IMG/VR virus record: IMGVR_UViG_3300010883_025067 | Location: 1 to 64,000 of that record | Direction: 5' to 3' (one strand) | DNA length: 64,000 nt | Source of the DNA: a virus | Shown: piece by piece, positions 1 through 64,000 of the stretch | Layout of the letters: each line of letters starts with the position of its first letter | Position numbering within the stretch: position 1 is the first letter of the stretch | Translations under genes and position numbers: made by a program | The notes under the pieces: model-generated | Database searches by the model: none | The model's input: only the letters and a program-made list of their open reading frames with translations | Told to the model about the DNA's origin: nothing

Positions 1-1
1 G

Positions 2-655
2 ATTAAGAGTAGCGCAGCCAAGGTTATTCAGTCCTCAGCTGCAACTGAAATTGAGACTACAGCAGGTGTGCTAACTATTGACGGTAAGACAGGAGTCAAC
101 TTACAGGTCAATGGGACACAGGTACTAGGGGTAGGAGCATCAGGTCTCTACGTATCAGGTAACGTATCCTCATTCACTGTAACAGGTGCAATTAGATCTC
201 CAGCAGCAACAGGTGTTCGATTCCCAGAAGGAATTAGTGGATCGATAACACGTCTATCCAGCGGTAAGTCATTCATCGAGGGAGGATCAAATATCTCAGT
301 AACCTCAGGTTCAAACACTGGGATTACTATAGCTGTGACGGGGATCGACGTGTCACCGACAGGAAGTAAGGCTAGAAACTTCTACGATGTCACAGGTACT
401 TACGCAAATGGATCTGAGGTCATCATACACGGTGATGGAGCTACATCCCAGACAGGCTTTAATAATCTTAAGGCTAGGCATGATTCATACGGAGCACTGG
501 ATGTCTACCTAAACGGTCAGTACATGCAATCTGGAACAAGCGCTGCAAATGGTGACTATTCAATTGGTCCTGGTTGTACAACGACAGGATCTATAAAGTT
601 CTTCTTTAATCTTGAGCAGGGAGATGTGATCGGAACATTTGAGATCAACAGATAA
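2..655 (+). CDS. Tail fibre/virion structural protein, C-terminal part (5' truncated by window)
   Basis: Frame open from base 2; G/S/T-rich beta-type sequence; LDVYLNGQ...GDY motif typical of phage fibre proteins; followed by a terminator. Confidence 0.6.
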   Translation: MKSSAAKVIQSSAATEIETTAGVLTIDGKTGVNLQVNGTQVLGVGASGLYVSGNVSSFTVTGAIRSPAATGVRFPEGISGSITRLSSGKSFIEGGSNISVTSGSNTGITIAVTGIDVSPTGSKARNFYDVTGTYANGSEVIIHGDGATSQTGFNNLKARHDSYGALDVYLNGQYMQSGTSAANGDYSIGPGCTTTGSIKFFFNLEQGDVIGTFEINR

Positions 656-673
656 GAAATGATACAAACTTAC

Positions 674-708
674 AGGCCCTGTGTTTTAAAACACAGGGCC
701 TTTTGTTT
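674..708 (+). terminator. Rho-independent terminator
   Basis: Perfect 28-bp palindrome AGGCCCTGTGTTTT/AAAACACAGGGCCT (674-701) followed by TTTGTTT. Confidence 0.8.
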
Positions 709-736
709 ATAGTTACTGTGTATGTGAGGTGATAGC

Positions 737-1225
737 ATGTCAGAATTTATTGTAGAATACCATATTAATGCCCTGAAAGATGTTCGGACCGGACTCGATG
801 AGAACATTCAAAAAGTTTCTAGACAGGTGCATATTGATCAGATAAAGCTAGAGGGAATAAATGTTCCTTGCTCAGCGATCCTAAAATTTATCAAAGATAT
901 CATGGTCCAGATAGACAATGCAGAGTCACTTGAGGATAAGCTCCAAACCTCAGTTTCTGCACTGATGAAACTAGAGAGCTATTCATCTGACTATATGTCA
1001 AATGAGAGGCATAACCTCTCTAAGAAAATAGGCATGATTGAAGGGTTCCAGGCATACACACAGTCAATTGATGAGAATATAGAAGAGAAAAAGGCAGAGA
1101 TTGAAAAAGATCGTCGTTTGAAAGAACGAATAGAAAATGGTGAAAATTTGGATAAACGACAAATAGGTACAAGACCAGAAAAGCTTAAAGATATAAGAAA
1201 CTTTAAAGAGCGTTCAAGTGAGTAA
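737..1225 (+). CDS. Hypothetical coiled-coil protein
   Basis: GAGG RBS; ATAGTTA motif at 709. Confidence 0.7.
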   Translation: MSEFIVEYHINALKDVRTGLDENIQKVSRQVHIDQIKLEGINVPCSAILKFIKDIMVQIDNAESLEDKLQTSVSALMKLESYSSDYMSNERHNLSKKIGMIEGFQAYTQSIDENIEEKKAEIEKDRRLKERIENGENLDKRQIGTRPEKLKDIRNFKERSSE

Positions 1226-1262
1226 TTTGACATATCATACATGTCAGAAATTGGGATAGATT

Positions 1263-1916
1263 GTGTCTAAAGATCACAAGATTCGTAAGCTTGTGTATCA
1301 AATCAAGTATCTAAGAGAAGAGCTTGCAGAGTGTCGGCAAATATATGAAAAGTCAAAGGTAGAGTTTTTTAATAATGCTATTGCGAAAAAAAAAGAAATG
1401 GGTGCTGACGATGACGAGATCTCTGATATATCACTAGATGCCGATGATTCAGACAATTCTAGTTCTGTAGATGAGGATCTTTCTCTTAGGGGACAAGATA
1501 ATAATGAATCTGAAGATTTTGAAATTTCTGATACAACCTCTACAAAAAATCAACCCAAGTGGGCTAAACAGCTATTTAGAGATGTTGCTGTCATAACTCA
1601 TCCTGATAAGATGCCAGATAGTCTTAGTAAAAAATTACGAGAGAAATTGGTGTCTCTTTACACGCTTGCAACTGATGCATATCAGAGTGGAAACTTTTCT
1701 GGATTAGTCGAAGCAGCATCTGAACTAGGCATTGAGATGCCGAGTGAAGGCGAAGAATTGGTGCAATATCTCAGCTATGAAATTTGTGATCTGGAAAATA
1801 AAACAGAAGAAATAAAGTCAACAATAATCTGGTTATGGTCACAGAGCAATACAGATGAAAGATCTGAAATCATGAATGCTTTCGCAGAGATGAGAGGCTG
1901 GAACGAAGACGTGTAA
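1263..1916 (+). CDS. J-domain-like protein
   Basis: KQLFRDVAVITHPDK (HPD motif) flanked by coiled-coil/acidic segments. Confidence 0.6.
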   Translation: MSKDHKIRKLVYQIKYLREELAECRQIYEKSKVEFFNNAIAKKKEMGADDDEISDISLDADDSDNSSSVDEDLSLRGQDNNESEDFEISDTTSTKNQPKWAKQLFRDVAVITHPDKMPDSLSKKLREKLVSLYTLATDAYQSGNFSGLVEAASELGIEMPSEGEELVQYLSYEICDLENKTEEIKSTIIWLWSQSNTDERSEIMNAFAEMRGWNEDV

Positions 1917-1954
1917 AGGTAATGTATACGGCTTAAGATTAAGAGTGTCGTATT

Positions 1955-2383
1955 ATGATGTGGAAGCCCCCTAGTTCGCCCTATAACCTAATTCAAGAGC
2001 AGCTTTGGCATGATCCCTGGAAGATATTCGTCGCCTGTATCTTTTGCAACCTGACAAAGCGGGTTGATGCAGAGCCGTATATATGGAAGTTCTTCAAGAT
2101 ATTTCCAACACCAGCTGCTGCTTCTACTGCTGATCCTGATGAGATCGCAGAGATGATACAGCCACTAGGATTGTCCCAGAGGCGATCTAAAGCACTCGTC
2201 AGAATGTCCAATGATTACCTACAGAAGGACTGGAGGGATAGCCCAGAGAATCTCTATGGGATCGGAAAGTATGCTTCTGATGCTTATCGAATCTTCTGCT
2301 TGGGTGATTGGAGAGATGTAACACCAAAAGATGGTGCATTAGTCAATTATCACAAATATTTGCAATCTTTGAATACATTATAG
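1955..2383 (+). CDS. MBD4-like HhH-GPD mismatch DNA glycosylase
   Basis: WKPPSSPYNLIQEQLWHDPWK, PLGL, GIGKYA.DAYRIFC and V.P.D closely follow the MBD4 glycosylase domain. Confidence 0.85.
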   Translation: MMWKPPSSPYNLIQEQLWHDPWKIFVACIFCNLTKRVDAEPYIWKFFKIFPTPAAASTADPDEIAEMIQPLGLSQRRSKALVRMSNDYLQKDWRDSPENLYGIGKYASDAYRIFCLGDWRDVTPKDGALVNYHKYLQSLNTL

Positions 2384-3037
2384 CTCAAATTTTTTCAATC
2401 TAGCAACACCATCAGTCACAGTTACATAAGTTTGATGTGTCACCCAATCTCCAGCGTTGATGTAGGTTTTTATGTGTTGATCTTCGTCTATCCAGACAAG
2501 CGCTTCAGGATTGTGTGTGTGACCCATAATGAAGACATCAACATCCTCGTTGTGTCGAAGAATGTGAATTACTCTTCTTAGTTTATGCTTTTTTATCTGT
2601 CTCTTTGTCCACCAAGTCGTAATGTCAAAGACAAGGGCTATCTCTAGAATATTTTGAATAACAGAGAGAAGCTTTATTAGAATTCTATTATGTATGACAC
2701 CTCTGTCATATTCATCACCGTGTTCGATTCTAAATTTTCTTCCTGACTCAAAGAATTCGTACCGCTTTACGAAATTAATTCCGAAAAAATTTTTCCCAAC
2801 TAAGCTGACAAGACTCTCATCATGATTTCCAACAATGTAGATGACATCTTTCTCGCAGCTAATCACATCAAAGATCTCCATACATCTTTCTGTAAACACA
2901 GGAATCTTGATAAAGTCAATAATATCACCTGCAAGAATAAGCTGATCATACTCTTCATATTTCAAAAATCTAAGCAATTCCTCTGACTTATAGAATTTGC
3001 TACCAATATGTGTGTCTGAAATGATGATTCTTTTCAT
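2378..3037 (-). CDS. Calcineurin-like metallophosphoesterase (LpxH-like)
   Basis: SDTH, GDIID, GNHD, HGD, GHTH, NAGDW motifs. Confidence 0.85.
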   Translation of the reverse strand: MKRIIISDTHIGSKFYKSEELLRFLKYEEYDQLILAGDIIDFIKIPVFTERCMEIFDVISCEKDVIYIVGNHDESLVSLVGKNFFGINFVKRYEFFESGRKFRIEHGDEYDRGVIHNRILIKLLSVIQNILEIALVFDITTWWTKRQIKKHKLRRVIHILRHNEDVDVFIMGHTHNPEALVWIDEDQHIKTYINAGDWVTHQTYVTVTDGVARLKKFEL

Positions 3038-3141
3038 GTGAACAAGCTATCATTAAATGATATTATAACTTTAACTATTAAGGTGTACCGAGTCAAAAGA
3101 CCAGTAAATTAAAGAAATTAATAACAGACGTAGGAGATAAA

Positions 3142-3390
3142 ATGTCTGAATTTAAACTAGCAGATGAAGTAATTGGGCAGGTAGGAAAGTTGGTCCAACT
3201 AGCGATGATTACAGGAACAGATGTAATTGATCATCTTAGAATGATCAGAGTTACAAGCTCAGAGACAGATAGTAGCGTAATGGTGCTGACACCAGAATAT
3301 CGTGAGATCTCTGAGAACCAGGTGACACAGCTATTAGAAGAGGCCTCACAGATTCAGGATGCAGAGGAAGATGAAAGACAGACTGATTAG
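3142..3390 (+). CDS. Hypothetical protein
   Basis: AGGAG RBS; coupled to downstream operon. Confidence 0.7.
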   Translation: MSEFKLADEVIGQVGKLVQLAMITGTDVIDHLRMIRVTSSETDSSVMVLTPEYREISENQVTQLLEEASQIQDAEEDERQTD

Positions 3391-3745
3391 CATGTTTGAT
3401 CTTCGAAAGTCATTCATGCAGGAATTGAGAAAAAGCTTTCCAGAGGCATATCCGGAACTGCCAATTGACCTGAAGAAAAAAGAAAATCAGCAACTTTGTC
3501 GAGACATGGCATTGCGAGGTGTTGAGGAAATGTTCGAAGCATTGCAGCACTTAAAAAACTGGAAACCTCATCGTGTTACAAATATTGAAGAATTTGATGA
3601 TAGAGAGTTTTTGGAAGAGATAGTGGATGCCTTCAATTATTTTTTCTCCTTAGTGATCCTTGCAGGTTATGATGCAGATGATCTATACAGATCGTATGTT
3701 GAAAAAGATAAAATCATCCATGACAGATTGAAAAACGGGTATTAG
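3359..3745 (+). CDS. All-alpha (dimeric) dUTPase/dCTPase-like NTP pyrophosphatase
   Basis: EEMFE...WKPH...EEIVDAFNYF motifs. Confidence 0.7.
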   Translation: MQRKMKDRLISMFDLRKSFMQELRKSFPEAYPELPIDLKKKENQQLCRDMALRGVEEMFEALQHLKNWKPHRVTNIEEFDDREFLEEIVDAFNYFFSLVILAGYDADDLYRSYVEKDKIIHDRLKNGY

Positions 3746-3746
3746 A

Positions 3747-4688
3747 TTGCCAACTATCGATGATCTTTTTAATAGACAGAAAGTTTTTAATGATTTGTTC
3801 TATAATTCTGATACAATGTCAGATAAGCAAAAAGAAGAAATTACTAAATCTCTCTCGCTAGCTTTGCATGCAGAAGTTTCTTCATTGGTGTCTGGATTGA
3901 ATTACAGGGACCACACTAATGAGATAGTGCCTGTCAACAAGACAAAAATTCTGTATGAGTCTGTTGATGTATTTCGGTATGTTTTAGCAATTCTAAATTT
4001 ATGGAAAATCTCAAGCGATCAATTTGTTTCTGCTTTTCATGACAAAGATCTTTTTCTTCATACACGCCACCAGTCCTCACAGAGTCAGTGGTCTGGGCAA
4101 AATGTTATAATTTTTGATCTCGATGACGTCATTATTGAGTTTAGGACCGGATTCATAGAGTGGCTAGAGAGAACACACAATCTTAAAATTGATAGAAATT
4201 CCTCTGAATACTATACAACAGCAGAGGTCAAGGCAGCTGGCTTGAATCCCGAGCAGGTCTTTTTTGACTTTATCAGGGAAAGAGAGCTTCGCAGCTTGGC
4301 ACCAAACAGTGATATGATTTCTGTTATAAACCAGCTCCGAGATGCGGGATACTGGATTCATATCTTAACTGCAAGACCCAGAGAAAATTTGCTTTGTTGT
4401 TATGATACTTTTCACTGGATAGATGAATCTGGGCTGCAATATGATAGAATCAGCTTTAGCTCCGAAAAATACAGATGGATTACACAGTCAGATTATTTTG
4501 ATTCTGGAAAGGTCGTTTGTGCAGTTGATGATTCAGCAAAGCATGCAGCAGAGTATGCAAAGCATGGTATTCATGTTTATGTGCCAAGAGCATCATACAA
4601 CACAGAATTAGAAGGTCGTGAGAACATATCGATGTATGATAGTTCAAAAGACTTTTTACGATGTTTTCTAGATAAACATTCTCTATAA
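3747..4688 (+). CDS. Degenerate NTP-pyrophosphatase domain fused to HAD 5'(3')-deoxyribonucleotidase
   Basis: N-term ESVDVFRY; C-term FDLDDV, LTARP, K, VDDS HAD motifs. Confidence 0.7.
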   Translation: MPTIDDLFNRQKVFNDLFYNSDTMSDKQKEEITKSLSLALHAEVSSLVSGLNYRDHTNEIVPVNKTKILYESVDVFRYVLAILNLWKISSDQFVSAFHDKDLFLHTRHQSSQSQWSGQNVIIFDLDDVIIEFRTGFIEWLERTHNLKIDRNSSEYYTTAEVKAAGLNPEQVFFDFIRERELRSLAPNSDMISVINQLRDAGYWIHILTARPRENLLCCYDTFHWIDESGLQYDRISFSSEKYRWITQSDYFDSGKVVCAVDDSAKHAAEYAKHGIHVYVPRASYNTELEGRENISMYDSSKDFLRCFLDKHSL

Positions 4689-4712
4689 TGATATACAATT
4701 ACTACAAAGGAT

Positions 4713-5699
4713 TTGCAAATGCCACAGAATAAAAATCTTGAACCTGTAACGCTTCCAATGACACTTCGATTTGATGAAGATCCGAGCACACAATTTTTAA
4801 ATGATCTTGATGCTCTAGATATCGAGCTAGTGGATCACCCGACATCACAGCAAATGAGAGATGTTGCGTGGCGATATGTGAAAGCGACGTGGGCAGATGA
4901 ACCCAGTTACACAAATCCGAAAGGAGTTTCACAATCAGAGCTAAGTGAAAATCTTGAAGATGTTCTTTGCTTTAGAGCATTACCCACTCCTATGGAAATT
5001 TTTAGCTTCACTTTTAAGTTTGCTGGCATTGATTTTCAAACTGTAACTCATCTGATTCGTCATCGAGCCGGATCCTTTGCTGCACAGTGTACGGGTGATA
5101 GATTCTTGCACAACGAACCGTGTCTCGTTCCTTCTGCAGTTGAAAATAGTCCTGAGCTTTATCGTCGGTGGAAACGGCACGTCGACGACTCGAAACAGCT
5201 TTATGCCGACATGGTCGATACTCGCCAGATTTCCATGATGGATGCGCGAACAATTTTACCAAAATGTTTATCAACATTCTATTACGGAAGGTTTAATCTA
5301 AAGGACATAATCGGTCTCGTCAAACAGCGTGCAGATAAGCAAATTCAGCCTGTAGTTGACAATTTAATTGCAGCGAAGATGGCCCTTGAAATAATCAAGG
5401 TTCTTCCTGAAGCTAGTGCTGTAATTGGCACAAAGACTTTGACAGCTCCTGCATGGCACTACGTTAGAAATCTTAGGTCTGGAACAGGCACAAATCTATA
5501 TTGGCCTGATTCTGATAGTGATGAACACATAGAATATCATCCAAACGATACAATCTATCAAGCTCATCGATATGATTTAAACGGAACCCATCCACCGATT
5601 GAGGAAGCCAGCGGAAACACAAAGTTTCGCCAGATTTGGAATGAATTAATGGGAGAAATTACTGATCTTGAAACAGCTTACAAGAATACAAAGGAATAA
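4713..5699 (+). CDS. thyX: ThyX-like flavin-dependent thymidylate synthase (variant)
   Basis: THLIRHRAGSFAAQC and DARTILP motifs; probable start near 4719. Confidence 0.75.
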   Translation: MQMPQNKNLEPVTLPMTLRFDEDPSTQFLNDLDALDIELVDHPTSQQMRDVAWRYVKATWADEPSYTNPKGVSQSELSENLEDVLCFRALPTPMEIFSFTFKFAGIDFQTVTHLIRHRAGSFAAQCTGDRFLHNEPCLVPSAVENSPELYRRWKRHVDDSKQLYADMVDTRQISMMDARTILPKCLSTFYYGRFNLKDIIGLVKQRADKQIQPVVDNLIAAKMALEIIKVLPEASAVIGTKTLTAPAWHYVRNLRSGTGTNLYWPDSDSDEHIEYHPNDTIYQAHRYDLNGTHPPIEEASGNTKFRQIWNELMGEITDLETAYKNTKE

Positions 5700-5701
5700 A
5701 A

Positions 5702-6142
5702 ATGAAAGCATATATTGCAAGTTCTTGGTTCACACCTTCAGCTTTTGAGGAGGTTGAAACCATCAAGGAGTTATTGATAAAAAATGGTTACGATTATTTT
5801 TCACCAAAAGATTTTTTCATCTGTCCTCCAACCGCTGATTTGCAAACACAAAAGGATACATTTGAGGGTAATGTAGAGCACATTATTGGAAATGACTTTG
5901 TGATTTGTAATACACGTGATAAGGATATGGGAAGTATCTTTGAAGCAGGCGTTGCACATCACTCAGATACACCTATTATTTATTTTTGCGCAGGTTTACC
6001 ACAAGGTGCAACTTTTAACCTGATGCTTGCACAGTCTGGTGTGAAGGTTTGTACGTCATTTCAGGATCTCGATGACTATCTTTCGAGGTGCAAGGATAGT
6101 GATGAGCTTCTATTCGAGCCGTACTACGGATCAATAGAGTAG
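5702..6142 (+). CDS. Nucleoside 2-deoxyribosyltransferase family (NDT/DNPH1-like) N-glycosidase
   Basis: [21 protein letters not shown] motifs. Confidence 0.8.
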
Positions 6143-6152
6143 GGGTAGAGTT

Positions 6153-7187
6153 TTGTCTGATTGTTACAGTGTGTTAGGTGTTGGCAAGAGTGCAACACAG
6201 GATGAGATCAAAAAAGCTTATAGGGAATTAGCTTTAAAGTATCATCCTGATAGAAATTCAGATAATTCAGATTCAGAAGTAAAGTTCAAAGAAGTGTCTG
6301 AGGCGTACGAGACGCTATCTGATCCTGAGAAAAGAAAGCAATATGATCTGGGAGGCACTCAAATGTTTTCAACATTTTCAGGTGATCCTTCTGAAATATT
6401 TGAAAGTTTTTTTAAAGATTTTGGATTTGAGACATTCTTTAGAGGTCATAGACAACCAGATATCGGACCTCAAATAGGTGAGGATGTCGAAATATTAGTA
6501 AACATTTCTTTGGAATCAGCATTTTCGGGCACTGAAAAGCAAATAACCTATAATAGTCTGATCATATGTGAACAGTGCACCGGAAAAGGTGTTCAAAATA
6601 CGTCTGATGTTCAAGATTGTCCACATTGTGATGGCTCTGGCAAGATTCATCAGAAAGCTGCATTCTTAAATATATCAATGACATGCGCACACTGCCAGGG
6701 ATCTGGTAGTCGCATTAAGAATCCGTGCGGTGTATGTCATGGGCTGGGAAGAGTGCAAGAGTTACGGGTGATAAAGATTCCAATTCCTATAGGAATTATG
6801 AGTGGAGAGAGAATAAGGATTCAGAATCTTGGTAATCATCACCCAGTATCGAATAATCCCGGTGATCTGTATGTCAGGGTTGATGTTATTCCTCATAACA
6901 AGTTTGAGAGAGAGATGAATGACATACACAGCCGTAAGTTTATATCATACCCAACTGCTGTTTTAGGAGGGACTGTTAGTGTTGAGACACTAGCAGGTGA
7001 TGTTTCTCTTAATGTGCCCGCCGGCACACAACATGGCACAGTATTTAAGTTATCCGGGAAAGGAATGAAGAGAGAGGGAGTCATGGGTAACCAAATGGTT
7101 CACCTCTGCATAGAAGTACCTGTCGAGGTAACTGAGAAGGAGAGAGACCTGATTTTGAATTTGAAAAAAATTCAAAAAGAACAATAA
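6153..7187 (+). CDS. dnaJ: Chaperone DnaJ
   Basis: J domain (YHPD), four CxxCxGxG zinc-finger repeats, C-terminal domain. Confidence 0.95.
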
Positions 7188-7249
7188 AAGGGTTTTCTTT
7201 CTAAATTTGGTGTCTACATTTATATGGTCGTCATAAGGAGACGTGAATA

Positions 7250-9127
7250 ATGAATAAAGTAATTGGAATTGATCTTGGCACAACAAACTCTTGTGTCGCG
7301 CTGATGGAGGGCGATTCGCCCAAAGTTTTAACAAATGCAGAGGGAAGTAGAACAACACCTTCAATTGTTGCATACACACAAGATGGTGAAAGAATTGTCG
7401 GCGAGGCAGCTCGCCGCCAGGCCATCACAAATCCTGAAAGGACAGTCTACTCTGTGAAGAGATTTATGGGAATGAAGACAGCTGACGTCAAAAAAGAGAT
7501 TGACAGAGTTCCTTACACAGTTGTGAAAGGAAAGTCAGGAATCTGCAAAATAAAAATTAACAATAAGTCTCACACACCACAGGAAATTAGTGCACAAATT
7601 TTAGCCAAGCTTAAAAAGTCAGCTGAGGTCTACTTGGGACATGAGGTAAAAGAAGCTGTAGTTACAGTTCCTGCGTATTTCAATGATGCACAACGCCAAG
7701 CAACAAAGGATGCAGGGAAGATTGCAGGGCTCGAAGTTAAGAGAATTATTAATGAACCTACAGCGGCTGCACTCGCGTATGGGCTTGACAAGAAGCAAGA
7801 GCAGAAGGTTGCTGTTTTTGACTTGGGCGGCGGTACTTTTGATATATCAATCCTTGATATAGCAGAAGGTGTTGTTGAAGTGTTAAGCACTAATGGTGAT
7901 ACACATCTTGGAGGTGATGATTTTGATCAAGTTGTTATTGACTGGTTAGTTGCCAAATTTAAAGATGACAGTGGTGTCGATATAGCTGGTGATAAAATGG
8001 TTATACAGAGACTTCGTGATGCAGCTGAAAAGGCAAAAATTGAGCTTTCAAGCACACAAAAAACTGATATAAATCTTCCGTTTTTGACTGCAGATTCAAC
8101 AGGACCAAAACACTTACAGGTGACATTGCTTCGCTCCACATTTGAACAGATGATTGATAAGACCGTGAAGCGAACAATGGTCCCAGTTAAAAATGCGCTA
8201 AAGGATGCAGGCCTGGCAGCAAGTGACATCGACGAGATACTCTTGGTGGGCGGTTCAACGAGAACACCCATGGTTAGACAGACCGTAGAGAAGTTTTTTG
8301 GAAAATCTGCAAATAGTTCAGTTAACCCTGATGAAGTGGTTGCACTAGGCGCTGCTGTCCAGGGTGGTGTATTTAGTGGAGATGTCACAGATGTGCTTCT
8401 GCTAGATGTTACACCACTTTCTTTAGGAATAGAAACTTTAGGTGGAGTGATGACTCATTTGATTGAGAGAAATACAACAATTCCGTGTTCTAAGAGTGAA
8501 ACATTCAGCACAGCTGCAGATGGTCAAAGCTCTGTTGATATTCATGTTCTGCAAGGAGAGAGACAGTTTGCAAAGGACAATAAGCCGCTTGGAAATTTTA
8601 GGCTTGATGGGCTACCTCCAGCACCAAGGGGAATACCACAGATTGAGGTAACTTTTGATATTGATGCAAATGGAATCGTTAGTGTGTCTGCAAAGGACAC
8701 AGCTACGAACAAGGCACAGTCAATTAGAATTGAGGATAGTGCCTCTCTATCTGATGAGGATATTAAGGAGATCATAAAAGATGCATCTTCTTACGAGGAG
8801 GATGATAAGAAGCGCCTCACAGAGATACAGGATAGGAATAAGCTAGAAACACTGTCCTATCAGGCAGCAAATTTTCTTCGAGAGCACGAGATCACAGACA
8901 TGACAAAAGAAGAGCTAGAGAGTGCTCTCAATAATGGAAGATCAGCTCTTGAGGGTGATGAACACCAAGCAGTTTCTGATGCGCTGATAGAGCTTGAGGC
9001 TAGCTTGATGATAGCTGGAAAGGAAATTTATGATACTGCAAACAACACACAGGAGGTCGACCAAGAAACTGACTTCACCGCAGATACAGTTGAAGCAGAA
9101 CACGCAGAAGATCACAGTAGCGTGTAA
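7250..9127 (+). CDS. dnaK: Chaperone DnaK (Hsp70)
   Basis: [32 protein letters not shown]. Confidence 0.97.
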
Positions 9128-9150
9128 ATTTCCCGCAACAGATATAGAAT
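9122..9150 (+). promoter_or_regulatory. Promoter GTGTAA-N17-TAGAAT upstream of dnaE
   Basis: Member of recurrent motif. Confidence 0.6.
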
Positions 9151-9193
9151 GATTATGAAGGGAGTAATGTTTATGCTCCTGCTTGGAAGGTAA

Positions 9194-12100
9194 ATGGAAA
9201 AATTTAAGAAGAGCCTGGATAGTGTTTGTGGACCTCCAAAAAGATTTGCTGGATTACATGCGCATGATGGATCAAGTGTTTATGATGGACTGGGCTATCC
9301 GAATGAGCACATAGATTTTGTTCTAGAAAATGGAATGAATGCTTTTGCTCTGACAAATCACGGCCACATGAATTCAGCAGCTCATGCTCACAATTATGCA
9401 AAGAAGCTAAAGGCGAACGGACAACAGTACAAGCACATTTATGGTTGTGAATGCTATTTTGTTGATGATCTAGATGAGTGGCGAAAGGAGTATGAAGACC
9501 ATAGAGAGTCAGTGAGGCTAGAGCGGGAAGCTAAAAAGCAAAGTGTGATTATTGAAAAAGATGACGATAATGAAGGGCTTGTCATCGAAAATGAGAATGA
9601 AACTAAATCAGAGAGAGGAACATATCCTGAGTGGAAGCGACGCTATCATCTTGTTGTATTGGCAAAAAATTATGTCGGATTACAAAATCTATTTCGATTG
9701 GTGAAGCGATCATACAAGGAGGGATTTTATCGCTTTCCGAGAATCGATTATAAAATGCTAAAGGAACATTCTGAGGGGCTTATTGTCTCAACTGCATGTG
9801 TGGGAGGAAGACCATCGGGCTTGATTTTTCAGGAGTTTCCAGATGCAAAGTTTGATGATCTCACACCTTCTCTTGTTGATGATCCTGCTGTGCTTTCCGC
9901 TGTTATGTCGAAGCTAGAGAATATGACAGATAGGTTTGTTGACGCCGTGGGACGTGAGAATTTTTTTCTTGAGCTGCAGTTTAACAAGCTCGAGGCTCAA
10001 AATCTAACAAATAGATGTCTACTAGAGCTTTCTAAGAAAACAGGTGTTCCACTCATTGCAACTGCTGATTCACACTATTGTAATCCAGATCTGTGGGAAG
10101 CTCGTGAAATGTATAGGCTGCTAGGGAGAATGGGATCTCGTGGAGATGAAATGCCCACACTACCGGAGAAGGAGGACCTCAAGTGTGAGTTGTATCCAAA
10201 AAATGCACAACAAATGTGGGATGAATTTCGCCACAGTTACGATCACTATGATTTTTACGAAGGCAGTGAAGAACTTGTTAAGTCTGCAATTGAAAGATCA
10301 AGTGATATTGCCTTGGATAAGTGTGAAGAGGTGTGGTTTGACGGAGAGGCAAAGCTTCCAAACTTCAGCACGCATAAAAATTCTGCATTCAAGCAACTTG
10401 CTAAACAAGTAAAAGATGGAATGGTAAGGGACAATTTACATAAAGACCCTGAATACGTCAAGCGCATCAAGGAAGAGATGTCTGTTATCAAACAGCTAGG
10501 GTTTGAAAATTACTTTTTAACACTTACAAAGGTGTTTGAAAAATCTAAGTCGCGCACATTGTTGGGACCAGCAAGAGGCTCTGGGGGAGGTAGTCTTGTC
10601 AATTATGTACTTGGAATCACACACATAGATCCGATACAGTATAATTTGCTCTTTGAGAGATTTCTGGGTCTTCACAAGGTGGCATGGCCTGATATCGACT
10701 CTGACGTCGGAGACCGAGATGTTTTGATTGATGTGGCAAGAGATCTTTTTGGTGAGGATTCTGTGATTCCAGTATCAAACTTTAACACATTGAAGCTTAA
10801 GTCTCTTATTAAAGATGTGTCAAAATTTTATGGAATACCCTTTGAAGAAGTAAATGTGCTAACGGGCCCCCTTGAAAGAGAGGTAATGCCACGTGCAATG
10901 GGTGATCATGAGGAAAAGTCAACCTATGTGCTAACTCATGAAGATTGCACAAAGTACAGTGAGCCATATCGTCAGTTTATGCAGAAATATCCGAAAATTG
11001 CTGATCATATCCAGACGCTATTCATGGAGCCGAGATCAATAGGCCGGCATGCAGGAGGAGTTCTTGTATGCCCTGATCTTGAGAGTCACATGCCTGTCAT
11101 CAAAGTCAGGGGAGAGTTGCAAACGCCATGGTCTGAAGGAATGAATTTCAGACACCTAGAAGAAAATGGTTTCTTAAAGTTTGACTTTCTCGGTCTGACA
11201 ACTTTAAAAATGGTCGAGGACAGCATTCGACTTATTCTGAGAAACCAAGATATTGAGGAGCCCACATTCGATCAGATCAATGAATTTTTTGATGCGAATA
11301 TAAATAGTCGTTATCATAAGATGGATGATCAGAAGGTCTGGGAATACATTTATCACGGTGGAAGATTTGTACAGATCTTCCAGTTTACAAACTCTGGAGC
11401 TAGAAATTTCTGTGTGCAAGCAAAGCCAAGGTCTATTGAGGATCTCGCAACAATCACAGCAATTTACAGACCCGGCCCGCTTGCAGCAAATGTTCACAAA
11501 AAGTATGTCGCAGCCGGAAAGTCTCTCGATTCAATCACATATGAACATCCTGTTCTTGAGGAAATACTGAAGGAGAGTCGAGGTTTTGTTGTTTTTCAGG
11601 AGCAGTTCATGCTTATTGCACAGAATCTCTGTGGTTTCGACAAGGGTGCATCTGACAAGATGAGAAAGACGCTTGTGAAGAAGTCTCTTGATATGAATGA
11701 GAAAAAGGCAAAGGAGAGGATCGAGCTTCGAGAAAAATTTGTGAGAGGTGCAACTGATCTATCTGGGATGGATGAAGATAAAGCAATCAAGCTATACGAG
11801 ACAATTGAAGCATTTTCTTCTTATGGGTTTAATAAATCACACGCCGTCGCGTATGCAGCCGACTCTTACTATTCAGCATGGCTTCACACTCATTACGAGA
11901 AAGAATGGCTCGCAACCTGTCTTCAAACGTGGAATGGTTCACCAAAGTTTGGTAAAATTATTTCTGAGATAAAGTCATTGGGTTACAAGATTTTACCACC
12001 CGATATCAATTCATCTTCAGATGTTTGGGTTTATAATGAAGAGAGAAAAGGCTTTGTTCCACCTCTCACAGCAATCAAGGGTGTGGGCAAGTCAGCGGTT

Positions 12101-12796
12101 CAGGAAATTATGACACGCCGGCCCTTTACATGCATAGATCAGATGCTTTTCACTGAGGAGGGTCAGTGGCGACCTTCAAAGATGAATAAGACATGTTTTG
12201 ACTCACTTTGCAAGGTTGAAGCCTTTGGATCTCTGGATGAAATGTCAAGAGGTGATATCAAAAATCATAGACATCTTCATGAAATTATAGTTGGAAATTA
12301 CGATCTTCTTAAGAAGGGAAGATTTGGAATGTCGAAGACAGCTGCAAAGAAAATGATGAAGGAGACAGGTAGGGTTCCCGAATTTATTCCTGAGAAGATA
12401 AGAGAAAGCTTTGATGAGCATGACTGGTCAAGGTCAACTAAGATAGCATTTAGTGTAGATCTCATGGCAGGAGCGGATGATGACATGGTATTTCCTCCTG
12501 CCTTGATGCAAAAAATTGAAAAATCACAGGTAAAAGCTATCACGAAAATGGAAGGCAACAAGAAGGATGTCGCTTGGTTCTGCATCCAGTCAATTGAAGA
12601 AAGGACAACAAAAAACGGAAAGACATTTTATCGTCTGAAGGTATGTGATAGCAGCTCTGAGAGCGTGTGGCTCCGTGTGTGGGGTAGGTTTAATCAACTC
12701 CCTGACCTGTATACAATCTGGCTCGCAGAGGTGGCTTCTAGCGAGGCGTGGGGATGTTCAACTTCTGCCTACAAAATGAAACAAATTAAAGTATAA
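9194..12796 (+). CDS. dnaE: DNA polymerase III alpha subunit (C family)
   Basis: PHP domain (HAH, TNH, ADSH), RGSGGGSLV, PDIDSD, KFDFLGL, FNKSH, C-terminal OB fold. Confidence 0.95.
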   Translation: MEKFKKSLDSVCGPPKRFAGLHAHDGSSVYDGLGYPNEHIDFVLENGMNAFALTNHGHMNSAAHAHNYAKKLKANGQQYKHIYGCECYFVDDLDEWRKEYEDHRESVRLEREAKKQSVIIEKDDDNEGLVIENENETKSERGTYPEWKRRYHLVVLAKNYVGLQNLFRLVKRSYKEGFYRFPRIDYKMLKEHSEGLIVSTACVGGRPSGLIFQEFPDAKFDDLTPSLVDDPAVLSAVMSKLENMTDRFVDAVGRENFFLELQFNKLEAQNLTNRCLLELSKKTGVPLIATADSHYCNPDLWEAREMYRLLGRMGSRGDEMPTLPEKEDLKCELYPKNAQQMWDEFRHSYDHYDFYEGSEELVKSAIERSSDIALDKCEEVWFDGEAKLPNFSTHKNSAFKQLAKQVKDGMVRDNLHKDPEYVKRIKEEMSVIKQLGFENYFLTLTKVFEKSKSRTLLGPARGSGGGSLVNYVLGITHIDPIQYNLLFERFLGLHKVAWPDIDSDVGDRDVLIDVARDLFGEDSVIPVSNFNTLKLKSLIKDVSKFYGIPFEEVNVLTGPLEREVMPRAMGDHEEKSTYVLTHEDCTKYSEPYRQFMQKYPKIADHIQTLFMEPRSIGRHAGGVLVCPDLESHMPVIKVRGELQTPWSEGMNFRHLEENGFLKFDFLGLTTLKMVEDSIRLILRNQDIEEPTFDQINEFFDANINSRYHKMDDQKVWEYIYHGGRFVQIFQFTNSGARNFCVQAKPRSIEDLATITAIYRPGPLAANVHKKYVAAGKSLDSITYEHPVLEEILKESRGFVVFQEQFMLIAQNLCGFDKGASDKMRKTLVKKSLDMNEKKAKERIELREKFVRGATDLSGMDEDKAIKLYETIEAFSSYGFNKSHAVAYAADSYYSAWLHTHYEKEWLATCLQTWNGSPKFGKIISEIKSLGYKILPPDINSSSDVWVYNEERKGFVPPLTAIKGVGKSAVQEIMTRRPFTCIDQMLFTEEGQWRPSKMNKTCFDSLCKVEAFGSLDEMSRGDIKNHRHLHEIIVGNYDLLKKGRFGMSKTAAKKMMKETGRVPEFIPEKIRESFDEHDWSRSTKIAFSVDLMAGADDDMVFPPALMQKIEKSQVKAITKMEGNKKDVAWFCIQSIEERTTKNGKTFYRLKVCDSSSESVWLRVWGRFNQLPDLYTIWLAEVASSEAWGCSTSAYKMKQIKV

Positions 12797-12804
12797 TAAC
12801 AGAC

Positions 12805-13710
12805 ATGCTAACATACCCAACACAGACACTATTTGTTGAAGGACCAGACTGTTCTGGAAAGACAACTCTGATCAGTAAGATCCACAGTGTATCAGATTAT
12901 CGATGGCACGTGATGGATAGGTCACAGCTCTCTCGTGATGTATTCAGTCGACTATACAGCAGGTCTCTCAGTTTTATTGACAGTGACTTACATAACGAGA
13001 TGTATAATCTTAACAATAGATACGTGATGCTTGATTTACCGTGGAGTGTTATTGAGAGAAGGTTTCTTAGCCGTGGTGATCCACTTCACGATCATACTTC
13101 CATGAAAAAAGTTCATGATGCTTTTACAATTAGATTTGGCAATGTGAAGATGTTTCCTAATATTATTCATGTGAGCAGAGAGACAGATGTTGATGAACTT
13201 GCAGATAGTGTTGTCGCTTTGTTGTGTGTAAGAGAGAGAGCGTTGCTCAAAGAAGTAGCCAGCGAGGTGATTCAGGCAGCTAATACATCTCCGACAAAGG
13301 AAGTCTTTCCTCTATCCTTTACACTGTATGACACCGGTGAATTCGAGGAGGCTGACCCTAGCATTCTTGACTATGAGCCAGAAACAGAATATTATGAAAC
13401 AGTTTATCGTGCACTATTAGAAAAAATAGATAATGAACTTGCAGGAAATAATGTGTACAATCGAAAAGAAGATCTGTCATCTAGGAGATTCGTATACACA
13501 GGAGATTCATGCATTTCTTTTATTCATGTAAGCCAGAGAAATTCTGTGATGGATTTTCACTGTGTGATTCGATCATGCAATGTAGCGACACTTTTTGAAC
13601 ATGATTTGAGATTTTTATATTTTTTGGCATCTGTGTGCTGGAAGAAGATTGGGAGAGATTGTGATCAGGCTAGATTAAGATTTAATTTAAATTCTGCTCA
13701 CATTATTTAG
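12805..13710 (+). CDS. dNMP kinase fused to thymidylate-synthase-like (dCMP-type) domain
   Basis: P-loop EGPDCSGKTT and DR; C-term SRR, SC, RSCN...HD, SAHII. Confidence 0.7.
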   Translation: MLTYPTQTLFVEGPDCSGKTTLISKIHSVSDYRWHVMDRSQLSRDVFSRLYSRSLSFIDSDLHNEMYNLNNRYVMLDLPWSVIERRFLSRGDPLHDHTSMKKVHDAFTIRFGNVKMFPNIIHVSRETDVDELADSVVALLCVRERALLKEVASEVIQAANTSPTKEVFPLSFTLYDTGEFEEADPSILDYEPETEYYETVYRALLEKIDNELAGNNVYNRKEDLSSRRFVYTGDSCISFIHVSQRNSVMDFHCVIRSCNVATLFEHDLRFLYFLASVCWKKIGRDCDQARLRFNLNSAHII

Positions 13711-13725
13711 AACGGAGTAAATGGT

Positions 13726-14718
13726 ATGAAAAGAGCACTTGTAACTGGCGGCTGTGGTTTTGTTGGATCAAGTTTGACACACAGACTTGTAAAAGAGGGC
13801 TGGCAGGTTGACATTGTTGATGATATGTCGAATGGTCATTTAGAGTTACTGGAAGGCCTAAATATGAGAGTTGTGTTAGTGGATCTGCTCTCAAACTTCT
13901 ATGAGTCGGACGTGGTAAGAGAGGTATCAGATGTGCATGTAATTCAGGGAGATTTCGCACACTCAGCTGTATTATCGAATATAAAGTCAGAAATATATGA
14001 TGTTGTCTTCCACCAGGCGGCAATTCCCAGGGTTCTTTTTTCTGTTGAAAATCCAGGAGTGACAACAGATGTCAATATCAGTGGTACAGTTAGATTACTT
14101 GAAGCCTGTAGGGGTAGTGTTAACAGAGTAGTCTGGGCATCCTCTTCTTCTGTCTACGGCGCCGCAGACATTCTTCCCACATCCGAGGCAACTACAAAAA
14201 ATCCCAAGTCACCGTATGCGTGGCAGAAGAGTGCAATTGAAGATATTGCAAGTCTCTTTGGTGAGCTTTATGATCTTGACATTGTGTGCCTGCGGTACTT
14301 TAATGTTTTTGGGCCAGGCCAGTATGGTGATTCACCTTACTCGACAGCTGTGTCTGCGTGGTGTCATGCAACTAAAAACGGTCTAACACTTAGAAGTGAC
14401 GGTGATGGTAGCCAATCAAGAGACATGTGTTATATTGACAACACTGTTGATGCCAACATTCTCGCTGCAACAGCAGATATGAAATTTTACGGAAAGACAT
14501 ATAACGTTTCTTGCGGTGACCAGACAACAAATCGAGAAATTCTAGAGTTTTTCACAAACAGATTTGGTCATGTTATTGTGAGGGATGCACCGTGGCGTCC
14601 GGGGGATGTAATGCATACCCGTGCTGACATTTCAAGTATTTCAAATGATCTTGGATATGAACCAACAGTTAGATTCTGGGAGGGTCTGGAGAGGACGCTT
14701 GCATGGTGGGGTATATGA
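13726..14718 (+). CDS. NAD-dependent nucleotide-sugar epimerase/dehydratase
   Basis: GGCGFVG, SSSSVYG, YAWQK, RYFNVFGP. Confidence 0.9.
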   Translation: MKRALVTGGCGFVGSSLTHRLVKEGWQVDIVDDMSNGHLELLEGLNMRVVLVDLLSNFYESDVVREVSDVHVIQGDFAHSAVLSNIKSEIYDVVFHQAAIPRVLFSVENPGVTTDVNISGTVRLLEACRGSVNRVVWASSSSVYGAADILPTSEATTKNPKSPYAWQKSAIEDIASLFGELYDLDIVCLRYFNVFGPGQYGDSPYSTAVSAWCHATKNGLTLRSDGDGSQSRDMCYIDNTVDANILAATADMKFYGKTYNVSCGDQTTNREILEFFTNRFGHVIVRDAPWRPGDVMHTRADISSISNDLGYEPTVRFWEGLERTLAWWGI

Positions 14719-14722
14719 GAAA

Positions 14723-15142
14723 ATGATGAAAACTAAGAAGCACGTAAAGTCAGCGTGGATTACAAGGATTACTTCTAAGAAGGTTTATCAAAAGCCCTGG
14801 GGCAAAGAGCAAAACTGGTCAGGATTTCAAGGTATTCACGGCAAGACCCTGTTTATTAGAGAGGGCGAAAGAACGAGTCTTAAATACTATCCTAGAAAAA
14901 CTGAGATGCTATTTGTTAGATCTGGTACAGTAGAAGTAACATTTGGAAATGAATGCTCTCTCTTGGATCCAGTTGCAAATCCAATGAAAAATGAGACGAT
15001 GGCGGAAGGTGACACACTGATGGTGCAATCTTGCTGCCCGTATAGAATTTCTGCTCTAGTAGATAGTGAAATTATAGAGATTGGAGATAATATGTCTGAT
15101 AAACCGATAAGACTTGAAGATGATTATGGAAGAGATACATGA
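14723..15142 (+). CDS. Cupin-domain protein (sugar isomerase-like)
   Basis: KPWG.E, TSL.Y...K.E, IRLEDDYGR; ATG at 14723. Confidence 0.7.
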   Translation: MMKTKKHVKSAWITRITSKKVYQKPWGKEQNWSGFQGIHGKTLFIREGERTSLKYYPRKTEMLFVRSGTVEVTFGNECSLLDPVANPMKNETMAEGDTLMVQSCCPYRISALVDSEIIEIGDNMSDKPIRLEDDYGRDT

Positions 15143-15699
15143 TTTCACCTGAATTTATTATTTTTACAGGTCCAATGTTCGGATCTAAGACAACAAAACT
15201 CCTTGCAACAGTTGACAGGTATGGCTATCAGCATAAGGTGATCATGGCATTTAAGCCAAAATTAGATGATAGATATGCTAGTGGAGACATTTCTACACAT
15301 AATGGTGGAAGTTTAAAGGCAGTTACTGTAAATAGTGGTTTAGATGTTGAAAGGCACGTGTTAGGTGCTGAAGAAAAAGTTGATATAATTGCTGTAGATG
15401 AGGCCTTTATGCTAGACGGAATTGCCAATTCTCTCATAAAATTATTTCAGATGGGAAAAACTATTGTTGTTTCATCCCTGCAGCTGTCAGCAAGCTGCAG
15501 TATTTTCGAAGAGGTGAGGGATATGATGCCATTTGCTACGAAGATTGAGATTTGTCCTGCTGTTTGCACAGTAACAGGTCGTAACGCCTACTACACTCAC
15601 AAGAAGTATGATAATATGAGTGAGATAGAAATAGGTGGAGCAGAGATTTATGAGCCTCGTTGCTGGGAACATCACATTCATATGAACAAGCTAAGCTAG
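15139..15699 (+). CDS. tdk: Thymidine kinase
   Basis: GPMFGSKTT, VDEA, IGGAEIYEPRC. Confidence 0.9.
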   Translation: MISPEFIIFTGPMFGSKTTKLLATVDRYGYQHKVIMAFKPKLDDRYASGDISTHNGGSLKAVTVNSGLDVERHVLGAEEKVDIIAVDEAFMLDGIANSLIKLFQMGKTIVVSSLQLSASCSIFEEVRDMMPFATKIEICPAVCTVTGRNAYYTHKKYDNMSEIEIGGAEIYEPRCWEHHIHMNKLS

Positions 15700-15700
15700 A

Positions 15701-16615
15701 ATGATTGAACCAACAAGTATTGATACAGTGATTTATCACGCAGATTGCTCGGACGGCTTTGGCGCAGCGTATGCTGCATGGAAGCTCTTGGGTAATAGGG
15801 CTGATTATTATGCCTGTAAGCATGGAAAACCACCGCCAGATGTGACAGATAAAGTTGTAGCAATCCTTGACTTTTCTTTTGATAATGCAACTACAAAGAA
15901 GATGATAGAGGATGCAGCAGGATTGATTGTTATCGATCACCACAAATCAGCGATGGTCGAATTACACGATATTTCTAACACTATATTTGATATGACAAAA
16001 TCAGGTGCCATACTATCATGGGAATTTTTTCATCCAGGCAAGGAGTCGCCAAAATTTATTGAATACATCCAGGATCGAGATATTTGGAAGTGGGAGCTTC
16101 CCTACTCGAGAGAATTCGCTGCAGCATTTGATATGGTTCCTTTTGACTTTGAAGAATTTGAAAAATTCGAGGATGATTCTGTATTCGATGATGCTGCTAA
16201 GAGAGGATCGTATATTCTTGCTTATTCTAAGACAGTTGTTAAAAAGGTTTGTGAGAAGGCATCAACGAGAAAGTATAAAGGTATGGATGTTCTTGTTGTG
16301 AATTCCTGTCACTGGATATCTGAGATCGGGGCTCGGCTTGCTCCGGATTGCGATTTTGCAATGATCTGGTACTACGATCACGATGACAGGATAATCAAGG
16401 TGAGCCTTAGATCATTTCATGATGCTGTTGATGTGTCTGAGCTCGCGAAAGAGTTTGGTGGTGGAGGTCATCGCAAGGCAGCAGGTTTCCAGATACCTGG
16501 TGATATGAGAGTTGATGAGATCTTTGATGATGATCCTGATCTTGAATTTTTCGAGGATAAGGCACTTGATGAAATGGAAGATGTTCAAAATGCTAATCAA
16601 GAGGAAGAAGAATAG
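15701..16615 (+). CDS. DHH/DHHA1 phosphoesterase
   Basis: YHADCSDG, DHH, GGGGHRKAAG. Confidence 0.88.
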   Translation: MIEPTSIDTVIYHADCSDGFGAAYAAWKLLGNRADYYACKHGKPPPDVTDKVVAILDFSFDNATTKKMIEDAAGLIVIDHHKSAMVELHDISNTIFDMTKSGAILSWEFFHPGKESPKFIEYIQDRDIWKWELPYSREFAAAFDMVPFDFEEFEKFEDDSVFDDAAKRGSYILAYSKTVVKKVCEKASTRKYKGMDVLVVNSCHWISEIGARLAPDCDFAMIWYYDHDDRIIKVSLRSFHDAVDVSELAKEFGGGGHRKAAGFQIPGDMRVDEIFDDDPDLEFFEDKALDEMEDVQNANQEEEE

Positions 16616-16747
16616 GTGAAATTGCCCTTTCCAGAAGAGGAACCCGGTATTTTATCAATACTTTTTGATGCCACTGGTGAGGGATCATGGAATGAGAGAG
16701 TGAATAGATTGCCAGAAGAAATAGCAACTTTATTAAATCGATTTTAA
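16616..16747 (+). CDS. Small hypothetical ORF (43 aa, not in track)
   Basis: GTG directly after DHH stop; MKLPFPEEEPG...LLNRF*. Confidence 0.4.
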   Translation: MKLPFPEEEPGILSILFDATGEGSWNERVNRLPEEIATLLNRF

Positions 16748-16852
16748 ATTATTTGAATCATGAATGTGATACGATTACAACGTTTAATGATTATTGTAAA
16801 AGAATAATTTCAACTATTGAATCATCATATTATGACTTTATGAGACCTGTAA

Positions 16853-17278
16853 ATGAGCCATAGACTAAGCTGGGATGAGATATGGATGGATGTTGCCTTC
16901 GGAATTGCTCGAAGGTCATACGATCCTCGTTATCAAGTTGGAGCAGTTGTTGTGACTGATGACAACACACAGGTGCTAGCAGTCGGATATAATGGCAACT
17001 ACACTGGTGGGCCTAATGAGGTTGAATCTGATACACCTGGTGAGTCTGGAATGCTTCACGCAGAGATAAATGCTCTTCTCAAGATGGACTATAATAATCC
17101 CAAAAGAAAGAGGCTCTATCTCACGTTGTCTCCGTGTCGAATGTGTGCTAAGGCAATCATCAATGCAGGAATAGATGAAGTGCTGTATGCAGAAGAGTAC
17201 AGAGACACATCAGGAGTAGAGCTTCTTCGTAAATCTGATGTTATTGTAAAAAAGCTAACACTTGCTGGCGATATTTAA
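16853..17278 (+). CDS. dCMP deaminase (ComEB family)
   Basis: GYNG, HAEINA, SPCRMC. Confidence 0.92.
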   Translation: MSHRLSWDEIWMDVAFGIARRSYDPRYQVGAVVVTDDNTQVLAVGYNGNYTGGPNEVESDTPGESGMLHAEINALLKMDYNNPKRKRLYLTLSPCRMCAKAIINAGIDEVLYAEEYRDTSGVELLRKSDVIVKKLTLAGDI

Positions 17279-17322
17279 TACAATAGAGTATTGCTTATTC
17301 GAGTGATCTGGAGTTTTGTACA

Positions 17323-18564
17323 GTGCCTAGATTTAAGGAGATAGCCGCTTCCGACATCAGAGTGGGAGAGGATCTTTTACACCAGTTAATTGACATTCCC
17401 CAGCGATATATGTCAGGGTCAGCTTCAAGGAAAAAGCGAGCCACATTTACAACAGGTGGTATCGGACCAGGAATCACGTCCTCCCTGTTTCACACTGTTT
17501 ACGATAATGATTATAGACTACAGTCTGCGAATCCTGTATTTGACATAACAGTCGGACTATTCAGCGGCAGCGACACAGTAAAAGAGTCGGCATTCGCACA
17601 AGATAGTATTGGAAAACTTGTTTTCCCGTCGCAGTCTGTGATGATGCATCAGAAAATGGATATTTACCAGCAATTTTCACAATTATTGCTAGGCAGTGCT
17701 GATAAGCCATTTTTTCTCTCTTCAAGTGGTAGACCCGACGAACCAATTGGCTCGACAGACTCGAGAGTCGATGAGGCTCTCTTCATAAGCTTTAGGCGTA
17801 GTTTTGCAAGGGACAGAATAAAAGCTGAAACCTTTGCGATGCGATTCTGGACAACAGCATCACTTCCTAACACTTCATCTGATGACTATAATTTATTTAA
17901 AACATCTGAGACAGGTTCTACGATTTTTACCGATGTGGGTGCTAACTCTACATCAAGGACCGAATTTTCTGGCAGGGTTGGAAACATCATTAATGCAGAT
18001 GCGTCCAATTCAACTGTTGGTAATTTGTTTTACCGTCAGGGTGTTGCTGTTTTGGATCTTTCTAGAATTATGTCTGGTAGCCAGCATGTCTCAGGTGTTA
18101 TTGATGCGATGAATTCAGCAAGCCCTGGAGATACAGCACCCCCAGGCACAATGATAATTGGATCATCAGGTTCTGGAAACCCAAATGCTTACTTTATTCC
18201 AGATCTGATGGTATCCGCATCGATTGATAATATTCTTGATCACATTTGCAGCTGTAGGTTTAGTTCTGGATCTGAGACAGCAATCACATTCCAGAATACC
18301 ACAGAGATAAATTCGACGCTGATTTTTTGCAGATCGACTTCTGATGAGTTTAATTATTCCACCAATCCCACCTATGTGGACGATGATAATTCCATACAGG
18401 TTCTCGAGGCAGGATCTGAGAACATACAGCAGTCTTTTTCCTATGTGACCTCAGTTGGACTTTACGATGCACATGACAACTTGCTTGCAATTGCGAAGCT
18501 AAGTCGACCTGTGGAGAAAAATAATGAAAAAGATCTGACATTTAGAATCAGGCTTGATTTTTAG
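17323..18564 (+). CDS. Virion structural (baseplate/tail-associated) protein
   Basis: C-term YVTSVGLYD...LLAIAKLSRPVEK...RLDF motif of tail/baseplate proteins; ATATTTA upstream. Confidence 0.65.
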   Translation: MPRFKEIAASDIRVGEDLLHQLIDIPQRYMSGSASRKKRATFTTGGIGPGITSSLFHTVYDNDYRLQSANPVFDITVGLFSGSDTVKESAFAQDSIGKLVFPSQSVMMHQKMDIYQQFSQLLLGSADKPFFLSSSGRPDEPIGSTDSRVDEALFISFRRSFARDRIKAETFAMRFWTTASLPNTSSDDYNLFKTSETGSTIFTDVGANSTSRTEFSGRVGNIINADASNSTVGNLFYRQGVAVLDLSRIMSGSQHVSGVIDAMNSASPGDTAPPGTMIIGSSGSGNPNAYFIPDLMVSASIDNILDHICSCRFSSGSETAITFQNTTEINSTLIFCRSTSDEFNYSTNPTYVDDDNSIQVLEAGSENIQQSFSYVTSVGLYDAHDNLLAIAKLSRPVEKNNEKDLTFRIRLDF

Positions 18565-18627
18565 ATGACAGCAAAAATGCTGTGGCTTCCAATAATTAAT
18601 GTAGTATGAATATCACCGGAGCATCTG

Positions 18628-18915
18628 TTGGAAATTTATACTGAAGATAAGATAAGCGAGATTGTGAGTCACATCAAGCGTGAAAATATTAGTATGTCTG
18701 AAAAGCTTGATCTTTTTGTGGGCCCTTCTACAGACAAGGATAGAAGACTTGTTATAAAGCCAGGGCTCAAGATAAAACATAAGAAGTCAGGCGTCGTTTA
18801 CACTGTACAAGCAATTGATCTATCTGATTTATCAAACCCAACATTGATTTGCAATCGTCCAGGGTTTGTAATGGAAATCACAAAACAGCACTTTAAAGAC
18901 TATGAGAGGCAATAA
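18628..18915 (+). CDS. Hypothetical protein (SH3-like)
   Basis: GGAG RBS; PGLKIKHKKSG.VYTV. Confidence 0.6.
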   Translation: MEIYTEDKISEIVSHIKRENISMSEKLDLFVGPSTDKDRRLVIKPGLKIKHKKSGVVYTVQAIDLSDLSNPTLICNRPGFVMEITKQHFKDYERQ

Positions 18916-19610
18916 TGTCAGACTTTACTAACAAGAATCTGCGAGACAACATACGTGAATCATTAAGACTTGATGACAATGAAGAGCTAAATGAGGCATA
19001 TGTTGCACAGCTAAAGCAGTATAGCCTGCCCACTGAGATGTTAAGCGTAGCCAACAAGAGGAATCATGTTGAGCTTTATGAGGGTTACATCGAAAACTTT
19101 AATCGTGTGAGTGCTGAGCTGGATACTGCTGATAGATCTGTAGCAAACTCTAACCACTCACAGTACAGATCATTGAAGATTGATGAATCATACAATATGA
19201 ATGCAGCATATCTTCATGAGCTTTATTTTGCTAACATTAGTGATCTCCACAGTCAGATACCAATGGATTCACTTTCATACATGAGACTTTCTCGCGATTT
19301 TGGTGGTTTTGATAAATGGCAGGAGGATTTTATCGCATGCTGCAAGGCATCAAGATGTGGATGGGCTGTGACTGTTTATAGCACATATCTTCAGAGATAT
19401 ATGAATTGTGTCGTTGATTTACATAGCTTGCAGATTCCAATCGGTGCGTATCCTGTTGTTGTTATGGACGTATGGCAACATGCATATTATCGAGACTACT
19501 TGAGAGATGTGAGAACATATGTGCATGCAATGATGAAGCAACTCAATTGGACAGTTATTGAAGAGAGGTTTCGTAAAGCTGACAAAATTCAAAAGGCACT
19601 GAGGACTTAA
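18915..19610 (+). CDS. Fe/Mn superoxide dismutase-like protein
   Basis: H..LY..Y, HELYF, GWAV, DVWQHAYY. Confidence 0.85.
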   Translation: MSDFTNKNLRDNIRESLRLDDNEELNEAYVAQLKQYSLPTEMLSVANKRNHVELYEGYIENFNRVSAELDTADRSVANSNHSQYRSLKIDESYNMNAAYLHELYFANISDLHSQIPMDSLSYMRLSRDFGGFDKWQEDFIACCKASRCGWAVTVYSTYLQRYMNCVVDLHSLQIPIGAYPVVVMDVWQHAYYRDYLRDVRTYVHAMMKQLNWTVIEERFRKADKIQKALRT

Positions 19611-19612
19611 AA

Positions 19613-20224
19613 ATGGAAATCAATAAGAAAATGATCAGAAGACTTATTCTGGAACAGATGGAAGATATGCTATCAGCAGAGGATGAGACTGATAGAACAA
19701 GATTGGGAGTTGATTCTGTGGATGACCAGATAGATTCTTTTTTGATAAAGTTTGAGAAAGACTCAGTTTCTCCTGAGGGTGCACTTTCAGAGATGAGTGC
19801 AAGATCATTAGTAGACCTCTTGCTTGAACAAGAAGAGGAGGCTGAGGATACACCTTCTGAAGAAGAACCAGCTGAGGCAGAAGAGGCAGAAGTTCCAGAG
19901 CCTGAGGATAGCACAAAGATCGATGTGACAGAGCCTGTTGAAGAGATTCAAAAGCTTCCATTAAATATCGATGCCTTTACAAAGAGAGTTGCAAGACTTG
20001 TAATGAATAATGTTATTTTACTCGATGTGAAATCAGTTATTTTGAATCGTGCGAAAAATTATCTACTTGAGAATTATGACCAAGGCCACGTTGACCAGAT
20101 GAGAGAGATCCTTGATACACAGTTTGATTTCAATCTTGAGGGAAGGGAAGACACTCCTACTGCCCCATACGCTGTAGGTGCATATGCAGGAGGAACCGGA
20201 GGCTCGGGAGGCGGCGGCGGATAA
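19613..20224 (+). CDS. Acidic hypothetical protein (possible head/core protein)
   Basis: MIRRLILEQ and LLLEQ motifs; Gly tail. Confidence 0.6.
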   Translation: MEINKKMIRRLILEQMEDMLSAEDETDRTRLGVDSVDDQIDSFLIKFEKDSVSPEGALSEMSARSLVDLLLEQEEEAEDTPSEEEPAEAEEAEVPEPEDSTKIDVTEPVEEIQKLPLNIDAFTKRVARLVMNNVILLDVKSVILNRAKNYLLENYDQGHVDQMREILDTQFDFNLEGREDTPTAPYAVGAYAGGTGGSGGGGG

Positions 20225-20511
20225 TGTCTGATAGCTACATTGACTTTGAGACAAAAAAGACAATCCATTTCAATATCACACGTGCCACCCATGCAGAGTT
20301 AAGAATTGCCTGCTTTAAGAAAAGACTTTCTATGCAAGAGGTGTTTGAGGAAATGTCACAGAGAATAGCAGCAGGGTCACCTGATGTGATTCATATTCTT
20401 GATGATCTTTCACAGAAGAAGAGAGATAGAACAATCAGAAAGCTATCACAGACAGATGCAGAGTCTTTATTTGACGTAATTGCGCAGGAAAGTCCACTCT
20501 CAGAAGACTAG
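20224..20511 (+). CDS. Ribbon-helix-helix DNA-binding protein
   Basis: KTIHFNIT..HAELRIAC....LSMQEVF pattern. Confidence 0.6.
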   Translation: MSDSYIDFETKKTIHFNITRATHAELRIACFKKRLSMQEVFEEMSQRIAAGSPDVIHILDDLSQKKRDRTIRKLSQTDAESLFDVIAQESPLSED

Positions 20512-20513
20512 GA

Positions 20514-20813
20514 TTGAAGATGTTTAACAAGCTGAAAAAGTTGTTTGTTAGCTTATTTGAAAGAATTTTTACAATTTCTTCAAAGGCAGCTGAGTTAACC
20601 AAAATTGTCAATGATCTTGAGGTAAGAATTTTTAAACTTGAAGATATTGTTATGAAGCAAACATATGTTCTGACAGCCTATACTAAGATCCAAGAAGGCA
20701 TAGTTGATCATATACTTGGTACAGTAACAAAAGGCCACACTAAAGACAATATATCATCGCAGAGCAGCGGAATGATAATTTTTTCTGAGGACGACGACGA
20801 TCTCATAAATTAG
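20514..20813 (+). CDS. Hypothetical protein
   Basis: ORF in operon. Confidence 0.55.
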   Translation: MKMFNKLKKLFVSLFERIFTISSKAAELTKIVNDLEVRIFKLEDIVMKQTYVLTAYTKIQEGIVDHILGTVTKGHTKDNISSQSSGMIIFSEDDDDLIN

Positions 20814-20871
20814 ATTGGTTTAACTTTTTTAGTAGCTTGTTATAATTTGTCATGCTTTTGGAGGTGATATT

Positions 20872-21135
20872 ATGAAAAAGCTAAAAGAACTTTTGAGCAA
20901 GTGGAAGGTGCATATCTCTGTTGTTGGGGGTGCGCTTGTGATAGCAACTGCATACGGTCAGTGTACTGTTGAGCCTGATCTTGATGTACTAGAGGAATCG
21001 GCAGAGGAAGCCACAGAGACAAGTGCCAGTACTGACGAGTCTACAACTGTTACAGTGTCTGATGAGACTGTTACAGCGTCTGATAATGATGCTGCTAGCG
21101 CAAGTGAAACAACTGCAGAATCTCATGACGATTAA
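20872..21135 (+). CDS. Membrane-anchored acidic S/T-rich protein
   Basis: GGAGG RBS; one hydrophobic segment. Confidence 0.6.
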   Translation: MKKLKELLSKWKVHISVVGGALVIATAYGQCTVEPDLDVLEESAEEATETSASTDESTTVTVSDETVTASDNDAASASETTAESHDD

Positions 21136-21322
21136 AGTGAAAGGTTTCACTGATCGTGTTCTTGAAAAGGTCGTTTCTAGAAAGCTGCTAGTATTTGCTA
21201 CAGCAACTGGGCTGATGATTTGGGATGGTCTTGATTCTGAAACATGGGGCATGATTGCAATTTGCTATATTGGTGGGCAAGCTGTTGTTGATGCGATGAC
21301 AGCATATAGACACGGTAGTTAA
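21125..21322 (+). CDS. Small two-TM protein, holin-like
   Basis: SRKLLVF...W..IA..YIGGQ.VVD; ATG at 21125. Confidence 0.5.
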   Translation: MTIKVKGFTDRVLEKVVSRKLLVFATATGLMIWDGLDSETWGMIAICYIGGQAVVDAMTAYRHGS

Positions 21323-21732
21323 TGATGATTTATCTGAAGATGCGCTATCTCGTAAAGCGGCTTGTGCTTTGGATAAAGACACACTGGGAGATCGCTCTTG
21401 CTGTAACAGCAATCATTACTGTCAATGTTGTTACCCGTAGAAGAACAAGAAACATATCAGCTCTCCTGTCTGGTGCTCAAAAAGTGCATAATGATGAGGT
21501 TGAAATTTTAAAATCATCACACAGAAGTGAAGTTGAGAGCATTCTTTCCACACATAAAAGATTGCGCAACACACTTGCTTCAATTGAGTCAAAGTACAAG
21601 AGTGAAAATAAAAAACTTGACGCAAAGAGAAAGAAAGAGATTGAGACACTTATCAAGAATAATATTGATGATCCCGATGCAATCACTGAGAAACTTTCAG
21701 CACTAACTGGATTTAAAATTGAGGTAGAATAG
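21322..21732 (+). CDS. N-terminal TM + coiled-coil protein
   Basis: Hydrophobic segment then basic coiled coil. Confidence 0.55.
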   Translation: MMIYLKMRYLVKRLVLWIKTHWEIALAVTAIITVNVVTRRRTRNISALLSGAQKVHNDEVEILKSSHRSEVESILSTHKRLRNTLASIESKYKSENKKLDAKRKKEIETLIKNNIDDPDAITEKLSALTGFKIEVE

Positions 21733-22173
21733 ATGCTTTTTGTAGCCATAGTTGTTGCTACACTGGGAGCTGCATATGCAGATGAGACTCAAGAAGAAGC
21801 AATAGTAACATTGCAAGAGGGAGATGTTGCGCCTTTTTCTGGGACTTTGTTTAGCACAGCTGCTTCAGCTAAGCTTGCTGTAGACCTTGAGAATGCACAA
21901 CAGACATGCCAGCTCAAGATAGATCAAGCAGTAGAAGTAAAAGAGGCTGAAATGCAATATCTAGCTGATGTCGAGAAGATCAAGTTAGAATTTTGTGAGA
22001 AACGCAGTGAAGAAATTTTAATCATAAAGAATGATCATATCGATCTTCTTAACACGCAAATTAAAAGAAGAGGAAGCCCGTCATCATCAGCCTGGTATGT
22101 CGGTGGAATTGTCACTGGTATTTTGGCGACGTCTTTTGGTGTCTTGGCAGTTTCAAAAGCCTCAGCAAATTAA
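21733..22173 (+). CDS. Signal peptide + coiled coil + C-terminal TM protein
   Basis: AYA cleavage site; APFSGTL; C-terminal TM. Confidence 0.6.
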   Translation: MLFVAIVVATLGAAYADETQEEAIVTLQEGDVAPFSGTLFSTAASAKLAVDLENAQQTCQLKIDQAVEVKEAEMQYLADVEKIKLEFCEKRSEEILIIKNDHIDLLNTQIKRRGSPSSSAWYVGGIVTGILATSFGVLAVSKASAN

Positions 22174-22208
22174 AGCTACAGCAGATATTTATCTGTGAGG
22201 AGTCTTGT

Positions 22209-23975
22209 ATGCGTGTCATAGTAAAGAAAGATGCTTTGGAAGAAGCACTTTTAAAGATCATAAGTGAGGATCGAAGTCATCAATCAGCTAGAATTGATAC
22301 GATTGTAGGTGCAGATGATGATGAACCTATCGAGCCAACACCGCAAATGGCTGTGCAGCTATCAGTTGATAAGCCTCCTGTAGATGATCCAGCATATATG
22401 CCCTCAAATGTCGAGGAGCTAGGTCGTGCAGCCTCTGTTATATCTGCTGAGGTGCCTTCAGATCAAATTGAATTTTTTTATAGAAAGCTCCACAGACTTT
22501 TAGACAGTGCCCTAGACAGACATGATGCCAAAACTTACGAACAGTCTCTGTCTGAATCGAAAATTCGAGAAAGTGTTCGAATGATTCTGGAAGCCGATGA
22601 CGATGATCTCGATGATATTAAGCTTGCTATAGAGGATCCTGTCTCTGAGACAGCTGATAAGATAATTGATTACATTGTAGCCAACCCATCATTTTTTCAA
22701 GACATCATTGGTCTAGATCCTGAAACTGGTAAGCCGATGACCAGAGCTGCAGATCCACGGCTTGTGCAACTTCGTGTTTTGAGTCAGATGCAAAAAAATT
22801 CAGTCATTCAGAATATTCTACGAAAGAGTGAGATGTCAGAAGATGAGAAGAAAAATGTTAGAGTAGCTGTTGCTAATGAAATGCTTAGATTTGCAAAACG
22901 AGAGGTTACACCAGAAGAAGTTTCTGGATATATTGAAGCAGGAAAGGCAGAGACAGCAGCCCGTATTCCAGCTAAAGAGATGGTTAAGGTAAGAAAGGAA
23001 ACTGGGTTTGAAGGCCTCGAGCTTATTGCAGCGCTCAGAGATCGTGCTGATGAGATAGAAGCAATGGGAATGGAGGATAATGCAAGCGGGCTTAGAAAAC
23101 TTGCAGACGAAACTGAGCAAGAAATTACACATCCTGAGGAATCTGTTGATCCAATTGCAGCAATAGAGAAAATCAATCCGCATGAGGCAGCAAAGATTCG
23201 CAAGCAGCTAAGAGATGAAATTCTGGAAAAAGAAGGGATAGAGCTTAGGATGTCACAACAAGCATTACAAGCACTAAAGGAAAAAATTGCGGATGAGACA
23301 GGATTAAAAGTCAACAATATTCAGAATATTCTCTATGATGACCTTAAAGTATTCGGATTCAACCCAGAGGATGCTATTAAGCTAGGCTTTCCAACTGATA
23401 AAAAAATTCCAAGCACATACGATCCAATGAAGTTAATTGCGCAGAAGAAGATCGTCGGCACTGTCTATGATCTATTCAGATCAACAATACGAGACTATAT
23501 TGAGAGTATTGGGTATGATGATGAGGCTGAAGCCAGTGTCTTAGCTTCACTGCTTGATGATGATATCGCAACCTTTCCTGGAGATGGAATCGACGGATAT
23601 GTGAAGGTTCAGAACACAGCTATTACTCATAGAGATATGGATCCTGATTCACAGCAATACCTTAGTGTTAGAAATTCATTTGAAGCTGTTGTGGCATTTA
23701 TTCAGGGCGTCGCAAAGGCCATCCTCGATCCTGAAAAAACAAAGGGTGCTAAAGAGGGAGGAGTCAGAGCGTTTATGCAACAGATGAACACAGATGGTGC
23801 ATTTCGTCGCCAGTCATCAGATGAAGTGTTAACAACAAGGAATTTTGAACAGTACATGAATGGTTTGATCGATAACATTCAGAATGTCATTTTGGATGAG
23901 AATATAGCATATAATATTCTTGAAAAGGCACTGAAGACTGCTCCTAAAAGAACTAAAAAGTTTTTAAGGAAATAA
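22209..23975 (+). CDS. Large hypothetical protein (possible internal head protein)
   Basis: GAGGAG RBS; ATATTTA upstream; IISE and MILE motifs. Confidence 0.7.
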   Translation: MRVIVKKDALEEALLKIISEDRSHQSARIDTIVGADDDEPIEPTPQMAVQLSVDKPPVDDPAYMPSNVEELGRAASVISAEVPSDQIEFFYRKLHRLLDSALDRHDAKTYEQSLSESKIRESVRMILEADDDDLDDIKLAIEDPVSETADKIIDYIVANPSFFQDIIGLDPETGKPMTRAADPRLVQLRVLSQMQKNSVIQNILRKSEMSEDEKKNVRVAVANEMLRFAKREVTPEEVSGYIEAGKAETAARIPAKEMVKVRKETGFEGLELIAALRDRADEIEAMGMEDNASGLRKLADETEQEITHPEESVDPIAAIEKINPHEAAKIRKQLRDEILEKEGIELRMSQQALQALKEKIADETGLKVNNIQNILYDDLKVFGFNPEDAIKLGFPTDKKIPSTYDPMKLIAQKKIVGTVYDLFRSTIRDYIESIGYDDEAEASVLASLLDDDIATFPGDGIDGYVKVQNTAITHRDMDPDSQQYLSVRNSFEAVVAFIQGVAKAILDPEKTKGAKEGGVRAFMQQMNTDGAFRRQSSDEVLTTRNFEQYMNGLIDNIQNVILDENIAYNILEKALKTAPKRTKKFLRK

Positions 23976-23976
23976 T

Positions 23977-24381
23977 ATGAAAGCTTTGATAGACCTTGTG
24001 GATAAGAGATTGCTAGAGGGTAATTCCTTATCTAACAGTGTGGGTCAAGCACTGGGATCGTTGAAGACCACACTACCTGATCCGTTACCGATAGAGGTAA
24101 AAAATCCGGAATGGATTCTCTTACAAGATCCTGAGAGAATCGCCAAAACTTTTGAATTTGATAGCTTTGGTAACATGAGATATTTCATTGATGAGTTATT
24201 GCTTGAACAAGAGAGAATGAATCATCACTCTTTGATTATGATAGACCATATGACAGTCAGTGTAGAGACATATACACATTCACTAAATGCAGTGACAGAG
24301 CAGGATTTGCTGCTGGCTAAGTTTTGTGATGAAATATTTGAGGATACGAGATATTTTGAAGGAAAAAATAAAGATGTCTAA
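23977..24381 (+). CDS. Pterin-4a-carbinolamine dehydratase-like protein
   Basis: KTFEFDSF, E.MNHH, YTH...VTE.D.LLA. Confidence 0.8.
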   Translation: MKALIDLVDKRLLEGNSLSNSVGQALGSLKTTLPDPLPIEVKNPEWILLQDPERIAKTFEFDSFGNMRYFIDELLLEQERMNHHSLIMIDHMTVSVETYTHSLNAVTEQDLLLAKFCDEIFEDTRYFEGKNKDV

Positions 24382-24739
24382 TTCTACAATTTTTATGAGT
24401 GATGCCCTAAAAGGAAGAGTGAGTATGTTGCAACTTAGTGATGAGATAGCTCCTTCAGAAATTTTTTGCCATCTAGAATTGGGTGATAATGTTCTTGATC
24501 TCATACCACAAAAGATAGTAACATCTCCAGGCATCGTCGCATTAACCTTTCCATGCAATGCTGAGCAGGTTCTTACAATGCTTGAAAATAGAACGGTTAC
24601 GCTAAAGATTCTTCATAGTACTTCTGATAAAGCAGTTCTGTCATATGAAAATGTCAGTGTTCTCGAAACATGTATTAATGTGTCAGGTCTCGATTCATAT
24701 CAGGTAGAATTAACTGTAACAACAAGAAACTCCGCATAA
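24374..24739 (+). CDS. Hypothetical protein
   Basis: ATG overlaps previous gene end. Confidence 0.6.
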   Translation: MSNSTIFMSDALKGRVSMLQLSDEIAPSEIFCHLELGDNVLDLIPQKIVTSPGIVALTFPCNAEQVLTMLENRTVTLKILHSTSDKAVLSYENVSVLETCINVSGLDSYQVELTVTTRNSA

Positions 24740-24759
24740 TTAATTCATGTGAGGCAATA

Positions 24760-24909
24760 ATGAGTAAAGAATTTGAATTTGAAAAGTTTATGGATGATAT
24801 CTGCAAAAAAGAATCAGTGACTAATAGTGAAAATCAGGTGCAGGAAGATGAATCTCCTCAAAGAAATTATCGTAAGCTATACCGAGAGCTGTGGCAAAAT
24901 AGAATTTGA
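24760..24909 (+). CDS. Small hypothetical ORF (49 aa, not in track)
   Basis: ATAATTA at 24736; GAGG RBS; MSKEFEFEKFMDDI...WQNRI*. Confidence 0.6.
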   Translation: MSKEFEFEKFMDDICKKESVTNSENQVQEDESPQRNYRKLYRELWQNRI

Positions 24910-24923
24910 TACGGAGAAAAGAA

Positions 24924-25643
24924 ATGAGCGATATAAGACTTGATAGTGCCAGAGATGTAGAGCTATTCCTTAAAATCTTAGCTGAGGAGAGTGTCAGGGA
25001 GGCACAACGATCAGTCTCGTCTATTGACCCGATGCAGAGTCAAATTGAAAAACAGGTGAAGCAGGACAAATCAATCTATGATCTAAGAGAGCAAGATGGA
25101 CCGCCATCGGGTGAAGATGAGGTAGCAAAACCTGCTGAGGATTCTGAGGCTGGGGCAGAAGCTGAGACTGAGACAGGGGAAGACGATTCTGGAGAGGGTC
25201 TTGAGGTTTCACTTGACAGTGTTGCAGACAGCATCAAGACACTGCGAAGCGGTCGATCTGTTGATGACAGAGAAATTAAGGCACAGATGCGTGCCTATTT
25301 TGATAGACTAGATGCACCAGAAAGACAGGCGCTGCAGGCCTTTATGGGAGCATTTGCAAAAATTTTAACAAGTAACGTCACTGGAGCAGATGCGCAGGAT
25401 CCAAGTGATCCACCTTTGAATATAGCCATGTCTGGTGATGAGCCCGAACCTCAAGGCACTAAGGCAGCAGCACAGGAAGAAGAGCCAGTAGCTACCGAAC
25501 CTACTGAAGAGGAAGAAGAGGAAGAAGAGGAAGATGAGAAAAAGGGTGCTGAGGACACCACACCCCCAGTCCCAATTACTCCTGGTGGACCCCAGCGTGT
25601 TGCTGAGATTAGAAGACGCGTTCAAAAGCTAATGATCAGATAA
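24924..25643 (+). CDS. Acidic hypothetical protein (scaffold/core-like)
   Basis: GGAG RBS; ILAE and LRE motifs; poly-Glu. Confidence 0.65.
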   Translation: MSDIRLDSARDVELFLKILAEESVREAQRSVSSIDPMQSQIEKQVKQDKSIYDLREQDGPPSGEDEVAKPAEDSEAGAEAETETGEDDSGEGLEVSLDSVADSIKTLRSGRSVDDREIKAQMRAYFDRLDAPERQALQAFMGAFAKILTSNVTGADAQDPSDPPLNIAMSGDEPEPQGTKAAAQEEEPVATEPTEEEEEEEEEDEKKGAEDTTPPVPITPGGPQRVAEIRRRVQKLMIR

Positions 25644-25703
25644 TCATGTAATTTTCTCTTTTTTGTGGTATGATTTAATCACGAGATAGATTCGGAGATT
25701 AGC

Positions 25704-25916
25704 ATGCAAAAAAGAAGAATAGGGTTACCGTCCGGCGGAGAGCTTGAGGTAGAGATGACACCTGATTTTTTGTGCTATGTCAGACGTCAGTTTAATCTCA
25801 CAGAGGAAGATGTGGTAACTGATGATCATATTCGAATGTTTGTTCACGGAAGTGTTAAGTGTGCACTCGATGATGTTGAGCATGATCCTGAATGGGTTGT
25901 TCGACGTGACCTGTAG
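25704..25916 (+). CDS. Hypothetical protein
   Basis: GGAG RBS; promoter at 25646-25674. Confidence 0.6.
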   Translation: MQKRRIGLPSGGELEVEMTPDFLCYVRRQFNLTEEDVVTDDHIRMFVHGSVKCALDDVEHDPEWVVRRDL

Positions 25917-25932
25917 GAACAGTTGTCTCATC

Positions 25933-25939
25933 ATACTTA
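25933..25939 (+). promoter_or_regulatory. Putative late promoter ATACTTA upstream of NTase operon
   Basis: Member of recurrent ATANTTA motif. Confidence 0.5.
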
Positions 25940-25955
25940 TCAACAGGGGTAATGT

Positions 25956-27236
25956 ATGAGATCAGAAGAGCTTCTTAGACTGCTTATTCGTGAATCTGTA
26001 TTTAGACTTTATGATGGAACAGAAACAGAGTATGGCTCGTCGAGTCATGTCGAAGACCTTGATAGAATAGTCAACGAGCTTCAGCACTTAAAAAAGACAC
26101 TTAAGCGTGGTTCAAGAAGACTACAAAATAGAAAAGAAATACACAGGATCCAAAGCTCAATAGAGGCAATTCGATATCTAAGAAATGGTGTCAAAAGATT
26201 TGGAATTAGGAGTGGTTTGATCGCTGAGGGAGGATTAAAGATTCCCGGCGGTTCCGATAAAAAGTTAAATCCCACACTAGTGGGTCAGGCAATAAAGGTG
26301 TATGAGAATCTCTTGGGACAGTGGAATTCATATCTTGAGCTAGCAGGTCATGACCCTGTTAAGCCAATCAAGCCCGTAGGGTCTGTAAGCTACTATTCAC
26401 AGGACGCTTTAGAAAATCCCGACGCTGAATATGGAGACATTGATTACCTTGTAGAACTGCCAGTTATGCATCAGGAGAGTTCGGACGAGAAAAGTAAGAG
26501 ACAAATTGAGAATGCAATTAAGCGGGAATATGAGCAGTTGTTTGTCAATTTTTTGAATGCTGTTAAACCTGCTGAAGTTGACATAGAGCTTACATTAAAG
26601 CCAAGTGCTATTGGCAGTAAGGTCCCATCTAGTCCCTATATGGTCATTATTACATTGCCAGGTGGTGAGTCAGTTCAGGTAGACACAGTCACGACTTATC
26701 CGAGAAGTGCAGAGTGGATGGGAGGCAGGTATACACCAGAGCGTGGTGTCAAGGGATACCTGATAGGAAACATATATAAGTCTCTTGGTGACCATCTGGT
26801 GATGTCTATCGGTACCCAGGGGGTGGCAATTAAGTCTAGGGAGGGAAAGAGAGTACCTGCTAAGTTTCAAAAAGGTGTCAAGGTTGAAAATATAAGCACA
26901 GATATCGGTAATTTTCTGGTAGATATTGCTGCTTACCTTGTGGGAGATAATCTAGATCCTCATCCGCTTTTGGTTGGAAATCCTGGTGTTGACAAAGACA
27001 GTGTATCCATGAGATCTCTTGTGAAGGGAATAAAGGGATTAGCTCTGACTCTTGAAGCTGGAGGAGATTATGACGCGCTGGGTATGATGAATGCCATCAA
27101 GGCATACTATGAGGAAAATCTTAGAAGCAATGTAGAGCAGAAAAAAACCAGAGGCTTAAATGAGAAAGACTACCAGAAGCTATTAAAGATGAATGATGTT
27201 GCTGTTAAAATGATGTCGGAGGAGTTTGGTCTCTAA
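25956..27236 (+). CDS. Pol-beta superfamily nucleotidyltransferase
   Basis: PVGS...GDIDY...QVD catalytic pattern. Confidence 0.7.
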   Translation: MRSEELLRLLIRESVFRLYDGTETEYGSSSHVEDLDRIVNELQHLKKTLKRGSRRLQNRKEIHRIQSSIEAIRYLRNGVKRFGIRSGLIAEGGLKIPGGSDKKLNPTLVGQAIKVYENLLGQWNSYLELAGHDPVKPIKPVGSVSYYSQDALENPDAEYGDIDYLVELPVMHQESSDEKSKRQIENAIKREYEQLFVNFLNAVKPAEVDIELTLKPSAIGSKVPSSPYMVIITLPGGESVQVDTVTTYPRSAEWMGGRYTPERGVKGYLIGNIYKSLGDHLVMSIGTQGVAIKSREGKRVPAKFQKGVKVENISTDIGNFLVDIAAYLVGDNLDPHPLLVGNPGVDKDSVSMRSLVKGIKGLALTLEAGGDYDALGMMNAIKAYYEENLRSNVEQKKTRGLNEKDYQKLLKMNDVAVKMMSEEFGL

Positions 27237-27883
27237 TGGACTTTTTCACATCAGACTTACATTTTGGACATAGAAATATTATCAAGCATTGTGATCGACC
27301 CTTTTCGAATGTTGATGAGATGAATAGTGCCCTGATTAACAACTGGAATAGCATGGTCAACAACGATGATCGAGTAATAGTTGTGGGTGACATGTTTTTG
27401 TGTGGCAAAGAAATAATGCCTGAGATAATGTCACAACTAAATGGTTATAAGATTCTTGTAAAGGGAAATCATGATCTGAGTCTCAAGAAGATGAAGGAGA
27501 TTGGATTTGATGAGTGTCATAGAAAAATGAGTTATACACTGCCTGGCGGTCAAAGAGCGCTTGTGCAACATCACCCGATACCCGAGAAGCTGCTTAGCGA
27601 TCATGATCTCTTGATTCATGGACACATTCATATATCACCAAAGGTCAGAGGTAAGAGAATCAATGTCAGCTGTGACATTTGGGATTTTTCACCAATTCAG
27701 GTCAACAGACTGTGTGGTCTAGTCTCGACAAAAAAGAGTGAAGTGTCAAGTGAATGGTGTGATATCCGTCTGGATGGCGAAAACCTTCTGATACACTTGT
27801 CAATTAACATGCAAGATTTTCCCGGTGCTGTTGAGGAAATATATAAAGTGATGCAAGGTCATTGGCCGAGGAGAAGAGAATGA
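27236..27883 (+). CDS. Calcineurin-like metallophosphoesterase
   Basis: SDLHFGH, VGD, GNHD, HGHIH. Confidence 0.88.
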   Translation: MDFFTSDLHFGHRNIIKHCDRPFSNVDEMNSALINNWNSMVNNDDRVIVVGDMFLCGKEIMPEIMSQLNGYKILVKGNHDLSLKKMKEIGFDECHRKMSYTLPGGQRALVQHHPIPEKLLSDHDLLIHGHIHISPKVRGKRINVSCDIWDFSPIQVNRLCGLVSTKKSEVSSEWCDIRLDGENLLIHLSINMQDFPGAVEEIYKVMQGHWPRRRE

Positions 27884-30800
27884 AGCTTGGGCTTTACGGG
27901 GGAGGATTCAAACCCTTTACAACTGGGCATTTTGCAAGGTTGGCTGACGCGATACATGATAATGACAAGGTGTACTTATTTTACGGTATGCAGCAAGTAG
28001 AGCCAGCTAGGTATGGGAAGAAAGGCCAGCAGCTAAAATCGAAACAGAAGTTCAGAGATATTGGAAAAACCGGAAGAATGTATGATGAGAAAGTTGCTGA
28101 GTCTATCTTTCAAATATACAAGACTGCTCTTGAGAGAATCCCAGAAGTCGAGGTGATTCTGGTACAAAGTCAGGCTAGGGACGAACAAGGAAATCTCGCT
28201 GCAGTTCGAGCACCTGTAACAGCGATATTCAAGAATCTTGAGGAGTTTGTTAAGAATCCCGACATGTATGAAAAGGTTACTATCTATGGAGATAAATCCT
28301 CGATGGCACCGTACATGAAAAGTCCAAAGTTTAAAGACCTTGTGAGAGTGGGAAAGCTCCAATTCGGTGGTGCTATTCCTGAAAATCCAGAAGATTACCT
28401 GGATCCGGACAGGCTAGATAGACTAATGACTCGCGGCGAAGAAGAAGCCCGTGACGCACTAAAGGGATATTATGCAGACTTAGAGGGAGAAGATAGAAAG
28501 GAACTATCAGATGAGGATATCACACAGCTACAATCTGTCAGAGGTACTCGAGTTAGAGATCTTGCAGCTTCTCCAGAGACAACAGAAGAAGCTAAGCGCT
28601 ACCTTCCTCCTTTTCTTAACAGTGATGAAAAGGACAAGATCATTCAAATTCTTCTGGGTAGCATAGATGAGTCACTTATAAAGCCAGCAATTTCAGAAGC
28701 TGTTGTAAAAAGAGCAGCAACAAAGTTTTCTGCTATAAGGTTGCTATCAGAGCAAGATGATAAAAGTGCTGTTGGGCCTGGTGAGGAAGCACACATATAC
28801 AATCTGTATGAGGAGCTGGGAATGCCCCTCAAGGACATCATTGAGATAGGTCATTTAGGATTGAAAGGAAAGCTAGAGAATGTTCAGGAGAAAATGGACG
28901 GTCAGTTTCTGGCATTCACAGTTGTCGATGGTCAGCTAAGATTTTTCACCAAGATGGATCTTCAGAGTCAGAGGGCAAAGGATAAGCGGCTAGAGTCGAT
29001 TCGAGCAGGCGGACCCGGCGGAGGCATGACTTTAGATCAGATCATGTCTGCTTATACAGGAGATAGATCAAATATCGCAGATGGATTTGCAATCGCTTAT
29101 GAGGCATTGGAGCCTGTAGCACTACCATATCAGGATTCACTCTTCAGAAATGGAGAGGTTGTGATGGCATCACAGATAATGGTATCAAAGAACCCTAACA
29201 CAATTCTATATAACAAGGACTCTCTAAGGACAGTCCTTGCTATCTCTTTAACAGGTGAGCCTGTTAATCAAGATGCACTGTCATCCTTTAAGTCAGAGAT
29301 GCGTGATTCCTCGACGGATGCTTTTACCATGGACGAGGTACCCACAGCCTCTCTTATGAAAGGGCTTGACGAGGATGATAGTGAGCTTGAGCAATTAGAG
29401 AAAGATCTAGAGTCAGTTGTTGCAGAGGTGGGACTTTCAATTAGTAATAATACAGTTGGTGATTACGTCAATGCGAGATTAGAGGAGTTCATCAGGGAGA
29501 AATATGAGTTTATTCCCGATGACTTTGTCCCTGGAGTCGCTGACAGATTTATGACAGGAAAGGGAAGAATTGCCCTACAGCTTAAGAAGGTAGTATCACC
29601 TGAAGAGTACCAGCGCTTCCGATCGCTTGATAGTGTGAAGACCAGAGTGGTACAAGAGGCAATTGTTCCACTTGAGAACATTATTCAGAGGCTGGGCATC
29701 ATGATTATTGATAAGCTCGATCTCGCCCTTCAGGCTAGTAATCAGGAAGATCTGCTAGGATTTGTTAAAGACGTTAGGGGTGAATTTGAATCTGGGTTTA
29801 ATTTTGGTTTGGGATCTGAAGATGAGAAGACGTTAGAGGGGATTCGTGTAGCCTTGGCGAGACTTGAGGCCAATGAAGATTTATTTACTCGCGCCACAGA
29901 AGGTATCGTCTTTACACACAACAATAAGACATATAAGCTAACCGGTCTTTTTACACCCATTAATAGATTGCGTGGATTCTTCTCATACGGCAAGGCAAAA
30001 ATGCCAGACCGAGGAGAAAGTAAAGATCTAAGTGAAACAGTAAGCAAAATTTTAATGAAGATTCTTTCCGAAGGAGGAAAGGCCTTTAAGCATAAGGATG
30101 AGCAGGGAAATGAGATTGTTGCAACATCTGAAGATAGTATATCTAGACAGCAGGCTGACCGGATAATACAAGATCTTGAGAAGAATCTACTGGAGCCATT
30201 GGGCATCAAGTTTTTACCTGTAGGTAGTACAGCAACTGACAAGCAGATGATAGGTGACATCGATCTTGTTGTCAGTGAACCTGATAAGGGGACACTATAC
30301 CAGAAAATGTTGAGTGCTGCATATCTCAGTGATGAACTTGTCGAAGGTGTGCCACGCGTTCTAAAGGTCGGTCAACTTGTTGCTATCATGGTTAAGGATG
30401 CAGAGACAGGGCAATTATTTCAGGTTGATCTGTTTCCAAGTTCTAACATGGACGATACATCCTGGGAACTCTCGGGAGGAGGAGAAGGCAAGGTTAAGGG
30501 TGAGTATCATAAGCTAATGATTTCTCTTCTTGCTAAAATAAAAGGTGAGAGAGAATCAACACCAGACAGGGTTGTTAAGTACACAGTAGCTTTTCCGGGC
30601 GGCTTACGTGAAAAAGTTAATGACATCGAAGATGAGTCAGGAAGGATAGCTGATCCTGATGATTATCTGCCTAAGCTGGGTGTGCAGGTAGAAGATAAGC
30701 ATTCTGTTAAAATCTTTGAGGATCTCGTGTCTCACATGGTGGAGGCGGATACATCTGAATTTAGAGAAGCCTTAGAGAGATTTGAGGAGTATATTGGGAA

Positions 30801-32181
30801 TAGATTAAATGCCAAGTCAGAGAAGATAAAGGGCGAGGCCCAGAAGACTCTTGATGTGATCAATGTTGCATTTTTTAAAACCGCACCAGAAAGTGAATTA
30901 GCTGAGTTGCACTTTAGACAGAATGTTAGAGCGCTGCTATATGAGAATTCTGAAGCATATGAGAGCGCGAAATCATTCACTGAAAAGTCAAGAATCATCT
31001 TTAACATGTTTAAATCACCTGATTTTTTCGGAAGTGACATACAGAAAATAATCAATGTGTCAGGTGCAAATAAGTTAGTCAGACTTGGCTTGGCACCAGG
31101 TGCAGATGATCGTCATGATATCAGTAAGATATTAAATCTTATGTATGATAGCTTATCACCTGATCGTACGAGGGGTATCATCGAGCTTGCACCTGATGAG
31201 CATCCTAATCCCAGTAGCAAGTATCTCGCATATGTCATGCCTGATCTCGATGATCTCATGGTGATTTTTGGAATAGCCGGTGTCACCGGCGGCCAGCGCA
31301 AGGCTGGATATGTGTATGAGATCGATGTGGGTGAGAATCTTAAAGCAGCGGGAATCCAAGCACGAAGCGGAAAGGATAACTCTGTATCTGATGTCTATGT
31401 GCCCATGGTCAGCGGAATGCTTGGTATCGAGGTCAAGTTACCAAATGCTCAAGCTGGAGAGCCCACATTAAAGTATGACTTTGACAAGGGTGAATTCTTT
31501 GCTTCAAACCCTAAGCCGCAAAATCAGGATATTGCAGATCTTATAAATATGGATCCAACAGCACTTGAGGTGAATAGACGTCTGACACTTGTGAGAGATG
31601 TGATAAATGACTATCGGGCTGAGAATGACCTTCCTGAGATAGAGAGCATACTCGCTAAGATAAGCAAAAAGGAGTACAGGGATGTGGTGTTACCCGCTCT
31701 TCGAAGCAAGGGAGAGAATATTTCAGGTGCGTTGCTTGCTGTTTACACTGTTTCAGCAGATATACTTCGGAAATATTACATGCTTAAAAAAGCAGGTGTA
31801 GTCCAGGTGAAGGGAAAGGGATTATTTCACCTGCACCCAGACTTCAAGATAACGTTAACAGATGAGAGCGGCAACAGTAGATCATCAGAGTTTTTTGACT
31901 TCTCACCTGCGCAGGGTGCAGTTTACTTTAGAAATTTCAGAGGTGGGAACTATGGGATTAGATCGCAGCTCAAAAATTCACCACTGCGGAGATTAAAACA
32001 GTCTGGTATTGATCTTGATGCAGAGAGGGATCGCGATGAGTTTGCTAAGCTCGTGTCAACTTTAAATCTTCCAGATCCAATGTCAGTCGCTGCTGAGAGC
32101 TCTTCTGAGCCTACAAATGAGACTGCAATTGTGGCTCGGGCACTAAAGAGCTTAATTTTAAGGTACAATGGAAGAGTCTGA
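27880..32181 (+). CDS. Multidomain protein: HIGH nucleotidyltransferase + ligase-like + Pol-beta NTase + PD-(D/E)xK nuclease
   Basis: GGFKPFTTGH; QEKMDG...EGIVF...YKLTG; VGS..GDID..QVD; SDV..IEVK; ATG overlaps upstream stop. Confidence 0.7.
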   Translation: MKLGLYGGGFKPFTTGHFARLADAIHDNDKVYLFYGMQQVEPARYGKKGQQLKSKQKFRDIGKTGRMYDEKVAESIFQIYKTALERIPEVEVILVQSQARDEQGNLAAVRAPVTAIFKNLEEFVKNPDMYEKVTIYGDKSSMAPYMKSPKFKDLVRVGKLQFGGAIPENPEDYLDPDRLDRLMTRGEEEARDALKGYYADLEGEDRKELSDEDITQLQSVRGTRVRDLAASPETTEEAKRYLPPFLNSDEKDKIIQILLGSIDESLIKPAISEAVVKRAATKFSAIRLLSEQDDKSAVGPGEEAHIYNLYEELGMPLKDIIEIGHLGLKGKLENVQEKMDGQFLAFTVVDGQLRFFTKMDLQSQRAKDKRLESIRAGGPGGGMTLDQIMSAYTGDRSNIADGFAIAYEALEPVALPYQDSLFRNGEVVMASQIMVSKNPNTILYNKDSLRTVLAISLTGEPVNQDALSSFKSEMRDSSTDAFTMDEVPTASLMKGLDEDDSELEQLEKDLESVVAEVGLSISNNTVGDYVNARLEEFIREKYEFIPDDFVPGVADRFMTGKGRIALQLKKVVSPEEYQRFRSLDSVKTRVVQEAIVPLENIIQRLGIMIIDKLDLALQASNQEDLLGFVKDVRGEFESGFNFGLGSEDEKTLEGIRVALARLEANEDLFTRATEGIVFTHNNKTYKLTGLFTPINRLRGFFSYGKAKMPDRGESKDLSETVSKILMKILSEGGKAFKHKDEQGNEIVATSEDSISRQQADRIIQDLEKNLLEPLGIKFLPVGSTATDKQMIGDIDLVVSEPDKGTLYQKMLSAAYLSDELVEGVPRVLKVGQLVAIMVKDAETGQLFQVDLFPSSNMDDTSWELSGGGEGKVKGEYHKLMISLLAKIKGERESTPDRVVKYTVAFPGGLREKVNDIEDESGRIADPDDYLPKLGVQVEDKHSVKIFEDLVSHMVEADTSEFREALERFEEYIGNRLNAKSEKIKGEAQKTLDVINVAFFKTAPESELAELHFRQNVRALLYENSEAYESAKSFTEKSRIIFNMFKSPDFFGSDIQKIINVSGANKLVRLGLAPGADDRHDISKILNLMYDSLSPDRTRGIIELAPDEHPNPSSKYLAYVMPDLDDLMVIFGIAGVTGGQRKAGYVYEIDVGENLKAAGIQARSGKDNSVSDVYVPMVSGMLGIEVKLPNAQAGEPTLKYDFDKGEFFASNPKPQNQDIADLINMDPTALEVNRRLTLVRDVINDYRAENDLPEIESILAKISKKEYRDVVLPALRSKGENISGALLAVYTVSADILRKYYMLKKAGVVQVKGKGLFHLHPDFKITLTDESGNSRSSEFFDFSPAQGAVYFRNFRGGNYGIRSQLKNSPLRRLKQSGIDLDAERDRDEFAKLVSTLNLPDPMSVAAESSSEPTNETAIVARALKSLILRYNGRV

Positions 32182-32449
32182 TCAAGGAATGAATAGAATT
32201 TTAGAGCAGTTACACTTTGTTGCATCCTATGTTGGAGATTCCGATGATTGGGTGACTGTAAAGAAGGAGATTCTTCGAGGAATACCCTCGCCGCTGCGCA
32301 AAAGATTCTCTCGTCGTGATTCGAGAACAAAGGAGCAGTGGTTGAATAATTTTGAGAAGGAGCTAATTATTTACTATAAGGAGCAGACAGGTGTCGACCT
32401 AAAGCTTCGTACACTTGCAGAGAGAAGGGAGATGTTTGGTGTCCTCTGA
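32168..32449 (+). CDS. Hypothetical protein
   Basis: Overlapping operon ORF. Confidence 0.6.
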   Translation: MEESDQGMNRILEQLHFVASYVGDSDDWVTVKKEILRGIPSPLRKRFSRRDSRTKEQWLNNFEKELIIYYKEQTGVDLKLRTLAERREMFGVL

Positions 32450-33209
32450 TCGTGAACAGATAAAGTATATTGTGAGAAACCTCCTTAGTGAGAAAGTCGG
32501 TGATGTGGGTTTCAAGCTAGGCCAGCGTGGTCAGGAAAATAAATTTATGACATTTTTTGAGCTGTACGGACAGGCTCCGGCTAAAAAACAATTACTTTTT
32601 TTCAGAATTCCACAGTCACTAAAAACATTTGTGGGAGCAGCCACGTATTTGACGCTGATTGGAGGAAAGGATGTTGATAGAAAATTGGCTCAACATCTCG
32701 GAGTTGGTAGCGGTGATTTTGCGGCAGATTTTTCAAAAATTCTAGTAGGTATTAAAGAAAAAGGGAATGCAGGATTTAAAGAGGTCTTTCCAACCGTAGC
32801 TAAGCATTTTGCAGAAGTGCCGGGACAGGAGGCTGAGAAACTGAGCATAGGAGATATTTCTGCTTTGAAGGAAAGTGTATCAAGTGACTTAGAGCGTGTC
32901 ACGAGCAAATTGGGTGATATTGCAAATGCTAGTGATTTACAGGAAATTATCACTAAATACGGAAGCTTTGTCGGTGCTGATGTTGATATAAATGAAATCT
33001 CTGACTTTTTGGCAAAGCATAGCGCAGAGATAACAGGTGACTTAGCTGCTCTTGAAGATACACTGAGAAGAAAAGAAATTCCTGAATGGATCGATGACAT
33101 GTTTGGAGAGTGGCGCCAGGGGTTTAATGATCTGATCAAAGACTTTCCAGAGCAAAAAGATAATATGATGGAGATATTTGATCATGCTAGAGAAAAGCTT
33201 TCTCTCTAG
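32439..33209 (+). CDS. Hypothetical protein with LLSE motif
   Basis: GGAG RBS before GTG; IVRNLLSE. Confidence 0.65.
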   Translation: MSSDREQIKYIVRNLLSEKVGDVGFKLGQRGQENKFMTFFELYGQAPAKKQLLFFRIPQSLKTFVGAATYLTLIGGKDVDRKLAQHLGVGSGDFAADFSKILVGIKEKGNAGFKEVFPTVAKHFAEVPGQEAEKLSIGDISALKESVSSDLERVTSKLGDIANASDLQEIITKYGSFVGADVDINEISDFLAKHSAEITGDLAALEDTLRRKEIPEWIDDMFGEWRQGFNDLIKDFPEQKDNMMEIFDHAREKLSL

Positions 33210-33260
33210 CAACTATAAACGTTTCCATTTATAAATGGAATAATTCCGAGGTAGATAGGT

Positions 33261-33614
33261 GTGATGATGAGTGAAAGCAATTGGATTCCTGAGATTCTCT
33301 ATGAGGAAAATTCAGACGGATCAACATCGAATATCCCGTTCGTTATCGTTCCAGTGGAAGAGGAGATGCCCTGTCTTCTCTACATGTTCGAATCTCGGGA
33401 AACGGGTGATTACGAACCGGGTCTTGAGGGAGAGGATGTTCCTGTGTCACAGTGGGATCTGCATCAGTATGCAGACATGACTATTCTGAAGCAAAATTTG
33501 GATGGTTACACATTTGATCTCGTTAGAGTTGCACTAGGTTTGGAGCCTCTTGTCACAGCAGTTCAAAAGGGTCATGCAATTTCTTCTAAGATCAGGCAGA
33601 ATTTAGATGATTAG
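33261..33614 (+). CDS. Hypothetical protein
   Basis: AGGT RBS. Confidence 0.6.
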   Translation: MMMSESNWIPEILYEENSDGSTSNIPFVIVPVEEEMPCLLYMFESRETGDYEPGLEGEDVPVSQWDLHQYADMTILKQNLDGYTFDLVRVALGLEPLVTAVQKGHAISSKIRQNLDD

Positions 33615-33667
33615 TGAGGGATGTTTTTCTCAAAGCTAAATACTTAATCTATGCTGGAGGATAAACA

Positions 33668-34072
33668 ATGAACTTTGATATTAACAGACTTGCTAAGCTT
33701 GCCGGGTTGTCTAGAGATGAACAGGTTGGCATGTTGCAGGAAGCAGGTAATCGTAGCAAGCACGAAGACCCAGGTCTAGAATCACATCTAGATGCTGAAG
33801 GTGGTGAGGATAATCTCAATGAGGATTCACAAGAAGGTGATGAGACGCTTGAGATAGACGATGGAGAGCTTAGTGAAGCAGTAGCACGATTTAAGCAGGA
33901 AAGGCTTGATGAGGCAAGACTTCGTGAGGCTGTGAGGGGAGAGATTCAAAGTATTCTAGACGATCTTGGTGTTTACAGATCTGATAGCTCTTGGGTCTAT
34001 GGTGATGATCAACCTCAGAATAGCAGGAAAGGCATTGTTAATATGATGTTTCCAGGAGTAGGATTTAAGTAG
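33668..34072 (+). CDS. Acidic hypothetical protein (prohead core-like)
   Basis: RLAKLAGL, LQE, LNE, LREAVRGEI motifs; ATACTTA upstream. Confidence 0.65.
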   Translation: MNFDINRLAKLAGLSRDEQVGMLQEAGNRSKHEDPGLESHLDAEGGEDNLNEDSQEGDETLEIDDGELSEAVARFKQERLDEARLREAVRGEIQSILDDLGVYRSDSSWVYGDDQPQNSRKGIVNMMFPGVGFK

Positions 34073-34090
34073 AGACTAGATTTCATCCAG

Positions 34091-34121
34091 CAAAAACAGC
34101 CCGCGATGCGGGCTGTTTTTG
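34091..34121. terminator. Bidirectional Rho-independent terminator
   Basis: CAAAAACAGCCCGC-GAT-GCGGGCTGTTTTTG. Confidence 0.85.
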
Positions 34122-34166
34122 TATATTGCTCAAGTTTTTGCTGTATAATCTGCTCAGGAGTAATGG

Positions 34167-34580
34167 ATGGGTTATCAGGTTGGGCAGGTTGTGTATCTTG
34201 TGTCTAAGAAAGACACTCGAATTTTTCCTGCAATGGTCATTGAGCAAATTTCACGCCGAACACTTGCAGGTGAGGAAGAATCATATATTATTGAGCTTCC
34301 TGATAAAAAAGCGAGTCGAGTTCCTCTTGAGAACATAGATGCAGAGATCTTTGTGTCGCTCGATCTGTTAAAAGCGCATCTCTTGAACGAGGCCACATCG
34401 ACAATTGAAAAAGTTGTTGAAAATGCTGCAACTGTCCAGAAACGAGTATTTAAAAGTGAAGCAACAATTCAGGACTCAGTTTTACAGGATTCTGCTGATA
34501 GTGTTGAAATTGACATGGGTGATGGTGTGAAGGCAAGAGTGAATCTTGAAACTTTGGGCGATGTAAAGATTGCTGAATAG
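34167..34580 (+). CDS. Hypothetical protein with SH3/KOW-like N-terminus
   Basis: AGGAG RBS; YQVGQVVYL. Confidence 0.65.
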
Positions 34581-34585
34581 GAATA

Positions 34586-36196
34586 ATGATGCAAAATAGC
34601 TTTAAGATTGTTAGGTTTGATATTGATGCCAGAGAGGATCTGCTACGAGGAGTTAATATTTTAGCAGATGCTGTAAGAATAACAATGGGACCTCGTGGTC
34701 GAAATGTTGTGATTGAGCAGCCGGGACAACATCCAATTCTAACCAAGGATGGTGTTACAGTTGCAAGGGCAGTTAATCTTAGAGATTCTTTTTCAAATCT
34801 AGGCGTTCAAATGATTAAGGAGGCTGCATCACGTACTGCTGATGTTGCCGGAGATGGCACAACAACAGCAACTGTGCTATCACAGGCAATTTATGCTGAA
34901 GGTTTAAAGATGCTTGCCGCTGGCTACTCTGCATCAATTATAAAAAAAGGAATAGACTTTGCAGTTCACCAGGTCATTGAAAACTTAAAGAATATCTCTA
35001 TTCCCGCTGCGGGTGATAATGAGATCAGGCAGATTGCAACAATTTCTGCAAACGGAGAAAAAGAGATAGGTGATCTAATATGCAAGGCAATTGAGTCAGT
35101 TGGAAAAGATGGTGTTGTGACAGTTGAGGAGGCCAAGGGATTCAATAGTAGCCTAACAATCGTTGAGGGAATGCAAGTTGAAAGAGGATACCTTTCTCCT
35201 TATTTTGTAACCAACCAGGACAAGATGACAGTAGAGCTTAACGATCCGTATATTCTTCTTTGCAACAAAAAGATAGACAGCATGAAGGAGATAACATTGT
35301 TACTAGAAAAGGTTCTGAATGAACAGCGTAGCTTACTTATTGTTGCAGATGACGTCGATGGAGATGCACTTCAAGGTCTTGTAGTTAATAAAATGAAAGG
35401 GTCACTTAGGATTTGTGCTATCCGTGCTCCAGGGTTTGGTGAATCTCGCGTAAGCATGTTGCAGGACTTAGCTGTAACATTGAATGGAAGGGTATTTACT
35501 GCAGTGTCTGGAGAATCGCTAGAAGGAGTAGAGCTTAAAGATCTTGGTGCATGTAAGAAGGTGATAATAGGAAGAGGTACTTCCGTTTTCATAGGTGGGT
35601 TAGGATCACAAGAAGCAATCAGCGCAAGAGTTCTTGAATTGCAAAGTCAGATGGAGTCTGACAATGCTGATGATGCTGAGGTTGATGCATTGCGACTTAG
35701 AATCTCAAAGCTAAGTGGTGGTGTTGCAATTTTACGCGTGGGCGGTGCAACAGAGTCTGAGTTGCGAGAAAGAAAGGATAGAGTGGATGATGCTCTTAGT
35801 GCAACTCGAGCAGCGATGCAGGAAGGAATTGTACCTGGAGGCGGCGTTGCCCTAGTCAGAGCGTCTGAATTCAAGCTAGACAGATCAGAGAAGCTTGATT
35901 ATGAGGTTGGAACTAATGTGGTTAAAAATGCGTGTCAAGCACCGTTACGACAGATAGTGGAAAATTCAGGTGGCACACCTGATCTCGTGCTGGCAAAGAT
36001 CAAAAGAATGAAGACAAATCACGGATATAACGCACTGACTGATGAATACGGTGATATGCTTGTCATGGGAATCATCGATCCTCTTAAGGTTGTTAGAGCA
36101 GCACTTGAAAATGCAGCATCTGCTGCAGGCATGATGCTAACTGTTGGATGTGCAATGATTGATGACATAAGTGAAGAACAGGGTAACGATTTCTAG
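34586..36196 (+). CDS. groL: Chaperonin GroEL
   Basis: [33 protein letters not shown]; no GGM tail. Confidence 0.96.
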
Positions 36197-36239
36197 CCTT
36201 TCATCTTTCCCTTGATATTTATGACTGGGATAGCACATT

Positions 36240-36620
36240 ATGTCGAAAGAGTCAAAATTTAGAATGATTGTGAGTCACATTCTTGAAGAGCAGGAAGAAA
36301 TGCGGCTCAAAAGAGATCTTGTCAATGTCACATGCCTTTTGACGATGGTAACAGATGCTCATGTACCCGACACACTTACTCGTATTCGAGTGTTGCCGAC
36401 TGTTTCTGTTGTGGGTCAGAAGGAACCAGTACAAAGAACACCAAAGGGTAAGACCATGCTTGAAATTTACGTCAAGTATCTACCAAGATCTGGTAGTAAC
36501 TACAAAAATTTGCTATCTTTAAGCAAGCTCATCAGGAGATTACCTGGTGTGAAGATAGTTAGAATCTTGACATTGGATGGCAGGAAAGTAACATTCAAAG
36601 GAAACCCAATCGTGGTGTGA
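36240..36620 (+). CDS. Hypothetical protein (possible ferredoxin/ACT-like fold)
   Basis: IRRLPGVKIV; N-terminal ILEE motif. Confidence 0.55.
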   Translation: MSKESKFRMIVSHILEEQEEMRLKRDLVNVTCLLTMVTDAHVPDTLTRIRVLPTVSVVGQKEPVQRTPKGKTMLEIYVKYLPRSGSNYKNLLSLSKLIRRLPGVKIVRILTLDGRKVTFKGNPIVV

Positions 36621-36853
36621 TGAAAAAGCCTAACGCCAGGACAGCAACGATAGTTGCAGCTTATCTGACTGACTTACAATTGGGATTAAGATGGGCAAAG
36701 GCAAATAAAGTAATAAAGTCTGTAGGGATGATCAGAGAGATCGGTTTCAAGTCTGGAAAGCGTTATGCAGTTAAGGTTCGTGTAAGGACTAGCAAGAAAG
36801 ACCTTCGAAATCTTATCAAGGATAAATTTGGAAGCTTCATAAGAGTTGTCTAA
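36617..36853 (+). CDS. Hypothetical basic protein
   Basis: Overlapping operon ORF. Confidence 0.5.
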   Translation: MMKKPNARTATIVAAYLTDLQLGLRWAKANKVIKSVGMIREIGFKSGKRYAVKVRVRTSKKDLRNLIKDKFGSFIRVV

Positions 36854-36912
36854 TACGTGTAAACTTTGCTAATGTGTAGTAATATTAAACTGTATCTAGC
36901 AAGGAGCAATAA

Positions 36913-37137
36913 ATGAGAATGTATAGCTTTAATGAGCTTAGTAAGATGGATGAAAGTGATCTGTCTAGGGTTTATGCAAATTTTACACATAGACTTCGTA
37001 ATAGTCGGCAGGGAGACTCTCGTAGTGAAATCGAGACAGAGCTTTGCTATGTTTATAGAGAGCTTGAATTAAGAAGTTCTCGCAAGATTGCACACATAAA
37101 TTATTTAGCTGCAAAGAATAATAGACAGTCTGCATAG
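36913..37137 (+). CDS. Hypothetical protein
   Basis: AAGGAG RBS; promoter at 36857. Confidence 0.65.
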   Translation: MRMYSFNELSKMDESDLSRVYANFTHRLRNSRQGDSRSEIETELCYVYRELELRSSRKIAHINYLAAKNNRQSA

Positions 37138-37198
37138 TTTTTAGCCTATGGGCCTTTTCACATGTCTGTGTGTGTCTATATTACCATAGTCAAATGAC

Positions 37199-37227
37199 GT
37201 GCAAATAAAAAATAAATAGCGTAAAAT
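37199..37227 (+). promoter_or_regulatory. Promoter GTGCAA-N17-TAAAAT upstream of sigma gene
   Basis: Member of recurrent motif. Confidence 0.6.
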
Positions 37228-37258
37228 AAGATTATCCAACCAAAGAACAGGAACCATA

Positions 37259-38116
37259 ATGTCACAATCACTTGATTCATATTTTAAAGATGTTTCTACA
37301 ACAAATCTTCTTACACGTGAGCAGGAGGTAACTCTCTCACAAAGAATTGAAAAGGGAGATCAGGAAGCAAGAAGAATCATGATCGAGTCCAATTTACGGC
37401 TTGCCATCAGTATTGCTAAAAAATATTACAGAAGCGGATGCAGCATTGAGGATCTGATTCAAGAGTCAAATATCGGACTGATGAAGGCAGTGGAAAAGTT
37501 TGACTGGCGCAGGGGATTTAAGTTCAGTACATACGCTAGCTGGTGGATTAAACAATCTGTTTGTCGTCACATTGGAACAAGTAGAAATACTGTCAAAGTT
37601 CCTGCGCATACAGCATCACTAGCCTGGAAGATTCAAACTGTCTCGAAGGAATATGAGAAAGATCTAGACCAAAAACCGAGCATCACTGAGTTGTCTGATA
37701 TCTTAGGTGTATCTGAGAATATGATCAATGCCAGTCTTGCATCAATCAAGTTTCAGAATATGATTTCTATTGACGGAACAATTGGAAATAAGGATGGTAA
37801 TCGCTCTATTTCTGAAGTTGTCGCTGATTTTAACCAAGTTGATGTTGATGGTGAAATTGACAAAGAAAAGATGCTGCTTGTCGTACGTGACTGCTTACAA
37901 AAGCTCAGTTTGCGTGAGGAGCAAATTCTTCGCTTACGTTTTGGAATTTCAGAGAACTTTAGTGACACAAGTGATTTTGATCTGACAAAATCTGAAGTTA
38001 GAGAAATTTCAAAAAAAGCTAGAGCAATTTCAAAAGAAGCTAGAGCAATTTCAAAAGAAGCTAGAGCAATTTCAAAAAAAGGAGAGAAAGTAAATGTCGA
38101 TGCCAAAGGGATTTAA
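37259..38116 (+). CDS. RpoD/RpoS-like sigma70 factor lacking region 4.2
   Basis: NLRLAISIAKKY, DLIQE.NIGLMKAVEKFD.RRGFKFSTYASWWIKQ, LSLREEQILRLRFGI. Confidence 0.9.
   Translation: MSQSLDSYFKDVSTTNLLTREQEVTLSQRIEKGDQEARRIMIESNLRLAISIAKKYYRSGCSIEDLIQESNIGLMKAVEKFDWRRGFKFSTYASWWIKQSVCRHIGTSRNTVKVPAHTASLAWKIQTVSKEYEKDLDQKPSITELSDILGVSENMINASLASIKFQNMISIDGTIGNKDGNRSISEVVADFNQVDVDGEIDKEKMLLVVRDCLQKLSLREEQILRLRFGISENFSDTSDFDLTKSEVREISKKARAISKEARAISKEARAISKKGEKVNVDAKGI
38000..38081 (+). repeat. About 4 x 21-bp in-frame tandem repeat (ISK[K/E]ARA)
   Basis: AGAGCAATTTCAAAAGAAGCT units. Confidence 0.9.
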
Positions 38117-38378
38117 GACAACACATGGATATGCAACAGTCAGGGCCAATGAAAGCGGCTTGGGTTATCGTGAGATAGCAGAGCACATGACAGAGAAAGG
38201 TGATAAGATGAATCACTCTACAGCTAGAAATATTTTTCTTTCAGCAATGTCTAAATTTGTATCAAACACCTGCTCGCTGTATGATGTTCAACCAACCAGA
38301 GAGGATATCACCCGTATTTCTGCAGACCCAAGATTCCAGTCAGCAATCCTAGATATGATCAAGGACATGGATGCTTGA
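38094..38378 (+). CDS. Small HTH protein resembling sigma region 4.2
   Basis: GLGYREIAEHM...MNHSTARNIFLSAMSKF; own GGAG RBS; overlaps sigma end. Confidence 0.65.
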   Translation: MSMPKGFKTTHGYATVRANESGLGYREIAEHMTEKGDKMNHSTARNIFLSAMSKFVSNTCSLYDVQPTREDITRISADPRFQSAILDMIKDMDA

Positions 38379-38441
38379 ATATCTTAGTTATGATTGCCCA
38401 CAATTACATAATTATTTCTGATGTGATATAAGGAGTTCGTC

Positions 38442-38831
38442 ATGGGAATGAGTTGGGATTTTTTTACTAAGAGAAGGCGGGTTGATCCTGGGACATTTAT
38501 TAAGAAGCATAAGATCAGAACACATGATGATTTTGTGAGTGCTCTTGCTAGAAGGGGTATCTCACCTCCCGCGGAGGAGGTGATTTCTGCTTTGCTTTCA
38601 GAGCACGCTCTTGGAGAAACTGATCTTTGGGATGCTTTTCGTCCTGATGTGCCTAAAGTCTGGGATGATTTTCGACCTGTAGTTCAAGAAGAACCTAAGA
38701 AAAAGTTAGAGTCATCAGATCCCATGAAGAAGGTGACGAAAACAGTGGAAAAGAAGGCAAAGACTAAAACAGCAAAACAGTCGGAAAAGAGACTGAGAAC
38801 ATCCAGAAAAAAGACATCCACAGAAAGCTAA
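38442..38831 (+). CDS. Hypothetical protein with Lys-rich tail
   Basis: AGGAG RBS; short WD.FRP duplication. Confidence 0.65.
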   Translation: MGMSWDFFTKRRRVDPGTFIKKHKIRTHDDFVSALARRGISPPAEEVISALLSEHALGETDLWDAFRPDVPKVWDDFRPVVQEEPKKKLESSDPMKKVTKTVEKKAKTKTAKQSEKRLRTSRKKTSTES

Positions 38832-38848
38832 CAGAGCTATGGGACGGG

Positions 38849-39517
38849 GTGTCACCTGGTTGGCGACATATTAAGCTTGCCGGTGACGCAGTTCGAAAGA
38901 AGAAGTACTACACACAAATGGCATTCCAGAAATGCTTAGACGTGTGTGATTTATCACGAGTGCATTCTGTTCTTGACTGGGGACCAGGATCAGGGTGGAC
39001 GTCAGAAATGTTCTCTCCTGACACATCTATTCACTTTGTTGACGTGTCTAAGGAGGTGCTTGATGTTGCTACAAGATCAATTCCGCGTGCACAGACAGAC
39101 CTTATCTCTGATAAGCCATCATTCAATAGTGTTATTAGAAGCTTGATTCAAAAACGCTTTGATATGATTATCTCATTCTCTGTAATCTATCACTTTCCAT
39201 CATTTGAATATTTTGAAGCGATCGCAACATGCTGGAGAATGATATCACCAGAGTACATCGTCATCAAAACTATGATGTCAGACGTGAACACGTGGCAACG
39301 TTCGTGTTATAAAGAATATGTAGATTCAGAGAATTTTCTCAGAGGGTTGATCTTGTCAGAGTCAGATCTTACTGATCAATTTCCAGAGCACAAAGTAATA
39401 TTTTGTGCTCGTGATATCGACGTAGTGCCTGGGATACTAGGTAGAAAGTCTAAGAAGATAACAGCACAAGGTATGCCTGAATACACATCTGTGCTTTATG
39501 TTTTTCGCAAGGTTTAA
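38849..39517 (+). CDS. Class I SAM-dependent methyltransferase
   Basis: VLDWGPGSG, VDVS, FDMII. Confidence 0.75.
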   Translation: MSPGWRHIKLAGDAVRKKKYYTQMAFQKCLDVCDLSRVHSVLDWGPGSGWTSEMFSPDTSIHFVDVSKEVLDVATRSIPRAQTDLISDKPSFNSVIRSLIQKRFDMIISFSVIYHFPSFEYFEAIATCWRMISPEYIVIKTMMSDVNTWQRSCYKEYVDSENFLRGLILSESDLTDQFPEHKVIFCARDIDVVPGILGRKSKKITAQGMPEYTSVLYVFRKV

Positions 39518-39522
39518 TAAGA

Positions 39523-39750
39523 ATGAGATTGGGTCAAGAACACTATAGTTATTTACCGGGAACACTCGTTAAAAACGAGAGAGATGATGAATTAGGAGTA
39601 ATCATTTGTCAAGATGAGCCTCATAAACTTTACTGGCGAGTTCTAACAACAGACGGGATGAAGACATGGTCGCAGCACAATTTGCAGAGAGTCGAGAATG
39701 AAAGAGCCCAAGTTGTTAACAGAAAATGCGTGGCTAGAAGAGACGACTGA
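39523..39750 (+). CDS. Small SH3/KOW-like protein
   Basis: PGTLVK...LGVII. Confidence 0.5.
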   Translation: MRLGQEHYSYLPGTLVKNERDDELGVIICQDEPHKLYWRVLTTDGMKTWSQHNLQRVENERAQVVNRKCVARRDD

Positions 39751-39949
39751 TTCAGTTGTCATAATGATAGATAGAATATCTGTCGCATTTTTAATTGAGG
39801 AATTCATCGACTTCTGCAACGAGATGGATGAGATTCGATCGAAGTTAATGTCAGATCCTAGATTCATGGTAGCACATGCCACATCCGGTAACAAAAGCGT
39901 CGAGTATCTGACGAGAAATAATTCTACTGATGATGAGGATTACAACTAG
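39698..39949 (+). CDS. Hypothetical protein
   Basis: ORF in operon. Confidence 0.5.
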   Translation: MKEPKLLTENAWLEETTDSVVIMIDRISVAFLIEEFIDFCNEMDEIRSKLMSDPRFMVAHATSGNKSVEYLTRNNSTDDEDYN

Positions 39950-40012
39950 TCTTCATAGTGAAAATACACAGGCTAGAGAATATTTAATAATGTTTTGCAG
40001 GGGCACACCACA

Positions 40013-40477
40013 ATGAAAATCAGTAAAGGTCAACTACGAAGAATTATCAGAGAGGAGCTAGAGCGGCACCTTCTATCAGAACAATCGGTGATGTCCGCTG
40101 AGGAAATCAAAAAGAAGTATCCCCCAGGTGGACCAGACCATAAGGCAGCACAGATGGTTCGCTTGGCAGCGAAGTTTCCTGCTGGGGCGGATTCTCAATA
40201 TGTAGCATCAGTAGATTCCGGTTCCGAGGCATACAATCCGAAACACGTGCTCGATGCAGCTAAGAAGAAAGGTGTAACACCTGATTCAGCATTTGAAAGT
40301 CATCTCGACACTCTCGGAAAAAGCCTCTCAGCTGCTGTCAGAGGGATGTTTACAGGTCACCGCGACACAGGAACCATGTCCAAAGCATCTCTTATTAACT
40401 ATGTTCTCAAAAATCATGGAAAATTTTCCAACGATGAAGTTAAGAAAGTAACGATGGCCTGGGCAAAATCTAACTAG
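40013..40477 (+). CDS. Hypothetical protein with MKISKGQLRRIIREE...LLSE leader
   Basis: ATATTTA at 39980; recurrent motif. Confidence 0.7.
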   Translation: MKISKGQLRRIIREELERHLLSEQSVMSAEEIKKKYPPGGPDHKAAQMVRLAAKFPAGADSQYVASVDSGSEAYNPKHVLDAAKKKGVTPDSAFESHLDTLGKSLSAAVRGMFTGHRDTGTMSKASLINYVLKNHGKFSNDEVKKVTMAWAKSN

Positions 40478-40558
40478 CATTACCACAGCACTCTGTGATG
40501 TCTTAGTTTCGTGCAACATACCAGGGCTTGTGGTATTATCTTATAGGAGGTAATACCA

Positions 40559-41131
40559 GTGATTTTTAGGCTTTCCCTTATTTCTCTTCTTCTTGCATGC
40601 GCAGAACCGAGTCATGTGTCTCTTGTTTCGCAATCACGAACTAATGCAGGTCCGTATGTGGGATCTAGTCAGATTTTTACATCACCTGTTACGGGTGAGA
40701 CAATCGTATATTCTGATGCAACCACACAGGATGATTTTAAAAGGCTTAATGATCTAACAAGAAAGGCTGTGCCATTTATATCTAAGAGGGTATCTAGCCT
40801 TCAAGCCATTCCGTGCACAGATGGTCTGATTAATATTCACATCATTCCTGATAAAAAACTAAATGATAGAAGCATTATGACGTTTACAAAGGATGAACCT
40901 GCTGGAAAAGAATTTTACGGAATAACGACGTACGTTTTTCCTAATATTGCGTGGTCATTCATTTGTTCTGATTGTGACAAGCCGTCAGATGACATTCTTA
41001 TTCATGAGCTTACTCACTTCTACATGGCACAGTGTGGAATAGCACCGGAAAATCAAGATGAAAGTGACTGTCATGATATTGTTGAGGAATATAGGAAGTC
41101 CAAGACAGACACAAGACTAATCATAGAATAA
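40559..41131 (+). CDS. Putative lipoprotein with HExxH zinc-peptidase motif
   Basis: LLAC lipobox; IHELTH. Confidence 0.6.
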   Translation: MIFRLSLISLLLACAEPSHVSLVSQSRTNAGPYVGSSQIFTSPVTGETIVYSDATTQDDFKRLNDLTRKAVPFISKRVSSLQAIPCTDGLINIHIIPDKKLNDRSIMTFTKDEPAGKEFYGITTYVFPNIAWSFICSDCDKPSDDILIHELTHFYMAQCGIAPENQDESDCHDIVEEYRKSKTDTRLIIE

Positions 41132-41192
41132 TGAAGTTCACAACTATGCTTCGAGAGCATATAATTAATATTGCATGTTTGAGGTGTTTTAA

Positions 41193-41642
41193 GTGTCTAT
41201 CAACAACAGAGTAAAACAGGGAGCAAACTTTGTTCCAGCCTATGAGGTCTCGGGTGTTCCGTATGTGACTAGCTCGGCTGCGAATGAGGTCGTAACCAAG
41301 GCCATTCGGGTCAAGTTTCCATATGTGACACGATTCTTCGTCGTTCAGAACACGTCTGATAACTGGATAAGAGTAGGATTTACAGAGAACGGTGTTACGG
41401 GAACTCTTGGGGCTCACGAAACAAATAATTATCTTCTCGTATCGGGCAATCAGACAACACCCAGGCTTGAGCTTAGATGCAAAGAGCTGTGGTTTGCTGC
41501 TGATTCAGGGCTAGCACCAGCAAGCTTTAGTCTAATTGCAGGACTGACAGGCATAGAGAAAACACAGTTCCCAGTGCTAACAGGTGCACTTACAGGTTCA
41601 GATAATAACGTGATACTTCCCAAGTTTGAGGGCGTGGGATAA
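41193..41642 (+). CDS. Putative virion protein
   Basis: VPAYEVSGVPYVTSS, FPYVT; beta-rich; ATAATTA upstream. Confidence 0.55.
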   Translation: MSINNRVKQGANFVPAYEVSGVPYVTSSAANEVVTKAIRVKFPYVTRFFVVQNTSDNWIRVGFTENGVTGTLGAHETNNYLLVSGNQTTPRLELRCKELWFAADSGLAPASFSLIAGLTGIEKTQFPVLTGALTGSDNNVILPKFEGVG

Positions 41643-41681
41643 TCTTTGTAAAAATCTCATTGTAGTTGTAATATCACTTCA

Positions 41682-41903
41682 ATGCAACCAGGAAATCTTG
41701 TGAAGCTGAATGAAACAGCAATGCTGTCCATTGGTCTAGAGCCCAAAGAAAAATATGGGCTCATTGTTGATACTAACGAAAGAGTCTTTGCAGGCCATTA
41801 TAATTCGAAAGGAACAGATGACTTGGTTAAGCTGATGGTGGTAATGTCATCAGAATTTATTGGTGAGTTTTTTGAGGATGATCTTATTTTAGTAGGAGTG
41901 TGA
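41682..41903 (+). CDS. Small SH3/KOW-like protein
   Basis: PGNLVK...GLIV...DDL. Confidence 0.55.
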   Translation: MQPGNLVKLNETAMLSIGLEPKEKYGLIVDTNERVFAGHYNSKGTDDLVKLMVVMSSEFIGEFFEDDLILVGV

Positions 41904-41905
41904 TC

Positions 41906-42373
41906 ATGAGTGAAAGAAAGAAAGTGGCTGTTAGCGGTGGATTTGATCCTATTCATGTCGGACATGTGAGAATGATCTTAGAAGCTGCAGAATATGGAGA
42001 TGTAATTATTATTTTGAATAGTGATGAATGGTTGACAAGAAAGAAAGACTATGCTTTTATGCCGTGGCAAGAGAGAGCGGAAATTCTGCACTCAATTCGT
42101 GGTGTCATTGAAGTTGTCAAGGCATTAGATTATGATAATACAGTTTGTAAATCACTCACTGATTTAAAGAATGTTGTTAATCTGGACTACTTTGCAAATG
42201 GAGGAGACAGAGTAGACAAGAATACACCTGAGATGGATGTCTGTGAGAAGCTTGGAATAGAGATGTTATTCGGAATCGGAGGCGGAAAAATTCAGAGTAG
42301 CAGTTGGCTTGTAAAGGGTGTTAAAGATAAGGAGGGTGAAGATGAGAAATCCAATCACACAGCAGGGGTATAA
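41906..42373 (+). CDS. Cytidylyltransferase-like (TagD/RfaE-II family)
   Basis: SGGFDPIHVGH, NGGDR, QSSS. Confidence 0.85.
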   Translation: MSERKKVAVSGGFDPIHVGHVRMILEAAEYGDVIIILNSDEWLTRKKDYAFMPWQERAEILHSIRGVIEVVKALDYDNTVCKSLTDLKNVVNLDYFANGGDRVDKNTPEMDVCEKLGIEMLFGIGGGKIQSSSWLVKGVKDKEGEDEKSNHTAGV

Positions 42374-42815
42374 TGACCTTTTAGCTGAACTCAATCATCG
42401 CACATCGAAAGGTCGTCTCGAAATAGCTGATGAGATCGAAACAGCAAGAGGTCATGGCGACATCATTGAAAATGAGGAGTTTGACTATGCCAAGGATCGT
42501 CAGCAATCTAACGAATCACGCATTTCTTATCTTAAAAACTTTCTTTCTAGCGCTGAAATTATGACAAATTATAATCTAGCAAGGGACGGTCGGGTTGTCT
42601 TTGGTGTACGTGCAAAACTGCTTAACTGTGATAAAGACACACAGCATACATACAGAGTGGTGGGTGAAACCGAATCAGACATTCCGAATGGAAAACTAAG
42701 CTATAAGTCCCCTCTTGCCAGAGCAATTCTTGGCACCAGTGCAGGTGAAACAGTTGAATTTGAGACACCGAAAGGTGTCAGCTACTACGAAGTTCTAGAC
42801 GTGCTGTACGATTAA
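42342..42815 (+). CDS. greA: Transcription elongation factor GreA
   Basis: HGD..EN.E, SPLARA.LG; GGAGG RBS. Confidence 0.9.
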   Translation: MRNPITQQGYNDLLAELNHRTSKGRLEIADEIETARGHGDIIENEEFDYAKDRQQSNESRISYLKNFLSSAEIMTNYNLARDGRVVFGVRAKLLNCDKDTQHTYRVVGETESDIPNGKLSYKSPLARAILGTSAGETVEFETPKGVSYYEVLDVLYD

Positions 42816-42946
42816 TACAGCGCAGAGGCTCTCAGACAGCACCAGATATTACTAGACATCTTAGATGATATGATAATCAGGTATGTTTTTACTAGGCATC
42901 TCAAGCTGAGTATCAATTACGCATACATGACAAATAGGAAAGAGTT

Positions 42947-43132
42947 ATGCAACAGGAAGATCTACAGAAAGCACTCAGAATTAGAGAGTCTGTGATGCAA
43001 CAATATAAGTTACTTGATGGTGGTCAGTCTCCATCTACCGCTGTGCTAAGGCAGGAGGATATCGCAGCGTTTTGTGAGTCTCTTATGAGTCTCGTTGACG
43101 ATTTATTAGGGCCATACGTCAACTTTTCATAG
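42947..43132 (+). CDS. Hypothetical protein
   Basis: AGGA RBS. Confidence 0.5.
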   Translation: MQQEDLQKALRIRESVMQQYKLLDGGQSPSTAVLRQEDIAAFCESLMSLVDDLLGPYVNFS

Positions 43133-43171
43133 CATTCTCAGCTGTAATGTATTTGCCTCATATGTATTTAC

Positions 43172-44116
43172 ATGGCAGATATGAATCTGAGCATCGTAGA
43201 AAGATTTAAACGATTAGAGATATATGCTGTTAGTGCAATCAAGCTCTTGATTGCTTTTGTGATTGTGTCAATTTTTACAGGTTGTACACAAGACTTTGCC
43301 ATCACAGATCAGTCAGAAACAAGAGTTGTCATTGATTCGTTTATGCAGGCGAATCAAGTTGAGAAGATCGATGTCTTAGTTGCTCTTGATACATCGTGCT
43401 CTATGATCGATAATTTTGCAAATGTTTCAAGCGGAATGGAGTTACTAAGAGCTGATATTGAAAGCTTGACTATAGATTATAAATTCGGATACATCACAGC
43501 CGATTCAACTCGGCTGGGGTTTGTTGGACCGTATGACTATAGTTCAAGTTCGATAGATATGATGCTAGCACCGGGATTGTTGCCACAGACAATGAATGAG
43601 GAAGGGTTTGCAGCGACATATACATTTTTATCCACAGAATCTGGTGACGAGTTTTCAAGATCTGATGCTGATTTTTTACTGTTCTTAGTCTCCGATGAGG
43701 ATGAGCAGAGTAGCATAACTGCACAGATGTTTCATGATTGGTTGCAAGCACTATTTGTTGATGTGAAGCATGATATTATATCGATCACTACGTTGCATGA
43801 GAGCGAAAGTGTGTGTAGTCTCACATGGGATTATGGCTGGAAATATGAGGAGCTTGCAGGTCTGTATAACAAGAGTGCATTGGATATCTGTGATGAGGAC
43901 TGGTCACTGTGGTTGTCTGAGTCATCCTTTATCACAAGTCGAGAGAATAGCATAGAGCTAACTGAGAGTGATCCAATTGTTCAGTCAATTGTTGTTTATA
44001 TTGAAAGAGTTCCGACATGGGATTGGGAGTATATTAAAGAGACCAACACAGTTCAGCTAGGTTTTACACCTGACTATGGAGAGCTTGTTGAGGTCGGATA
44101 TAAGGTTGAGATCTAA
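43172..44116 (+). CDS. vWA-domain putative lipoprotein
   Basis: FTGC; DVLVALDTSCSM; VSDEDEQS. Confidence 0.7.
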   Translation: MADMNLSIVERFKRLEIYAVSAIKLLIAFVIVSIFTGCTQDFAITDQSETRVVIDSFMQANQVEKIDVLVALDTSCSMIDNFANVSSGMELLRADIESLTIDYKFGYITADSTRLGFVGPYDYSSSSIDMMLAPGLLPQTMNEEGFAATYTFLSTESGDEFSRSDADFLLFLVSDEDEQSSITAQMFHDWLQALFVDVKHDIISITTLHESESVCSLTWDYGWKYEELAGLYNKSALDICDEDWSLWLSESSFITSRENSIELTESDPIVQSIVVYIERVPTWDWEYIKETNTVQLGFTPDYGELVEVGYKVEI

Positions 44117-44294
44117 GATGGGATTTTTGCACCATCTTGTATTTTCGTATTTTCTCCTCGGAATAAACATTGTTGTAATGATTTTTTCACTCTCACTTGG
44201 TGAGAACGATGCTGTAATATTTAGTGCTGTTGCTAGCTGCTCGAGCCTAATAATGATTGATCTACTGAGTAGCATGCGAAAGTAGACTCATAAC

Positions 44295-44323
44295 GTGTAA
44301 ATCTCTTGTAGTTGAGTTACAAT
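44295..44323 (+). promoter_or_regulatory. Promoter GTGTAA-N17-TACAAT upstream of tRNA-Leu
   Basis: Member of recurrent motif. Confidence 0.65.
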
Positions 44324-44332
44324 TAAGATTGA

Positions 44333-44417
44333 ACCGGAGTGGTGGAATTGGTATACACAAGAGACTTAAAATCTCTCGCCTTCGGGCTTACGGGTTCGAA
44401 TCCCGTCTCCGGTACCA
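44333..44417 (+). tRNA. tRNA-Leu(TAA)
   Basis: Cloverleaf with long variable arm, TTCGAAT, CCA. Confidence 0.93.
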
Positions 44418-44739
44418 TTTGGAGAAAAGAATGAGTGAAAGAAGGTGAATACTGGACTCCTCCCGATCGGGAGCATGTAGCCTATTGGCAAATGGATGAC
44501 TTCAGGAGATTAAAATGAGCGGCGGACACTTTGAATACAAAGACTGTGTGGGACAAAAAGATGAATGGTAGCAAGGTAGATTCATATGAGCTTTAGTGAA
44601 GATAAACTACAGATCGATTATCGTCATGCATGTGATACACTAGTGAGATTACGTCAAAGAGTTGGTATGTTGCGAACAATGATTGAATTATGTGAGAGCA
44701 GGATGCAGCAGCTTGAGACCGGAACCGAAGAATGTGATA

Positions 44740-46344
44740 ATGATGAAAATTGAAGACTTCTTTCCATATCCGGAGATCAGAGATGCACAACGTACAGCGA
44801 TCGATTTTTGTATTCAAAGCTTAGTAGATAAGAGATACGTGATCATCGAGGCAGGAACAGGTGTTGGAAAATCTGCTATCGGTCTGACATCCTCTAGAAT
44901 GCTCTGCAAGAATGCTGAGAAGTATGTGGACTTTGGTGAAGGTGCATACTTTTTGACCACACAAAAGATCTTGCAAGATCAATATATTAGTGATTTCGGC
45001 AAGGACCATATGAGATCGATTAAGTCCTCATCAAATTATCAGTGTAGCTATTATAAGAGAAATACATGTCAAGAGTCACAGAGATTGTTGAGAAATGAAG
45101 AAAAAGGTTCTAGATTTTTTAAGGCATGTACATTCAGCTGTAAATATAAAAATGCGAAACAGCAATTTCTCGAATCGCCAGAGTCTGTTACAAACTTTCC
45201 ATATTTTCTAACTGAAGCAACATTTTCAGGAAAAATTACACCGAGAGATGTGCTGATCATTGATGAGGCTCATAATATTGAGGCTGAGCTTAGCAATTTT
45301 ATTGAGATCACAATTTCTGAAAGGTTTGTGAAATACGCACTAAAGATGCGGTGGCCAGATAAGTCAACACAGCTCCAGGCTGTTAAGTGGATTAGAGAAG
45401 CTTACTTTAATAAGATTAAATCACAGCTGTCACACATGGAGACGACACTTAAGAATACAGGGTTAAAGGATAGATTGTCAGACTTTAAGGCACTTGCAAA
45501 ACAGTATGACATGCTCAAGTCACATGTTGGAAAGATTGAGACATTTCTCAATGTCTACAATAAGGAAAATTGGGTCATGGACCTTGTGCCTGCTAGAGGT
45601 AGAGCGATGAGAAAGTTTACATTTAAGCCTATTGATGTATCTCCGTTTGCGCAAGGCTACCTGTTTCGCATGGGAAGAAAGGTGATCATGATGTCAGCCA
45701 CAATTCTTGATCATGAAACTTTCTGTCGCTCGTTAGGAATTGACAGAAGTGATGTAGCATTTATTTCTATTCCATCACCGTTTCCTGTTCAGAATAGGCC
45801 CATCTTTATCTGTCCAGTTGGCAGCATGAATGCAAGTAATATAGACCAGACACTGCCAAAAATGGCTGATGCTGTTAAGGAAATTCTTAAGGAGCACAAG
45901 GGTCAGAAGGGAATTATTCACTGTCATACTTACAAAATTGCAAATTACCTTGCAAACAATATACGATCAAAGCGCTTGCTAATCCACGATGGAAACAGTA
46001 GAGATGAGATTCTTCGCAAGCACATCGCTTCAAAAGATGACACAGTTTTGCTCTCACCTTCAATGTCTGAGGGTGTTGATCTCAGAAATGACTTATCAAG
46101 ATTTCAAATAGTAATGAAGATTCCTTATCCCTATCTTGGTGATCCACTAATAAAAAAGAGGATGAATAAGTGGGATGGATGGTATTCGATGCAGACTGCA
46201 AAGAGAATTGTGCAATCAGTGGGTAGAAGTGTTCGATCGATGGACGACCAAGCTGTGACATATATCCTTGATGCTGATTGGAGTAAGTTCTTTTATAGGA
46301 ATAGAAAGATGTTTTCTGATGACTTCAAGAGCTGTCTGGCTTGA
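44740..46344 (+). CDS. DinG/Rad3-family helicase
   Basis: AGTGVGKS, Fe-S Cys residues, DEAH, SAT, EGVD, Q.VGRSVR. Confidence 0.9.
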   Translation: MMKIEDFFPYPEIRDAQRTAIDFCIQSLVDKRYVIIEAGTGVGKSAIGLTSSRMLCKNAEKYVDFGEGAYFLTTQKILQDQYISDFGKDHMRSIKSSSNYQCSYYKRNTCQESQRLLRNEEKGSRFFKACTFSCKYKNAKQQFLESPESVTNFPYFLTEATFSGKITPRDVLIIDEAHNIEAELSNFIEITISERFVKYALKMRWPDKSTQLQAVKWIREAYFNKIKSQLSHMETTLKNTGLKDRLSDFKALAKQYDMLKSHVGKIETFLNVYNKENWVMDLVPARGRAMRKFTFKPIDVSPFAQGYLFRMGRKVIMMSATILDHETFCRSLGIDRSDVAFISIPSPFPVQNRPIFICPVGSMNASNIDQTLPKMADAVKEILKEHKGQKGIIHCHTYKIANYLANNIRSKRLLIHDGNSRDEILRKHIASKDDTVLLSPSMSEGVDLRNDLSRFQIVMKIPYPYLGDPLIKKRMNKWDGWYSMQTAKRIVQSVGRSVRSMDDQAVTYILDADWSKFFYRNRKMFSDDFKSCLA

Positions 46345-46347
46345 AAC

Positions 46348-46983
46348 ATGAAAGATAAGAAGCCCAAAAAGATTAATCAGCTTTTTCGAACACCCATCAA
46401 GATCACGCTAGCATGTAGCGGTGGGCCTGACTCTATGGCCATACTCGACTTTCTTAGACTGGGAAGAAAGAAAGTTCAAGTTGCACACTTTAATCATTGT
46501 ACTGATCACGCCGACGAAGCCGAAGAGGTTGTTAGAGTTTATTGTAAACGATATGATATTCCAATTGTTAGAGACACAATTAAGCGAGAAAAACTTGCAG
46601 GTGAATCATATGAGCAGTATTGGAGAGAGGAAAGACTTCAATTTTTGCATGATGTTGAGGGCACTGTTTTAACAGCACATAATCTCGATGACGTCGCAGA
46701 ATGGTGGCTTTTTACATCCATGAGAGGCAATCCAAGAATTATGCCCTATAAAAATAAGAATATCTGTCGACCCTTTCTGTTAACAGAAAAAGAGGCATTG
46801 TGTGACTGGGCAGACAATAGAAATATTCCATATGTTTGTGATCCGTCAAATCAAAACTTTCGATTTGCGAGAAGTAGAATTAGACACAGTGTCATGCGAG
46901 ATGTCCTGGAGATCAATCCAGGGTTTAAAAAGGTTATCAGTAAGAAAATTAAGCAGTCTTATAGTGAGAGAGAAAAATGCTAA
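46348..46983 (+). CDS. tilS: tRNA(Ile)-lysidine synthase, catalytic domain only
   Basis: SGGPDS, TAHNLDD, RPFL, DPSN..RSRIR. Confidence 0.85.
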   Translation: MKDKKPKKINQLFRTPIKITLACSGGPDSMAILDFLRLGRKKVQVAHFNHCTDHADEAEEVVRVYCKRYDIPIVRDTIKREKLAGESYEQYWREERLQFLHDVEGTVLTAHNLDDVAEWWLFTSMRGNPRIMPYKNKNICRPFLLTEKEALCDWADNRNIPYVCDPSNQNFRFARSRIRHSVMRDVLEINPGFKKVISKKIKQSYSEREKC

Positions 46984-47009
46984 TTAGTCCAGCTCGAAGC
47001 TCAGATAAA

Positions 47010-48032
47010 ATGACATCGGTTCTCTGCTTTGATGACGTACTTCTAGTTCCAAGATATTCTGAAGTTGAAAGTCGAAAGGATATTAGTCTGGATATTGATC
47101 TTGGTCCGGGAGGTTCGTTATCACTACCTATAGTATCGTCTCCCATGGATACTGTGACTGAGTCGGCTATGACGATCGCGATGCACCGATCCGGCGGGCT
47201 GGGAATAATTCACAGGTATAACACCATCGAAGAGCAGGCTAGTCTCGTTAAAGAAGTACGTGCAAGCGGGATGTGTAATATTGGTGCAGCAATTGGTGTG
47301 ACAGGAGATTTTATTAATCGTGCCCGTGCTCTCTACGATGCCGGTGCCAGAGTAATCTGCGTCGATATTGCTCACGGACATCACGCAATGATGAGACATG
47401 CTCTTCAGGTTCTTCGGAATACTTTCGGTACAGATATCCACATCATGGCAGGCAATGTCGCAACACGTGAGGCATTTGACTCTTTGTCGGACTGGGGTGC
47501 AGACTCAGTTAGAGTGGGTATTGGTGGGGGATCGATTTGCTCAACTCGCATTCAAACTGGACACGGTGTTCCGACATTGCAGTCGATTCTAGATGTTGCT
47601 GAGTCTAAGCATGCGGGCCAGGTTAAGATTATTGCTGATGGTGGGATTCGAAATAGCGGAGACATCGTCAAAGCCCTTGCAGCGGGTGCAGACATTGTGA
47701 TGCTTGGATCGCTGCTGGCTGGGTCAGATGAGACACCAGGAGAGGAGATCTTCCTTCGTGGAGGAAAATTTAAGGAATATCGAGGAATGGCGTCAGTTGA
47801 AGCACAGATTCAGTGGAGAGGCCATGTCTCTTCAAGAGAGGGTGTGTCCACAACTATAGCATGCAAGGGATCTGCATCAGATGTCGTTGCAAATCTCGAG
47901 CTGGGAATTCGATCAGGCTTATCGTATTCGGGAGCAACAAGTGTTAGTGAGTTGCAACGCTGCGCAAGTTTTATTAGGCAGACATTGTCAGGTGCTGTTG
48001 AAAGCTCCACACACATTAACAAGATAATATAA
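47010..48032 (+). CDS. IMPDH/GMP reductase family enzyme (no CBS domain)
   Basis: FDDVLLVP, PMDTVTE, GIGGGSICSTR, ADGG, YRGMAS. Confidence 0.9.
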   Translation: MTSVLCFDDVLLVPRYSEVESRKDISLDIDLGPGGSLSLPIVSSPMDTVTESAMTIAMHRSGGLGIIHRYNTIEEQASLVKEVRASGMCNIGAAIGVTGDFINRARALYDAGARVICVDIAHGHHAMMRHALQVLRNTFGTDIHIMAGNVATREAFDSLSDWGADSVRVGIGGGSICSTRIQTGHGVPTLQSILDVAESKHAGQVKIIADGGIRNSGDIVKALAAGADIVMLGSLLAGSDETPGEEIFLRGGKFKEYRGMASVEAQIQWRGHVSSREGVSTTIACKGSASDVVANLELGIRSGLSYSGATSVSELQRCASFIRQTLSGAVESSTHINKII

Positions 48033-48983
48033 GTGCATCTAGCAAATAAGAATTGGTGGAATAGAGTTAATAAAGAATTTAGATCTTTCTTTTCTGGCTG
48101 TAGGATACTTGAAGTCGGAAGCTACAGTGAAAATGGAAGTATAAGAGACTTTATTGATGATGATTATGCTGAGTATATTGGAGTCGATTGGAGACCAGGC
48201 CCATGTGTTGATGTGATTTCGCTGGCACATAAGATGCTTTCTGAATCTGAGAAAGATGAAAAGTTTGATGCTGTCATATCATCGTCAATGCTTGAGCACG
48301 ATCCACACTGGAGAGAAAGCATTTTAAGAATGTGTGAGCTTCTAGCAGATAATGGAGTTCTAATTCTCACCTGGGGAAATATTCATAATTTACTCCATGA
48401 GCTTGATACAGCACCGGATGGAAAGTTTCATCCATTATCAACACAAAATGTCAGAGGCTTACTTCAAGAGCTTAATATGCACATTCACATTTCTGCTTAC
48501 CCTAGTGAGCTGGGATTCACTGAGGGAGTATTGCTTGGATATGCTCCAGGCTTACTAGAGATATATGAATTCTCTGAGTTCGAAATAACGTTAATGGAAT
48601 ACTATTTCCGACAGGATAATCGATATATAACACTGGTAGAATACTTCACAAATAAAGAAATACAGATGACTGAGATTTGTATAGCATGGAAGCAATTCCA
48701 CAATGAGCTGATAGATTCAATGAAGAGAGATATAGATTTTCATCTAGTCCCGGAGTCCTGGCACCGGGCGTCTATGCTCTACCACTCTGTAAGTCCTCGA
48801 AACAGTCATACACACATAATTGAGATATTGACAGATTATGTTGATAATCATTGTGAATTCCCACAGGCTGAATCGATCATAGTTGCTTTTAAAAATAAAA
48901 GCCATGTACCTGCAGATAGCAGGCAATTGATTGGAAAGACTAATGAAACTATTCGTGCAGTTCGTAACACACTTTATGAATAA
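48033..48983 (+). CDS. SAM-dependent methyltransferase
   Basis: ILEVGS, GVD, FDAVIS..MLEHD. Confidence 0.7.
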   Translation: MHLANKNWWNRVNKEFRSFFSGCRILEVGSYSENGSIRDFIDDDYAEYIGVDWRPGPCVDVISLAHKMLSESEKDEKFDAVISSSMLEHDPHWRESILRMCELLADNGVLILTWGNIHNLLHELDTAPDGKFHPLSTQNVRGLLQELNMHIHISAYPSELGFTEGVLLGYAPGLLEIYEFSEFEITLMEYYFRQDNRYITLVEYFTNKEIQMTEICIAWKQFHNELIDSMKRDIDFHLVPESWHRASMLYHSVSPRNSHTHIIEILTDYVDNHCEFPQAESIIVAFKNKSHVPADSRQLIGKTNETIRAVRNTLYE

Positions 48984-49049
48984 TCTTATTAGTCAGGTGC
49001 TGCAAACGGCATGTAAATTTTTATCTTTTAGTTTAATATTAAATCCTAC

Positions 49050-49126
49050 GGGGGGTTAGCTCAATCGGTCAGAGCAAGGGTCTCATAAGCCCTGGGTTCT
49101 GGGTTCAAGTCCCAGGCTCCCTACCA
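49050..49126 (+). tRNA. tRNA with CAT anticodon (Ile2 more likely than elongator Met)
   Basis: Cloverleaf, CTCATAA loop, CCA; lacks initiator features; tilS nearby. Confidence 0.85.
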
Positions 49127-49146
49127 CTCACAAAGAGATGCTTTAA

Positions 49147-49222
49147 TGGGGTGTAGTTCAATTGGCAGAACGTCTGGCTGTTAACCAGGAAGTTGGTGGT
49201 TCGAGTCCACCTGCCCCAGCCA
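49147..49222 (+). tRNA. tRNA-Asn(GTT)
   Basis: Cloverleaf, G73, CCA. Confidence 0.92.
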
Positions 49223-49273
49223 TTTATAGCAAATTTTCCATACAAAAGGTCTGTCAAAGAGCTAAGTAGCTAT

Positions 49274-49492
49274 ATGAGCAATCTAATCGGTGTCAAAAAA
49301 GCAATCACACTTCTTAAAAAAGAAGTAATAGAGAAGTTAGAATTAAAGTGCACTGTAAAAGAATCATTCAGTGCTGGTGGACCTGTGATCGAAGTACATA
49401 CTGTTTCATCACAGTCTCTTGAAGTAAGAAAGAGTCTACCCTTGATTTTCAAAGGTTATCAGCTCATTGTGATTAAAAGTGATGAAAAGTAA
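49274..49492 (+). CDS. Hypothetical protein
   Basis: ATG after tRNA; track ORF trimmed. Confidence 0.45.
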   Translation: MSNLIGVKKAITLLKKEVIEKLELKCTVKESFSAGGPVIEVHTVSSQSLEVRKSLPLIFKGYQLIVIKSDEK

Positions 49493-49781
49493 GTACAGTC
49501 TTGGTGATCTGGTATTCATTTACGAAAATATCCAATTTCTTCACGGGTTTGATCCGGTCAAACAGGAGGGCTGCGATTCTCTTAGCATGTCAGTGGGCAT
49601 TGTTATAAACTCCCATCAGATGTCTATGTATGATCCGATGTCAAATGGGAGATCAACAACAACATTTCAGCATAGCGTCATGATTAACGATAAGAAGCAT
49701 AGTTTTTTTGAGGAAGAGTTAAATATTATGCAAAGATTGAATAAAGATGAACTTGATGCTTATAATACATGTAAGGAATAA
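49479..49781 (+). CDS. Small SH3/KOW-like protein
   Basis: YSLGDLV...GIVI...EEEL. Confidence 0.55.
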   Translation: MMKSKYSLGDLVFIYENIQFLHGFDPVKQEGCDSLSMSVGIVINSHQMSMYDPMSNGRSTTTFQHSVMINDKKHSFFEEELNIMQRLNKDELDAYNTCKE

Positions 49782-49784
49782 ATT

Positions 49785-50144
49785 ATGTTACGTGTATTAA
49801 TAGCTTGCTCTCTACTTTGTATTTCAAACAGTGCAATTGCTCACACTCCTAAGGGTGTATCTCATTCTGCAAAACCCACCCATAATGCTGCATGTCACAA
49901 GGCAAGTACGGGATGGGTCTGGCATGCAGGTCATTGGAAATATCTTAAGGTTGGGAGGGGAAATCAGACAGTTGTTAGAAGGTGGAAGTGGATTCCCGGT
50001 CACTGGCAACATCATGTTCATGGGCAATCACATAGAGCCTATAGTGAAGTCCCACCAAGGATTCATCATAGCTCTCACTGGAAACCAGGAAGGTGGGTAG
50101 GTCATGGCCCACACCGTCGCTGGGTACCAGGTATGTGGAGTTGA
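49785..50144 (+). CDS. Secreted WXXGXW-repeat protein
   Basis: Signal peptide; WHAGHW, WIPGHW, WKPGRW, WVPGMW. Confidence 0.75.
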   Translation: MLRVLIACSLLCISNSAIAHTPKGVSHSAKPTHNAACHKASTGWVWHAGHWKYLKVGRGNQTVVRRWKWIPGHWQHHVHGQSHRAYSEVPPRIHHSSHWKPGRWVGHGPHRRWVPGMWS

Positions 50145-50185
50145 TAATATACAAGCTTTAGCAAAGTTAATATATTTACTAACAT

Positions 50186-50383
50186 ATGATAAAAATCGGT
50201 GATAGAGTTGCGCCAATTAGTAATATGTCTCTTTCGGGCGTCGTCATTGACATGCGTCAACAACAAAGTGACCAGTGGATGGTGGGTGGTGCTATGCAGG
50301 CTATCTTTATCATTAAGCTGAAACTAGACAGTGATGGATCTGAACCTGAATTTAGGGCAGATGATCTTATGAGACTTGACTGA
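50186..50383 (+). CDS. Small SH3/KOW-like protein
   Basis: IKIGDRV...GVVI...DDL. Confidence 0.55.
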   Translation: MIKIGDRVAPISNMSLSGVVIDMRQQQSDQWMVGGAMQAIFIIKLKLDSDGSEPEFRADDLMRLD

Positions 50384-50649
50384 TGGGAACGAGACAGATT
50401 CGGCACAGTACACCCGATCTTGTTAATGAGAATGTAGTCTTTTTCCGAAAGCACGAGGATGGTTACTTTGAAAGAGTTGAGAAGATAATGATTCGCGATA
50501 CAAGAACAAATAAGCTAGTTACAAATGAGGAAACAGTCTCTGATGAAAAATATGAGATAACAACCGACTCCGACTATGAGCATGAGGTTAAATATCAGGA
50601 CGTAGATGGTAAAGAGAAATCGATTCGGTATAAACAAATTAGAGAATGA
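50383..50649 (+). CDS. Hypothetical protein
   Basis: TGATG coupling. Confidence 0.55.
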   Translation: MGTRQIRHSTPDLVNENVVFFRKHEDGYFERVEKIMIRDTRTNKLVTNEETVSDEKYEITTDSDYEHEVKYQDVDGKEKSIRYKQIRE

Positions 50650-50936
50650 AGCCTTGGTTTCTGTATGTAGTTGAATGTTCGGACAACACACTTTACACTG
50701 GAATCACGACAGATATCAATCGTCGATTGCATGAGCACAACAATACACGAAGAGGTGCAAGATATACAAGATCTAGGCGACCTGTTAGTCTTGTATATTG
50801 GAGAGATCTTAACGATCGATCAGAGGCTACGAGTGCCGAGCTAGCCTTTAAACGTCTTAGCAGAGCACAAAAGCTTAAAATGATTGCTAAGAGTGACCAT
50901 GAAGAGTACGATAAAAAGAGTTATCATCGAAACTGA
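50646..50936 (+). CDS. GIY-YIG nuclease (YhbQ-like)
   Basis: LYVV, LYTGIT, RRL.EHN, GARYT. Confidence 0.9.
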   Translation: MKPWFLYVVECSDNTLYTGITTDINRRLHEHNNTRRGARYTRSRRPVSLVYWRDLNDRSEATSAELAFKRLSRAQKLKMIAKSDHEEYDKKSYHRN

Positions 50937-51306
50937 TGTAGATTCCAATGGTGTCGTGTATGCTGAAAAGTTCTTTCATTGGCTTTATGCTGAGGTGATG
51001 AAATATAGCTCTAACCTACTTAATAAACCCTGTTTGATCAGACATGTTTATGAGGTAGATATAAAAAGTCCTGTAAAAGCAGGTAATATCTTGGAGATAT
51101 CATTGAATCCGAAGGGTTTTGGCAGCACATCGATTAGTATTGATGTCAGGGTTAAGGATAGAGAATCAGATGTATCTTATCTTTCAATCAAGCAACTCGT
51201 ACTAGTAGCAGTTGACGAAGATCAGATGTCAATTGAACATGGTATAGCTAGTGAGAAGGATTGCTTCTTGCCATACGGCTGGTCAACCTATAAGTCCGAT
51301 GCTTAA
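50899..51306 (+). CDS. Hotdog-fold (acyl-CoA thioesterase-like) protein
   Basis: D.NG.V, SPVKAG.IL, G.TSI, VAVD. Confidence 0.6.
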   Translation: MKSTIKRVIIETDVDSNGVVYAEKFFHWLYAEVMKYSSNLLNKPCLIRHVYEVDIKSPVKAGNILEISLNPKGFGSTSISIDVRVKDRESDVSYLSIKQLVLVAVDEDQMSIEHGIASEKDCFLPYGWSTYKSDA

Positions 51307-51357
51307 TCTTCTTGTAAACACTACAGCCATGTGCTTTAAAATTATTAAGGAGATGCA

Positions 51358-51573
51358 ATGAAGCAAGAATCAATTATAGCATACGAACCAACTGATGAGG
51401 AAATAAATGATGCCATATCGTTTATGCTCAAGTGCTCGTCTGCAGACTTAGCTGATGCCTGGAATCGAACCACAAATGAATGGTGTATTAATTCAGTAAT
51501 CAGATTGCACAGAGAGTTGTGTAAGACAGGTAGAATTAATCTTTTGATCAGCGAGATGTCACAGCAAGAATAA
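51358..51573 (+). CDS. Hypothetical protein
   Basis: AAGGAG RBS. Confidence 0.6.
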   Translation: MKQESIIAYEPTDEEINDAISFMLKCSSADLADAWNRTTNEWCINSVIRLHRELCKTGRINLLISEMSQQE

Positions 51574-51594
51574 ACGATTGTTTATTTAATAGCA

Positions 51595-52227
51595 ATGGCA
51601 AGAAACATGTTTTTATTTTGTGCTTTATTTTTTATCGGTTGCTCTAGTCAGGAAAGCGTCGATGTAGACGTCAGAGAGAGTGATTTTATTCTTTTGCTTA
51701 AAAGTACACCGAAAAAATTTGGTGATTGGAGATTGCTGCCTGAGGTCGTGATCTGCCAAAATGCACCAATCTCAGAAAAGCAAATTATGAATGCTGTTGA
51801 TTTTTGGAGATCTCTTGGGTATAGATTTGGAGTTATTAGTTCAAAATATTCTGAATCATGCTTCACACATGGTAGACCATACTATCATATAACCATTGAG
51901 ATGAATAATCGGGCTGTTGATGAGATGCATTGTGGTGAGACTGCTTTATATCTACAGGGTGAATCACATGAAATACTTGGTGCAAGAATTTATTTAAGAA
52001 GCGGTGATGGCAACAGCCCCGGTGTGATAGAGCACGAATTCGGGCACGCGCTCGGCTGGAAGCATTTTAGAAAAAATGGTCACTTGATGCATCCAGCTTT
52101 GCGGAACGGTGGGTTCGACACACAGGGATTAAAAAATAATATTGTCCCAGTTGTGGGATATGGGATCGCAAGTGATGTAAATGAATCTGATATGATTCAG
52201 GTGTGTAGCGATCGTCGAGAAAAGTGA
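51595..52227 (+). CDS. Matrixin-like metalloprotease, putative lipoprotein
   Basis: FIGC; HEFGHALGWKH; LMHP Met-turn. Confidence 0.8.
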   Translation: MARNMFLFCALFFIGCSSQESVDVDVRESDFILLLKSTPKKFGDWRLLPEVVICQNAPISEKQIMNAVDFWRSLGYRFGVISSKYSESCFTHGRPYYHITIEMNNRAVDEMHCGETALYLQGESHEILGARIYLRSGDGNSPGVIEHEFGHALGWKHFRKNGHLMHPALRNGGFDTQGLKNNIVPVVGYGIASDVNESDMIQVCSDRREK

Positions 52228-52475
52228 CAGAAGATATTAAAGATACTATTGAGTGGTGGAAGCATAAAGCATTCTTGCTTGAAAAGAGAATAGAGCAGTT
52301 AGAGCTTGAAAATTTTGAATTTCGAAGAACAATATGTGAAACTGTTGACAGGCTTAAGACACATAACTTAGATATGAAAGTAGTCGTCGAATCTAATGTA
52401 GGTGTGCTAAGTGAATGTGACGATGATAATATCTTGAGACCAAAATTTAAAAAAGCCAAGTGGAAGAAAGATTAG
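52224..52475 (+). CDS. Hypothetical coiled-coil protein
   Basis: GTGA coupling. Confidence 0.55.
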   Translation: MTEDIKDTIEWWKHKAFLLEKRIEQLELENFEFRRTICETVDRLKTHNLDMKVVVESNVGVLSECDDDNILRPKFKKAKWKKD

Positions 52476-52510
52476 TCGATATTAAGTCATATATTTATCT
52501 TTAGGGCAAT

Positions 52511-53263
52511 ATGAGACTCTTATTAATTCTTCTTCTGTCCGCAACAACAGTTGCTGATGCAACAGCAAAAAAACATATTGATATTGTTACTGACGACATT
52601 ACGTCATCTGTATTTATTTCTCGTGTATCAAATGAGCCTCTAACAGAATTTGAAAAGAAAGTTCGTGAGGCTGCTGTTAAGGTTATTGCAAAACGAGGTC
52701 ATGGTTCTGGAACCTATGTGAAGCTAAAGGGCTTTCATCTTGTCTTCACAGCAGCCCATGTTGTGACTGACGGAAGCAGACAATTTCTAGTGATGGGTGA
52801 TGGTGAGAAGGTAATCGGACATCTCGTATACTCAGATAAAAAACTTGATGTGGGAGTTTTGCTTATTCCAGAAATGAAGACTCGTAGTCCAATGAAATAC
52901 AAGCCACTGAAGGATCTCGCTGAAGTAGGTACACAGATCATGTATGCAGGGTTTCCAGCATCTCACAACCTTTTATCAATAAGAGGCATGATAGCTGGTC
53001 ACGAACTTGATAGATACGGAAACAAGGTTTTGCTGTTACATTCATATGCGTGGTTTGGATGTTCCGGATCAGGTGTGTATGACCAGCATGGAAATTTTGT
53101 AGGTGTGCTTTGGGGAATTGATTCACCACAAGGAAGATTGATTCCACAGATAGTCGAGGATATTGTCTGGGTGACACCGTCAAGTAACATTAATGAAGAC
53201 AAGATCATTGCTGGGATTTGTAAAAGCCTACTAACAGAATCTCGTGTTTGTTCTCTTTACTAG
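52511..53263 (+). CDS. Secreted trypsin-like serine protease
   Basis: Signal peptide; TAAHVV, D, GCSGSG. Confidence 0.85.
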   Translation: MRLLLILLLSATTVADATAKKHIDIVTDDITSSVFISRVSNEPLTEFEKKVREAAVKVIAKRGHGSGTYVKLKGFHLVFTAAHVVTDGSRQFLVMGDGEKVIGHLVYSDKKLDVGVLLIPEMKTRSPMKYKPLKDLAEVGTQIMYAGFPASHNLLSIRGMIAGHELDRYGNKVLLLHSYAWFGCSGSGVYDQHGNFVGVLWGIDSPQGRLIPQIVEDIVWVTPSSNINEDKIIAGICKSLLTESRVCSLY

Positions 53264-53832
53264 GGCGTGATTATTTGAGCAATGCCCGCTTCAAGAGCTG
53301 ATTGACTATAGCCTCGTAGTATCTGCTTTATAACCATGTCCTCTGTTATAAAGAAGAATGTGGGCCATCCTGTTATGTTCCATCCAGTTGTAGAGGAGTA
53401 GTCTATCATATTTCTGCTTCCTGCTAGAACATGTGAATCTTCGATAACAAACAAATCTGCCCAATATGCACAATCATCAGATGTCGCAGGCTCACCTTCT
53501 GCTGTTTCAATGAGCACAGTTAGATATTCAAGATTCTCTGACGCATACTTTGCCTTCACCTGATCTACCTTAGATGCAGCATCCATACATGGGCCACACC
53601 ACATCACGCTGAAGTCTAGAACAATTGGCTGTTTGTAGAAGTCGTAAAGAGAGACGTCATTTCCATGCTGATCAACAAGTGTAAAATTGCAAGGATGATC
53701 TTCGATGTTTTGTGAGCATTCTTCCCACGGATATGGATTTTCTTGAACCTGACTGTCATCGCTTTTATCGAGACGAGGTGTGCATGCATTACATGCAGAT
53801 GTGAGAAAGAGAAAAAATAGAGACTTATACAT
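53260..53832 (-). CDS. TlpA-like thioredoxin/redoxin, putative lipoprotein
   Basis: FTL.DQ.G, WCGPC, WPT. Confidence 0.85.
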   Translation of the reverse strand: MYKSLFFLFLTSACNACTPRLDKSDDSQVQENPYPWEECSQNIEDHPCNFTLVDQHGNDVSLYDFYKQPIVLDFSVMWCGPCMDAASKVDQVKAKYASENLEYLTVLIETAEGEPATSDDCAYWADLFVIEDSHVLAGSRNMIDYSSTTGWNITGWPTFFFITEDMVIKQILRGYSQSALEAGIAQIITP

Positions 53833-55424
53833 TATTCACAGTTTCCTAATATTGCGTATTCAACTTCTATTGTGCTATTCATTGCTGGAGGAGAGCTAAA
53901 GATAATTGAATTAGAGGTGATGCTGTAACTCCAGCTAGCTGATGAATATCCATTTACAGTTACAATAATTGTCTCTTCAATGGGAAAGTCTGTGAGCTGG
54001 AACGAACTCTTTGCCATTGATTCTCTGGCAAGTGTGTCCATTTGTGCACCCCAGTCAACTGCACAAATGGACATGAAGGTTCCACTTAAAGCTTGTACGA
54101 CTTCGTAATACCCACCACCAAACTGAGCATACATACCATTTGAATTGCATCCTGATGGAAAATCACCTGCTACAGCATGTGCAACAATTTGTTCAGTTGA
54201 AGTTTTTAGGCTTTGGAGGTGATTAGCATAATCTTGAGGAAGCATTGTCGAATATCTGCTAGAGGCATCAGTTTCATCTGAGACATAGATAATTACGAGT
54301 TTTGCATCCGATCGCAGAAAAGAGCTGCCAGGTCCAGCATCTGCCCCTGACTGTGTTGACTCATAAGACTCCCACAAGCCTCTCTCTAAACCACTTCCAG
54401 AGACACCAATGCTGTTGATGATATTTGTAACGGTTCCGATAGGGTCAGCATGATTGCTATCAATAATCCCTCCGACAAAATTTTCATTATCAGTTGTAAT
54501 AAATGCGAGTTGATAGTCCACACCTGATGTAGCAAAGACATTAATGAAAGAGCTAAAGTTGTTTGCCAGATTTGTCTGGTGTCTGTACATCGAGCATGAA
54601 TTATCAATGACAAATAGAATATCAGACTTTGATTCACCTGTTTGTTCGAATGATTCACTTACGATTGCTGCATACTTTCCTAGTGCGACTTGATCAGCAC
54701 TTGCAGTAGGTGAAACAGGATCACTCGATGAAACTTCAACATATGAAGAGTCATCCACTAGATCAGTTGGTATGTATTCAATAATCACGTCTATGCTGCT
54801 GCTTGGAGGAATGATCCAGGGAAGGCTTCCGTGTATGCTCTGGTTATCATTGAAATTAAAGTCAACTGGCAGTGTTGTGAAAAATTCTACGTCGTCGACA
54901 TGTAGATCAGCATCACCAACATTTGCAATGTTGACATTGATTTTTTCATCACAACCGACATCCACTTCACCAAAGTCATAATACTCAGGAGTTATTTCTA
55001 TGATGGGTGCATTTCCTGCACCATTTAGTGTCACCACTACTAGAGGACTATCTGGATCATTTGATTCAATAAAGATCCTATCTGTGTCTGTTGAGTATGT
55101 TATGGGTGTGTAAGCTATCTCAATGCTTGTGGCCTCACCTGCCTCTAGGGAGGATTCATCGGGTGGGATAAGTGTAAAAACAGATCTGCCTGATCTTAGG
55201 TAGATATCGTTAAGATCTAACGTATCAGTTCCTACATTGGAAACAATGATTTCACTAATATTTGTTTCAAATCCAGAGTGTAGTGACCCAAAATCAATTG
55301 ATCCAGGAGAGACGTGAATGTCTGGGATCATATCAATCTTCGGATTTAGTTCATAATCTGAGCAGCCGGTCAACGCTACTAACATTGTAAAAATTACGCA
55401 AGATCGTGAAGTATATGACATCAA
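53832..55424 (-). CDS. Lipoprotein with two Ig-like (ASPM/choice-of-anchor D-like) domains and a vWA domain
   Basis: Read on the minus strand (track's + label is wrong: TTA at 53832-34 is the stop); LTGC; DFG..SN.G repeats; DILFVIDNSCSM. Confidence 0.8.
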   Translation of the reverse strand: MMSYTSRSCVIFTMLVALTGCSDYELNPKIDMIPDIHVSPGSIDFGSLHSGFETNISEIIVSNVGTDTLDLNDIYLRSGRSVFTLIPPDESSLEAGEATSIEIAYTPITYSTDTDRIFIESNDPDSPLVVVTLNGAGNAPIIEITPEYYDFGEVDVGCDEKINVNIANVGDADLHVDDVEFFTTLPVDFNFNDNQSIHGSLPWIIPPSSSIDVIIEYIPTDLVDDSSYVEVSSSDPVSPTASADQVALGKYAAIVSESFEQTGESKSDILFVIDNSCSMYRHQTNLANNFSSFINVFATSGVDYQLAFITTDNENFVGGIIDSNHADPIGTVTNIINSIGVSGSGLERGLWESYESTQSGADAGPGSSFLRSDAKLVIIYVSDETDASSRYSTMLPQDYANHLQSLKTSTEQIVAHAVAGDFPSGCNSNGMYAQFGGGYYEVVQALSGTFMSICAVDWGAQMDTLARESMAKSSFQLTDFPIEETIIVTVNGYSSASWSYSITSNSIIFSSPPAMNSTIEVEYAILGNCE

Positions 55425-55471
55425 TAATACCTATTCATCACGACATATCAAGCAGCTAAATACTTAAAAAT

Positions 55472-55735
55472 ATGCGCTTTAAAAAGGGTGATCTAGTTAG
55501 ATATGTTGCTAATCCACTTTCAACAGCGCCCAGAATTATCCCGAAAGGAAGAGGTCTGATCGGGATTGTTATCAACACTAGAGAGTTTCGTGTGGGTAAT
55601 AAGGACGATGTAGATACACAAGCAATTATGAAAATAGTATCAGTACATTGGTCAGATATAACCTGGAATGAGAGTAATGGTCTTTCTGAGGAATATGAGC
55701 CGGATCTTAAAATTATTCAAGCATCTGAAAAATAA
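55472..55735 (+). CDS. Small SH3/KOW-like protein
   Basis: FKKGDLVRY...IGIVI. Confidence 0.6.
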   Translation: MRFKKGDLVRYVANPLSTAPRIIPKGRGLIGIVINTREFRVGNKDDVDTQAIMKIVSVHWSDITWNESNGLSEEYEPDLKIIQASEK

Positions 55736-56075
55736 AATATTTTCAATCAAATCTACTCTGTATGAGACAGGTGAGATTGTTAGCATTGTGCCATGTCCGT
55801 CACCTGAAGGTTTTTCTTATGGATCAATTTCAAGTGAGTCAATATTAATATTTAAAAAAATAGATCTACAGTCTTACCCATCATTCCATGATTTCTTAGG
55901 ACCTCACACAGAGGCGAAACAAGGTGATATTGCAACTGTGATCCGATTTGTAGGAAGGCCTACAAAAATTCGGGAAGGAAAAAAATGGTCACACTACGAC
56001 GTATATGAGATCATGATTCACGGTTCACTCTATCAGACTTTTGCACAAACATTGGTTTGTAGAGAAAATATATAG
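55668..56075 (+). CDS. Hypothetical protein (start uncertain)
   Basis: ORF in operon. Confidence 0.5.
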   Translation: MRVMVFLRNMSRILKLFKHLKNKIFSIKSTLYETGEIVSIVPCPSPEGFSYGSISSESILIFKKIDLQSYPSFHDFLGPHTEAKQGDIATVIRFVGRPTKIREGKKWSHYDVYEIMIHGSLYQTFAQTLVCRENI

Positions 56076-56108
56076 TATAATAAGAATAGAAGAACAGTAG
56101 CTGATATT

Positions 56109-56471
56109 ATGAATAAGTTTTCTTTAGTGATCCTTTGTATGATAGTTTCCTTTGCATCACAAGGTTGTGCATCAAAGCTACATTACGTGGGAAAAAATTT
56201 CGAACCCAGCCAAAGTCTTTGTGCTGATGCACTTGTTGTAAACTTAGATGCAGCTGGATGCAATGCGATTTATTACGGACATTCACCATCATATAACGCT
56301 TTCAAGGTGCGCTGTGTTAGTGCTGACTGGAATAATAACAACAATGAGTGGATTTCTTATTCTTTCTTTCTCAAGCCTGCAGGGCAGGATTTTGAAGTTC
56401 ACAATGATTTATTCATGCTTTGTTCTGATATTTCATCGAGCCTATATTTTCTCAATGAGAACAATAGATAA
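56109..56471 (+). CDS. Putative lipoprotein
   Basis: Signal peptide; SQGC. Confidence 0.55.
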   Translation: MNKFSLVILCMIVSFASQGCASKLHYVGKNFEPSQSLCADALVVNLDAAGCNAIYYGHSPSYNAFKVRCVSADWNNNNNEWISYSFFLKPAGQDFEVHNDLFMLCSDISSSLYFLNENNR

Positions 56472-56674
56472 TGACAATTGACATATACTTTACAGGTTGC
56501 CCTGATGCGTTGACTAAGATGGTTAAGAAGCCTGAGTATCATAAGCTTCTTGCTGTAATGAAGCAGAATACCAAACAGGCAGATCCTGACTTATTTAAAT
56601 TCAATGATGGTTCTTTGATCAGATTAAGTCAAATCGAATATCTTGATGTAAAACCAGACGTTTCTTTTCACTAG
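56471..56674 (+). CDS. Hypothetical protein
   Basis: TAATG coupling. Confidence 0.55.
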   Translation: MTIDIYFTGCPDALTKMVKKPEYHKLLAVMKQNTKQADPDLFKFNDGSLIRLSQIEYLDVKPDVSFH

Positions 56675-56750
56675 ATAATATCAGATATAATAAATAACAT
56701 TCTTTAAATGGTGTAAATTTGAAGAATGTATATTATCTTTTTATATGCTT

Positions 56751-56836
56751 GCGCAAGTGGTGGAATTGGTAGACACACAGGTCTTAGGAACCTGTGCTCA
56801 TGTGGCGTGGGGGTTCGAGTCCCCCCTTGCGCACCA
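56751..56836 (+). tRNA. tRNA-Leu(TAG)
   Basis: Cloverleaf, CCA. Confidence 0.93.
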
Positions 56837-56839
56837 TCT

Positions 56840-56925
56840 GGAAGGCATCCGAATTGGTGAGGACACAGATTTGAAATCTGTTGCACTGCAAAGTGTTGGG
56901 GGTTCGAGTCCCCCGCCTTCCGCCA
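56840..56925 (+). tRNA. tRNA-Ser(TGA), atypical acceptor/D connector
   Basis: GGAAGGC/GCCTTCC stem, long variable arm, G73, CCA. Confidence 0.85.
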
Positions 56926-56928
56926 TTT

Positions 56929-57003
56929 GCCACCGTAGCTCAATGGCAGAGCACCGCTCTTGTAAAGCGGGGGTCAAGGGTTCAAATCCCTTCGGTGGCT
57001 CCA
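56929..57003 (+). tRNA. tRNA-Thr(TGT)
   Basis: Cloverleaf, CCA. Confidence 0.93.
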
Positions 57004-57006
57004 TTC

Positions 57007-57079
57007 GGGGATGTAGCTCAATTGGGAGAGCATCTGCTTTGCACGCAGAAGGTTGCTGGTTCAAGTCCAGCTGTCTCCA
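57007..57079 (+). tRNA. tRNA-Ala(TGC)
   Basis: G3:U70 pair; followed by CAA, no encoded CCA. Confidence 0.92.
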
Positions 57080-57086
57080 CAAGAAT

Positions 57087-57163
57087 CGGGATGTGGCGCA
57101 GCCTGGCAGCGCATCTGCTTTGGGAGCAGAGGGTCGCAGGTTCGAATCCTGTCATCCCGACCA
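57087..57163 (+). tRNA. tRNA-Pro(TGG)
   Basis: Cloverleaf, CCA. Confidence 0.93.
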
Positions 57164-57178
57164 CCTGATTCAATTTAG

Positions 57179-57388
57179 ATGAATGTAAAAAGAACAACTA
57201 GAATAGCTGTTGAATTAACTTGTGATGAGACAATAGAAGCAATTATTTGCTGGCTAACCAAGGGCGTAGGAAATAATCGGTCTTGTAATCTTGCAGCAAG
57301 AATTTTAAATGGTGATAAAAGGAAGTTACTGCTTAGAAATAAGAAGTTGATTGTCGAGTTTCAGGAGGAAGATAATGAAGAAACATGA
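57179..57388 (+). CDS. Hypothetical protein
   Basis: ORF after tRNA cluster. Confidence 0.45.
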   Translation: MNVKRTTRIAVELTCDETIEAIICWLTKGVGNNRSCNLAARILNGDKRKLLLRNKKLIVEFQEEDNEET

Positions 57389-57451
57389 AGTTTCGAGAAA
57401 TACAATAAGCTTCTTTTTTGTAGAATTAGATAACACCCAGCAGGAGAAAAT

Positions 57452-57694
57452 ATGGGCAACTGCAATGTTGGACGTCTAAAGATCGTTTCAAGAAATACGC
57501 AAGAAGGTGATGCAAGCTTTTATTATAATCGTTTTGTTTATGTGAATGTTCACGGAGAGATAGAACAGCTTCTTCTCACAGATCGAGAGACTGAAGCTGC
57601 GAAGATTCGTGCCGAGAAGAATGTGAAGTTACTTGCTCAACCGACATTTCTTGATCGCCTTGTTCGATGGTGCTTGTGTCTACTGGGCGCATAG
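57452..57694 (+). CDS. Hypothetical protein
   Basis: AGGAG RBS. Confidence 0.6.
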   Translation: MGNCNVGRLKIVSRNTQEGDASFYYNRFVYVNVHGEIEQLLLTDRETEAAKIRAEKNVKLLAQPTFLDRLVRWCLCLLGA

Positions 57695-57719
57695 TTATAC
57701 ATCGGAGTGTTGCTGTCTT

Positions 57720-58199
57720 TTGAGTTTTAAAGATCATCTCTGGTTTTCAGGTAGCGGTCAATCACACAATTACACTGATATTCTATCATCTATAGAATCA
57801 CACGTCAGTAATCAGGGAGAGATCTTTATTGGTACTGATAGTATGATAGATAGAAGAGCATGCATCTTTGTCACTGCCATTTGTTTACACGGTGCTAATG
57901 ATCAATTGGGTGGAAGATATTTTTTCACACGAATAAAAGATAAGAGTGAGCCCTACGAGAATTTGAAAGTTCGAATAATGCAAGAGGTATTTAGCTCAAT
58001 TGAGACAGGACACAATGTAAAGGAAGTTTTTCCTGATGCTGATATCGAGATTCATATAGATGTTGGAACAACAATTCACTCACAAACTCGACACCTGGCA
58101 GATATCGTGACAGGGTGGACAAGGGCAGCAGGATTCATCTGTAGAATAAAGCCGTACTCCTGGGCTTCAACAGCAGTTGCTGATAAGCATACAAAATAA
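57720..58199 (+). CDS. RNase H-like YkuK (DUF458) family protein
   Basis: IGTDS, RI..EV..S, EIHIDVG, KP.SWAS..VAD. Confidence 0.8.
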   Translation: MSFKDHLWFSGSGQSHNYTDILSSIESHVSNQGEIFIGTDSMIDRRACIFVTAICLHGANDQLGGRYFFTRIKDKSEPYENLKVRIMQEVFSSIETGHNVKEVFPDADIEIHIDVGTTIHSQTRHLADIVTGWTRAAGFICRIKPYSWASTAVADKHTK

Positions 58200-58208
58200 A
58201 ATGTTGCT

Positions 58209-58418
58209 CTAGTACAAGCCCAATAATGATGTGATGGACAATCCTGTCGCCATGCCAAAGAAAAATACAGTTACAACTGTTAAGATATCAGTTCTTTTTC
58301 TGTTATACCTGTGCATGTCTCTATCTAGCATGTGTACCTGATACTGAATGATAGGTGGTAGATTCTCGTTGCTAAATTGTTCCCTAGATCCTGTCGGGAA
58401 TTTAATTAGGTTAGACAT
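58209..58418 (-). CDS. Small membrane protein
   Basis: C-terminal TM. Confidence 0.45.
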   Translation of the reverse strand: MSNLIKFPTGSREQFSNENLPPIIQYQVHMLDRDMHRYNRKRTDILTVVTVFFFGMATGLSITSLLGLY

Positions 58419-58450
58419 CTTGTATATTTAGATTATAATGGAGAGAGACA

Positions 58451-59248
58451 GTGCGTATCAAAGAATATAATATTGAACTTCTGTTTGAGAACGATGATGA
58501 TCCAACTAAGCTTCGTGTTCTTGATTTTGATGACACGATAGCTGATACAGTGGAACAGGTGATGATTACACAGACAGCTCCGGATGGAACTGTATCACAT
58601 AAGCCGATCAGTTCTAAAGAGTTCGCTGTCTATGAGTTGCAGCCCGGTGAATCGATCGATCCTGATATAGCATTTCAAGAATTTTCTCGAGTTGATATTG
58701 AGAAAGCCACACCGGTTCCGCTCATAGCTGACCTATTAAGAAAATTCGCATCAGCAGAAGGTAGAAGAAAACTCTTAATACTCACAGCACGTGGACAAGA
58801 AGTTGCTGATGATGTGATGGGTTTTCTTGAGAGAAGGGTGGGTATATCTGATCCAGCAGGAAAGATAGACTTTAGAGGTGTTAACAACAAGGATCCTGCA
58901 GCAAAGGTGTCGGTAATAGAGAGCTATCTTGATGATTATCCCAATATTCAGTTCGTTTCTTTTTATGATGATTCAGGACAGAATGTCAAGGCCGTCGCCA
59001 AGTTTCTTGATGATCGTGGGATAAAGAGGGATGTGAGACAGGTCGTAACAGATGAGGAGGGTAATGTTCGATTGGTTAGACCAAGGATTGACGAAGCAAC
59101 ACTAGTGACAGACTTTGGTATGATAACGCGTAATTTTCTTCGAGGAATAGTTGTAGAGGACAATGTTGACACTGTCACTGAAACATCTGAAGTTTTCGAT
59201 GAAAGAGATTTAGCACGTGACTTTTTCAGAAGAATGCTTAGTGAGTAA
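58451..59248 (+). CDS. HAD-family phosphatase (RNA-repair HAD-like)
   Basis: VLDFDDTI, LTAR, K, FYDD. Confidence 0.8.
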   Translation: MRIKEYNIELLFENDDDPTKLRVLDFDDTIADTVEQVMITQTAPDGTVSHKPISSKEFAVYELQPGESIDPDIAFQEFSRVDIEKATPVPLIADLLRKFASAEGRRKLLILTARGQEVADDVMGFLERRVGISDPAGKIDFRGVNNKDPAAKVSVIESYLDDYPNIQFVSFYDDSGQNVKAVAKFLDDRGIKRDVRQVVTDEEGNVRLVRPRIDEATLVTDFGMITRNFLRGIVVEDNVDTVTETSEVFDERDLARDFFRRMLSE

Positions 59249-59435
59249 GTAACTCATGCAATTTGCTAACAGTAACTGATGCAGTATTGGAAAATATACC
59301 AGGGTGAATAGCATGCAAGCAGCATGCGATTCCTGCAGCTACTAGACGAATAGATACATGTTGTGCGAAAATAAAGTGTTGGCGGTAATTCATGTCAACA
59401 TCTTCAAGATGATCTCTAGCTGTTTTCAATACCAT
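59238..59435 (-). CDS. Small conserved protein (DUF6356-like)
   Basis: HL..V.M.Y.QH..FA...HAI.P.IF..TAS. Confidence 0.65.
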   Translation of the reverse strand: MVLKTARDHLEDVDMNYRQHFIFAQHVSIRLVAAGIACCLHAIHPGIFSNTASVTVSKLHELLTH

Positions 59436-59479
59436 ACATTTATCCTACTTTGAAATAGTTATTTCGTAAGGCTTCGAAT

Positions 59480-60133
59480 ATGAAAATGAGAGAAAAATTG
59501 TTGTCACAGGTGAGACGCTTACTAAGTGAGATTGCAACACAGGCATTTCCCAGTGCGCTACCTGTTGACATCAAGGACATAACAAAAGTCATCCAGCAGC
59601 TCCGACAGGAGCAGATGTCCAAGGAATCGGAGATTAGTGCAGCACAGAAAGAACCTGATCCTAATGTCCGCTCAACCAGGGTGGCACAACTACAAGGAGA
59701 GCTAGGTGATATCATAGCTCAAAAGAGCCAGCTTGTTCAGATGCAGAAAAAATCCACTACGTCAGAGGCAATCAGTCAGATAAGTTCTAATCTTAAGATT
59801 TCAAGAGTAGACCTTATGGAGCTTGTTAGAGAGCAACTTGATGATGATCAAGCTAAGCCCGTCGCCCGTCAGCAACACAGGAATAGATCTAGAGAAAGAA
59901 TGAAAATTACCAAGGCCCATCTCAGACAGATAATTAATGAGGAGATCAATCGTGTCCTTGATGATGATATTGATGAAGATACACAGGGCCTCAGGGCAAA
60001 GCTTGGCGGAGATGATCCTCTGTCTGTGGCTGGAGGAGATACTGAAGATGATCCGCTTGTCGATGAAGAAGCACTTACACTACCCACTGGAGACCGCGGA
60101 GGTTGGGAATACATGACCGGCGGTGAACACTAG
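59480..60133 (+). CDS. Hypothetical protein with three copies of the recurrent helical motif
   Basis: VRRLLSE; LKISRVDLMELVREQL; MKITKAHLRQIINEEI. Confidence 0.7.
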   Translation: MKMREKLLSQVRRLLSEIATQAFPSALPVDIKDITKVIQQLRQEQMSKESEISAAQKEPDPNVRSTRVAQLQGELGDIIAQKSQLVQMQKKSTTSEAISQISSNLKISRVDLMELVREQLDDDQAKPVARQQHRNRSRERMKITKAHLRQIINEEINRVLDDDIDEDTQGLRAKLGGDDPLSVAGGDTEDDPLVDEEALTLPTGDRGGWEYMTGGEH

Positions 60134-60136
60134 GTC

Positions 60137-60206
60137 TCATCTAGCACCCAGCTTTCATCTAGCACCCAGCTTTCATCTAGCACCCAGCTTTCATCTAGCA
60201 CCCAGC
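60137..60206. repeat. 3.9 x 18-bp intergenic tandem repeat
   Basis: TCATCTAGCACCCAGCTT units, identical. Confidence 0.95.
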
Positions 60207-60261
60207 ACTTATCACTCGATGACTCAGACGCTTCTAGTCAGAAGAGAATAGTTATTAGTAG

Positions 60262-60735
60262 ATGAATATCAAACCGCTAATAGATCTGCTGCTAAGTGAT
60301 GGAGCTTCTGATGAGGATTCACACAAGAATACTTCTGATCAGAATCAAGCGATAGAGAATATAAAGGAATCTTTGAGACACCGCAATGATGAGATGGATA
60401 GGAAGCTCGCTAAGATTGCACAGAATCAGGAAAGAATATACAGCTCACTTAACACTCGCGTCAAAAGTCTAGAGGACAATTTTTCAAAGCTGAGGGTATT
60501 TGTTGAGCAGAATACAGATGATTTACAGCATGAGTCATTAAGCACTATTGAAATTTTAGAAAGGCTGGACTTGTTAGAATACAGCGGCCGTCGTTTTAAA
60601 ATTCCTAAATGGGCTAGGGTTTCGTTTGAGAAAGTTTGTCATAGACTTCCTGAAATATACATGTTCTGCATAGGGTGCACACTTTCAGGGGCCGTTGCCG
60701 CTGCCATTTTCTGGATAGTCAGTAACACAAATTAG
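60262..60735 (+). CDS. Coiled-coil protein with C-terminal TM
   Basis: Heptad pattern; hydrophobic C-terminus. Confidence 0.65.
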   Translation: MNIKPLIDLLLSDGASDEDSHKNTSDQNQAIENIKESLRHRNDEMDRKLAKIAQNQERIYSSLNTRVKSLEDNFSKLRVFVEQNTDDLQHESLSTIEILERLDLLEYSGRRFKIPKWARVSFEKVCHRLPEIYMFCIGCTLSGAVAAAIFWIVSNTN

Positions 60736-60737
60736 TC

Positions 60738-60766
60738 GTGCAAATGTATGTCATCTTGTGTATAAT
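60738..60766 (+). promoter_or_regulatory. Promoter GTGCAA-N17-TATAAT
   Basis: Member of recurrent motif. Confidence 0.7.
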
Positions 60767-60783
60767 GAAGATAGGAGGCAGCA

Positions 60784-61050
60784 TTGGCAGCAAGAATTCC
60801 TAAGAAGCTCAAGAAGCAGGCAAAACAAGGCATGCGACAAGCTGTCGATATTGGAAAAGCAAAGAAGCTCAAGAGAACCTGGTCGTTTTGTCTCGGTGAT
60901 CTTGTTCAGTACAGAGATCTTTGGGGGCTAATCATTGCACAGCCTACTCCTGATAGCTACACTGTTCTGACTACATCGGGCACATATCAGGTAAGGGCAG
61001 CTTCTTTGAGCAGGATTCAGCAGCTAGCACGTGCAAACACAGGTACTTAG
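60784..61050 (+). CDS. Small SH3/KOW-like protein
   Basis: AGGAGG RBS; LGDLVQY..WGLII. Confidence 0.6.
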   Translation: MAARIPKKLKKQAKQGMRQAVDIGKAKKLKRTWSFCLGDLVQYRDLWGLIIAQPTPDSYTVLTTSGTYQVRAASLSRIQQLARANTGT

Positions 61051-61059
61051 AGTTATAAT
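61031..61059 (+). promoter_or_regulatory. Promoter GTGCAA-N17-TATAAT upstream of AAA gene
   Basis: Member of recurrent motif. Confidence 0.7.
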
Positions 61060-61091
61060 AAACTGTAAACATACAGCACAGGAAACAAATC

Positions 61092-62162
61092 GTGGACATC
61101 AATACTTTTACAGCAGTCGTACCGAAGTTGCCAGCAGGTCAGGCAATTCTTCTCCGTGGGCCTCACGGTATCGGCAAGTCTCAACTCTTTCGTCAAATTT
61201 CTGAAAGTGTTGTTCTTGAGGATGGTTCCGTTGGAATTCCGCTTATCGACCGTCGGCTTGCTCAAATGACTGAGGGAGATATTATTGGACTGCCTGAACT
61301 TGTGGATGGTGTGACTCGATTTGCTCCTGTTGAATGGTTGTTGAGAGCTTGTCGTGAGCCGGTTGCGTTGATGCTTGATGAGATCAATCGAGCAACACCT
61401 GAGGTGATGCAGTGTGCATTCCAGCTTGTCCTGGACCGAGAATTGAATGGACATGTTTTGCACCCTGAGACTAGGATCTACTGTGCTGTGAATGCTTCTT
61501 CTGACTACCAGGTCAATGAGATGGATCCCGCACTTCTCGATCGATTCTGGGTCGTTGACCTTGACGTCAATGAGAGGGACTGGATTGATTGGGCAAAGAG
61601 TAGTGACATTGATCCTGTTATCGTTGAGTTCATTCGAGATAATCCTTGTCACCTTCGTCACAAGGGTACAATTGAGCCGGGCAAGGTGTACCCATCTCCT
61701 CGTTCTTATGATAGGCTTGATGTATCACTTAAGTCAGCCTCCTGGAACCCGGTTGATTTGGCTGGGCGTGACATTCCTGACGGATTCTACGCTATGTCAC
61801 TGGGCTTTCTTGGAACAGAGGCAGCAATCACATTTCGTGACTATGTAAAGAATTACGACATGCAGATCTCTGCAGAGGATATCTTGGAACGATGGGATGA
61901 GAACACTGAGATGGTGTTGAAGATGGGTGTTGATAGACACAATGGCCTGATTGAAAAGCTTGTTGACAATAGCCGTGATAATGAGTGGAGTGTTTCACAG
62001 ACCAAGAACGCTTGTGACTTCATTCGAGAGTTGTCTGATGAACTTCTTGTTAGCTTCTTCAACTCTATCATGGATACTAAAAACGTGCCAAACATCAGAT
62101 CGGTTCACAAGTTTATTGGAATGGCTGTTGTTGAAGCAGTAACAGCTGCTCAAAAGGCGTGA
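61092..62162 (+). CDS. MoxR-type AAA+ ATPase
   Basis: GPHGIGKS, LDEINR, DPALLDRF, SPRS. Confidence 0.9.
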   Translation: MDINTFTAVVPKLPAGQAILLRGPHGIGKSQLFRQISESVVLEDGSVGIPLIDRRLAQMTEGDIIGLPELVDGVTRFAPVEWLLRACREPVALMLDEINRATPEVMQCAFQLVLDRELNGHVLHPETRIYCAVNASSDYQVNEMDPALLDRFWVVDLDVNERDWIDWAKSSDIDPVIVEFIRDNPCHLRHKGTIEPGKVYPSPRSYDRLDVSLKSASWNPVDLAGRDIPDGFYAMSLGFLGTEAAITFRDYVKNYDMQISAEDILERWDENTEMVLKMGVDRHNGLIEKLVDNSRDNEWSVSQTKNACDFIRELSDELLVSFFNSIMDTKNVPNIRSVHKFIGMAVVEAVTAAQKA

Positions 62163-62371
62163 ATAGATACAGAGGAAGCAAGAGGTCACCTCAAAAGGGT
62201 GACCTCACAGTTATCATCCTAGAGGGAAATCGATACGATGGCAGACTTGGATTGATCATCATCCCAGGCCCAGGTGAAAAAGTAGATTTGATAGTATCTC
62301 CACCACACGGGAAAAGCCCTAGAAGCTTAGTGGTATCATCACAGCATTTGAAATACGTGCAATCAGCATAG
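62159..62371 (+). CDS. Small SH3/KOW-like protein
   Basis: KGDL...GRLGLII. Confidence 0.5.
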   Translation: MNRYRGSKRSPQKGDLTVIILEGNRYDGRLGLIIIPGPGEKVDLIVSPPHGKSPRSLVVSSQHLKYVQSA

Positions 62372-62407
62372 TAGTGTAGTAAAATATATCTATAAAGGTG
62401 GAATCAT

Positions 62408-63727
62408 ATGTCACAGGATAAGGGAACATCAGTTGATCTTCCAACTGGTCAGCTTTCTTCTAAAGAGGAGGCAGCTAGGTTTAATATTGAACCGCATCTC
62501 GTTAATCTAATGCTTCACGAACCGTTTTATAGCCACGTTCTCAGAAGGGTTGCAAAGGTTCGCAGCACAGCATTGCCAACAGCGGGTGTGACAGTTAGAG
62601 ATGGTGAGTTCACAATGCTGTGGAATCCCCGCTTTCTTGCAGCGCTTGCTTCACTTCATGTCAGAGGATTGCTCAAGCATGAGTGTCTTCATCTTGTTTT
62701 CAAGCATTGTACGGGTAGAAGGCAGGATCCTCATGTTCTTTGGAACTGGGCGACTGATCTTGCGATTAATTCACTTATTCCAGAGAAAGAGTTGCCTGAA
62801 GGTGGCCTTTGTCCGGGACAGGCACTTGATCTGAGTAAGGTTGAGGATCCGAAGCAACTTGAAAAGTGGAAGAAGGTGTCTGAGCTTATTGAATCTTTTA
62901 CTCTTGGATTGGCAGCAGAGAAGTACATGGCATTGCTTCGACAGGATCCTGATGTGAGTAAGACCATTGAGCAACAGGGTGACCCAACAGGTCAAGGTGG
63001 CGAAGGTGGTGAAGGTGGCTCTCCTGGTCCCACTGATGATCACACCGGCTGGGGAGAGCTCACTGATGAAGAAAAGCAGATCGCTGAAGGGAAGATTCGC
63101 CAGGCAGTGAGTGAGGCTGTGAAGAAATGTGATCGAACTGGTCAGTGGGGATCACTATCAGGAGAGGCTCGTGAGTCGTTGCGTGCCTTGTGCAATAACG
63201 CTGTTAACTGGAAAAAGGTGCTCCATAACTTCTGTGGTCGAAGCCAGCGCGCTAACCGCTCCAGAACATTGAAGAAGATCAATCGTAAGTATCCGTATAT
63301 TCACCCAGGAACCCGCAGGGGACACAGTGCTTCAGTGGTTGTCTATATTGATCAATCAGGATCCGTCGGTAGCGATGAGATCAACATGTTTTTCGGTGCT
63401 TTGAATCAGCTTGGACGAATCACATCGTTCAGTGTTTTCTTCTTTGATACCGATGTTGATAAGAAGAATCAGATCAAGTGGCGACGCGGACAGAAGGTGG
63501 AAGCCAGTCGGACACGATCTGGTGGAACTTGTTTCTCAGCAGTTGAGAATCACTTGAAGAAGCACGGTTCAGAATTTGATGGTCACATCATTCTAACTGA
63601 TGGTCAGGCTGGTGACCCTGGACCCTCTATTAAGCGTCGTTGCTGGGTCCTGCTGCCTGGCTGTGATCTGTACTTCAAGCCTCACCCGAATGATGTTGTT
63701 GTGAAGATGGATAGCTTGCTAAGGTAA
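62408..63727 (+). CDS. Metallopeptidase-like + vWA protein (DUF2201-like)
   Basis: HECLH, ATDLAIN, IDQSGS, GGT.F, LTDG. Confidence 0.88.
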   Translation: MSQDKGTSVDLPTGQLSSKEEAARFNIEPHLVNLMLHEPFYSHVLRRVAKVRSTALPTAGVTVRDGEFTMLWNPRFLAALASLHVRGLLKHECLHLVFKHCTGRRQDPHVLWNWATDLAINSLIPEKELPEGGLCPGQALDLSKVEDPKQLEKWKKVSELIESFTLGLAAEKYMALLRQDPDVSKTIEQQGDPTGQGGEGGEGGSPGPTDDHTGWGELTDEEKQIAEGKIRQAVSEAVKKCDRTGQWGSLSGEARESLRALCNNAVNWKKVLHNFCGRSQRANRSRTLKKINRKYPYIHPGTRRGHSASVVVYIDQSGSVGSDEINMFFGALNQLGRITSFSVFFFDTDVDKKNQIKWRRGQKVEASRTRSGGTCFSAVENHLKKHGSEFDGHIILTDGQAGDPGPSIKRRCWVLLPGCDLYFKPHPNDVVVKMDSLLR

Positions 63728-63745
63728 GAAGCTGCTGGTATCTAC

Positions 63746-63770
63746 GAGGGAGGGCTTTCCTCCCTTTTTT
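63746..63770 (+). terminator. Rho-independent terminator
   Basis: AGGGAGG-GCTTT-CCTCCCT followed by T run. Confidence 0.8.
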
Positions 63771-63806
63771 GTATTCTTTGTCATACTTAAGAGTGAGGTG
63801 GTGATA

Positions 63807-63905
63807 ATGAATCATTTAGCTGAAGCACTGGAAGAGTTGAGTGATGAGGAGATTCAAGAGTATGAGGAAGCTATCGAGCTTTGGATAACATACAGCGGAG
63901 ACTGA
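63807..63905 (+). CDS. Small acidic ORF (32 aa)
   Basis: ATACTTA at 63783; GAGGTG RBS. Confidence 0.45.
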   Translation: MNHLAEALEELSDEEIQEYEEAIELWITYSGD

Positions 63906-63914
63906 AAATCACTT

Positions 63915-64000
63915 ATGTTTATCACAGATAAGAAATTGAGAATGTTGATTAGAGAGTCTCTATTAGAGAGATATGATGAACATTGGATGTCTGGTTTGAG
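63915..64000 (+). CDS. Partial gene with recurrent leader (MFITDKKLRMLIRESLLE...)
   Basis: Open to window end; same motif family. Confidence 0.55.
   Translation, partial: MFITDKKLRMLIRESLLERYDEHWMSGL

Follow-up and report, generated by a model that had tools for sequence, protein, structure and literature searches.

A conserved phage operon of two family X polymerase-like nucleotidyltransferases, a phosphoesterase and an RNA-ligase-type polyprotein: a possible nucleic-acid break-repair toolbox

Results

Organization and conservation of the operon

Four plus-strand genes, designated A, B, C and Dp, are translationally coupled in the replication gene region of a 64,000-nucleotide stretch (the window) of virus record IMGVR_UViG_3300010883_025067 (Table 1). 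The initial annotation described genes joined by TAATG and ATGA overlaps behind an ATACTTA motif. Both overlaps are present in the sequence, at the A/B and B/C junctions respectively, and the motif lies where it was described. C starts at the ATG at 27880 in all C homologues, in contrast to the TTG of the ORF listing. With a Dp start at 32168, the C/Dp overlap is 14 nt; another possible ATG is at 32189. With 6 copies in the window against 7.8 expected, ATACTTA shows no enrichment overall; four of its five plus-strand copies closely precede an ATG, and among 26 related loci at least 7 also have ATA(C/T)TTA upstream of A.

A-B-C(-Dp) is a conserved unit, and the linkage supposed by the initial annotation is borne out by its relatives. 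A adjoins B in 25 of 43 A-centred loci and usually adjoins C. Of 25 C-centred loci, 9 show A-B-D1-D2-D3-(D4)-Dp in colinear order, where D1 to D4 are the domains of C, with identity as low as 28%. At least seven loci carry the A-B pair without C inside 8 kb. Dp comes after C at 17 of the 25 loci centred on C, and at one further locus (L022) it lies divergently next to D2; family searches with Dp returned no match.

Table 1. Features of the operon and its surroundings (window coordinates)
Feature	Position	Strand	Description
ATACTTA motif	25933-25939	+	16 nt 5' of A ATG; candidate promoter element
Gene A	25956-27236	+	426 aa; leader, helical hairpin, PolX-like NTase (palm + thumb), C-terminal helical extension
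A N-terminal leader LLRLLIRES	25971-25997	+	hRxxhRE type
LIAE/GGLK of A	26217-26240	+	E91-G92-G93-x-K95 invariant, in disordered linker
A catalytic motifs	26373-26690	+	G142-S143, D161-x-D163, D243; invariant in 43 aligned homologues
Gene B	27236-27883	+	215 aa; calcineurin-type metallophosphoesterase; no leader
Gene C	27880-32181	+	alternative start in ORF listing, TTG 27862
C domain D1	27880-28689	+	residues 1-270; HIGH-motif nucleotidyltransferase, NadM/NadR-NMNAT-like
D1/D2 junction helix ISEAVVKRAATKFSAIRLLSE	28690-28752	+	N-terminal leader in relatives' split D2-D4 proteins
C domain D2	28753-30027	+	ATP-grasp-type covalent nucleotidyltransferase (ligase), Rnl2/Rnl5-like
D2/D3 junction LSETVSKILMKILSE/GGKAFK	30028-30090	+	leader-like helix and invariant E731, low-confidence linker
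C domain D3	30091-30912	+	second PolX-like nucleotidyltransferase; A paralogue
D3/D4 junction FRQNVRALLYE	30913-30945	+	internal hRxxhRxhLxE leader motif
C domain D4	30967-32181	+	PD-(D/E)xK-like; E1147, D1171, E1184-x-K1186
Gene Dp	32168-32449	+	93 aa; small conserved partner, nearly always 3' of ligase gene
tRNA-Ala	57007-57080		only one of 8 tRNAs without encoded CCA

A and D3 are remote paralogues with a family X polymerase-like fold

Gene A (113 homologues) has no match in Pfam or PHROG. The PolX-like part of its structure model (pLDDT 88) covers about residues 95-352. Pol lambda and Pol beta were the best Foldseek matches, and in a VIA-wide fold comparison family X polymerases filled the entire top 8 (Z 9.2-10.0), with 170 of the 176 residues of ASFV PolX aligned (rmsd 3.4, Z 9.9). 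D3 gave the same picture: Pol lambda was matched both by PDB profiles (E 1.4e-3) and by Foldseek (E 2.7e-5), and the top 10 of the VIA comparison consisted exclusively of family X polymerases (Z 8.2-10.7).

The initial annotation had suspected paralogy between A and the third polyprotein domain. BLASTP of A against that domain found nothing; hhalign of the two families gave 93% probability (E 3e-7, 138 columns), pairing A 88-268 with C 728-875, and A and D3 show the motifs EGG, PVGS, GDID, QVD and VKG in matching order. The catalytic aspartates, on which the initial reading depended, are kept: G-S, D-x-D and the third Asp (G782-S783, D793-x-D795 and D850 in D3) are invariant within each family.

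The annotation also named CCA-adding, AMPylating and cyclic-nucleotide-making enzymes as known Pol-beta NTases, and here the fold comparison pointed elsewhere. Matches of A and D3 to PolX span 170-204 aligned residues, palm plus thumb (Z 9-10.7), whereas CD-NTases (CdnE, Z 7.4; CdnG, Z 7.3), TUTases and one CCA-adding enzyme match in the core alone (~90-125 residues, Z 5.9-8.0). With this smaller core and lower Z, CCA-adding and CD-NTase identities were rejected for A and D3, as was RlaP (no PF10127 match; 0.2% in hhalign to T4 NrdC.11); neither CCA-adding nor RlaP profiles matched the module's NTases. An 8-kDa dRP-lyase or HhH domain was not detected.

B is predicted to be a 3'-end healing phosphoesterase

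The product of B matches phrog_547 (E 6e-47) and PDB 1xm7 (aq_1665; E 6e-9), and all six metal-binding motifs (DxH, GD, GNHD, H, GH and GHxH) are invariant. Pfam scores were slightly sub-threshold for both Metallophos_2 (24.3, cut-off 27) and Metallophos (21.1, cut-off 21.5). Judged by these motifs, B is an intact calcineurin-type phosphoesterase, as had been recognized between the NTase genes, and its predicted role is 3'-end healing. A weak match to the ligase-associated PdeM (TIGR04123, E 2e-5) was also found. In Bacillus phage BigBertha the B family is encoded between DnaB and SbcCD, among replication and recombination genes.

Polyprotein C joins NMNAT-like, ligase and nuclease-like domains

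D1 is recognized by its conserved columns GGFKPFTTGHF and VRGTxVR and by matches to the PDB profiles 2qjo (E 1.5e-3) and 6gye (E 2.8e-3) and to phrog_3462 (E 2e-3). Many relatives encode it as a separate gene. The D1-type NMNAT-like domain is the most constant partner of the D2 ligase family, and of 57 distant relatives, 16 have PF01467 (HIGH NTase) on the N-terminal side of their ligase domain.

D2 carries ligase motifs I (EK338MDGQ), IV (E674-G) and V (K683/K686) in invariant or near-invariant columns, together with a large helical insert; no OB domain was found after motif V. Pfam returned no ligase match for the window's own C, and PF09414 was matched weakly in 5 of 35 close relatives and above cut-off in one distant member. 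At least nine RNA ligases match the D2 fold at Z of middling size (6.0-7.8), among them NgrRnl (7.8), T4 Rnl2 (7.2), Trl1 (7.0), REL1 (7.0) and T4 Rnl1 (6.7); the ASFV ligase is also matched (Z 7.0). The wider D2 family comprises 2040 clusters; 57 multidomain proteins from it include one fusion with PolyA_pol and PolyA_pol_RNAbd (CCA-adding type, E 2e-30) as well as two fusions with Zeta/AAA_33 kinases.

D4, the most variable module of C, is probably a PD-(D/E)xK nuclease-fold domain. The E..D..ExK pattern is retained in all three C-terminal variants, the model shows an alpha-beta-beta-beta order (residues 874-919) and the ESM Atlas gave R.HinP1I as a lead (0.85); HMM and fold searches did not confirm a nuclease fold. 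One variant C-terminus weakly resembles ADP-ribosyltransferase (E 0.004). The ligase, NMNAT-like and nuclease-like domains of C were absent from the initial annotation.

Leader-like sequences and possible capsid loading

Short A homologues carry N-terminal leader-type sequences, such sequences also mark every junction of C, and the A and C junction linkers are disordered in the models. In short A homologues a 12-20 aa leader alone precedes the invariant EGG, and the LIAE/GGLK of A, whose surroundings (residues 84-94) have pLDDT < 50, matches the leader end in position. It is therefore a candidate prohead-protease site and mature N-terminus. The initial annotation had marked LIAE/GG, of which E-G-G is invariant in A; the leader or T4-type protease-site reading was not part of it.

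Fused C begins directly at the HIGH motif, so that its leaders are all internal. Homologues of 1145 aa begin at the D1/D2 junction with M-A-I-L-I-T-P..RAAARF..h-x-E; the D2/D3 junction has pLDDT < 50 (model residues 447-468); and the D3/D4 motif is kept in 32 relatives, where a variable acidic linker then follows. A PSSM built from the D3/D4 junction found 7 further matches in the window compared to 0.44 expected from shuffles, 5 of the 7 being N-terminal. B, Dp and stand-alone D1 carry no leader.

T4 capsid targeting by CTS and Glu-specific cleavage have been described (PMC9026906), and Peptidase_S77, the T4 gp21-type prohead protease, was found in 4 of 5 related records. Because the leaders and junctions end in h-x-E and relatives encode such a protease, A and the D2-D4 part of C may plausibly enter the prohead, be separated there by cleavage and be delivered together with the DNA.

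Discussion

The best explanation, offered tentatively, is that the block serves an uncultured marine giant phage of T4 type as a toolbox for nucleic-acid break repair, with RNA as the likeliest substrate and probable capsid loading. B would remove 3'-phosphate or 2',3'-cyclic-phosphate blocks; A and D3, as minimal PolX-like polymerases, would extend the 3'-OH by one or a few nucleotides, most likely ribonucleotides; and D2 would join 3'-OH and 5'-phosphate at the nick by way of a Lys338-AMP intermediate. D4 may make or trim breaks, leaving 5'-phosphate ends, and D1 probably provides or renews an adenylate cofactor such as NAD+. The A and D2-D4 enzymes would be loaded into the prohead, cleaved apart and injected with the DNA. 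A heal, extend and seal reading is best, in line with the initial heal-and-seal idea, because the unit is conserved, the NTase aspartates are kept and the polyprotein holds a ligase domain.

Broken RNA, either tRNA or another structured RNA cut by host nucleases, is preferred as the substrate because D2 is of RNA-ligase type and its distant members are fused to a CCA-adding enzyme or P-loop kinases. A Pol-beta NTase encoded beside RNA ligases, RlaP, adds 1-2 NMP to damaged RNA (PMC7824862; bioRxiv 10.64898/2025.12.29.696909). Several observations run against RNA: A and D3 look like template-directed DNA repair polymerases, the metal-dependent nuclease signature of D4 is usual among DNA enzymes, the B family keeps company with DNA replication and recombination genes in BigBertha, and only 3 of 57 proteins, all of them distant, carry the CCA or kinase fusions. 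Neither a polynucleotide kinase nor a 2H/cyclic phosphodiesterase was found in the module or the 76-kb fragment, and without a kinase there would be no way to seal the 5'-OH ends that classical anticodon nucleases produce. The tRNA repair initially proposed is thus no more than a possibility, and the polymerase and nuclease folds point equally or more to duplex or DNA substrates.

A DNA gap and nick repair kit for the phage genome (single-strand-break, BER-like or LigD-like) is possible, if somewhat unlikely. D4 or damage would produce the breaks, B would clean 3'-phosphate-type ends, the PolX-like enzymes would fill, possibly with ribonucleotides, and the Rnl5-like ligase would seal the 3'-ribo nick. 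Rnl2/Rnl5-type ligases seal duplex nicks with a ribo 3'-OH strand, and LigD works with ribo-patches. The exclusively family X nearest structures of A and D3, the PD-(D/E)xK-like motif, the ASFV ligase match, the PdeM resemblance and BigBertha setting of B and the location in the replication gene region all favour such a kit, and breaks with 5'-phosphates need no kinase, of which there is none. If packaged, it could mend an incoming damaged or host-nicked genome, like the virion-borne Pol X and ligase of ASFV. PgVPolX is a viral PolX-ligase fusion acting in BER (PMC5537341). However, D2 has no OB domain, a part of every DNA ligase, and RNA ligases are its nearest matches, its distant relatives carry the CCA-adding and PNK-like kinase fusions, and a dRP-lyase/HhH domain was not detected. 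Five related records yielded no conventional ATP- or NAD-dependent DNA ligase, but these are fragments (37-78% complete), which makes this a weak point.

We consider it improbable that C strings together independent cargo enzymes only for capsid co-loading and protease release in the style of polyvalent proteins, with A-B a separate two-gene unit. Polyvalent injected proteins are known (PMC5512222), and modules are exchanged among relatives, with boundaries precisely at the junctions: D1 commonly forms its own gene, two other variants take the place of D4, one with the ADP-ribosyltransferase resemblance, and P0020 and P0025 have an additional 240-aa module between two h-x-E sites. The A-B loci that lack C nearby also fit. 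Yet the D1-D2-D3 order survives deep divergence, the D1-D2 pair recurs in the 16 distant proteins, A is paralogous to D3 and usually adjoins C, and all modules target nucleotides or nucleic-acid ends, which one pathway fits better than a random mix.

Finally, the initially proposed writing of nucleotide marks or signals (AMPylation, cyclic oligonucleotides) with B as eraser, or CCA addition to the phage tRNA-Ala, is very improbable: the catalytic triads are intact, CD-NTases are among the weaker fold matches and this tRNA is, as described, without encoded CCA, but its link to the operon is co-occurrence alone, a host CCA-adding enzyme would be enough for a single tRNA, the PolX matches extend over the thumb, the window's proteins match no PF01743 or CD-NTase profile, and fusion to ligase and nuclease-like domains favours polynucleotide ends.

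Comparison with known systems

The proposed break-repair toolbox resembles the RNA repair set of T4, Pnkp and Rnl1/Rnl2 with RlaP (T4 NrdC.11; PF10127), in which a Pol-beta-superfamily NTase and an end-healing phosphoesterase likewise occur beside an ATP-dependent RNA-ligase-type enzyme (PMC7824862; bioRxiv 10.64898/2025.12.29.696909), with a common logic of healing, adding nucleotides and sealing. Unlike that set, the module has no kinase, its NTases are PolX-like rather than RlaP, its phosphoesterase is calcineurin-type rather than HAD, its ligase, which contains a large helical insert, forms one chain with NMNAT-like and nuclease-like domains, and its leaders suggest capsid loading.

PgVPolX of Phaeocystis globosa virus, in which PolX and an NAD+-dependent ligase are fused, and the ASFV Pol X/ligase BER pair likewise combine a minimal family X-type polymerase with a ligase, again in large marine or DNA viruses, and nearly the whole ASFV PolX chain aligns with A. 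They differ in that the module's ligase is RNA-ligase-like without an OB domain, as opposed to a LigA-like or DNA-ligase fold; its order is ligase then polymerase; it has two polymerase paralogues, of marginal sequence likeness to PolX (E 1.4e-3) and without a dRP-lyase domain; and its host is bacterial.

Among multi-domain end-healing and sealing enzymes, Clostridium thermocellum Pnkp combines a calcineurin-type phosphoesterase with a ligase-type adenylyltransferase, and bacterial LigD brings phosphoesterase, polymerase and ligase together in one system. Neither a kinase domain nor a Hen1 or Ku partner was found at the module, and the polymerase (primase-polymerase) and phosphoesterase folds of LigD differ from those of the module.

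As in the T4 internal proteins IPI-III and Alt, with their capsid targeting sequence and gp21 processing, short N-terminal leaders end in (L/I)-x-E, and the clade has the gp21-type Peptidase_S77 (PMC9026906). The module's leader is a longer amphipathic hRxxhRxhLxE helix that also stands internally between modules of one chain, and its putative cargo would be repair enzymes.

Organization of the locus

The uncultured large phage from which the window derives is represented by a 75.9-kb IMG/VR record that is ~24% complete. Nearly all genes of the window lie on the + strand, its GC content is ~0.40 and it holds eight tRNA genes. Four coupled genes (A, B, C and Dp) form a block whose neighbours include a GroEL-like gene and genes for a DNA polymerase, a helicase and a sigma factor. 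Megablast of the block region against phages gave no match. The TAATG and ATGA overlaps reported in the initial annotation are present in the sequence. An ATACTTA motif, also reported there, shows no enrichment in the window (6 copies compared with 7.8 expected), and 4 of its 5 copies on the + strand lie shortly upstream of an ATG. ATA(C/T)TTA also stands upstream of A in at least seven related loci. The motif could be a promoter element; promoter and terminator scans gave no signal above shuffle level. The tRNA-Ala(TGC) gene, once suggested as a source of substrate for the system, has a 3' end of ..CTCCAC followed by aag and is the sole one of the eight tRNA genes without an encoded CCA.

Coordinates of the features discussed. 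Residue numbers refer to the protein named.
Feature	Position	Strand	Description
ATACTTA motif	25933-25939		possible promoter element
Gene A	25956-27236	+	426 aa
A catalytic motif	residues G142-S143, D161, D163, D243		Pol-beta palm G-[SG], D-x-D, third Asp
Gene B	27236-27883	+	215 aa
Gene C	27880-32181	+	1433 aa, counted from the ATG used by all homologues
C domain D1	residues 1-270		HIGH-motif nucleotidyltransferase
C domain D2	residues 271-726		ligase-type adenylyltransferase
D3 catalytic motif (C)	residues G782-S783, D793, D795, D850		Pol-beta palm G-[SG], D-x-D, third Asp
C domain D4	residues 1030-1433		probable PD-(D/E)xK-type nuclease domain
Gene Dp	32168-32449	+	93 aa
Leader-bearing ORF	19613-20224		N-terminal leader
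Leader-bearing ORF	32415-33209		N-terminal leader
Leader-bearing ORF	36240-36620		N-terminal leader
Leader-bearing ORF	50884-51306		N-terminal leader
Leader-bearing ORF	59480-60133		N-terminal leader
ORF	22209-23975		weaker or internal leader match (PSSM)
ORF	23977-24381		weaker or internal leader match (PSSM)
ORF	44683-46344		weaker or internal leader match (PSSM)
ORF	48033-48983		weaker or internal leader match (PSSM)
tRNA-Ala(TGC)	57007-57080		no encoded CCA

A and D3 are paralogous, PolX-like nucleotidyltransferases

The initial annotation had proposed that A and the third domain (D3) of the polyprotein C are paralogous NTases. Both this paralogy and the conserved catalytic Asp residues are borne out by the match of the two families in profile-profile comparison and the invariance of the motif residues. 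The relationship is visible only by profile-profile comparison: BLASTP of A against C gave no significant alignment, and the family profiles aligned over 138 columns (93% probability, E 3e-7), pairing A 88-268 with C 728-875. In both family alignments the palm motif has an invariant Gly and three invariant Asp residues. The motif Ser is invariant in A; in D3 the adjoining T784 is invariant instead.

The predicted folds are those of family X DNA polymerases. Confidence was high in the AlphaFold model of A (pLDDT 88) and in the D3 part of the C model (~90), and family X enzymes were the best Foldseek matches of both (E 3e-3 for A and 2.7e-5 for D3). In an independent VIA-wide fold search with predicted models as queries, the top 8 chains for A and the top 10 for D3 were all family X polymerases (Pol beta, lambda, mu, TdT, ASFV PolX and bacterial PolX; Z 8.2-10.7, 161-204 aligned residues), and ASFV PolX aligned with the query almost end to end. 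Both models have the palm followed by a C-terminal thumb (nascent base-pair binding subdomain). Neither the 8-kDa nor the HhH DNA-binding domain was recognised in A or D3, as is also the case for ASFV PolX. TUTases, MenT, CD-NTases and one CCA-adding enzyme shared only a core of 90-125 residues (Z 5.9-8.0); the CD-NTases (CdnE, Z 7.4 over 125 residues; CdnG, 7.3; CdnC, 7.0) gave less coverage and a lower Z than every PolX match.

Sequence searches reached less far. The D3 family profile matched Pol lambda (E 1.4e-3) and ASFV PolX (0.07) in the PDB, where the A family profile found no match and phmmer with A and C as queries found none either. Pfam gave no family X polymerase for A or C at E <= 0.1. 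A is without a Pfam or PHROG family and had no tblastn match in 50,697 GenBank phage records; 113 homologues were found in metagenomes.

Two known types of NTase were considered and rejected. RlaP, the known RNA-ligase-associated Pol-beta NTase, has an RNA-ligase neighbourhood in common with D3, which is fused to the ligase-like domain D2, and with A, which lies two genes upstream. Its family PF10127 was unmatched by A, C or the whole 76-kb record, and a comparison of T4 NrdC.11 with the A family by hhalign returned a probability of 0.2%. For class II CCA-adding enzymes and poly(A) polymerases, the PF01743 head and the tRNA-binding body were unmatched in A and C, and the CCA enzyme 3h37 aligned with a 92-residue core only (Z 5.9).

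Among viral structures in BFVD, A was best matched by A0A6J5TD12, a 1096-aa protein of an uncultured Caudovirales phage (E 5.5e-18, 22% identity, 360 columns). That protein carries the name ParB/Sulfiredoxin, and the A-like part makes up one domain of it, so that polymerases of the A type also serve in further multidomain proteins of phages.

B is a calcineurin-type phosphoesterase

All six metal-binding motifs of calcineurin-type phosphoesterases (DxH, GD, GNH[DE], H, GH and GxH) are present in B, and residues D7, H9, D52, N78, H79, H112, H130 and H132 are invariant in 16 orthologues. B matched phrog_547 (E 6e-47) and Aquifex aq_1665 (1xm7; E 6e-9), with Pfam scores slightly under the cut-offs. 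The family is present in 1241 phage records, and in Bacillus phage BigBertha its gene is flanked by DnaB and SbcCD. Past the phosphoesterase core, the orthologues share a C-terminal extension of ~45 residues (170-215 in B; ..ED(F/M)xG..W), which could possibly serve as a docking element for A.

Domains of the polyprotein C and its partner Dp

D1 is a HIGH-motif nucleotidyltransferase closest to NMNATs of the NadM/NadR type. Its motif GGFKPF(T/H)xGHF and R226 of VRGTxVR are invariant or conserved, and its profile matched 2qjo (E 1.5e-3) and 6gye (E 2.8e-3) in the PDB over the HIGH region only. Its membership is supported at the level of the HIGH superfamily.

In D2, the residues of ligase motif I (KxDG; K338, D340, G341) are near-invariant and those of motifs IV and V (E674, G675, K686) invariant. 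The window's own C did not match PF09414, which was found weakly in 5 of 35 close relatives (best E 3e-4) and at 28.4 bits, above the cut-off of 27, in one distant member of the family. VIA fold matches of D2 had middling Z and were mostly RNA ligases (NgrRnl 7.8, T4 Rnl2 7.2, Trl1 7.0, REL1 7.0 and T4 Rnl1 6.7, over 166-210 residues), together with the ASFV DNA ligase (Z 7.0). The model has a large helical insert; past motif V it holds only ~40 residues and a disordered linker, with no OB domain of the DNA-ligase kind. A profile of D2 alone had no match in the PDB.

D4 is probably a nuclease domain of the PD-(D/E)xK type. Its E...D...ExK pattern falls on an alpha-beta-beta-beta stretch of the predicted model and recurs in each of the three forms that the C-terminus takes in the family; the sole outside lead was R.HinP1I (ESM Atlas, 0.85). 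In fold searches D4 was covered as part of a 1169-residue model of C, whose match lists were filled by D3 and D2. Complex I subunits and GrpB also matched this model, at residues 765-873 (Z 6-6.8), apparently by chance. No family could be recognised for Dp, and its resemblance to a Caulimovirus coat protein and retrotransposon gag (ESM Atlas) failed a consistency test.

Conservation of the gene block

Gene neighbourhoods were compared in IMG/VR loci, all of them metagenomic fragments, of which 25 were found with C and 43 with A. The order A-B-D1-D2-D3-(D4)-Dp was kept in 9 of the 25 C-found loci, down to 28% identity. In these loci D1 often stands as a gene of its own, D4 varies or is exchanged, and most have Dp next. 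B adjoined A in 25 of the 43 A-found loci (after A in 19, before it in 6), at least seven of which carried the pair without C within 8 kb. The A-B pair is a second tight unit. A was not found in five records whose C has no A upstream; these are 16-28% complete and hence uninformative.

At 50% identity the D2 family divides into 2040 clusters. Among 57 multidomain members, 16 had a recognisable HIGH NTase (PF01467); therefore the HIGH NTase-ligase pair is the constant core. Other fusions were rarer: a Zeta/AAA_33 P-loop kinase in 2 of the 57, and a CCA-adding or poly(A) polymerase head with an RNA-binding domain in 1 (E 2e-30); this distant protein was the only one with a true PF01743 domain. 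The records of five related loci (L001, L018, L021, L023 and L011), which are 37-78% complete, yielded no DNA ligase of either the ATP-dependent (PF01068) or the NAD-dependent (PF01653) type, and the D2-type ligase may be the clade's only one.

The C family also varies in its modules. Two homologues (P0020 and P0025) carry an extra module of ~240 residues at the D2/D3 junction, with an h-x-E site immediately on either side (..LSE.. and ..IAE|GG). One member of the C family has a weak LAGLIDADG_3 match (E 0.005). Variant C-termini distinguish the homologues P0034-P0043, and PHROGs gave no family for seven variant homologues of C. Residues 973-1034 of P0043 weakly match ADP-ribosyltransferase exoenzymes (E 0.004, below the cut-off) and are a lead only; an ADP-ribosyltransferase beside an NMNAT-like domain would be of interest if confirmed.

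A cultured relative is Microcystis phage Mel-JY01 (locus L076; PP395634.1 11243-13162). Seven genes upstream of the large terminase, this cyanophage has a gene for a 639-aa fusion of D1 and D2, with the annotation 'cytidylyltransferase like protein'. The fusion protein bears ..ILLSE as its N-terminal leader, and its junction reads IIAE|GG. It is a possible experimental handle that opens part of the system to bench testing.

Leaders, junctions and possible capsid loading

Short homologues of A begin with a leader of 12-20 residues (L-R-x-h-h-R-x-h-h-x-E) that runs directly into an invariant GGLK. In the window's A, the leader (residues 6-14) is followed by an inserted helical hairpin and then by LIAE|GG, which lies in a disordered linker of the predicted model. 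In 32 relatives the same 11-residue motif occupies the junction between D3 and D4 of C. Comparable helices, again with h-x-E at their end, mark the D1/D2 and D2/D3 junctions, and the split D2-D4 proteins of relatives begin with the D1/D2 helix. An N-terminal leader ending in (L/I)-x-E is found in A, its short homologues and the split D2-D4 proteins.

A weight matrix built from the D3/D4 junction only (threshold, at least 10 bits) gave seven further matches in the window's other ORFs, compared with 0.44 in shuffled sequences and zero in reversed ones. N-terminal positions accounted for five of these matches (Table), with the leader within the first 4-26 residues and PSSM scores of 10-21 bits. 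The leader has the look of a tag used genome-wide for sorting or cleavage. The capsid targeting sequence of T4 takes the form of a short propeptide at the N-terminus, and gp21 and its giant-phage relatives cleave after a Glu that follows a short motif (PMC9026906). A prohead protease of the gp21 type (Peptidase_S77) was found in 4 of 5 related records (E 1e-26 to 3e-31) and not in the window's own 76-kb record, which is 24% complete. We lean slightly towards these proteins being loaded into the capsid and cleaved. Counting against loading, the leader is missing from B, Dp and stand-alone D1, and the fused C has its HIGH motif right at its start with no leader before it.

Probable function in RNA or DNA repair

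Taken together, the predicted activities most likely serve the repair of breaks, by cleaning of 3' ends, extension from the 3'-OH, sealing of nicks and nuclease action. That the breaks are in RNA is a serious possibility, if short of probable. The sealing enzyme D2 is of the RNA-ligase type, its relatives are in rare cases fused to a CCA-adding enzyme and to kinases, and RlaP offers a precedent (PMC7824862; bioRxiv 10.64898/2025.12.29.696909). Gap repair of DNA, which we hold more doubtful, would account for the PolX architecture of both A and D3, the metal-dependent nuclease signature of D4 and the DNA-metabolism genes beside members of the B family. Also in its favour, no kinase was found in the module or the 76-kb fragment, no conventional DNA ligase was found in five partial relatives, and a PolX-ligase fusion for BER is known from Phaeocystis globosa virus (PMC5537341). 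The RNA and DNA evidence would both be accommodated if an Rnl5-like ligase sealed a patch of ribonucleotides.

That C strings together cargo enzymes which act independently is unlikely. A role in signalling, tagging or the addition of CCA, for which A and D3 would have to act as the CD-NTases or CCA-adding enzymes that match only their core, is very improbable.

A more specific version of break repair, improbable as a whole, is a self-contained machine that would be loaded into the capsid, co-injected with the DNA and released by the protease, and would then cut, patch and seal the incoming phage genome using ribonucleotide patches. Its parts would be two minimal PolX-type polymerases, the nuclease, and an RNA-ligase-type sealer coupled to an NMNAT-like module for its cofactor, which might regenerate NAD+ from NMN for the ligase. 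If true, this would be virion-borne genome repair, which is known from ASFV-like eukaryotic viruses and so far not from phages.

Comparison with known phage repair systems

Should the enzymes act as we infer, they would provide compact new polymerases and ligases and a testable case of enzyme delivery together with the genome. The kind of system, phage end-healing and sealing, is already known. Described phage nucleic-acid repair uses NTases of the RlaP or CCA type, HAD or 2H phosphoesterases, and Rnl1, Rnl2 or RtcB ligases. The present combination of enzymes was not found described in the literature searched (PMC7824862, PMC9503650, PMC5512222). In place of RlaP or CCA enzymes it has PolX-like polymerases; unlike in the known sets, its ligase is coupled to an NMNAT-like domain as a steady partner, a nuclease-like module is included, and the joints between modules fit the motifs of the phage's head protease.

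Follow-up and report, generated by a model that had tools for sequence, protein, structure and literature searches.

A phage reading frame with four predicted enzyme folds joined by tag-like, Glu-bounded helices

What a phage gains from placing several enzymes in one very long chain is the question raised by a locus of a giant, marine, T4-type phage. In the window, the 64,000-nucleotide stretch of DNA analysed here, a frame is open at 27862/27880-32181 on the plus strand and encodes, from the ATG at 27880, a 160-kDa protein of 1433 amino acids, here called P0001. A GAGGAG Shine-Dalgarno-like site precedes this ATG, which overlaps the stop codon of the upstream phosphoesterase gene (ATGA). The first-pass annotation of this DNA had described a 1433-residue frame with four consecutive catalytic signatures and had proposed that the product is packaged in the phage head, cut into separate enzymes and injected. 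The frame was indeed open, every quoted motif was found in its place, and the four enzyme assignments held, with the refinements that the second domain is nearest to RNA ligases and that the third is a minimal family-X polymerase. A search of a 5.8-billion-protein set yielded 54 homologs of P0001, with identities down to 35%, and a representative library gave 876 matches at E <= 0.001; in the alignments, the catalytic residues were invariant across the homologs. Because the homologs are many and their catalytic residues invariant, neither the frame nor its motifs can be ascribed to chance. P0001 itself scored below every threshold in searches of both Pfam and NCBIfam.

Four predicted enzyme folds in one chain

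The modelled structures and conserved residues supported the prediction that P0001 strings together four enzyme folds, designated D1 to D4 (Table 1).

Table 1. Predicted features of P0001 and its cassette in the window. A slash marks the candidate cleavage position after Glu.
Feature	Residues	Coordinates	Strand	Description
First cassette gene		25956..27236	+	426-aa distant D3 paralog; N-terminal tag MRSEELLRLLIRE/S, ...LIAE/GG junction
Upstream metallophosphoesterase		27236..27883	+	215 aa, untagged; PHROG 547, E 6e-47; Pfam Metallophos_2
P0001, whole gene		27880..32181	+	1433 aa; orthologs 88% identical in L003/L004
D1	1-265	27880..28674	+	Predicted (H/T)xGH nucleotidyltransferase, NadD/PPAT/NMNAT type
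Junction 1	266-295	28675..28764	+	Low-confidence helix 273-292 between ISE and LSE/Q
D2	296-711	28765..30012	+	Predicted ATP-dependent RNA-ligase-type nucleotidyltransferase
Junction 2	712-731	30013..30072	+	Helix TVSKILMKIL between LSE and LSE/GG
D3	732-1001	30073..30882	+	Predicted minimal family-X polymerase (palm + thumb)
Junction 3	1002-1022	30883..30945	+	Helix LHFRQNVRALL between LAE and LYE/N
D4	1023-1412	30946..32115	+	Small alpha/beta N-subdomain, then predicted PD-(D/E)xK nuclease core
C-terminal tail	1413-1433	32116..32178	+	Amphipathic helix (IVARALKSLILRY) after ...TNE/T

The model of D1 (pLDDT 80-93) matched PPAT and NadD over nearly the whole target chains (VIA Z 10.0-10.2, 150-177 residues aligned), PPAT and NadD/NMNAT being equally good matches, and a weak profile match was obtained to the NMNAT family PHROG 3462 (E 0.003). 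Its first signature, GGFKPF(T/H)xGH, follows the first strand (GGFKPFTTGH, residues 8-17 of P0001), while the second, an ISxTxxR-like motif near the C-terminal helices, reads [RS]-G222-[TS]-x-[VI]-R226; G16, H17, G222 and R226 were all invariant among 13 homologs, and both are signatures of the (H/T)xGH nucleotidyltransferases (Pfam PF01467). The motif and the family had been annotated as HxGH-type and both were borne out, except that the copy in P0001 is TxGH, with HxGH occurring in relatives.

D2 carries, in order, motifs I (EK338xDG, within QEKMDG at residues 336-341), III (LFxNGE), IIIa (NxxIxY444), IV (E674-G-I-V-F, residues 674-678) and V (K686, within YKLTG at 685-689). Motif I (E337-K338-x-D340-G341) was invariant in 37 family members and 38 stand-alone homologs, and F422/G425, N440/Y444, E674-G675 and K686 were invariant or nearly so. 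The spacing of about 230 residues between motifs IIIa and IV, where a helical insert of about 200 residues is located, is unusual. In the wide VIA comparison, the best matches were NgrRnl (5cot, Z 7.9), T4 Rnl2 (7.8), Trl1 (7.4), REL1 (7.0) and T4 Rnl1 (6.9), whereas DNA ligases reached only 5.4-5.9; every match with Z >= 6.5 was an RNA ligase, at middling values of 6.5-7.9 with 172-207 residues aligned. Foldseek with the D2 model likewise matched T4 Rnl1. The Pfam RNA_ligase family (PF09414) was detected in 23 of the 38 stand-alone homologs (E <= 0.1, best 3.7e-5), and no PF09414 match to D2 was obtained in the Pfam search of P0001. The KxDG motifs and the fold thus support the prediction that D2 belongs to the RNA-ligase branch of the covalent nucleotidyltransferases. 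In other lineages, D2 is fused, in both orders, to a Pfam CTP_transf_like domain.

For D3, the model (pLDDT 87-98) was closest to the catalytic domain of Pol beta (VIA Z 10.7, 192 residues aligned), TthPolX (Z 10.3) and ASFV PolX (Z 9.0, 162 of 176 residues), in contrast to generic nucleotidyltransferases (Z at most 8.0, about 95 aligned) and CCA-adding or poly(A) enzymes (Z about 6, about 85 aligned). Foldseek returned Pol lambda (E 3e-6), and the BFVD matches were giant-virus PolX as well as proteins of P-SSM2 and Atu_ph07. The palm residues are G782-S, D793-x-D795 and Q848-x-D850, lying in VGSTATD (781-787), GDIDL (792-796) and FQVDLF (847-852); G782, D793, D795 and D850 were invariant and S783 nearly so. 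The 8-kDa lyase domain and the helix-hairpin-helix fingers are absent from the D3 model of about 270 residues, as they are from ASFV PolX, and D3 is for this reason called minimal; the prediction of an ASFV PolX-like family-X polymerase is supported by these comparisons. D4, in turn, is a predicted PD-(D/E)xK nuclease of restriction-endonuclease-like fold, supported by matches to the HhaI endonuclease (6uke, VIA Z 8.7, 182 aligned), Hjc resolvases (Z 6.4-6.9) and I-Ssp6803I (Z 6.8) and by the invariance, in 10 sequences, of E1147, D1171, E1184 and K1186, three of which lie in SDVYV (1170-1174) and IEVKL (1183-1187). The structural Z values of D2 and D4 (7-9) are middling.

Junction helices and the tag family

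Amphipathic helices ending in L-x-E had been annotated at each domain boundary, and all three were found there (AIRLLSE/Q, residues 285-292; LMKILSE/GG, 725-733; VRALLYE/N, 1016-1023), with helices also present in the models. Between well-folded domains, these linkers were modelled with low or moderate confidence (pLDDT < 50 across 266-295; helix 714-731 at junction 2; helix 1004-1029, pLDDT 62-73, at junction 3). Each helix is flanked on both sides by [LI]-x-E. This short pattern is not enriched across P0001 as a whole (21 seen, 19 expected), but half of the protein's six [LIVM][LIVM]-x-E sites sit at the three module boundaries. No tag was found in the sequence or model at the protein's own N-terminus, where the first strand of D1 begins directly; the tags of P0001 are internal and C-terminal.

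The junctions have counterparts at the ends of separately encoded modules. Junction 1 is homologous to the N-terminal leader (MAIhIxP...xE/Q) of relatives in which the gene starts at D2, and junction 3 to the leaders of stand-alone D4 proteins (M..ENDLRLLIRNILxE) as well as to the C-terminal tails found where D3 is a stand-alone protein. Stand-alone D4 homologs also have LNE/S followed by a C-terminal helix. At junction 2, Glu731 was invariant in 36/36 homologs and was kept wherever sequence precedes D3, and leaderless D3 homologs begin with M-GG, the initiator Met replacing Glu; in four homologs the helix is lost and hLxE/GG is still present (LSE/GG). D2 and D3, although unrelated in fold, both follow a junction of the form hxE/GG. 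Since the Glu is invariant with the extension and gives way to the initiator Met in leaderless forms, it behaves like part of a removable extension.

Helices of this kind extend well beyond P0001. The core tag motif occurred 2.65 times per 1000 residues in N-terminal windows and 2.20 times in C-terminal windows versus 0.80 in protein interiors, an approximately threefold enrichment at both termini in these phages. After N-terminal tags, [LI]-x-E was found in 31 of 41 cases (76%, versus a background of 19%), and Glu preceded 17 of 27 C-terminal tags (background 28%). When encoded separately, the modules are each tagged (D1 at its C-terminus, D2 at its N-terminus and D3 at its C-terminus), and the same tags occur on a superoxide dismutase and a pterin dehydratase. 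The view of the helices as leaders stood insofar as relatives carry the same kind of leader, and had to be widened from the N-terminus alone, as many proteins carry the helix C-terminally. From these sequences we infer that each junction is a copy of an amphipathic helix (about hRxxhRxxh) that serves as a portable tag at either end of many unrelated proteins, the enzyme-facing side of each tag probably being bounded by an [LI]-x-E/ Glu site like those that T4 gp21-type prohead proteases cut.

The cassette in related phages

The P0001 gene is the last of a conserved, translationally coupled cassette, which also encodes a second PolX-like nucleotidyltransferase and a metallophosphoesterase. The former, the 426-residue paralog, aligned with the D3 family and retained GDxD, QxD, W, VKG and other invariant residues; its relationship to D3 was not significant by BLASTP alone. 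The best named match of the 215-residue phosphoesterase was a weak, sub-threshold one to NCBIfam PdeM, a ligase-associated DNA-damage phosphoesterase. The synteny of both genes is conserved in relatives, and the order upNT-MPE-D1-D2-D3-(D4) was found in 13 of 17 related phage contigs, the remaining four loci having D1, D2 and D3, or D2 and D3 alone. In L005-L019, D1, D2 and D3 occupy different frames or genes that are split exactly at the junctions of P0001. This conserved order, together with division of the split genes exactly at the junctions, indicates that the modules form a functional set. Domain architectures differ widely across homologs: most relatives retain a D2-D3-D4 fusion, in most of them D1 is either optional or encoded on its own, and D2 is the constant core. 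The stand-alone or shuffled modules with the same type of leader that the first-pass annotation had anticipated were thus encountered in relatives. For the P0001 family, the folds, the catalytic residues, the gene order and the existence of the modules as separate genes can be regarded as established. The neighbours of the P0001 gene are chaperone and replication genes, outside the head module, and the cassette adjoins GroEL; a T4-type late promoter was sought for the P0001 gene and none was found.

Possible head delivery and repair, and alternative explanations

The T4 system offers a precedent for tagged and processed head proteins. T4 internal proteins carry a capsid-targeting sequence and are cleaved after Glu by gp21, Alt is trimmed at both ends (ITE-6 and LTE-619), and gp22 is cleaved internally at numerous positions (PMC3012670, PMC5694885). 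A protease of this type (Pfam Peptidase_S77, 88-89 bits) was found in G001, which carries an 88%-identical ortholog of P0001, and in G002; it is absent from the window's own record, a 76-kb fragment that is 24% complete. G001 also has a T4-like head module, in which a tagged protein of 161 residues adjoins the protease, and an LRE/S site ahead of the capsid-protein core. Judged from such sequence features, head loading and cleavage of P0001 are plausible, at somewhat less than even odds. The tags would load P0001 into the prohead core, the prohead protease would excise them to leave four free enzymes, D3 with a Gly-Gly N-terminus, and these would enter the next cell together with the DNA. Our favoured reading, to which we assign a probability of roughly 0.45, combines such removable tags, bounded by candidate protease sites, and head delivery with a polynucleotide-end enzyme set for cut, fill and seal repair. 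The set would trim or incise broken nucleic acid, fill it in or extend it and seal it, the likeliest substrate being nicked or gapped phage DNA, perhaps via a ribonucleotide patch. Two points count against a repair kit: it does not account for D1, and no 5'-kinase or lyase module is present. A more ambitious version is doubtful: that a bidirectional code of amphipathic helix and Glu site, placed N-terminally, C-terminally or between domains, loads many enzymes into heads, and that P0001 is a genuine polyprotein which the prohead protease divides into a virion-delivered four-enzyme DNA break-repair kit. Such a kit would be a phage counterpart of the trio packaged by ASFV, and its enzymes, once mature, may depend on the released Gly-Gly N-terminus.

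Several observations count against packaging, namely the tags on superoxide dismutase and pterin dehydratase, for which loading is not obviously useful, the untagged N-terminus of P0001, the location of its gene outside the head module and the lack of a detected late promoter. The D2-D3-D4 fusion in most relatives, moreover, could mean that the enzymes act as one chain, which counts against cleavage. P0001 could accordingly be pictured as a multi-domain repair enzyme that stays intact in the cytoplasm and is functionally analogous to LigD, with the helices as flexible linkers or, in split-gene relatives, as docking helices that hold the subunits together, the C-terminal helix of one protein pairing with its N-terminal counterpart on the next. 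The retained fusions, the untagged N-terminus and the gene's location would suit such an enzyme, as would the split D1 genes, which end in ...LRxhIRGhIRG before the stop codon and are followed by a gene opening with a helix (MAIhIxP..., MMIRQLIREML...). We nevertheless consider it rather unlikely, given that superoxide dismutase and pterin dehydratase are single enzymes tagged without a neighbouring partner, that Glu731 is invariant solely with an extension and yields to MGG starts, that LSE/GG outlives the helix, and that [LI]-x-E follows N-terminal tags so far above background. A quite improbable role for the helices is that they are not capsid tags but recruit the phage's own chaperones or address another compartment. 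Genes for DnaK, a J-domain protein and GroEL are present in the phage, the last beside the cassette, and the Leu/Ile core and basic flanks of the helices fit a DnaK-binding motif; the helices are also similar to the peptides that target cargo to bacterial microcompartments (encapsulation peptides), which like these tags are usable at either terminus, and metabolic enzymes are among the tagged proteins. Against this, no shell or microcompartment genes were seen, the tag-bounding Glu sites and MGG starts would be left unexplained, and a tagged protein lies within the head-core gene cluster of G001.

The nature of the substrate is a separate matter. T4 Pnkp and Rnl1 repair tRNAs cleaved by host anticodon nucleases, and the cassette, packaged or cytoplasmic, might act similarly, the phosphoesterase healing 2',3'-cyclic phosphate ends, the PolX-like enzymes rebuilding 3' ends and D2 sealing. 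That D2 scores higher against RNA ligases than against DNA ligases, with the tRNA ligases Trl1 and T4 Rnl1 among the former, would fit, as would the Pfam RNA_ligase matches among its homologs and the adjoining metallophosphoesterase gene. We judge RNA repair unlikely, however: the cassette has no 5'-OH kinase, D3 is far closer, thumb included, to templated X-family polymerases than to CCA-adding or poly(A) enzymes, D4 resembles the DNA endonucleases HhaI and Hjc, and the phosphoesterase's best named match, albeit weak, is the DNA-damage protein PdeM. The RNA tailing or anti-defence role first suggested for the chain is likewise no better supported than DNA break repair; the PolX and restriction-enzyme-like folds favour DNA. 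Very improbable, finally, is the idea that D1 is an NMN adenylyltransferase and that P0001 serves mainly nucleotide or NAD+ metabolism, such as NAD+ restoration in host defence, with the other domains secondary. The fold matches of D1 to NadD, NMNAT and NadM, the weak PHROG match and the JGI name of one homolog point that way, but PPAT fits D1 as well as NMNAT does, D1 is optional or separately encoded in most relatives whereas D2 is the constant core, and D1 shares its chain with a ligase, a polymerase and a nuclease, with no Nampt or Nudix partner.

The favoured repair reading can be set beside four known systems. As among the T4 head proteins IPI-III, Alt and gp22, unrelated proteins of these phages carry short amphipathic peptides with [LI]-x-E at their borders, and a gp21-family (S77) protease occurs in the clade. 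The candidate tags described here are longer (about 15-20 residues), differ in sequence and occur N-terminally, C-terminally and between domains, and the cargo is a four-enzyme chain; to our knowledge, the T4 targeting sequence is known solely as an N-terminal signal. African swine fever virus (ASFV) carries in its virion a base-excision-repair trio, a ligase (NP419L), a PolX (O174L) and an AP endonuclease (E296R), which repair viral DNA before replication (PMC12172490). The combination of a ligase, a minimal palm-thumb PolX and an endonuclease is thus shared, but ASFV is a virus of eukaryotes that encodes its enzymes singly, with DNA-ligase and AP-endonuclease folds, whereas P0001 is fused and has an RNA-ligase-type sealing enzyme and a PD-(D/E)xK nuclease. 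LigD, which in bacterial NHEJ unites ligase, polymerase and phosphoesterase in one chain, is an analogy only, as no domain is homologous: sealing, nucleotide addition and end cleaning in one polypeptide or operon are common to both, as are variable domain order and split versions among relatives, but LigD has a DNA ligase with an OB domain, an archaeo-eukaryotic primase-polymerase and a PE fold, and the P0001 cassette an RNA-ligase type, PolX and a metallophosphoesterase, without Ku. The nick-sealing ligases of the Rnl2/Rnl5 group (T4 Rnl2, NgrRnl, DraRnl) are structurally the closest to D2 and share its KxDG, EG and K motifs; D2 differs by its large insert, by lacking their N- or C-terminal specificity domains and by falling below the Pfam threshold. 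The Rnl5 ligase DraRnl has been implicated in DNA repair and is proposed to seal ribo-patch nicks left by repair polymerases (PMC5397189).

The cassette defines a widespread, unnamed RNA-ligase-type branch of about 400 residues, repeatedly fused to an (H/T)xGH adenylyltransferase, a pairing for which we know of no function. Even without packaging, it would represent a new LigD-like repair assembly built from entirely different folds. If the tags do load and release their cargo, they would mark a large, searchable set of proteins injected by uncultured ocean phages, and with P0001 a phage polyprotein would for the first time have been found to bring along nucleic-acid repair enzymes ready for use; such a kit would be sensible for virions that suffer sunlight or oxidative damage or meet host nucleases at entry.

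The P0001 gene and its four enzyme folds

P0001, 1433 aa long, is encoded by an open frame whose ATG at 27880 lies behind a GAGGAG and shares bases with the TGA stop of the preceding gene (ATGA). The parent IMG/VR virus record is 75.9 kb long with a completeness of 24% (CheckV), indicating a phage of roughly 300 kb, and encodes DnaK, a J-domain protein, GroEL, and a PHP-type DNA polymerase. Searches with P0001 recovered 54 homologs in a 5.8-billion-protein set and 876 matches at E ≤ 0.001 in the representative library. None of the homologs carried a Pfam annotation, nothing usable was obtained with P0001 against Pfam, NCBIfam, or PDB sequences, and the only PHROG family matched in direct searches was NMNAT (E 0.003). 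A tblastn search of 50,697 phage records gave two matches only, both distant and both to the second domain, D2. No description of this four-enzyme architecture was found in the literature searched.

All motifs quoted in the first-pass annotation were located in P0001 where it had placed them, and its claim of four consecutive enzymes was borne out by structure models, together with invariant catalytic residues in the homologs. Two half-models were built with homolog alignments (residues 1–733, mean pLDDT 83; residues 720–1433, mean pLDDT 89). The modeled D1, an (H/T)xGH adenylyltransferase, aligned with PPAT, NadD, and NMNAT over almost the entire length of those enzymes (Z 10.0–10.2) and keeps both superfamily signatures, GGFKPF(T/H)xGH and G222-T-x-x-R226, which were invariant in 13 homologs. 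For the D2 model, only RNA ligases reached Z ≥ 6.5 (NgrRnl 7.9, T4 Rnl2 7.8, Trl1 7.4, REL1 7.0, and T4 Rnl1 6.9), and DNA ligases scored 5.4–5.9. Its motifs I (EK338xDG), III, IIIa, IV (E674-G), and V (K686) were invariant even in homologs at 22–25% identity, a helical insert of ~200 residues separates IIIa from IV, and 23 of the 38 stand-alone D2 homologs touched Pfam RNA_ligase.

Across both palm and thumb, the D3 model matched Pol beta (Z 10.7, 192 residues), T. thermophilus PolX (10.3), TdT, Pol lambda, and, as a minimal form, ASFV PolX (Z 9.0, 162/176), as against Z ≤ 8.0 over ~95 residues for terminal uridylyl, poly(A), and CCA enzymes. The Pol-beta nucleotidyltransferase assignment is thus upheld and narrowed to a predicted family-X palm and thumb, beyond a generic nucleotidyltransferase, with G782-S, D793-x-D795, and D850 conserved. 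Similar folds were found in BFVD for two uncharacterized proteins of cultured phages (225–277 aa), Q58MG2 of Prochlorococcus phage P-SSM2 (Foldseek E 9e-9) and A0A2L0UZB9 of Agrobacterium phage Atu_ph07 (E 5e-7), which are possible experimental stand-ins for D3. In the D4 model a small N-subdomain precedes the PD-(D/E)xK core, which is closest to HhaI (Z 8.7, 182 aligned) and also like Hjc resolvases and I-Ssp6803I, with E1147, D1171, E1184, and K1186 invariant. The ESM Atlas leads all fell below 0.9, among them an R.HinP1I-like cluster at 0.85.

Coordinates of P0001, its domains and junction helices, and other features of the window and related contigs
Feature	Position	Strand	Description
P0001	27862/27880-32181	+	1433 aa
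D1	P0001 residues 1-265		adenylyltransferase
Junction helix	P0001 residues 273-292		flanks ISE/LSE
D2	P0001 residues 296-711		RNA-ligase type
Junction helix	P0001 residues 714-731		flanks LSE/LSE
D3	P0001 residues 732-1001		minimal family-X polymerase
Junction helix	P0001 residues 1004-1029		flanks LAE/LYE
D4	P0001 residues 1023-1412		nuclease
P0001 C-terminus	32116-32178		
Tagged protein	18915-19610		N-terminal-region tag, then [LI]-x-E
Tagged protein	19613-20224		same
Tagged protein	22209-23975		same; 588 aa
Tagged protein	23977-24381		same
Tagged protein	24906-25643		same
Tagged protein	32415-33209		same
Tagged protein	36240-36620		same
Tagged protein	39995-40477		same
Tagged protein	59480-60133		same
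J-domain protein	6153-7187		
DnaK	7250-9127		
GroEL	34586-36196		
Ends of separate D1 genes	L005-L019, about 10700-10850 per locus		
T4-like head module of G001	L022 (G001:C1:86000-105000), 3932-14624	minus	terminase, portal, S77 protease, scaffold, capsid protein

Cassette order and module splitting

The gene order around P0001 was conserved in 13 of the 17 related IMG/VR contigs, running o22209 (window ORFs are named by start), pterin dehydratase, o24906, a PolX-like paralog, a metallophosphoesterase, D1, D2, D3, D4 or another C-terminal module, o32168 with more genes, and GroEL. The remaining four loci (L014, L016–L018) held D1, D2, and D3 or D2 and D3 only, without the flanking genes. Multiple alignment alone identified the 426-aa product of the upstream gene as a distant paralog of D3, its BLASTP comparison with P0001 being not significant. 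Between this gene and P0001 lies one for a 215-aa metallophosphoesterase whose best named match, PdeM (ligase-associated DNA-damage phosphoesterase), was sub-threshold.

D1 formed its own gene in L005–L007, L009, L010, L012, L013, and L016–L019; D1, D2, and D3 were all split in L013 and L016–L018, and D2 and D3 were split in L014. The representative search gave stand-alone D2 (~400 aa), D3 (~270 aa), and D4 (400–480 aa) proteins and many further fusions. In other lineages a Pfam CTP_transf_like domain was fused to D2 in either order, which shows the adenylyltransferase–ligase pairing to be old and recurrent. The closest cultured-phage relative, Microcystis phage Mel-JY01, has a D1–D2 fusion only; its D2 match is annotated 'cytidylyltransferase like protein' and lies 2.6 kb upstream of terminase.

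At least 18 homologs (P0036, P0040–P0049, P0059, and others) carried a different, unannotated C-terminal module of ~400–450 aa in the place of D4, and P0021 and P0026 had a ~240-aa insert between D2 and D3. In L005–L019 the separate D1 genes closed with a near-identical ...LRxhIRGhIRG (h, hydrophobic), and the next gene, mostly starting MAIhIxP..., began within one or two bases or overlapped. Such an arrangement suggests that the split point is conserved and that translation is coupled across it. The C-terminal D1 helix and stop are missing from the lineage of P0001.

Junction helices and the terminal tag family

The models place a helix of low or moderate confidence between well-folded domains at each junction. 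The earlier claim that an L-x-E-ended helix marks each boundary was confirmed, with [LI]-x-E on both sides of each helix. The check proposed there, whether relatives have the domains as stand-alone or shuffled genes with the same leader, came out positive: such genes were found with helices homologous to the P0001 junctions. Enrichment of [LI]-x-E across the whole of P0001 was ruled out (21 observed, 19 expected).

Homologs of the junction helices form the terminal extensions of the module proteins that stand alone. At the N-terminus, D4 proteins begin M..ENDLRLLIRNILxEQ, D3 proteins ...L.EGG or directly MGG, and D2 proteins MIRQLIREMLxLE..., ...LLEGG..., or MGG; at the C-terminus, split D1 genes end in the same helix (...E..LRxhIRGhIRG, then stop), and stand-alone D3 and D2-D3-D4 proteins end in ...LRxxIRxxL. 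The same helix at both kinds of terminus indicates that a module encoded on its own always bears a tag, at one terminus or the other. The tag core, counted as [LIVMF][RK]xx[LIVM][RKS]xx[LIVM] in the window and eleven related loci, was ~3-fold enriched at both termini, with 2.65 per 1000 aa in N-terminal windows and 2.20 in C-terminal windows against 0.80 in the interior. An [LI]-x-E followed 31 of 41 N-terminal and 22 of 50 interior cores (background 19%), and a Glu preceded 17 of 27 C-terminal and 37 of 50 interior ones (background 28%).

E731 was invariant in 36/36 homologs with sequence upstream of D3, and leaderless D3 genes start precisely at M-GG. An h-x-E↓GG junction (arrow, putative cut point) lies ahead of both of the unrelated folds D2 and D3, and hLSE↓GG was retained in four homologs that have lost the D2–D3 helix. 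These features argue that the junction Glu is part of a putatively removable extension and not of the enzyme. Judged from sequence, the tags are bidirectional and stand at the points where the multi-enzyme set is split.

In stand-alone D4 proteins (P0082, P0093, P0100, P0114) LNE↓S and then ..NRWQLLAGIK are conserved at the C-terminus, and P0001 ends in TNE↓T followed by IVARALKSLILRY; this extension looks like a second, C-terminal type of tag ending the D4-family proteins. The tagged proteins of the window, whose tags are amphipathic, are mutually unrelated; two of them are a superoxide dismutase of the Fe/Mn type (Pfam Sod_Fe_C, E 1e-17) and a pterin-4a-carbinolamine dehydratase (E 6e-15). 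In the 588-aa protein, which matches nothing in Pfam or PHROG, ...LLKIISE↓D stands at the N-terminus and three tag cores lie inside (KIRESVRMILE, KIRKQLRDEILE, and FRSTIRDYIE); this protein, too, may be cargo of multi-module or polyprotein-like design. With its Leu/Ile core flanked by Arg/Lys, the tag would presumably also fit a DnaK-binding motif, and the tags may resemble microcompartment encapsulation peptides. The phage DnaK is 56–60% identical to bacterial DnaK (tblastn).

Head processing and the possible role of the enzyme set

In T4, a capsid-targeting sequence binds internal proteins to the core and gp21 cleaves after Glu; Alt loses both of its ends, the cuts lying at ITE-6 and LTE-619 (PMC3012670, PMC5694885). 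A gp21-type protease was not found in the window's own fragment (24% complete), and two relatives, G001 and G002, have a Peptidase_S77 (T4 gp21-type) gene (88–89 bits). In G001, the contig bearing an 88%-identical P0001 ortholog, this gene lies in the G001:C1:95505-95921 region (L020) and adjoins that of a tagged 161-aa protein (...LKGIVKECLVEILQE↓G; MAGIMSTISRSALKGIVKECLVEILQE↓G), the scaffold is acidic (494 aa), and the gp23-like capsid protein (646 aa) has a ...QLLRE↓SNS site ~28 residues before its conserved core. The G001 phage has a T4-like head module, yet a PHP-type (Pol III alpha-like) polymerase for replication.

Taken together, these data demonstrate that the four enzyme folds and the cassette are conserved, that the modules split at the junctions, that a portable family of terminal tags is bounded by Glu sites, and that the clade has a gp21-type protease. 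We give a probability of about 0.4 to processing of P0001 in the head, whereby it would be loaded and then cleaved into four enzymes. ASFV, which packages a ligase, a minimal PolX, and an endonuclease (PMC12172490), is a precedent for packaging such a set. Several observations speak against packaging: the N-terminus of P0001 is untagged, superoxide dismutase and pterin dehydratase are tagged too, the gene lies far from the head module, and the scans yielded no late-promoter signal. The T4 late promoter TATAAATA occurred at chance level, as did hits in sigma-70 promoter and terminator scans, and no upstream motif common to tagged genes and G001 head genes was seen by eye. The main rival explanation, which we consider somewhat less likely than head processing, is an uncleaved LigD-like enzyme whose helices would be linkers or docking helices.

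Among known kinds, the finding is classed with tagged head cargo of the T4 type and with multi-domain enzymes of end repair. On broken nucleic acid the set would act as a kit that cuts or trims, fills, and seals. Three features favor DNA as the substrate, namely the thumb of the PolX domain, the likeness of the nuclease to restriction enzymes, and the hint from PdeM. Being of the RNA-ligase type, D2 would be compatible either with a 'ribo-patch', as proposed for DraRnl (PMC5397189), or with RNA repair.
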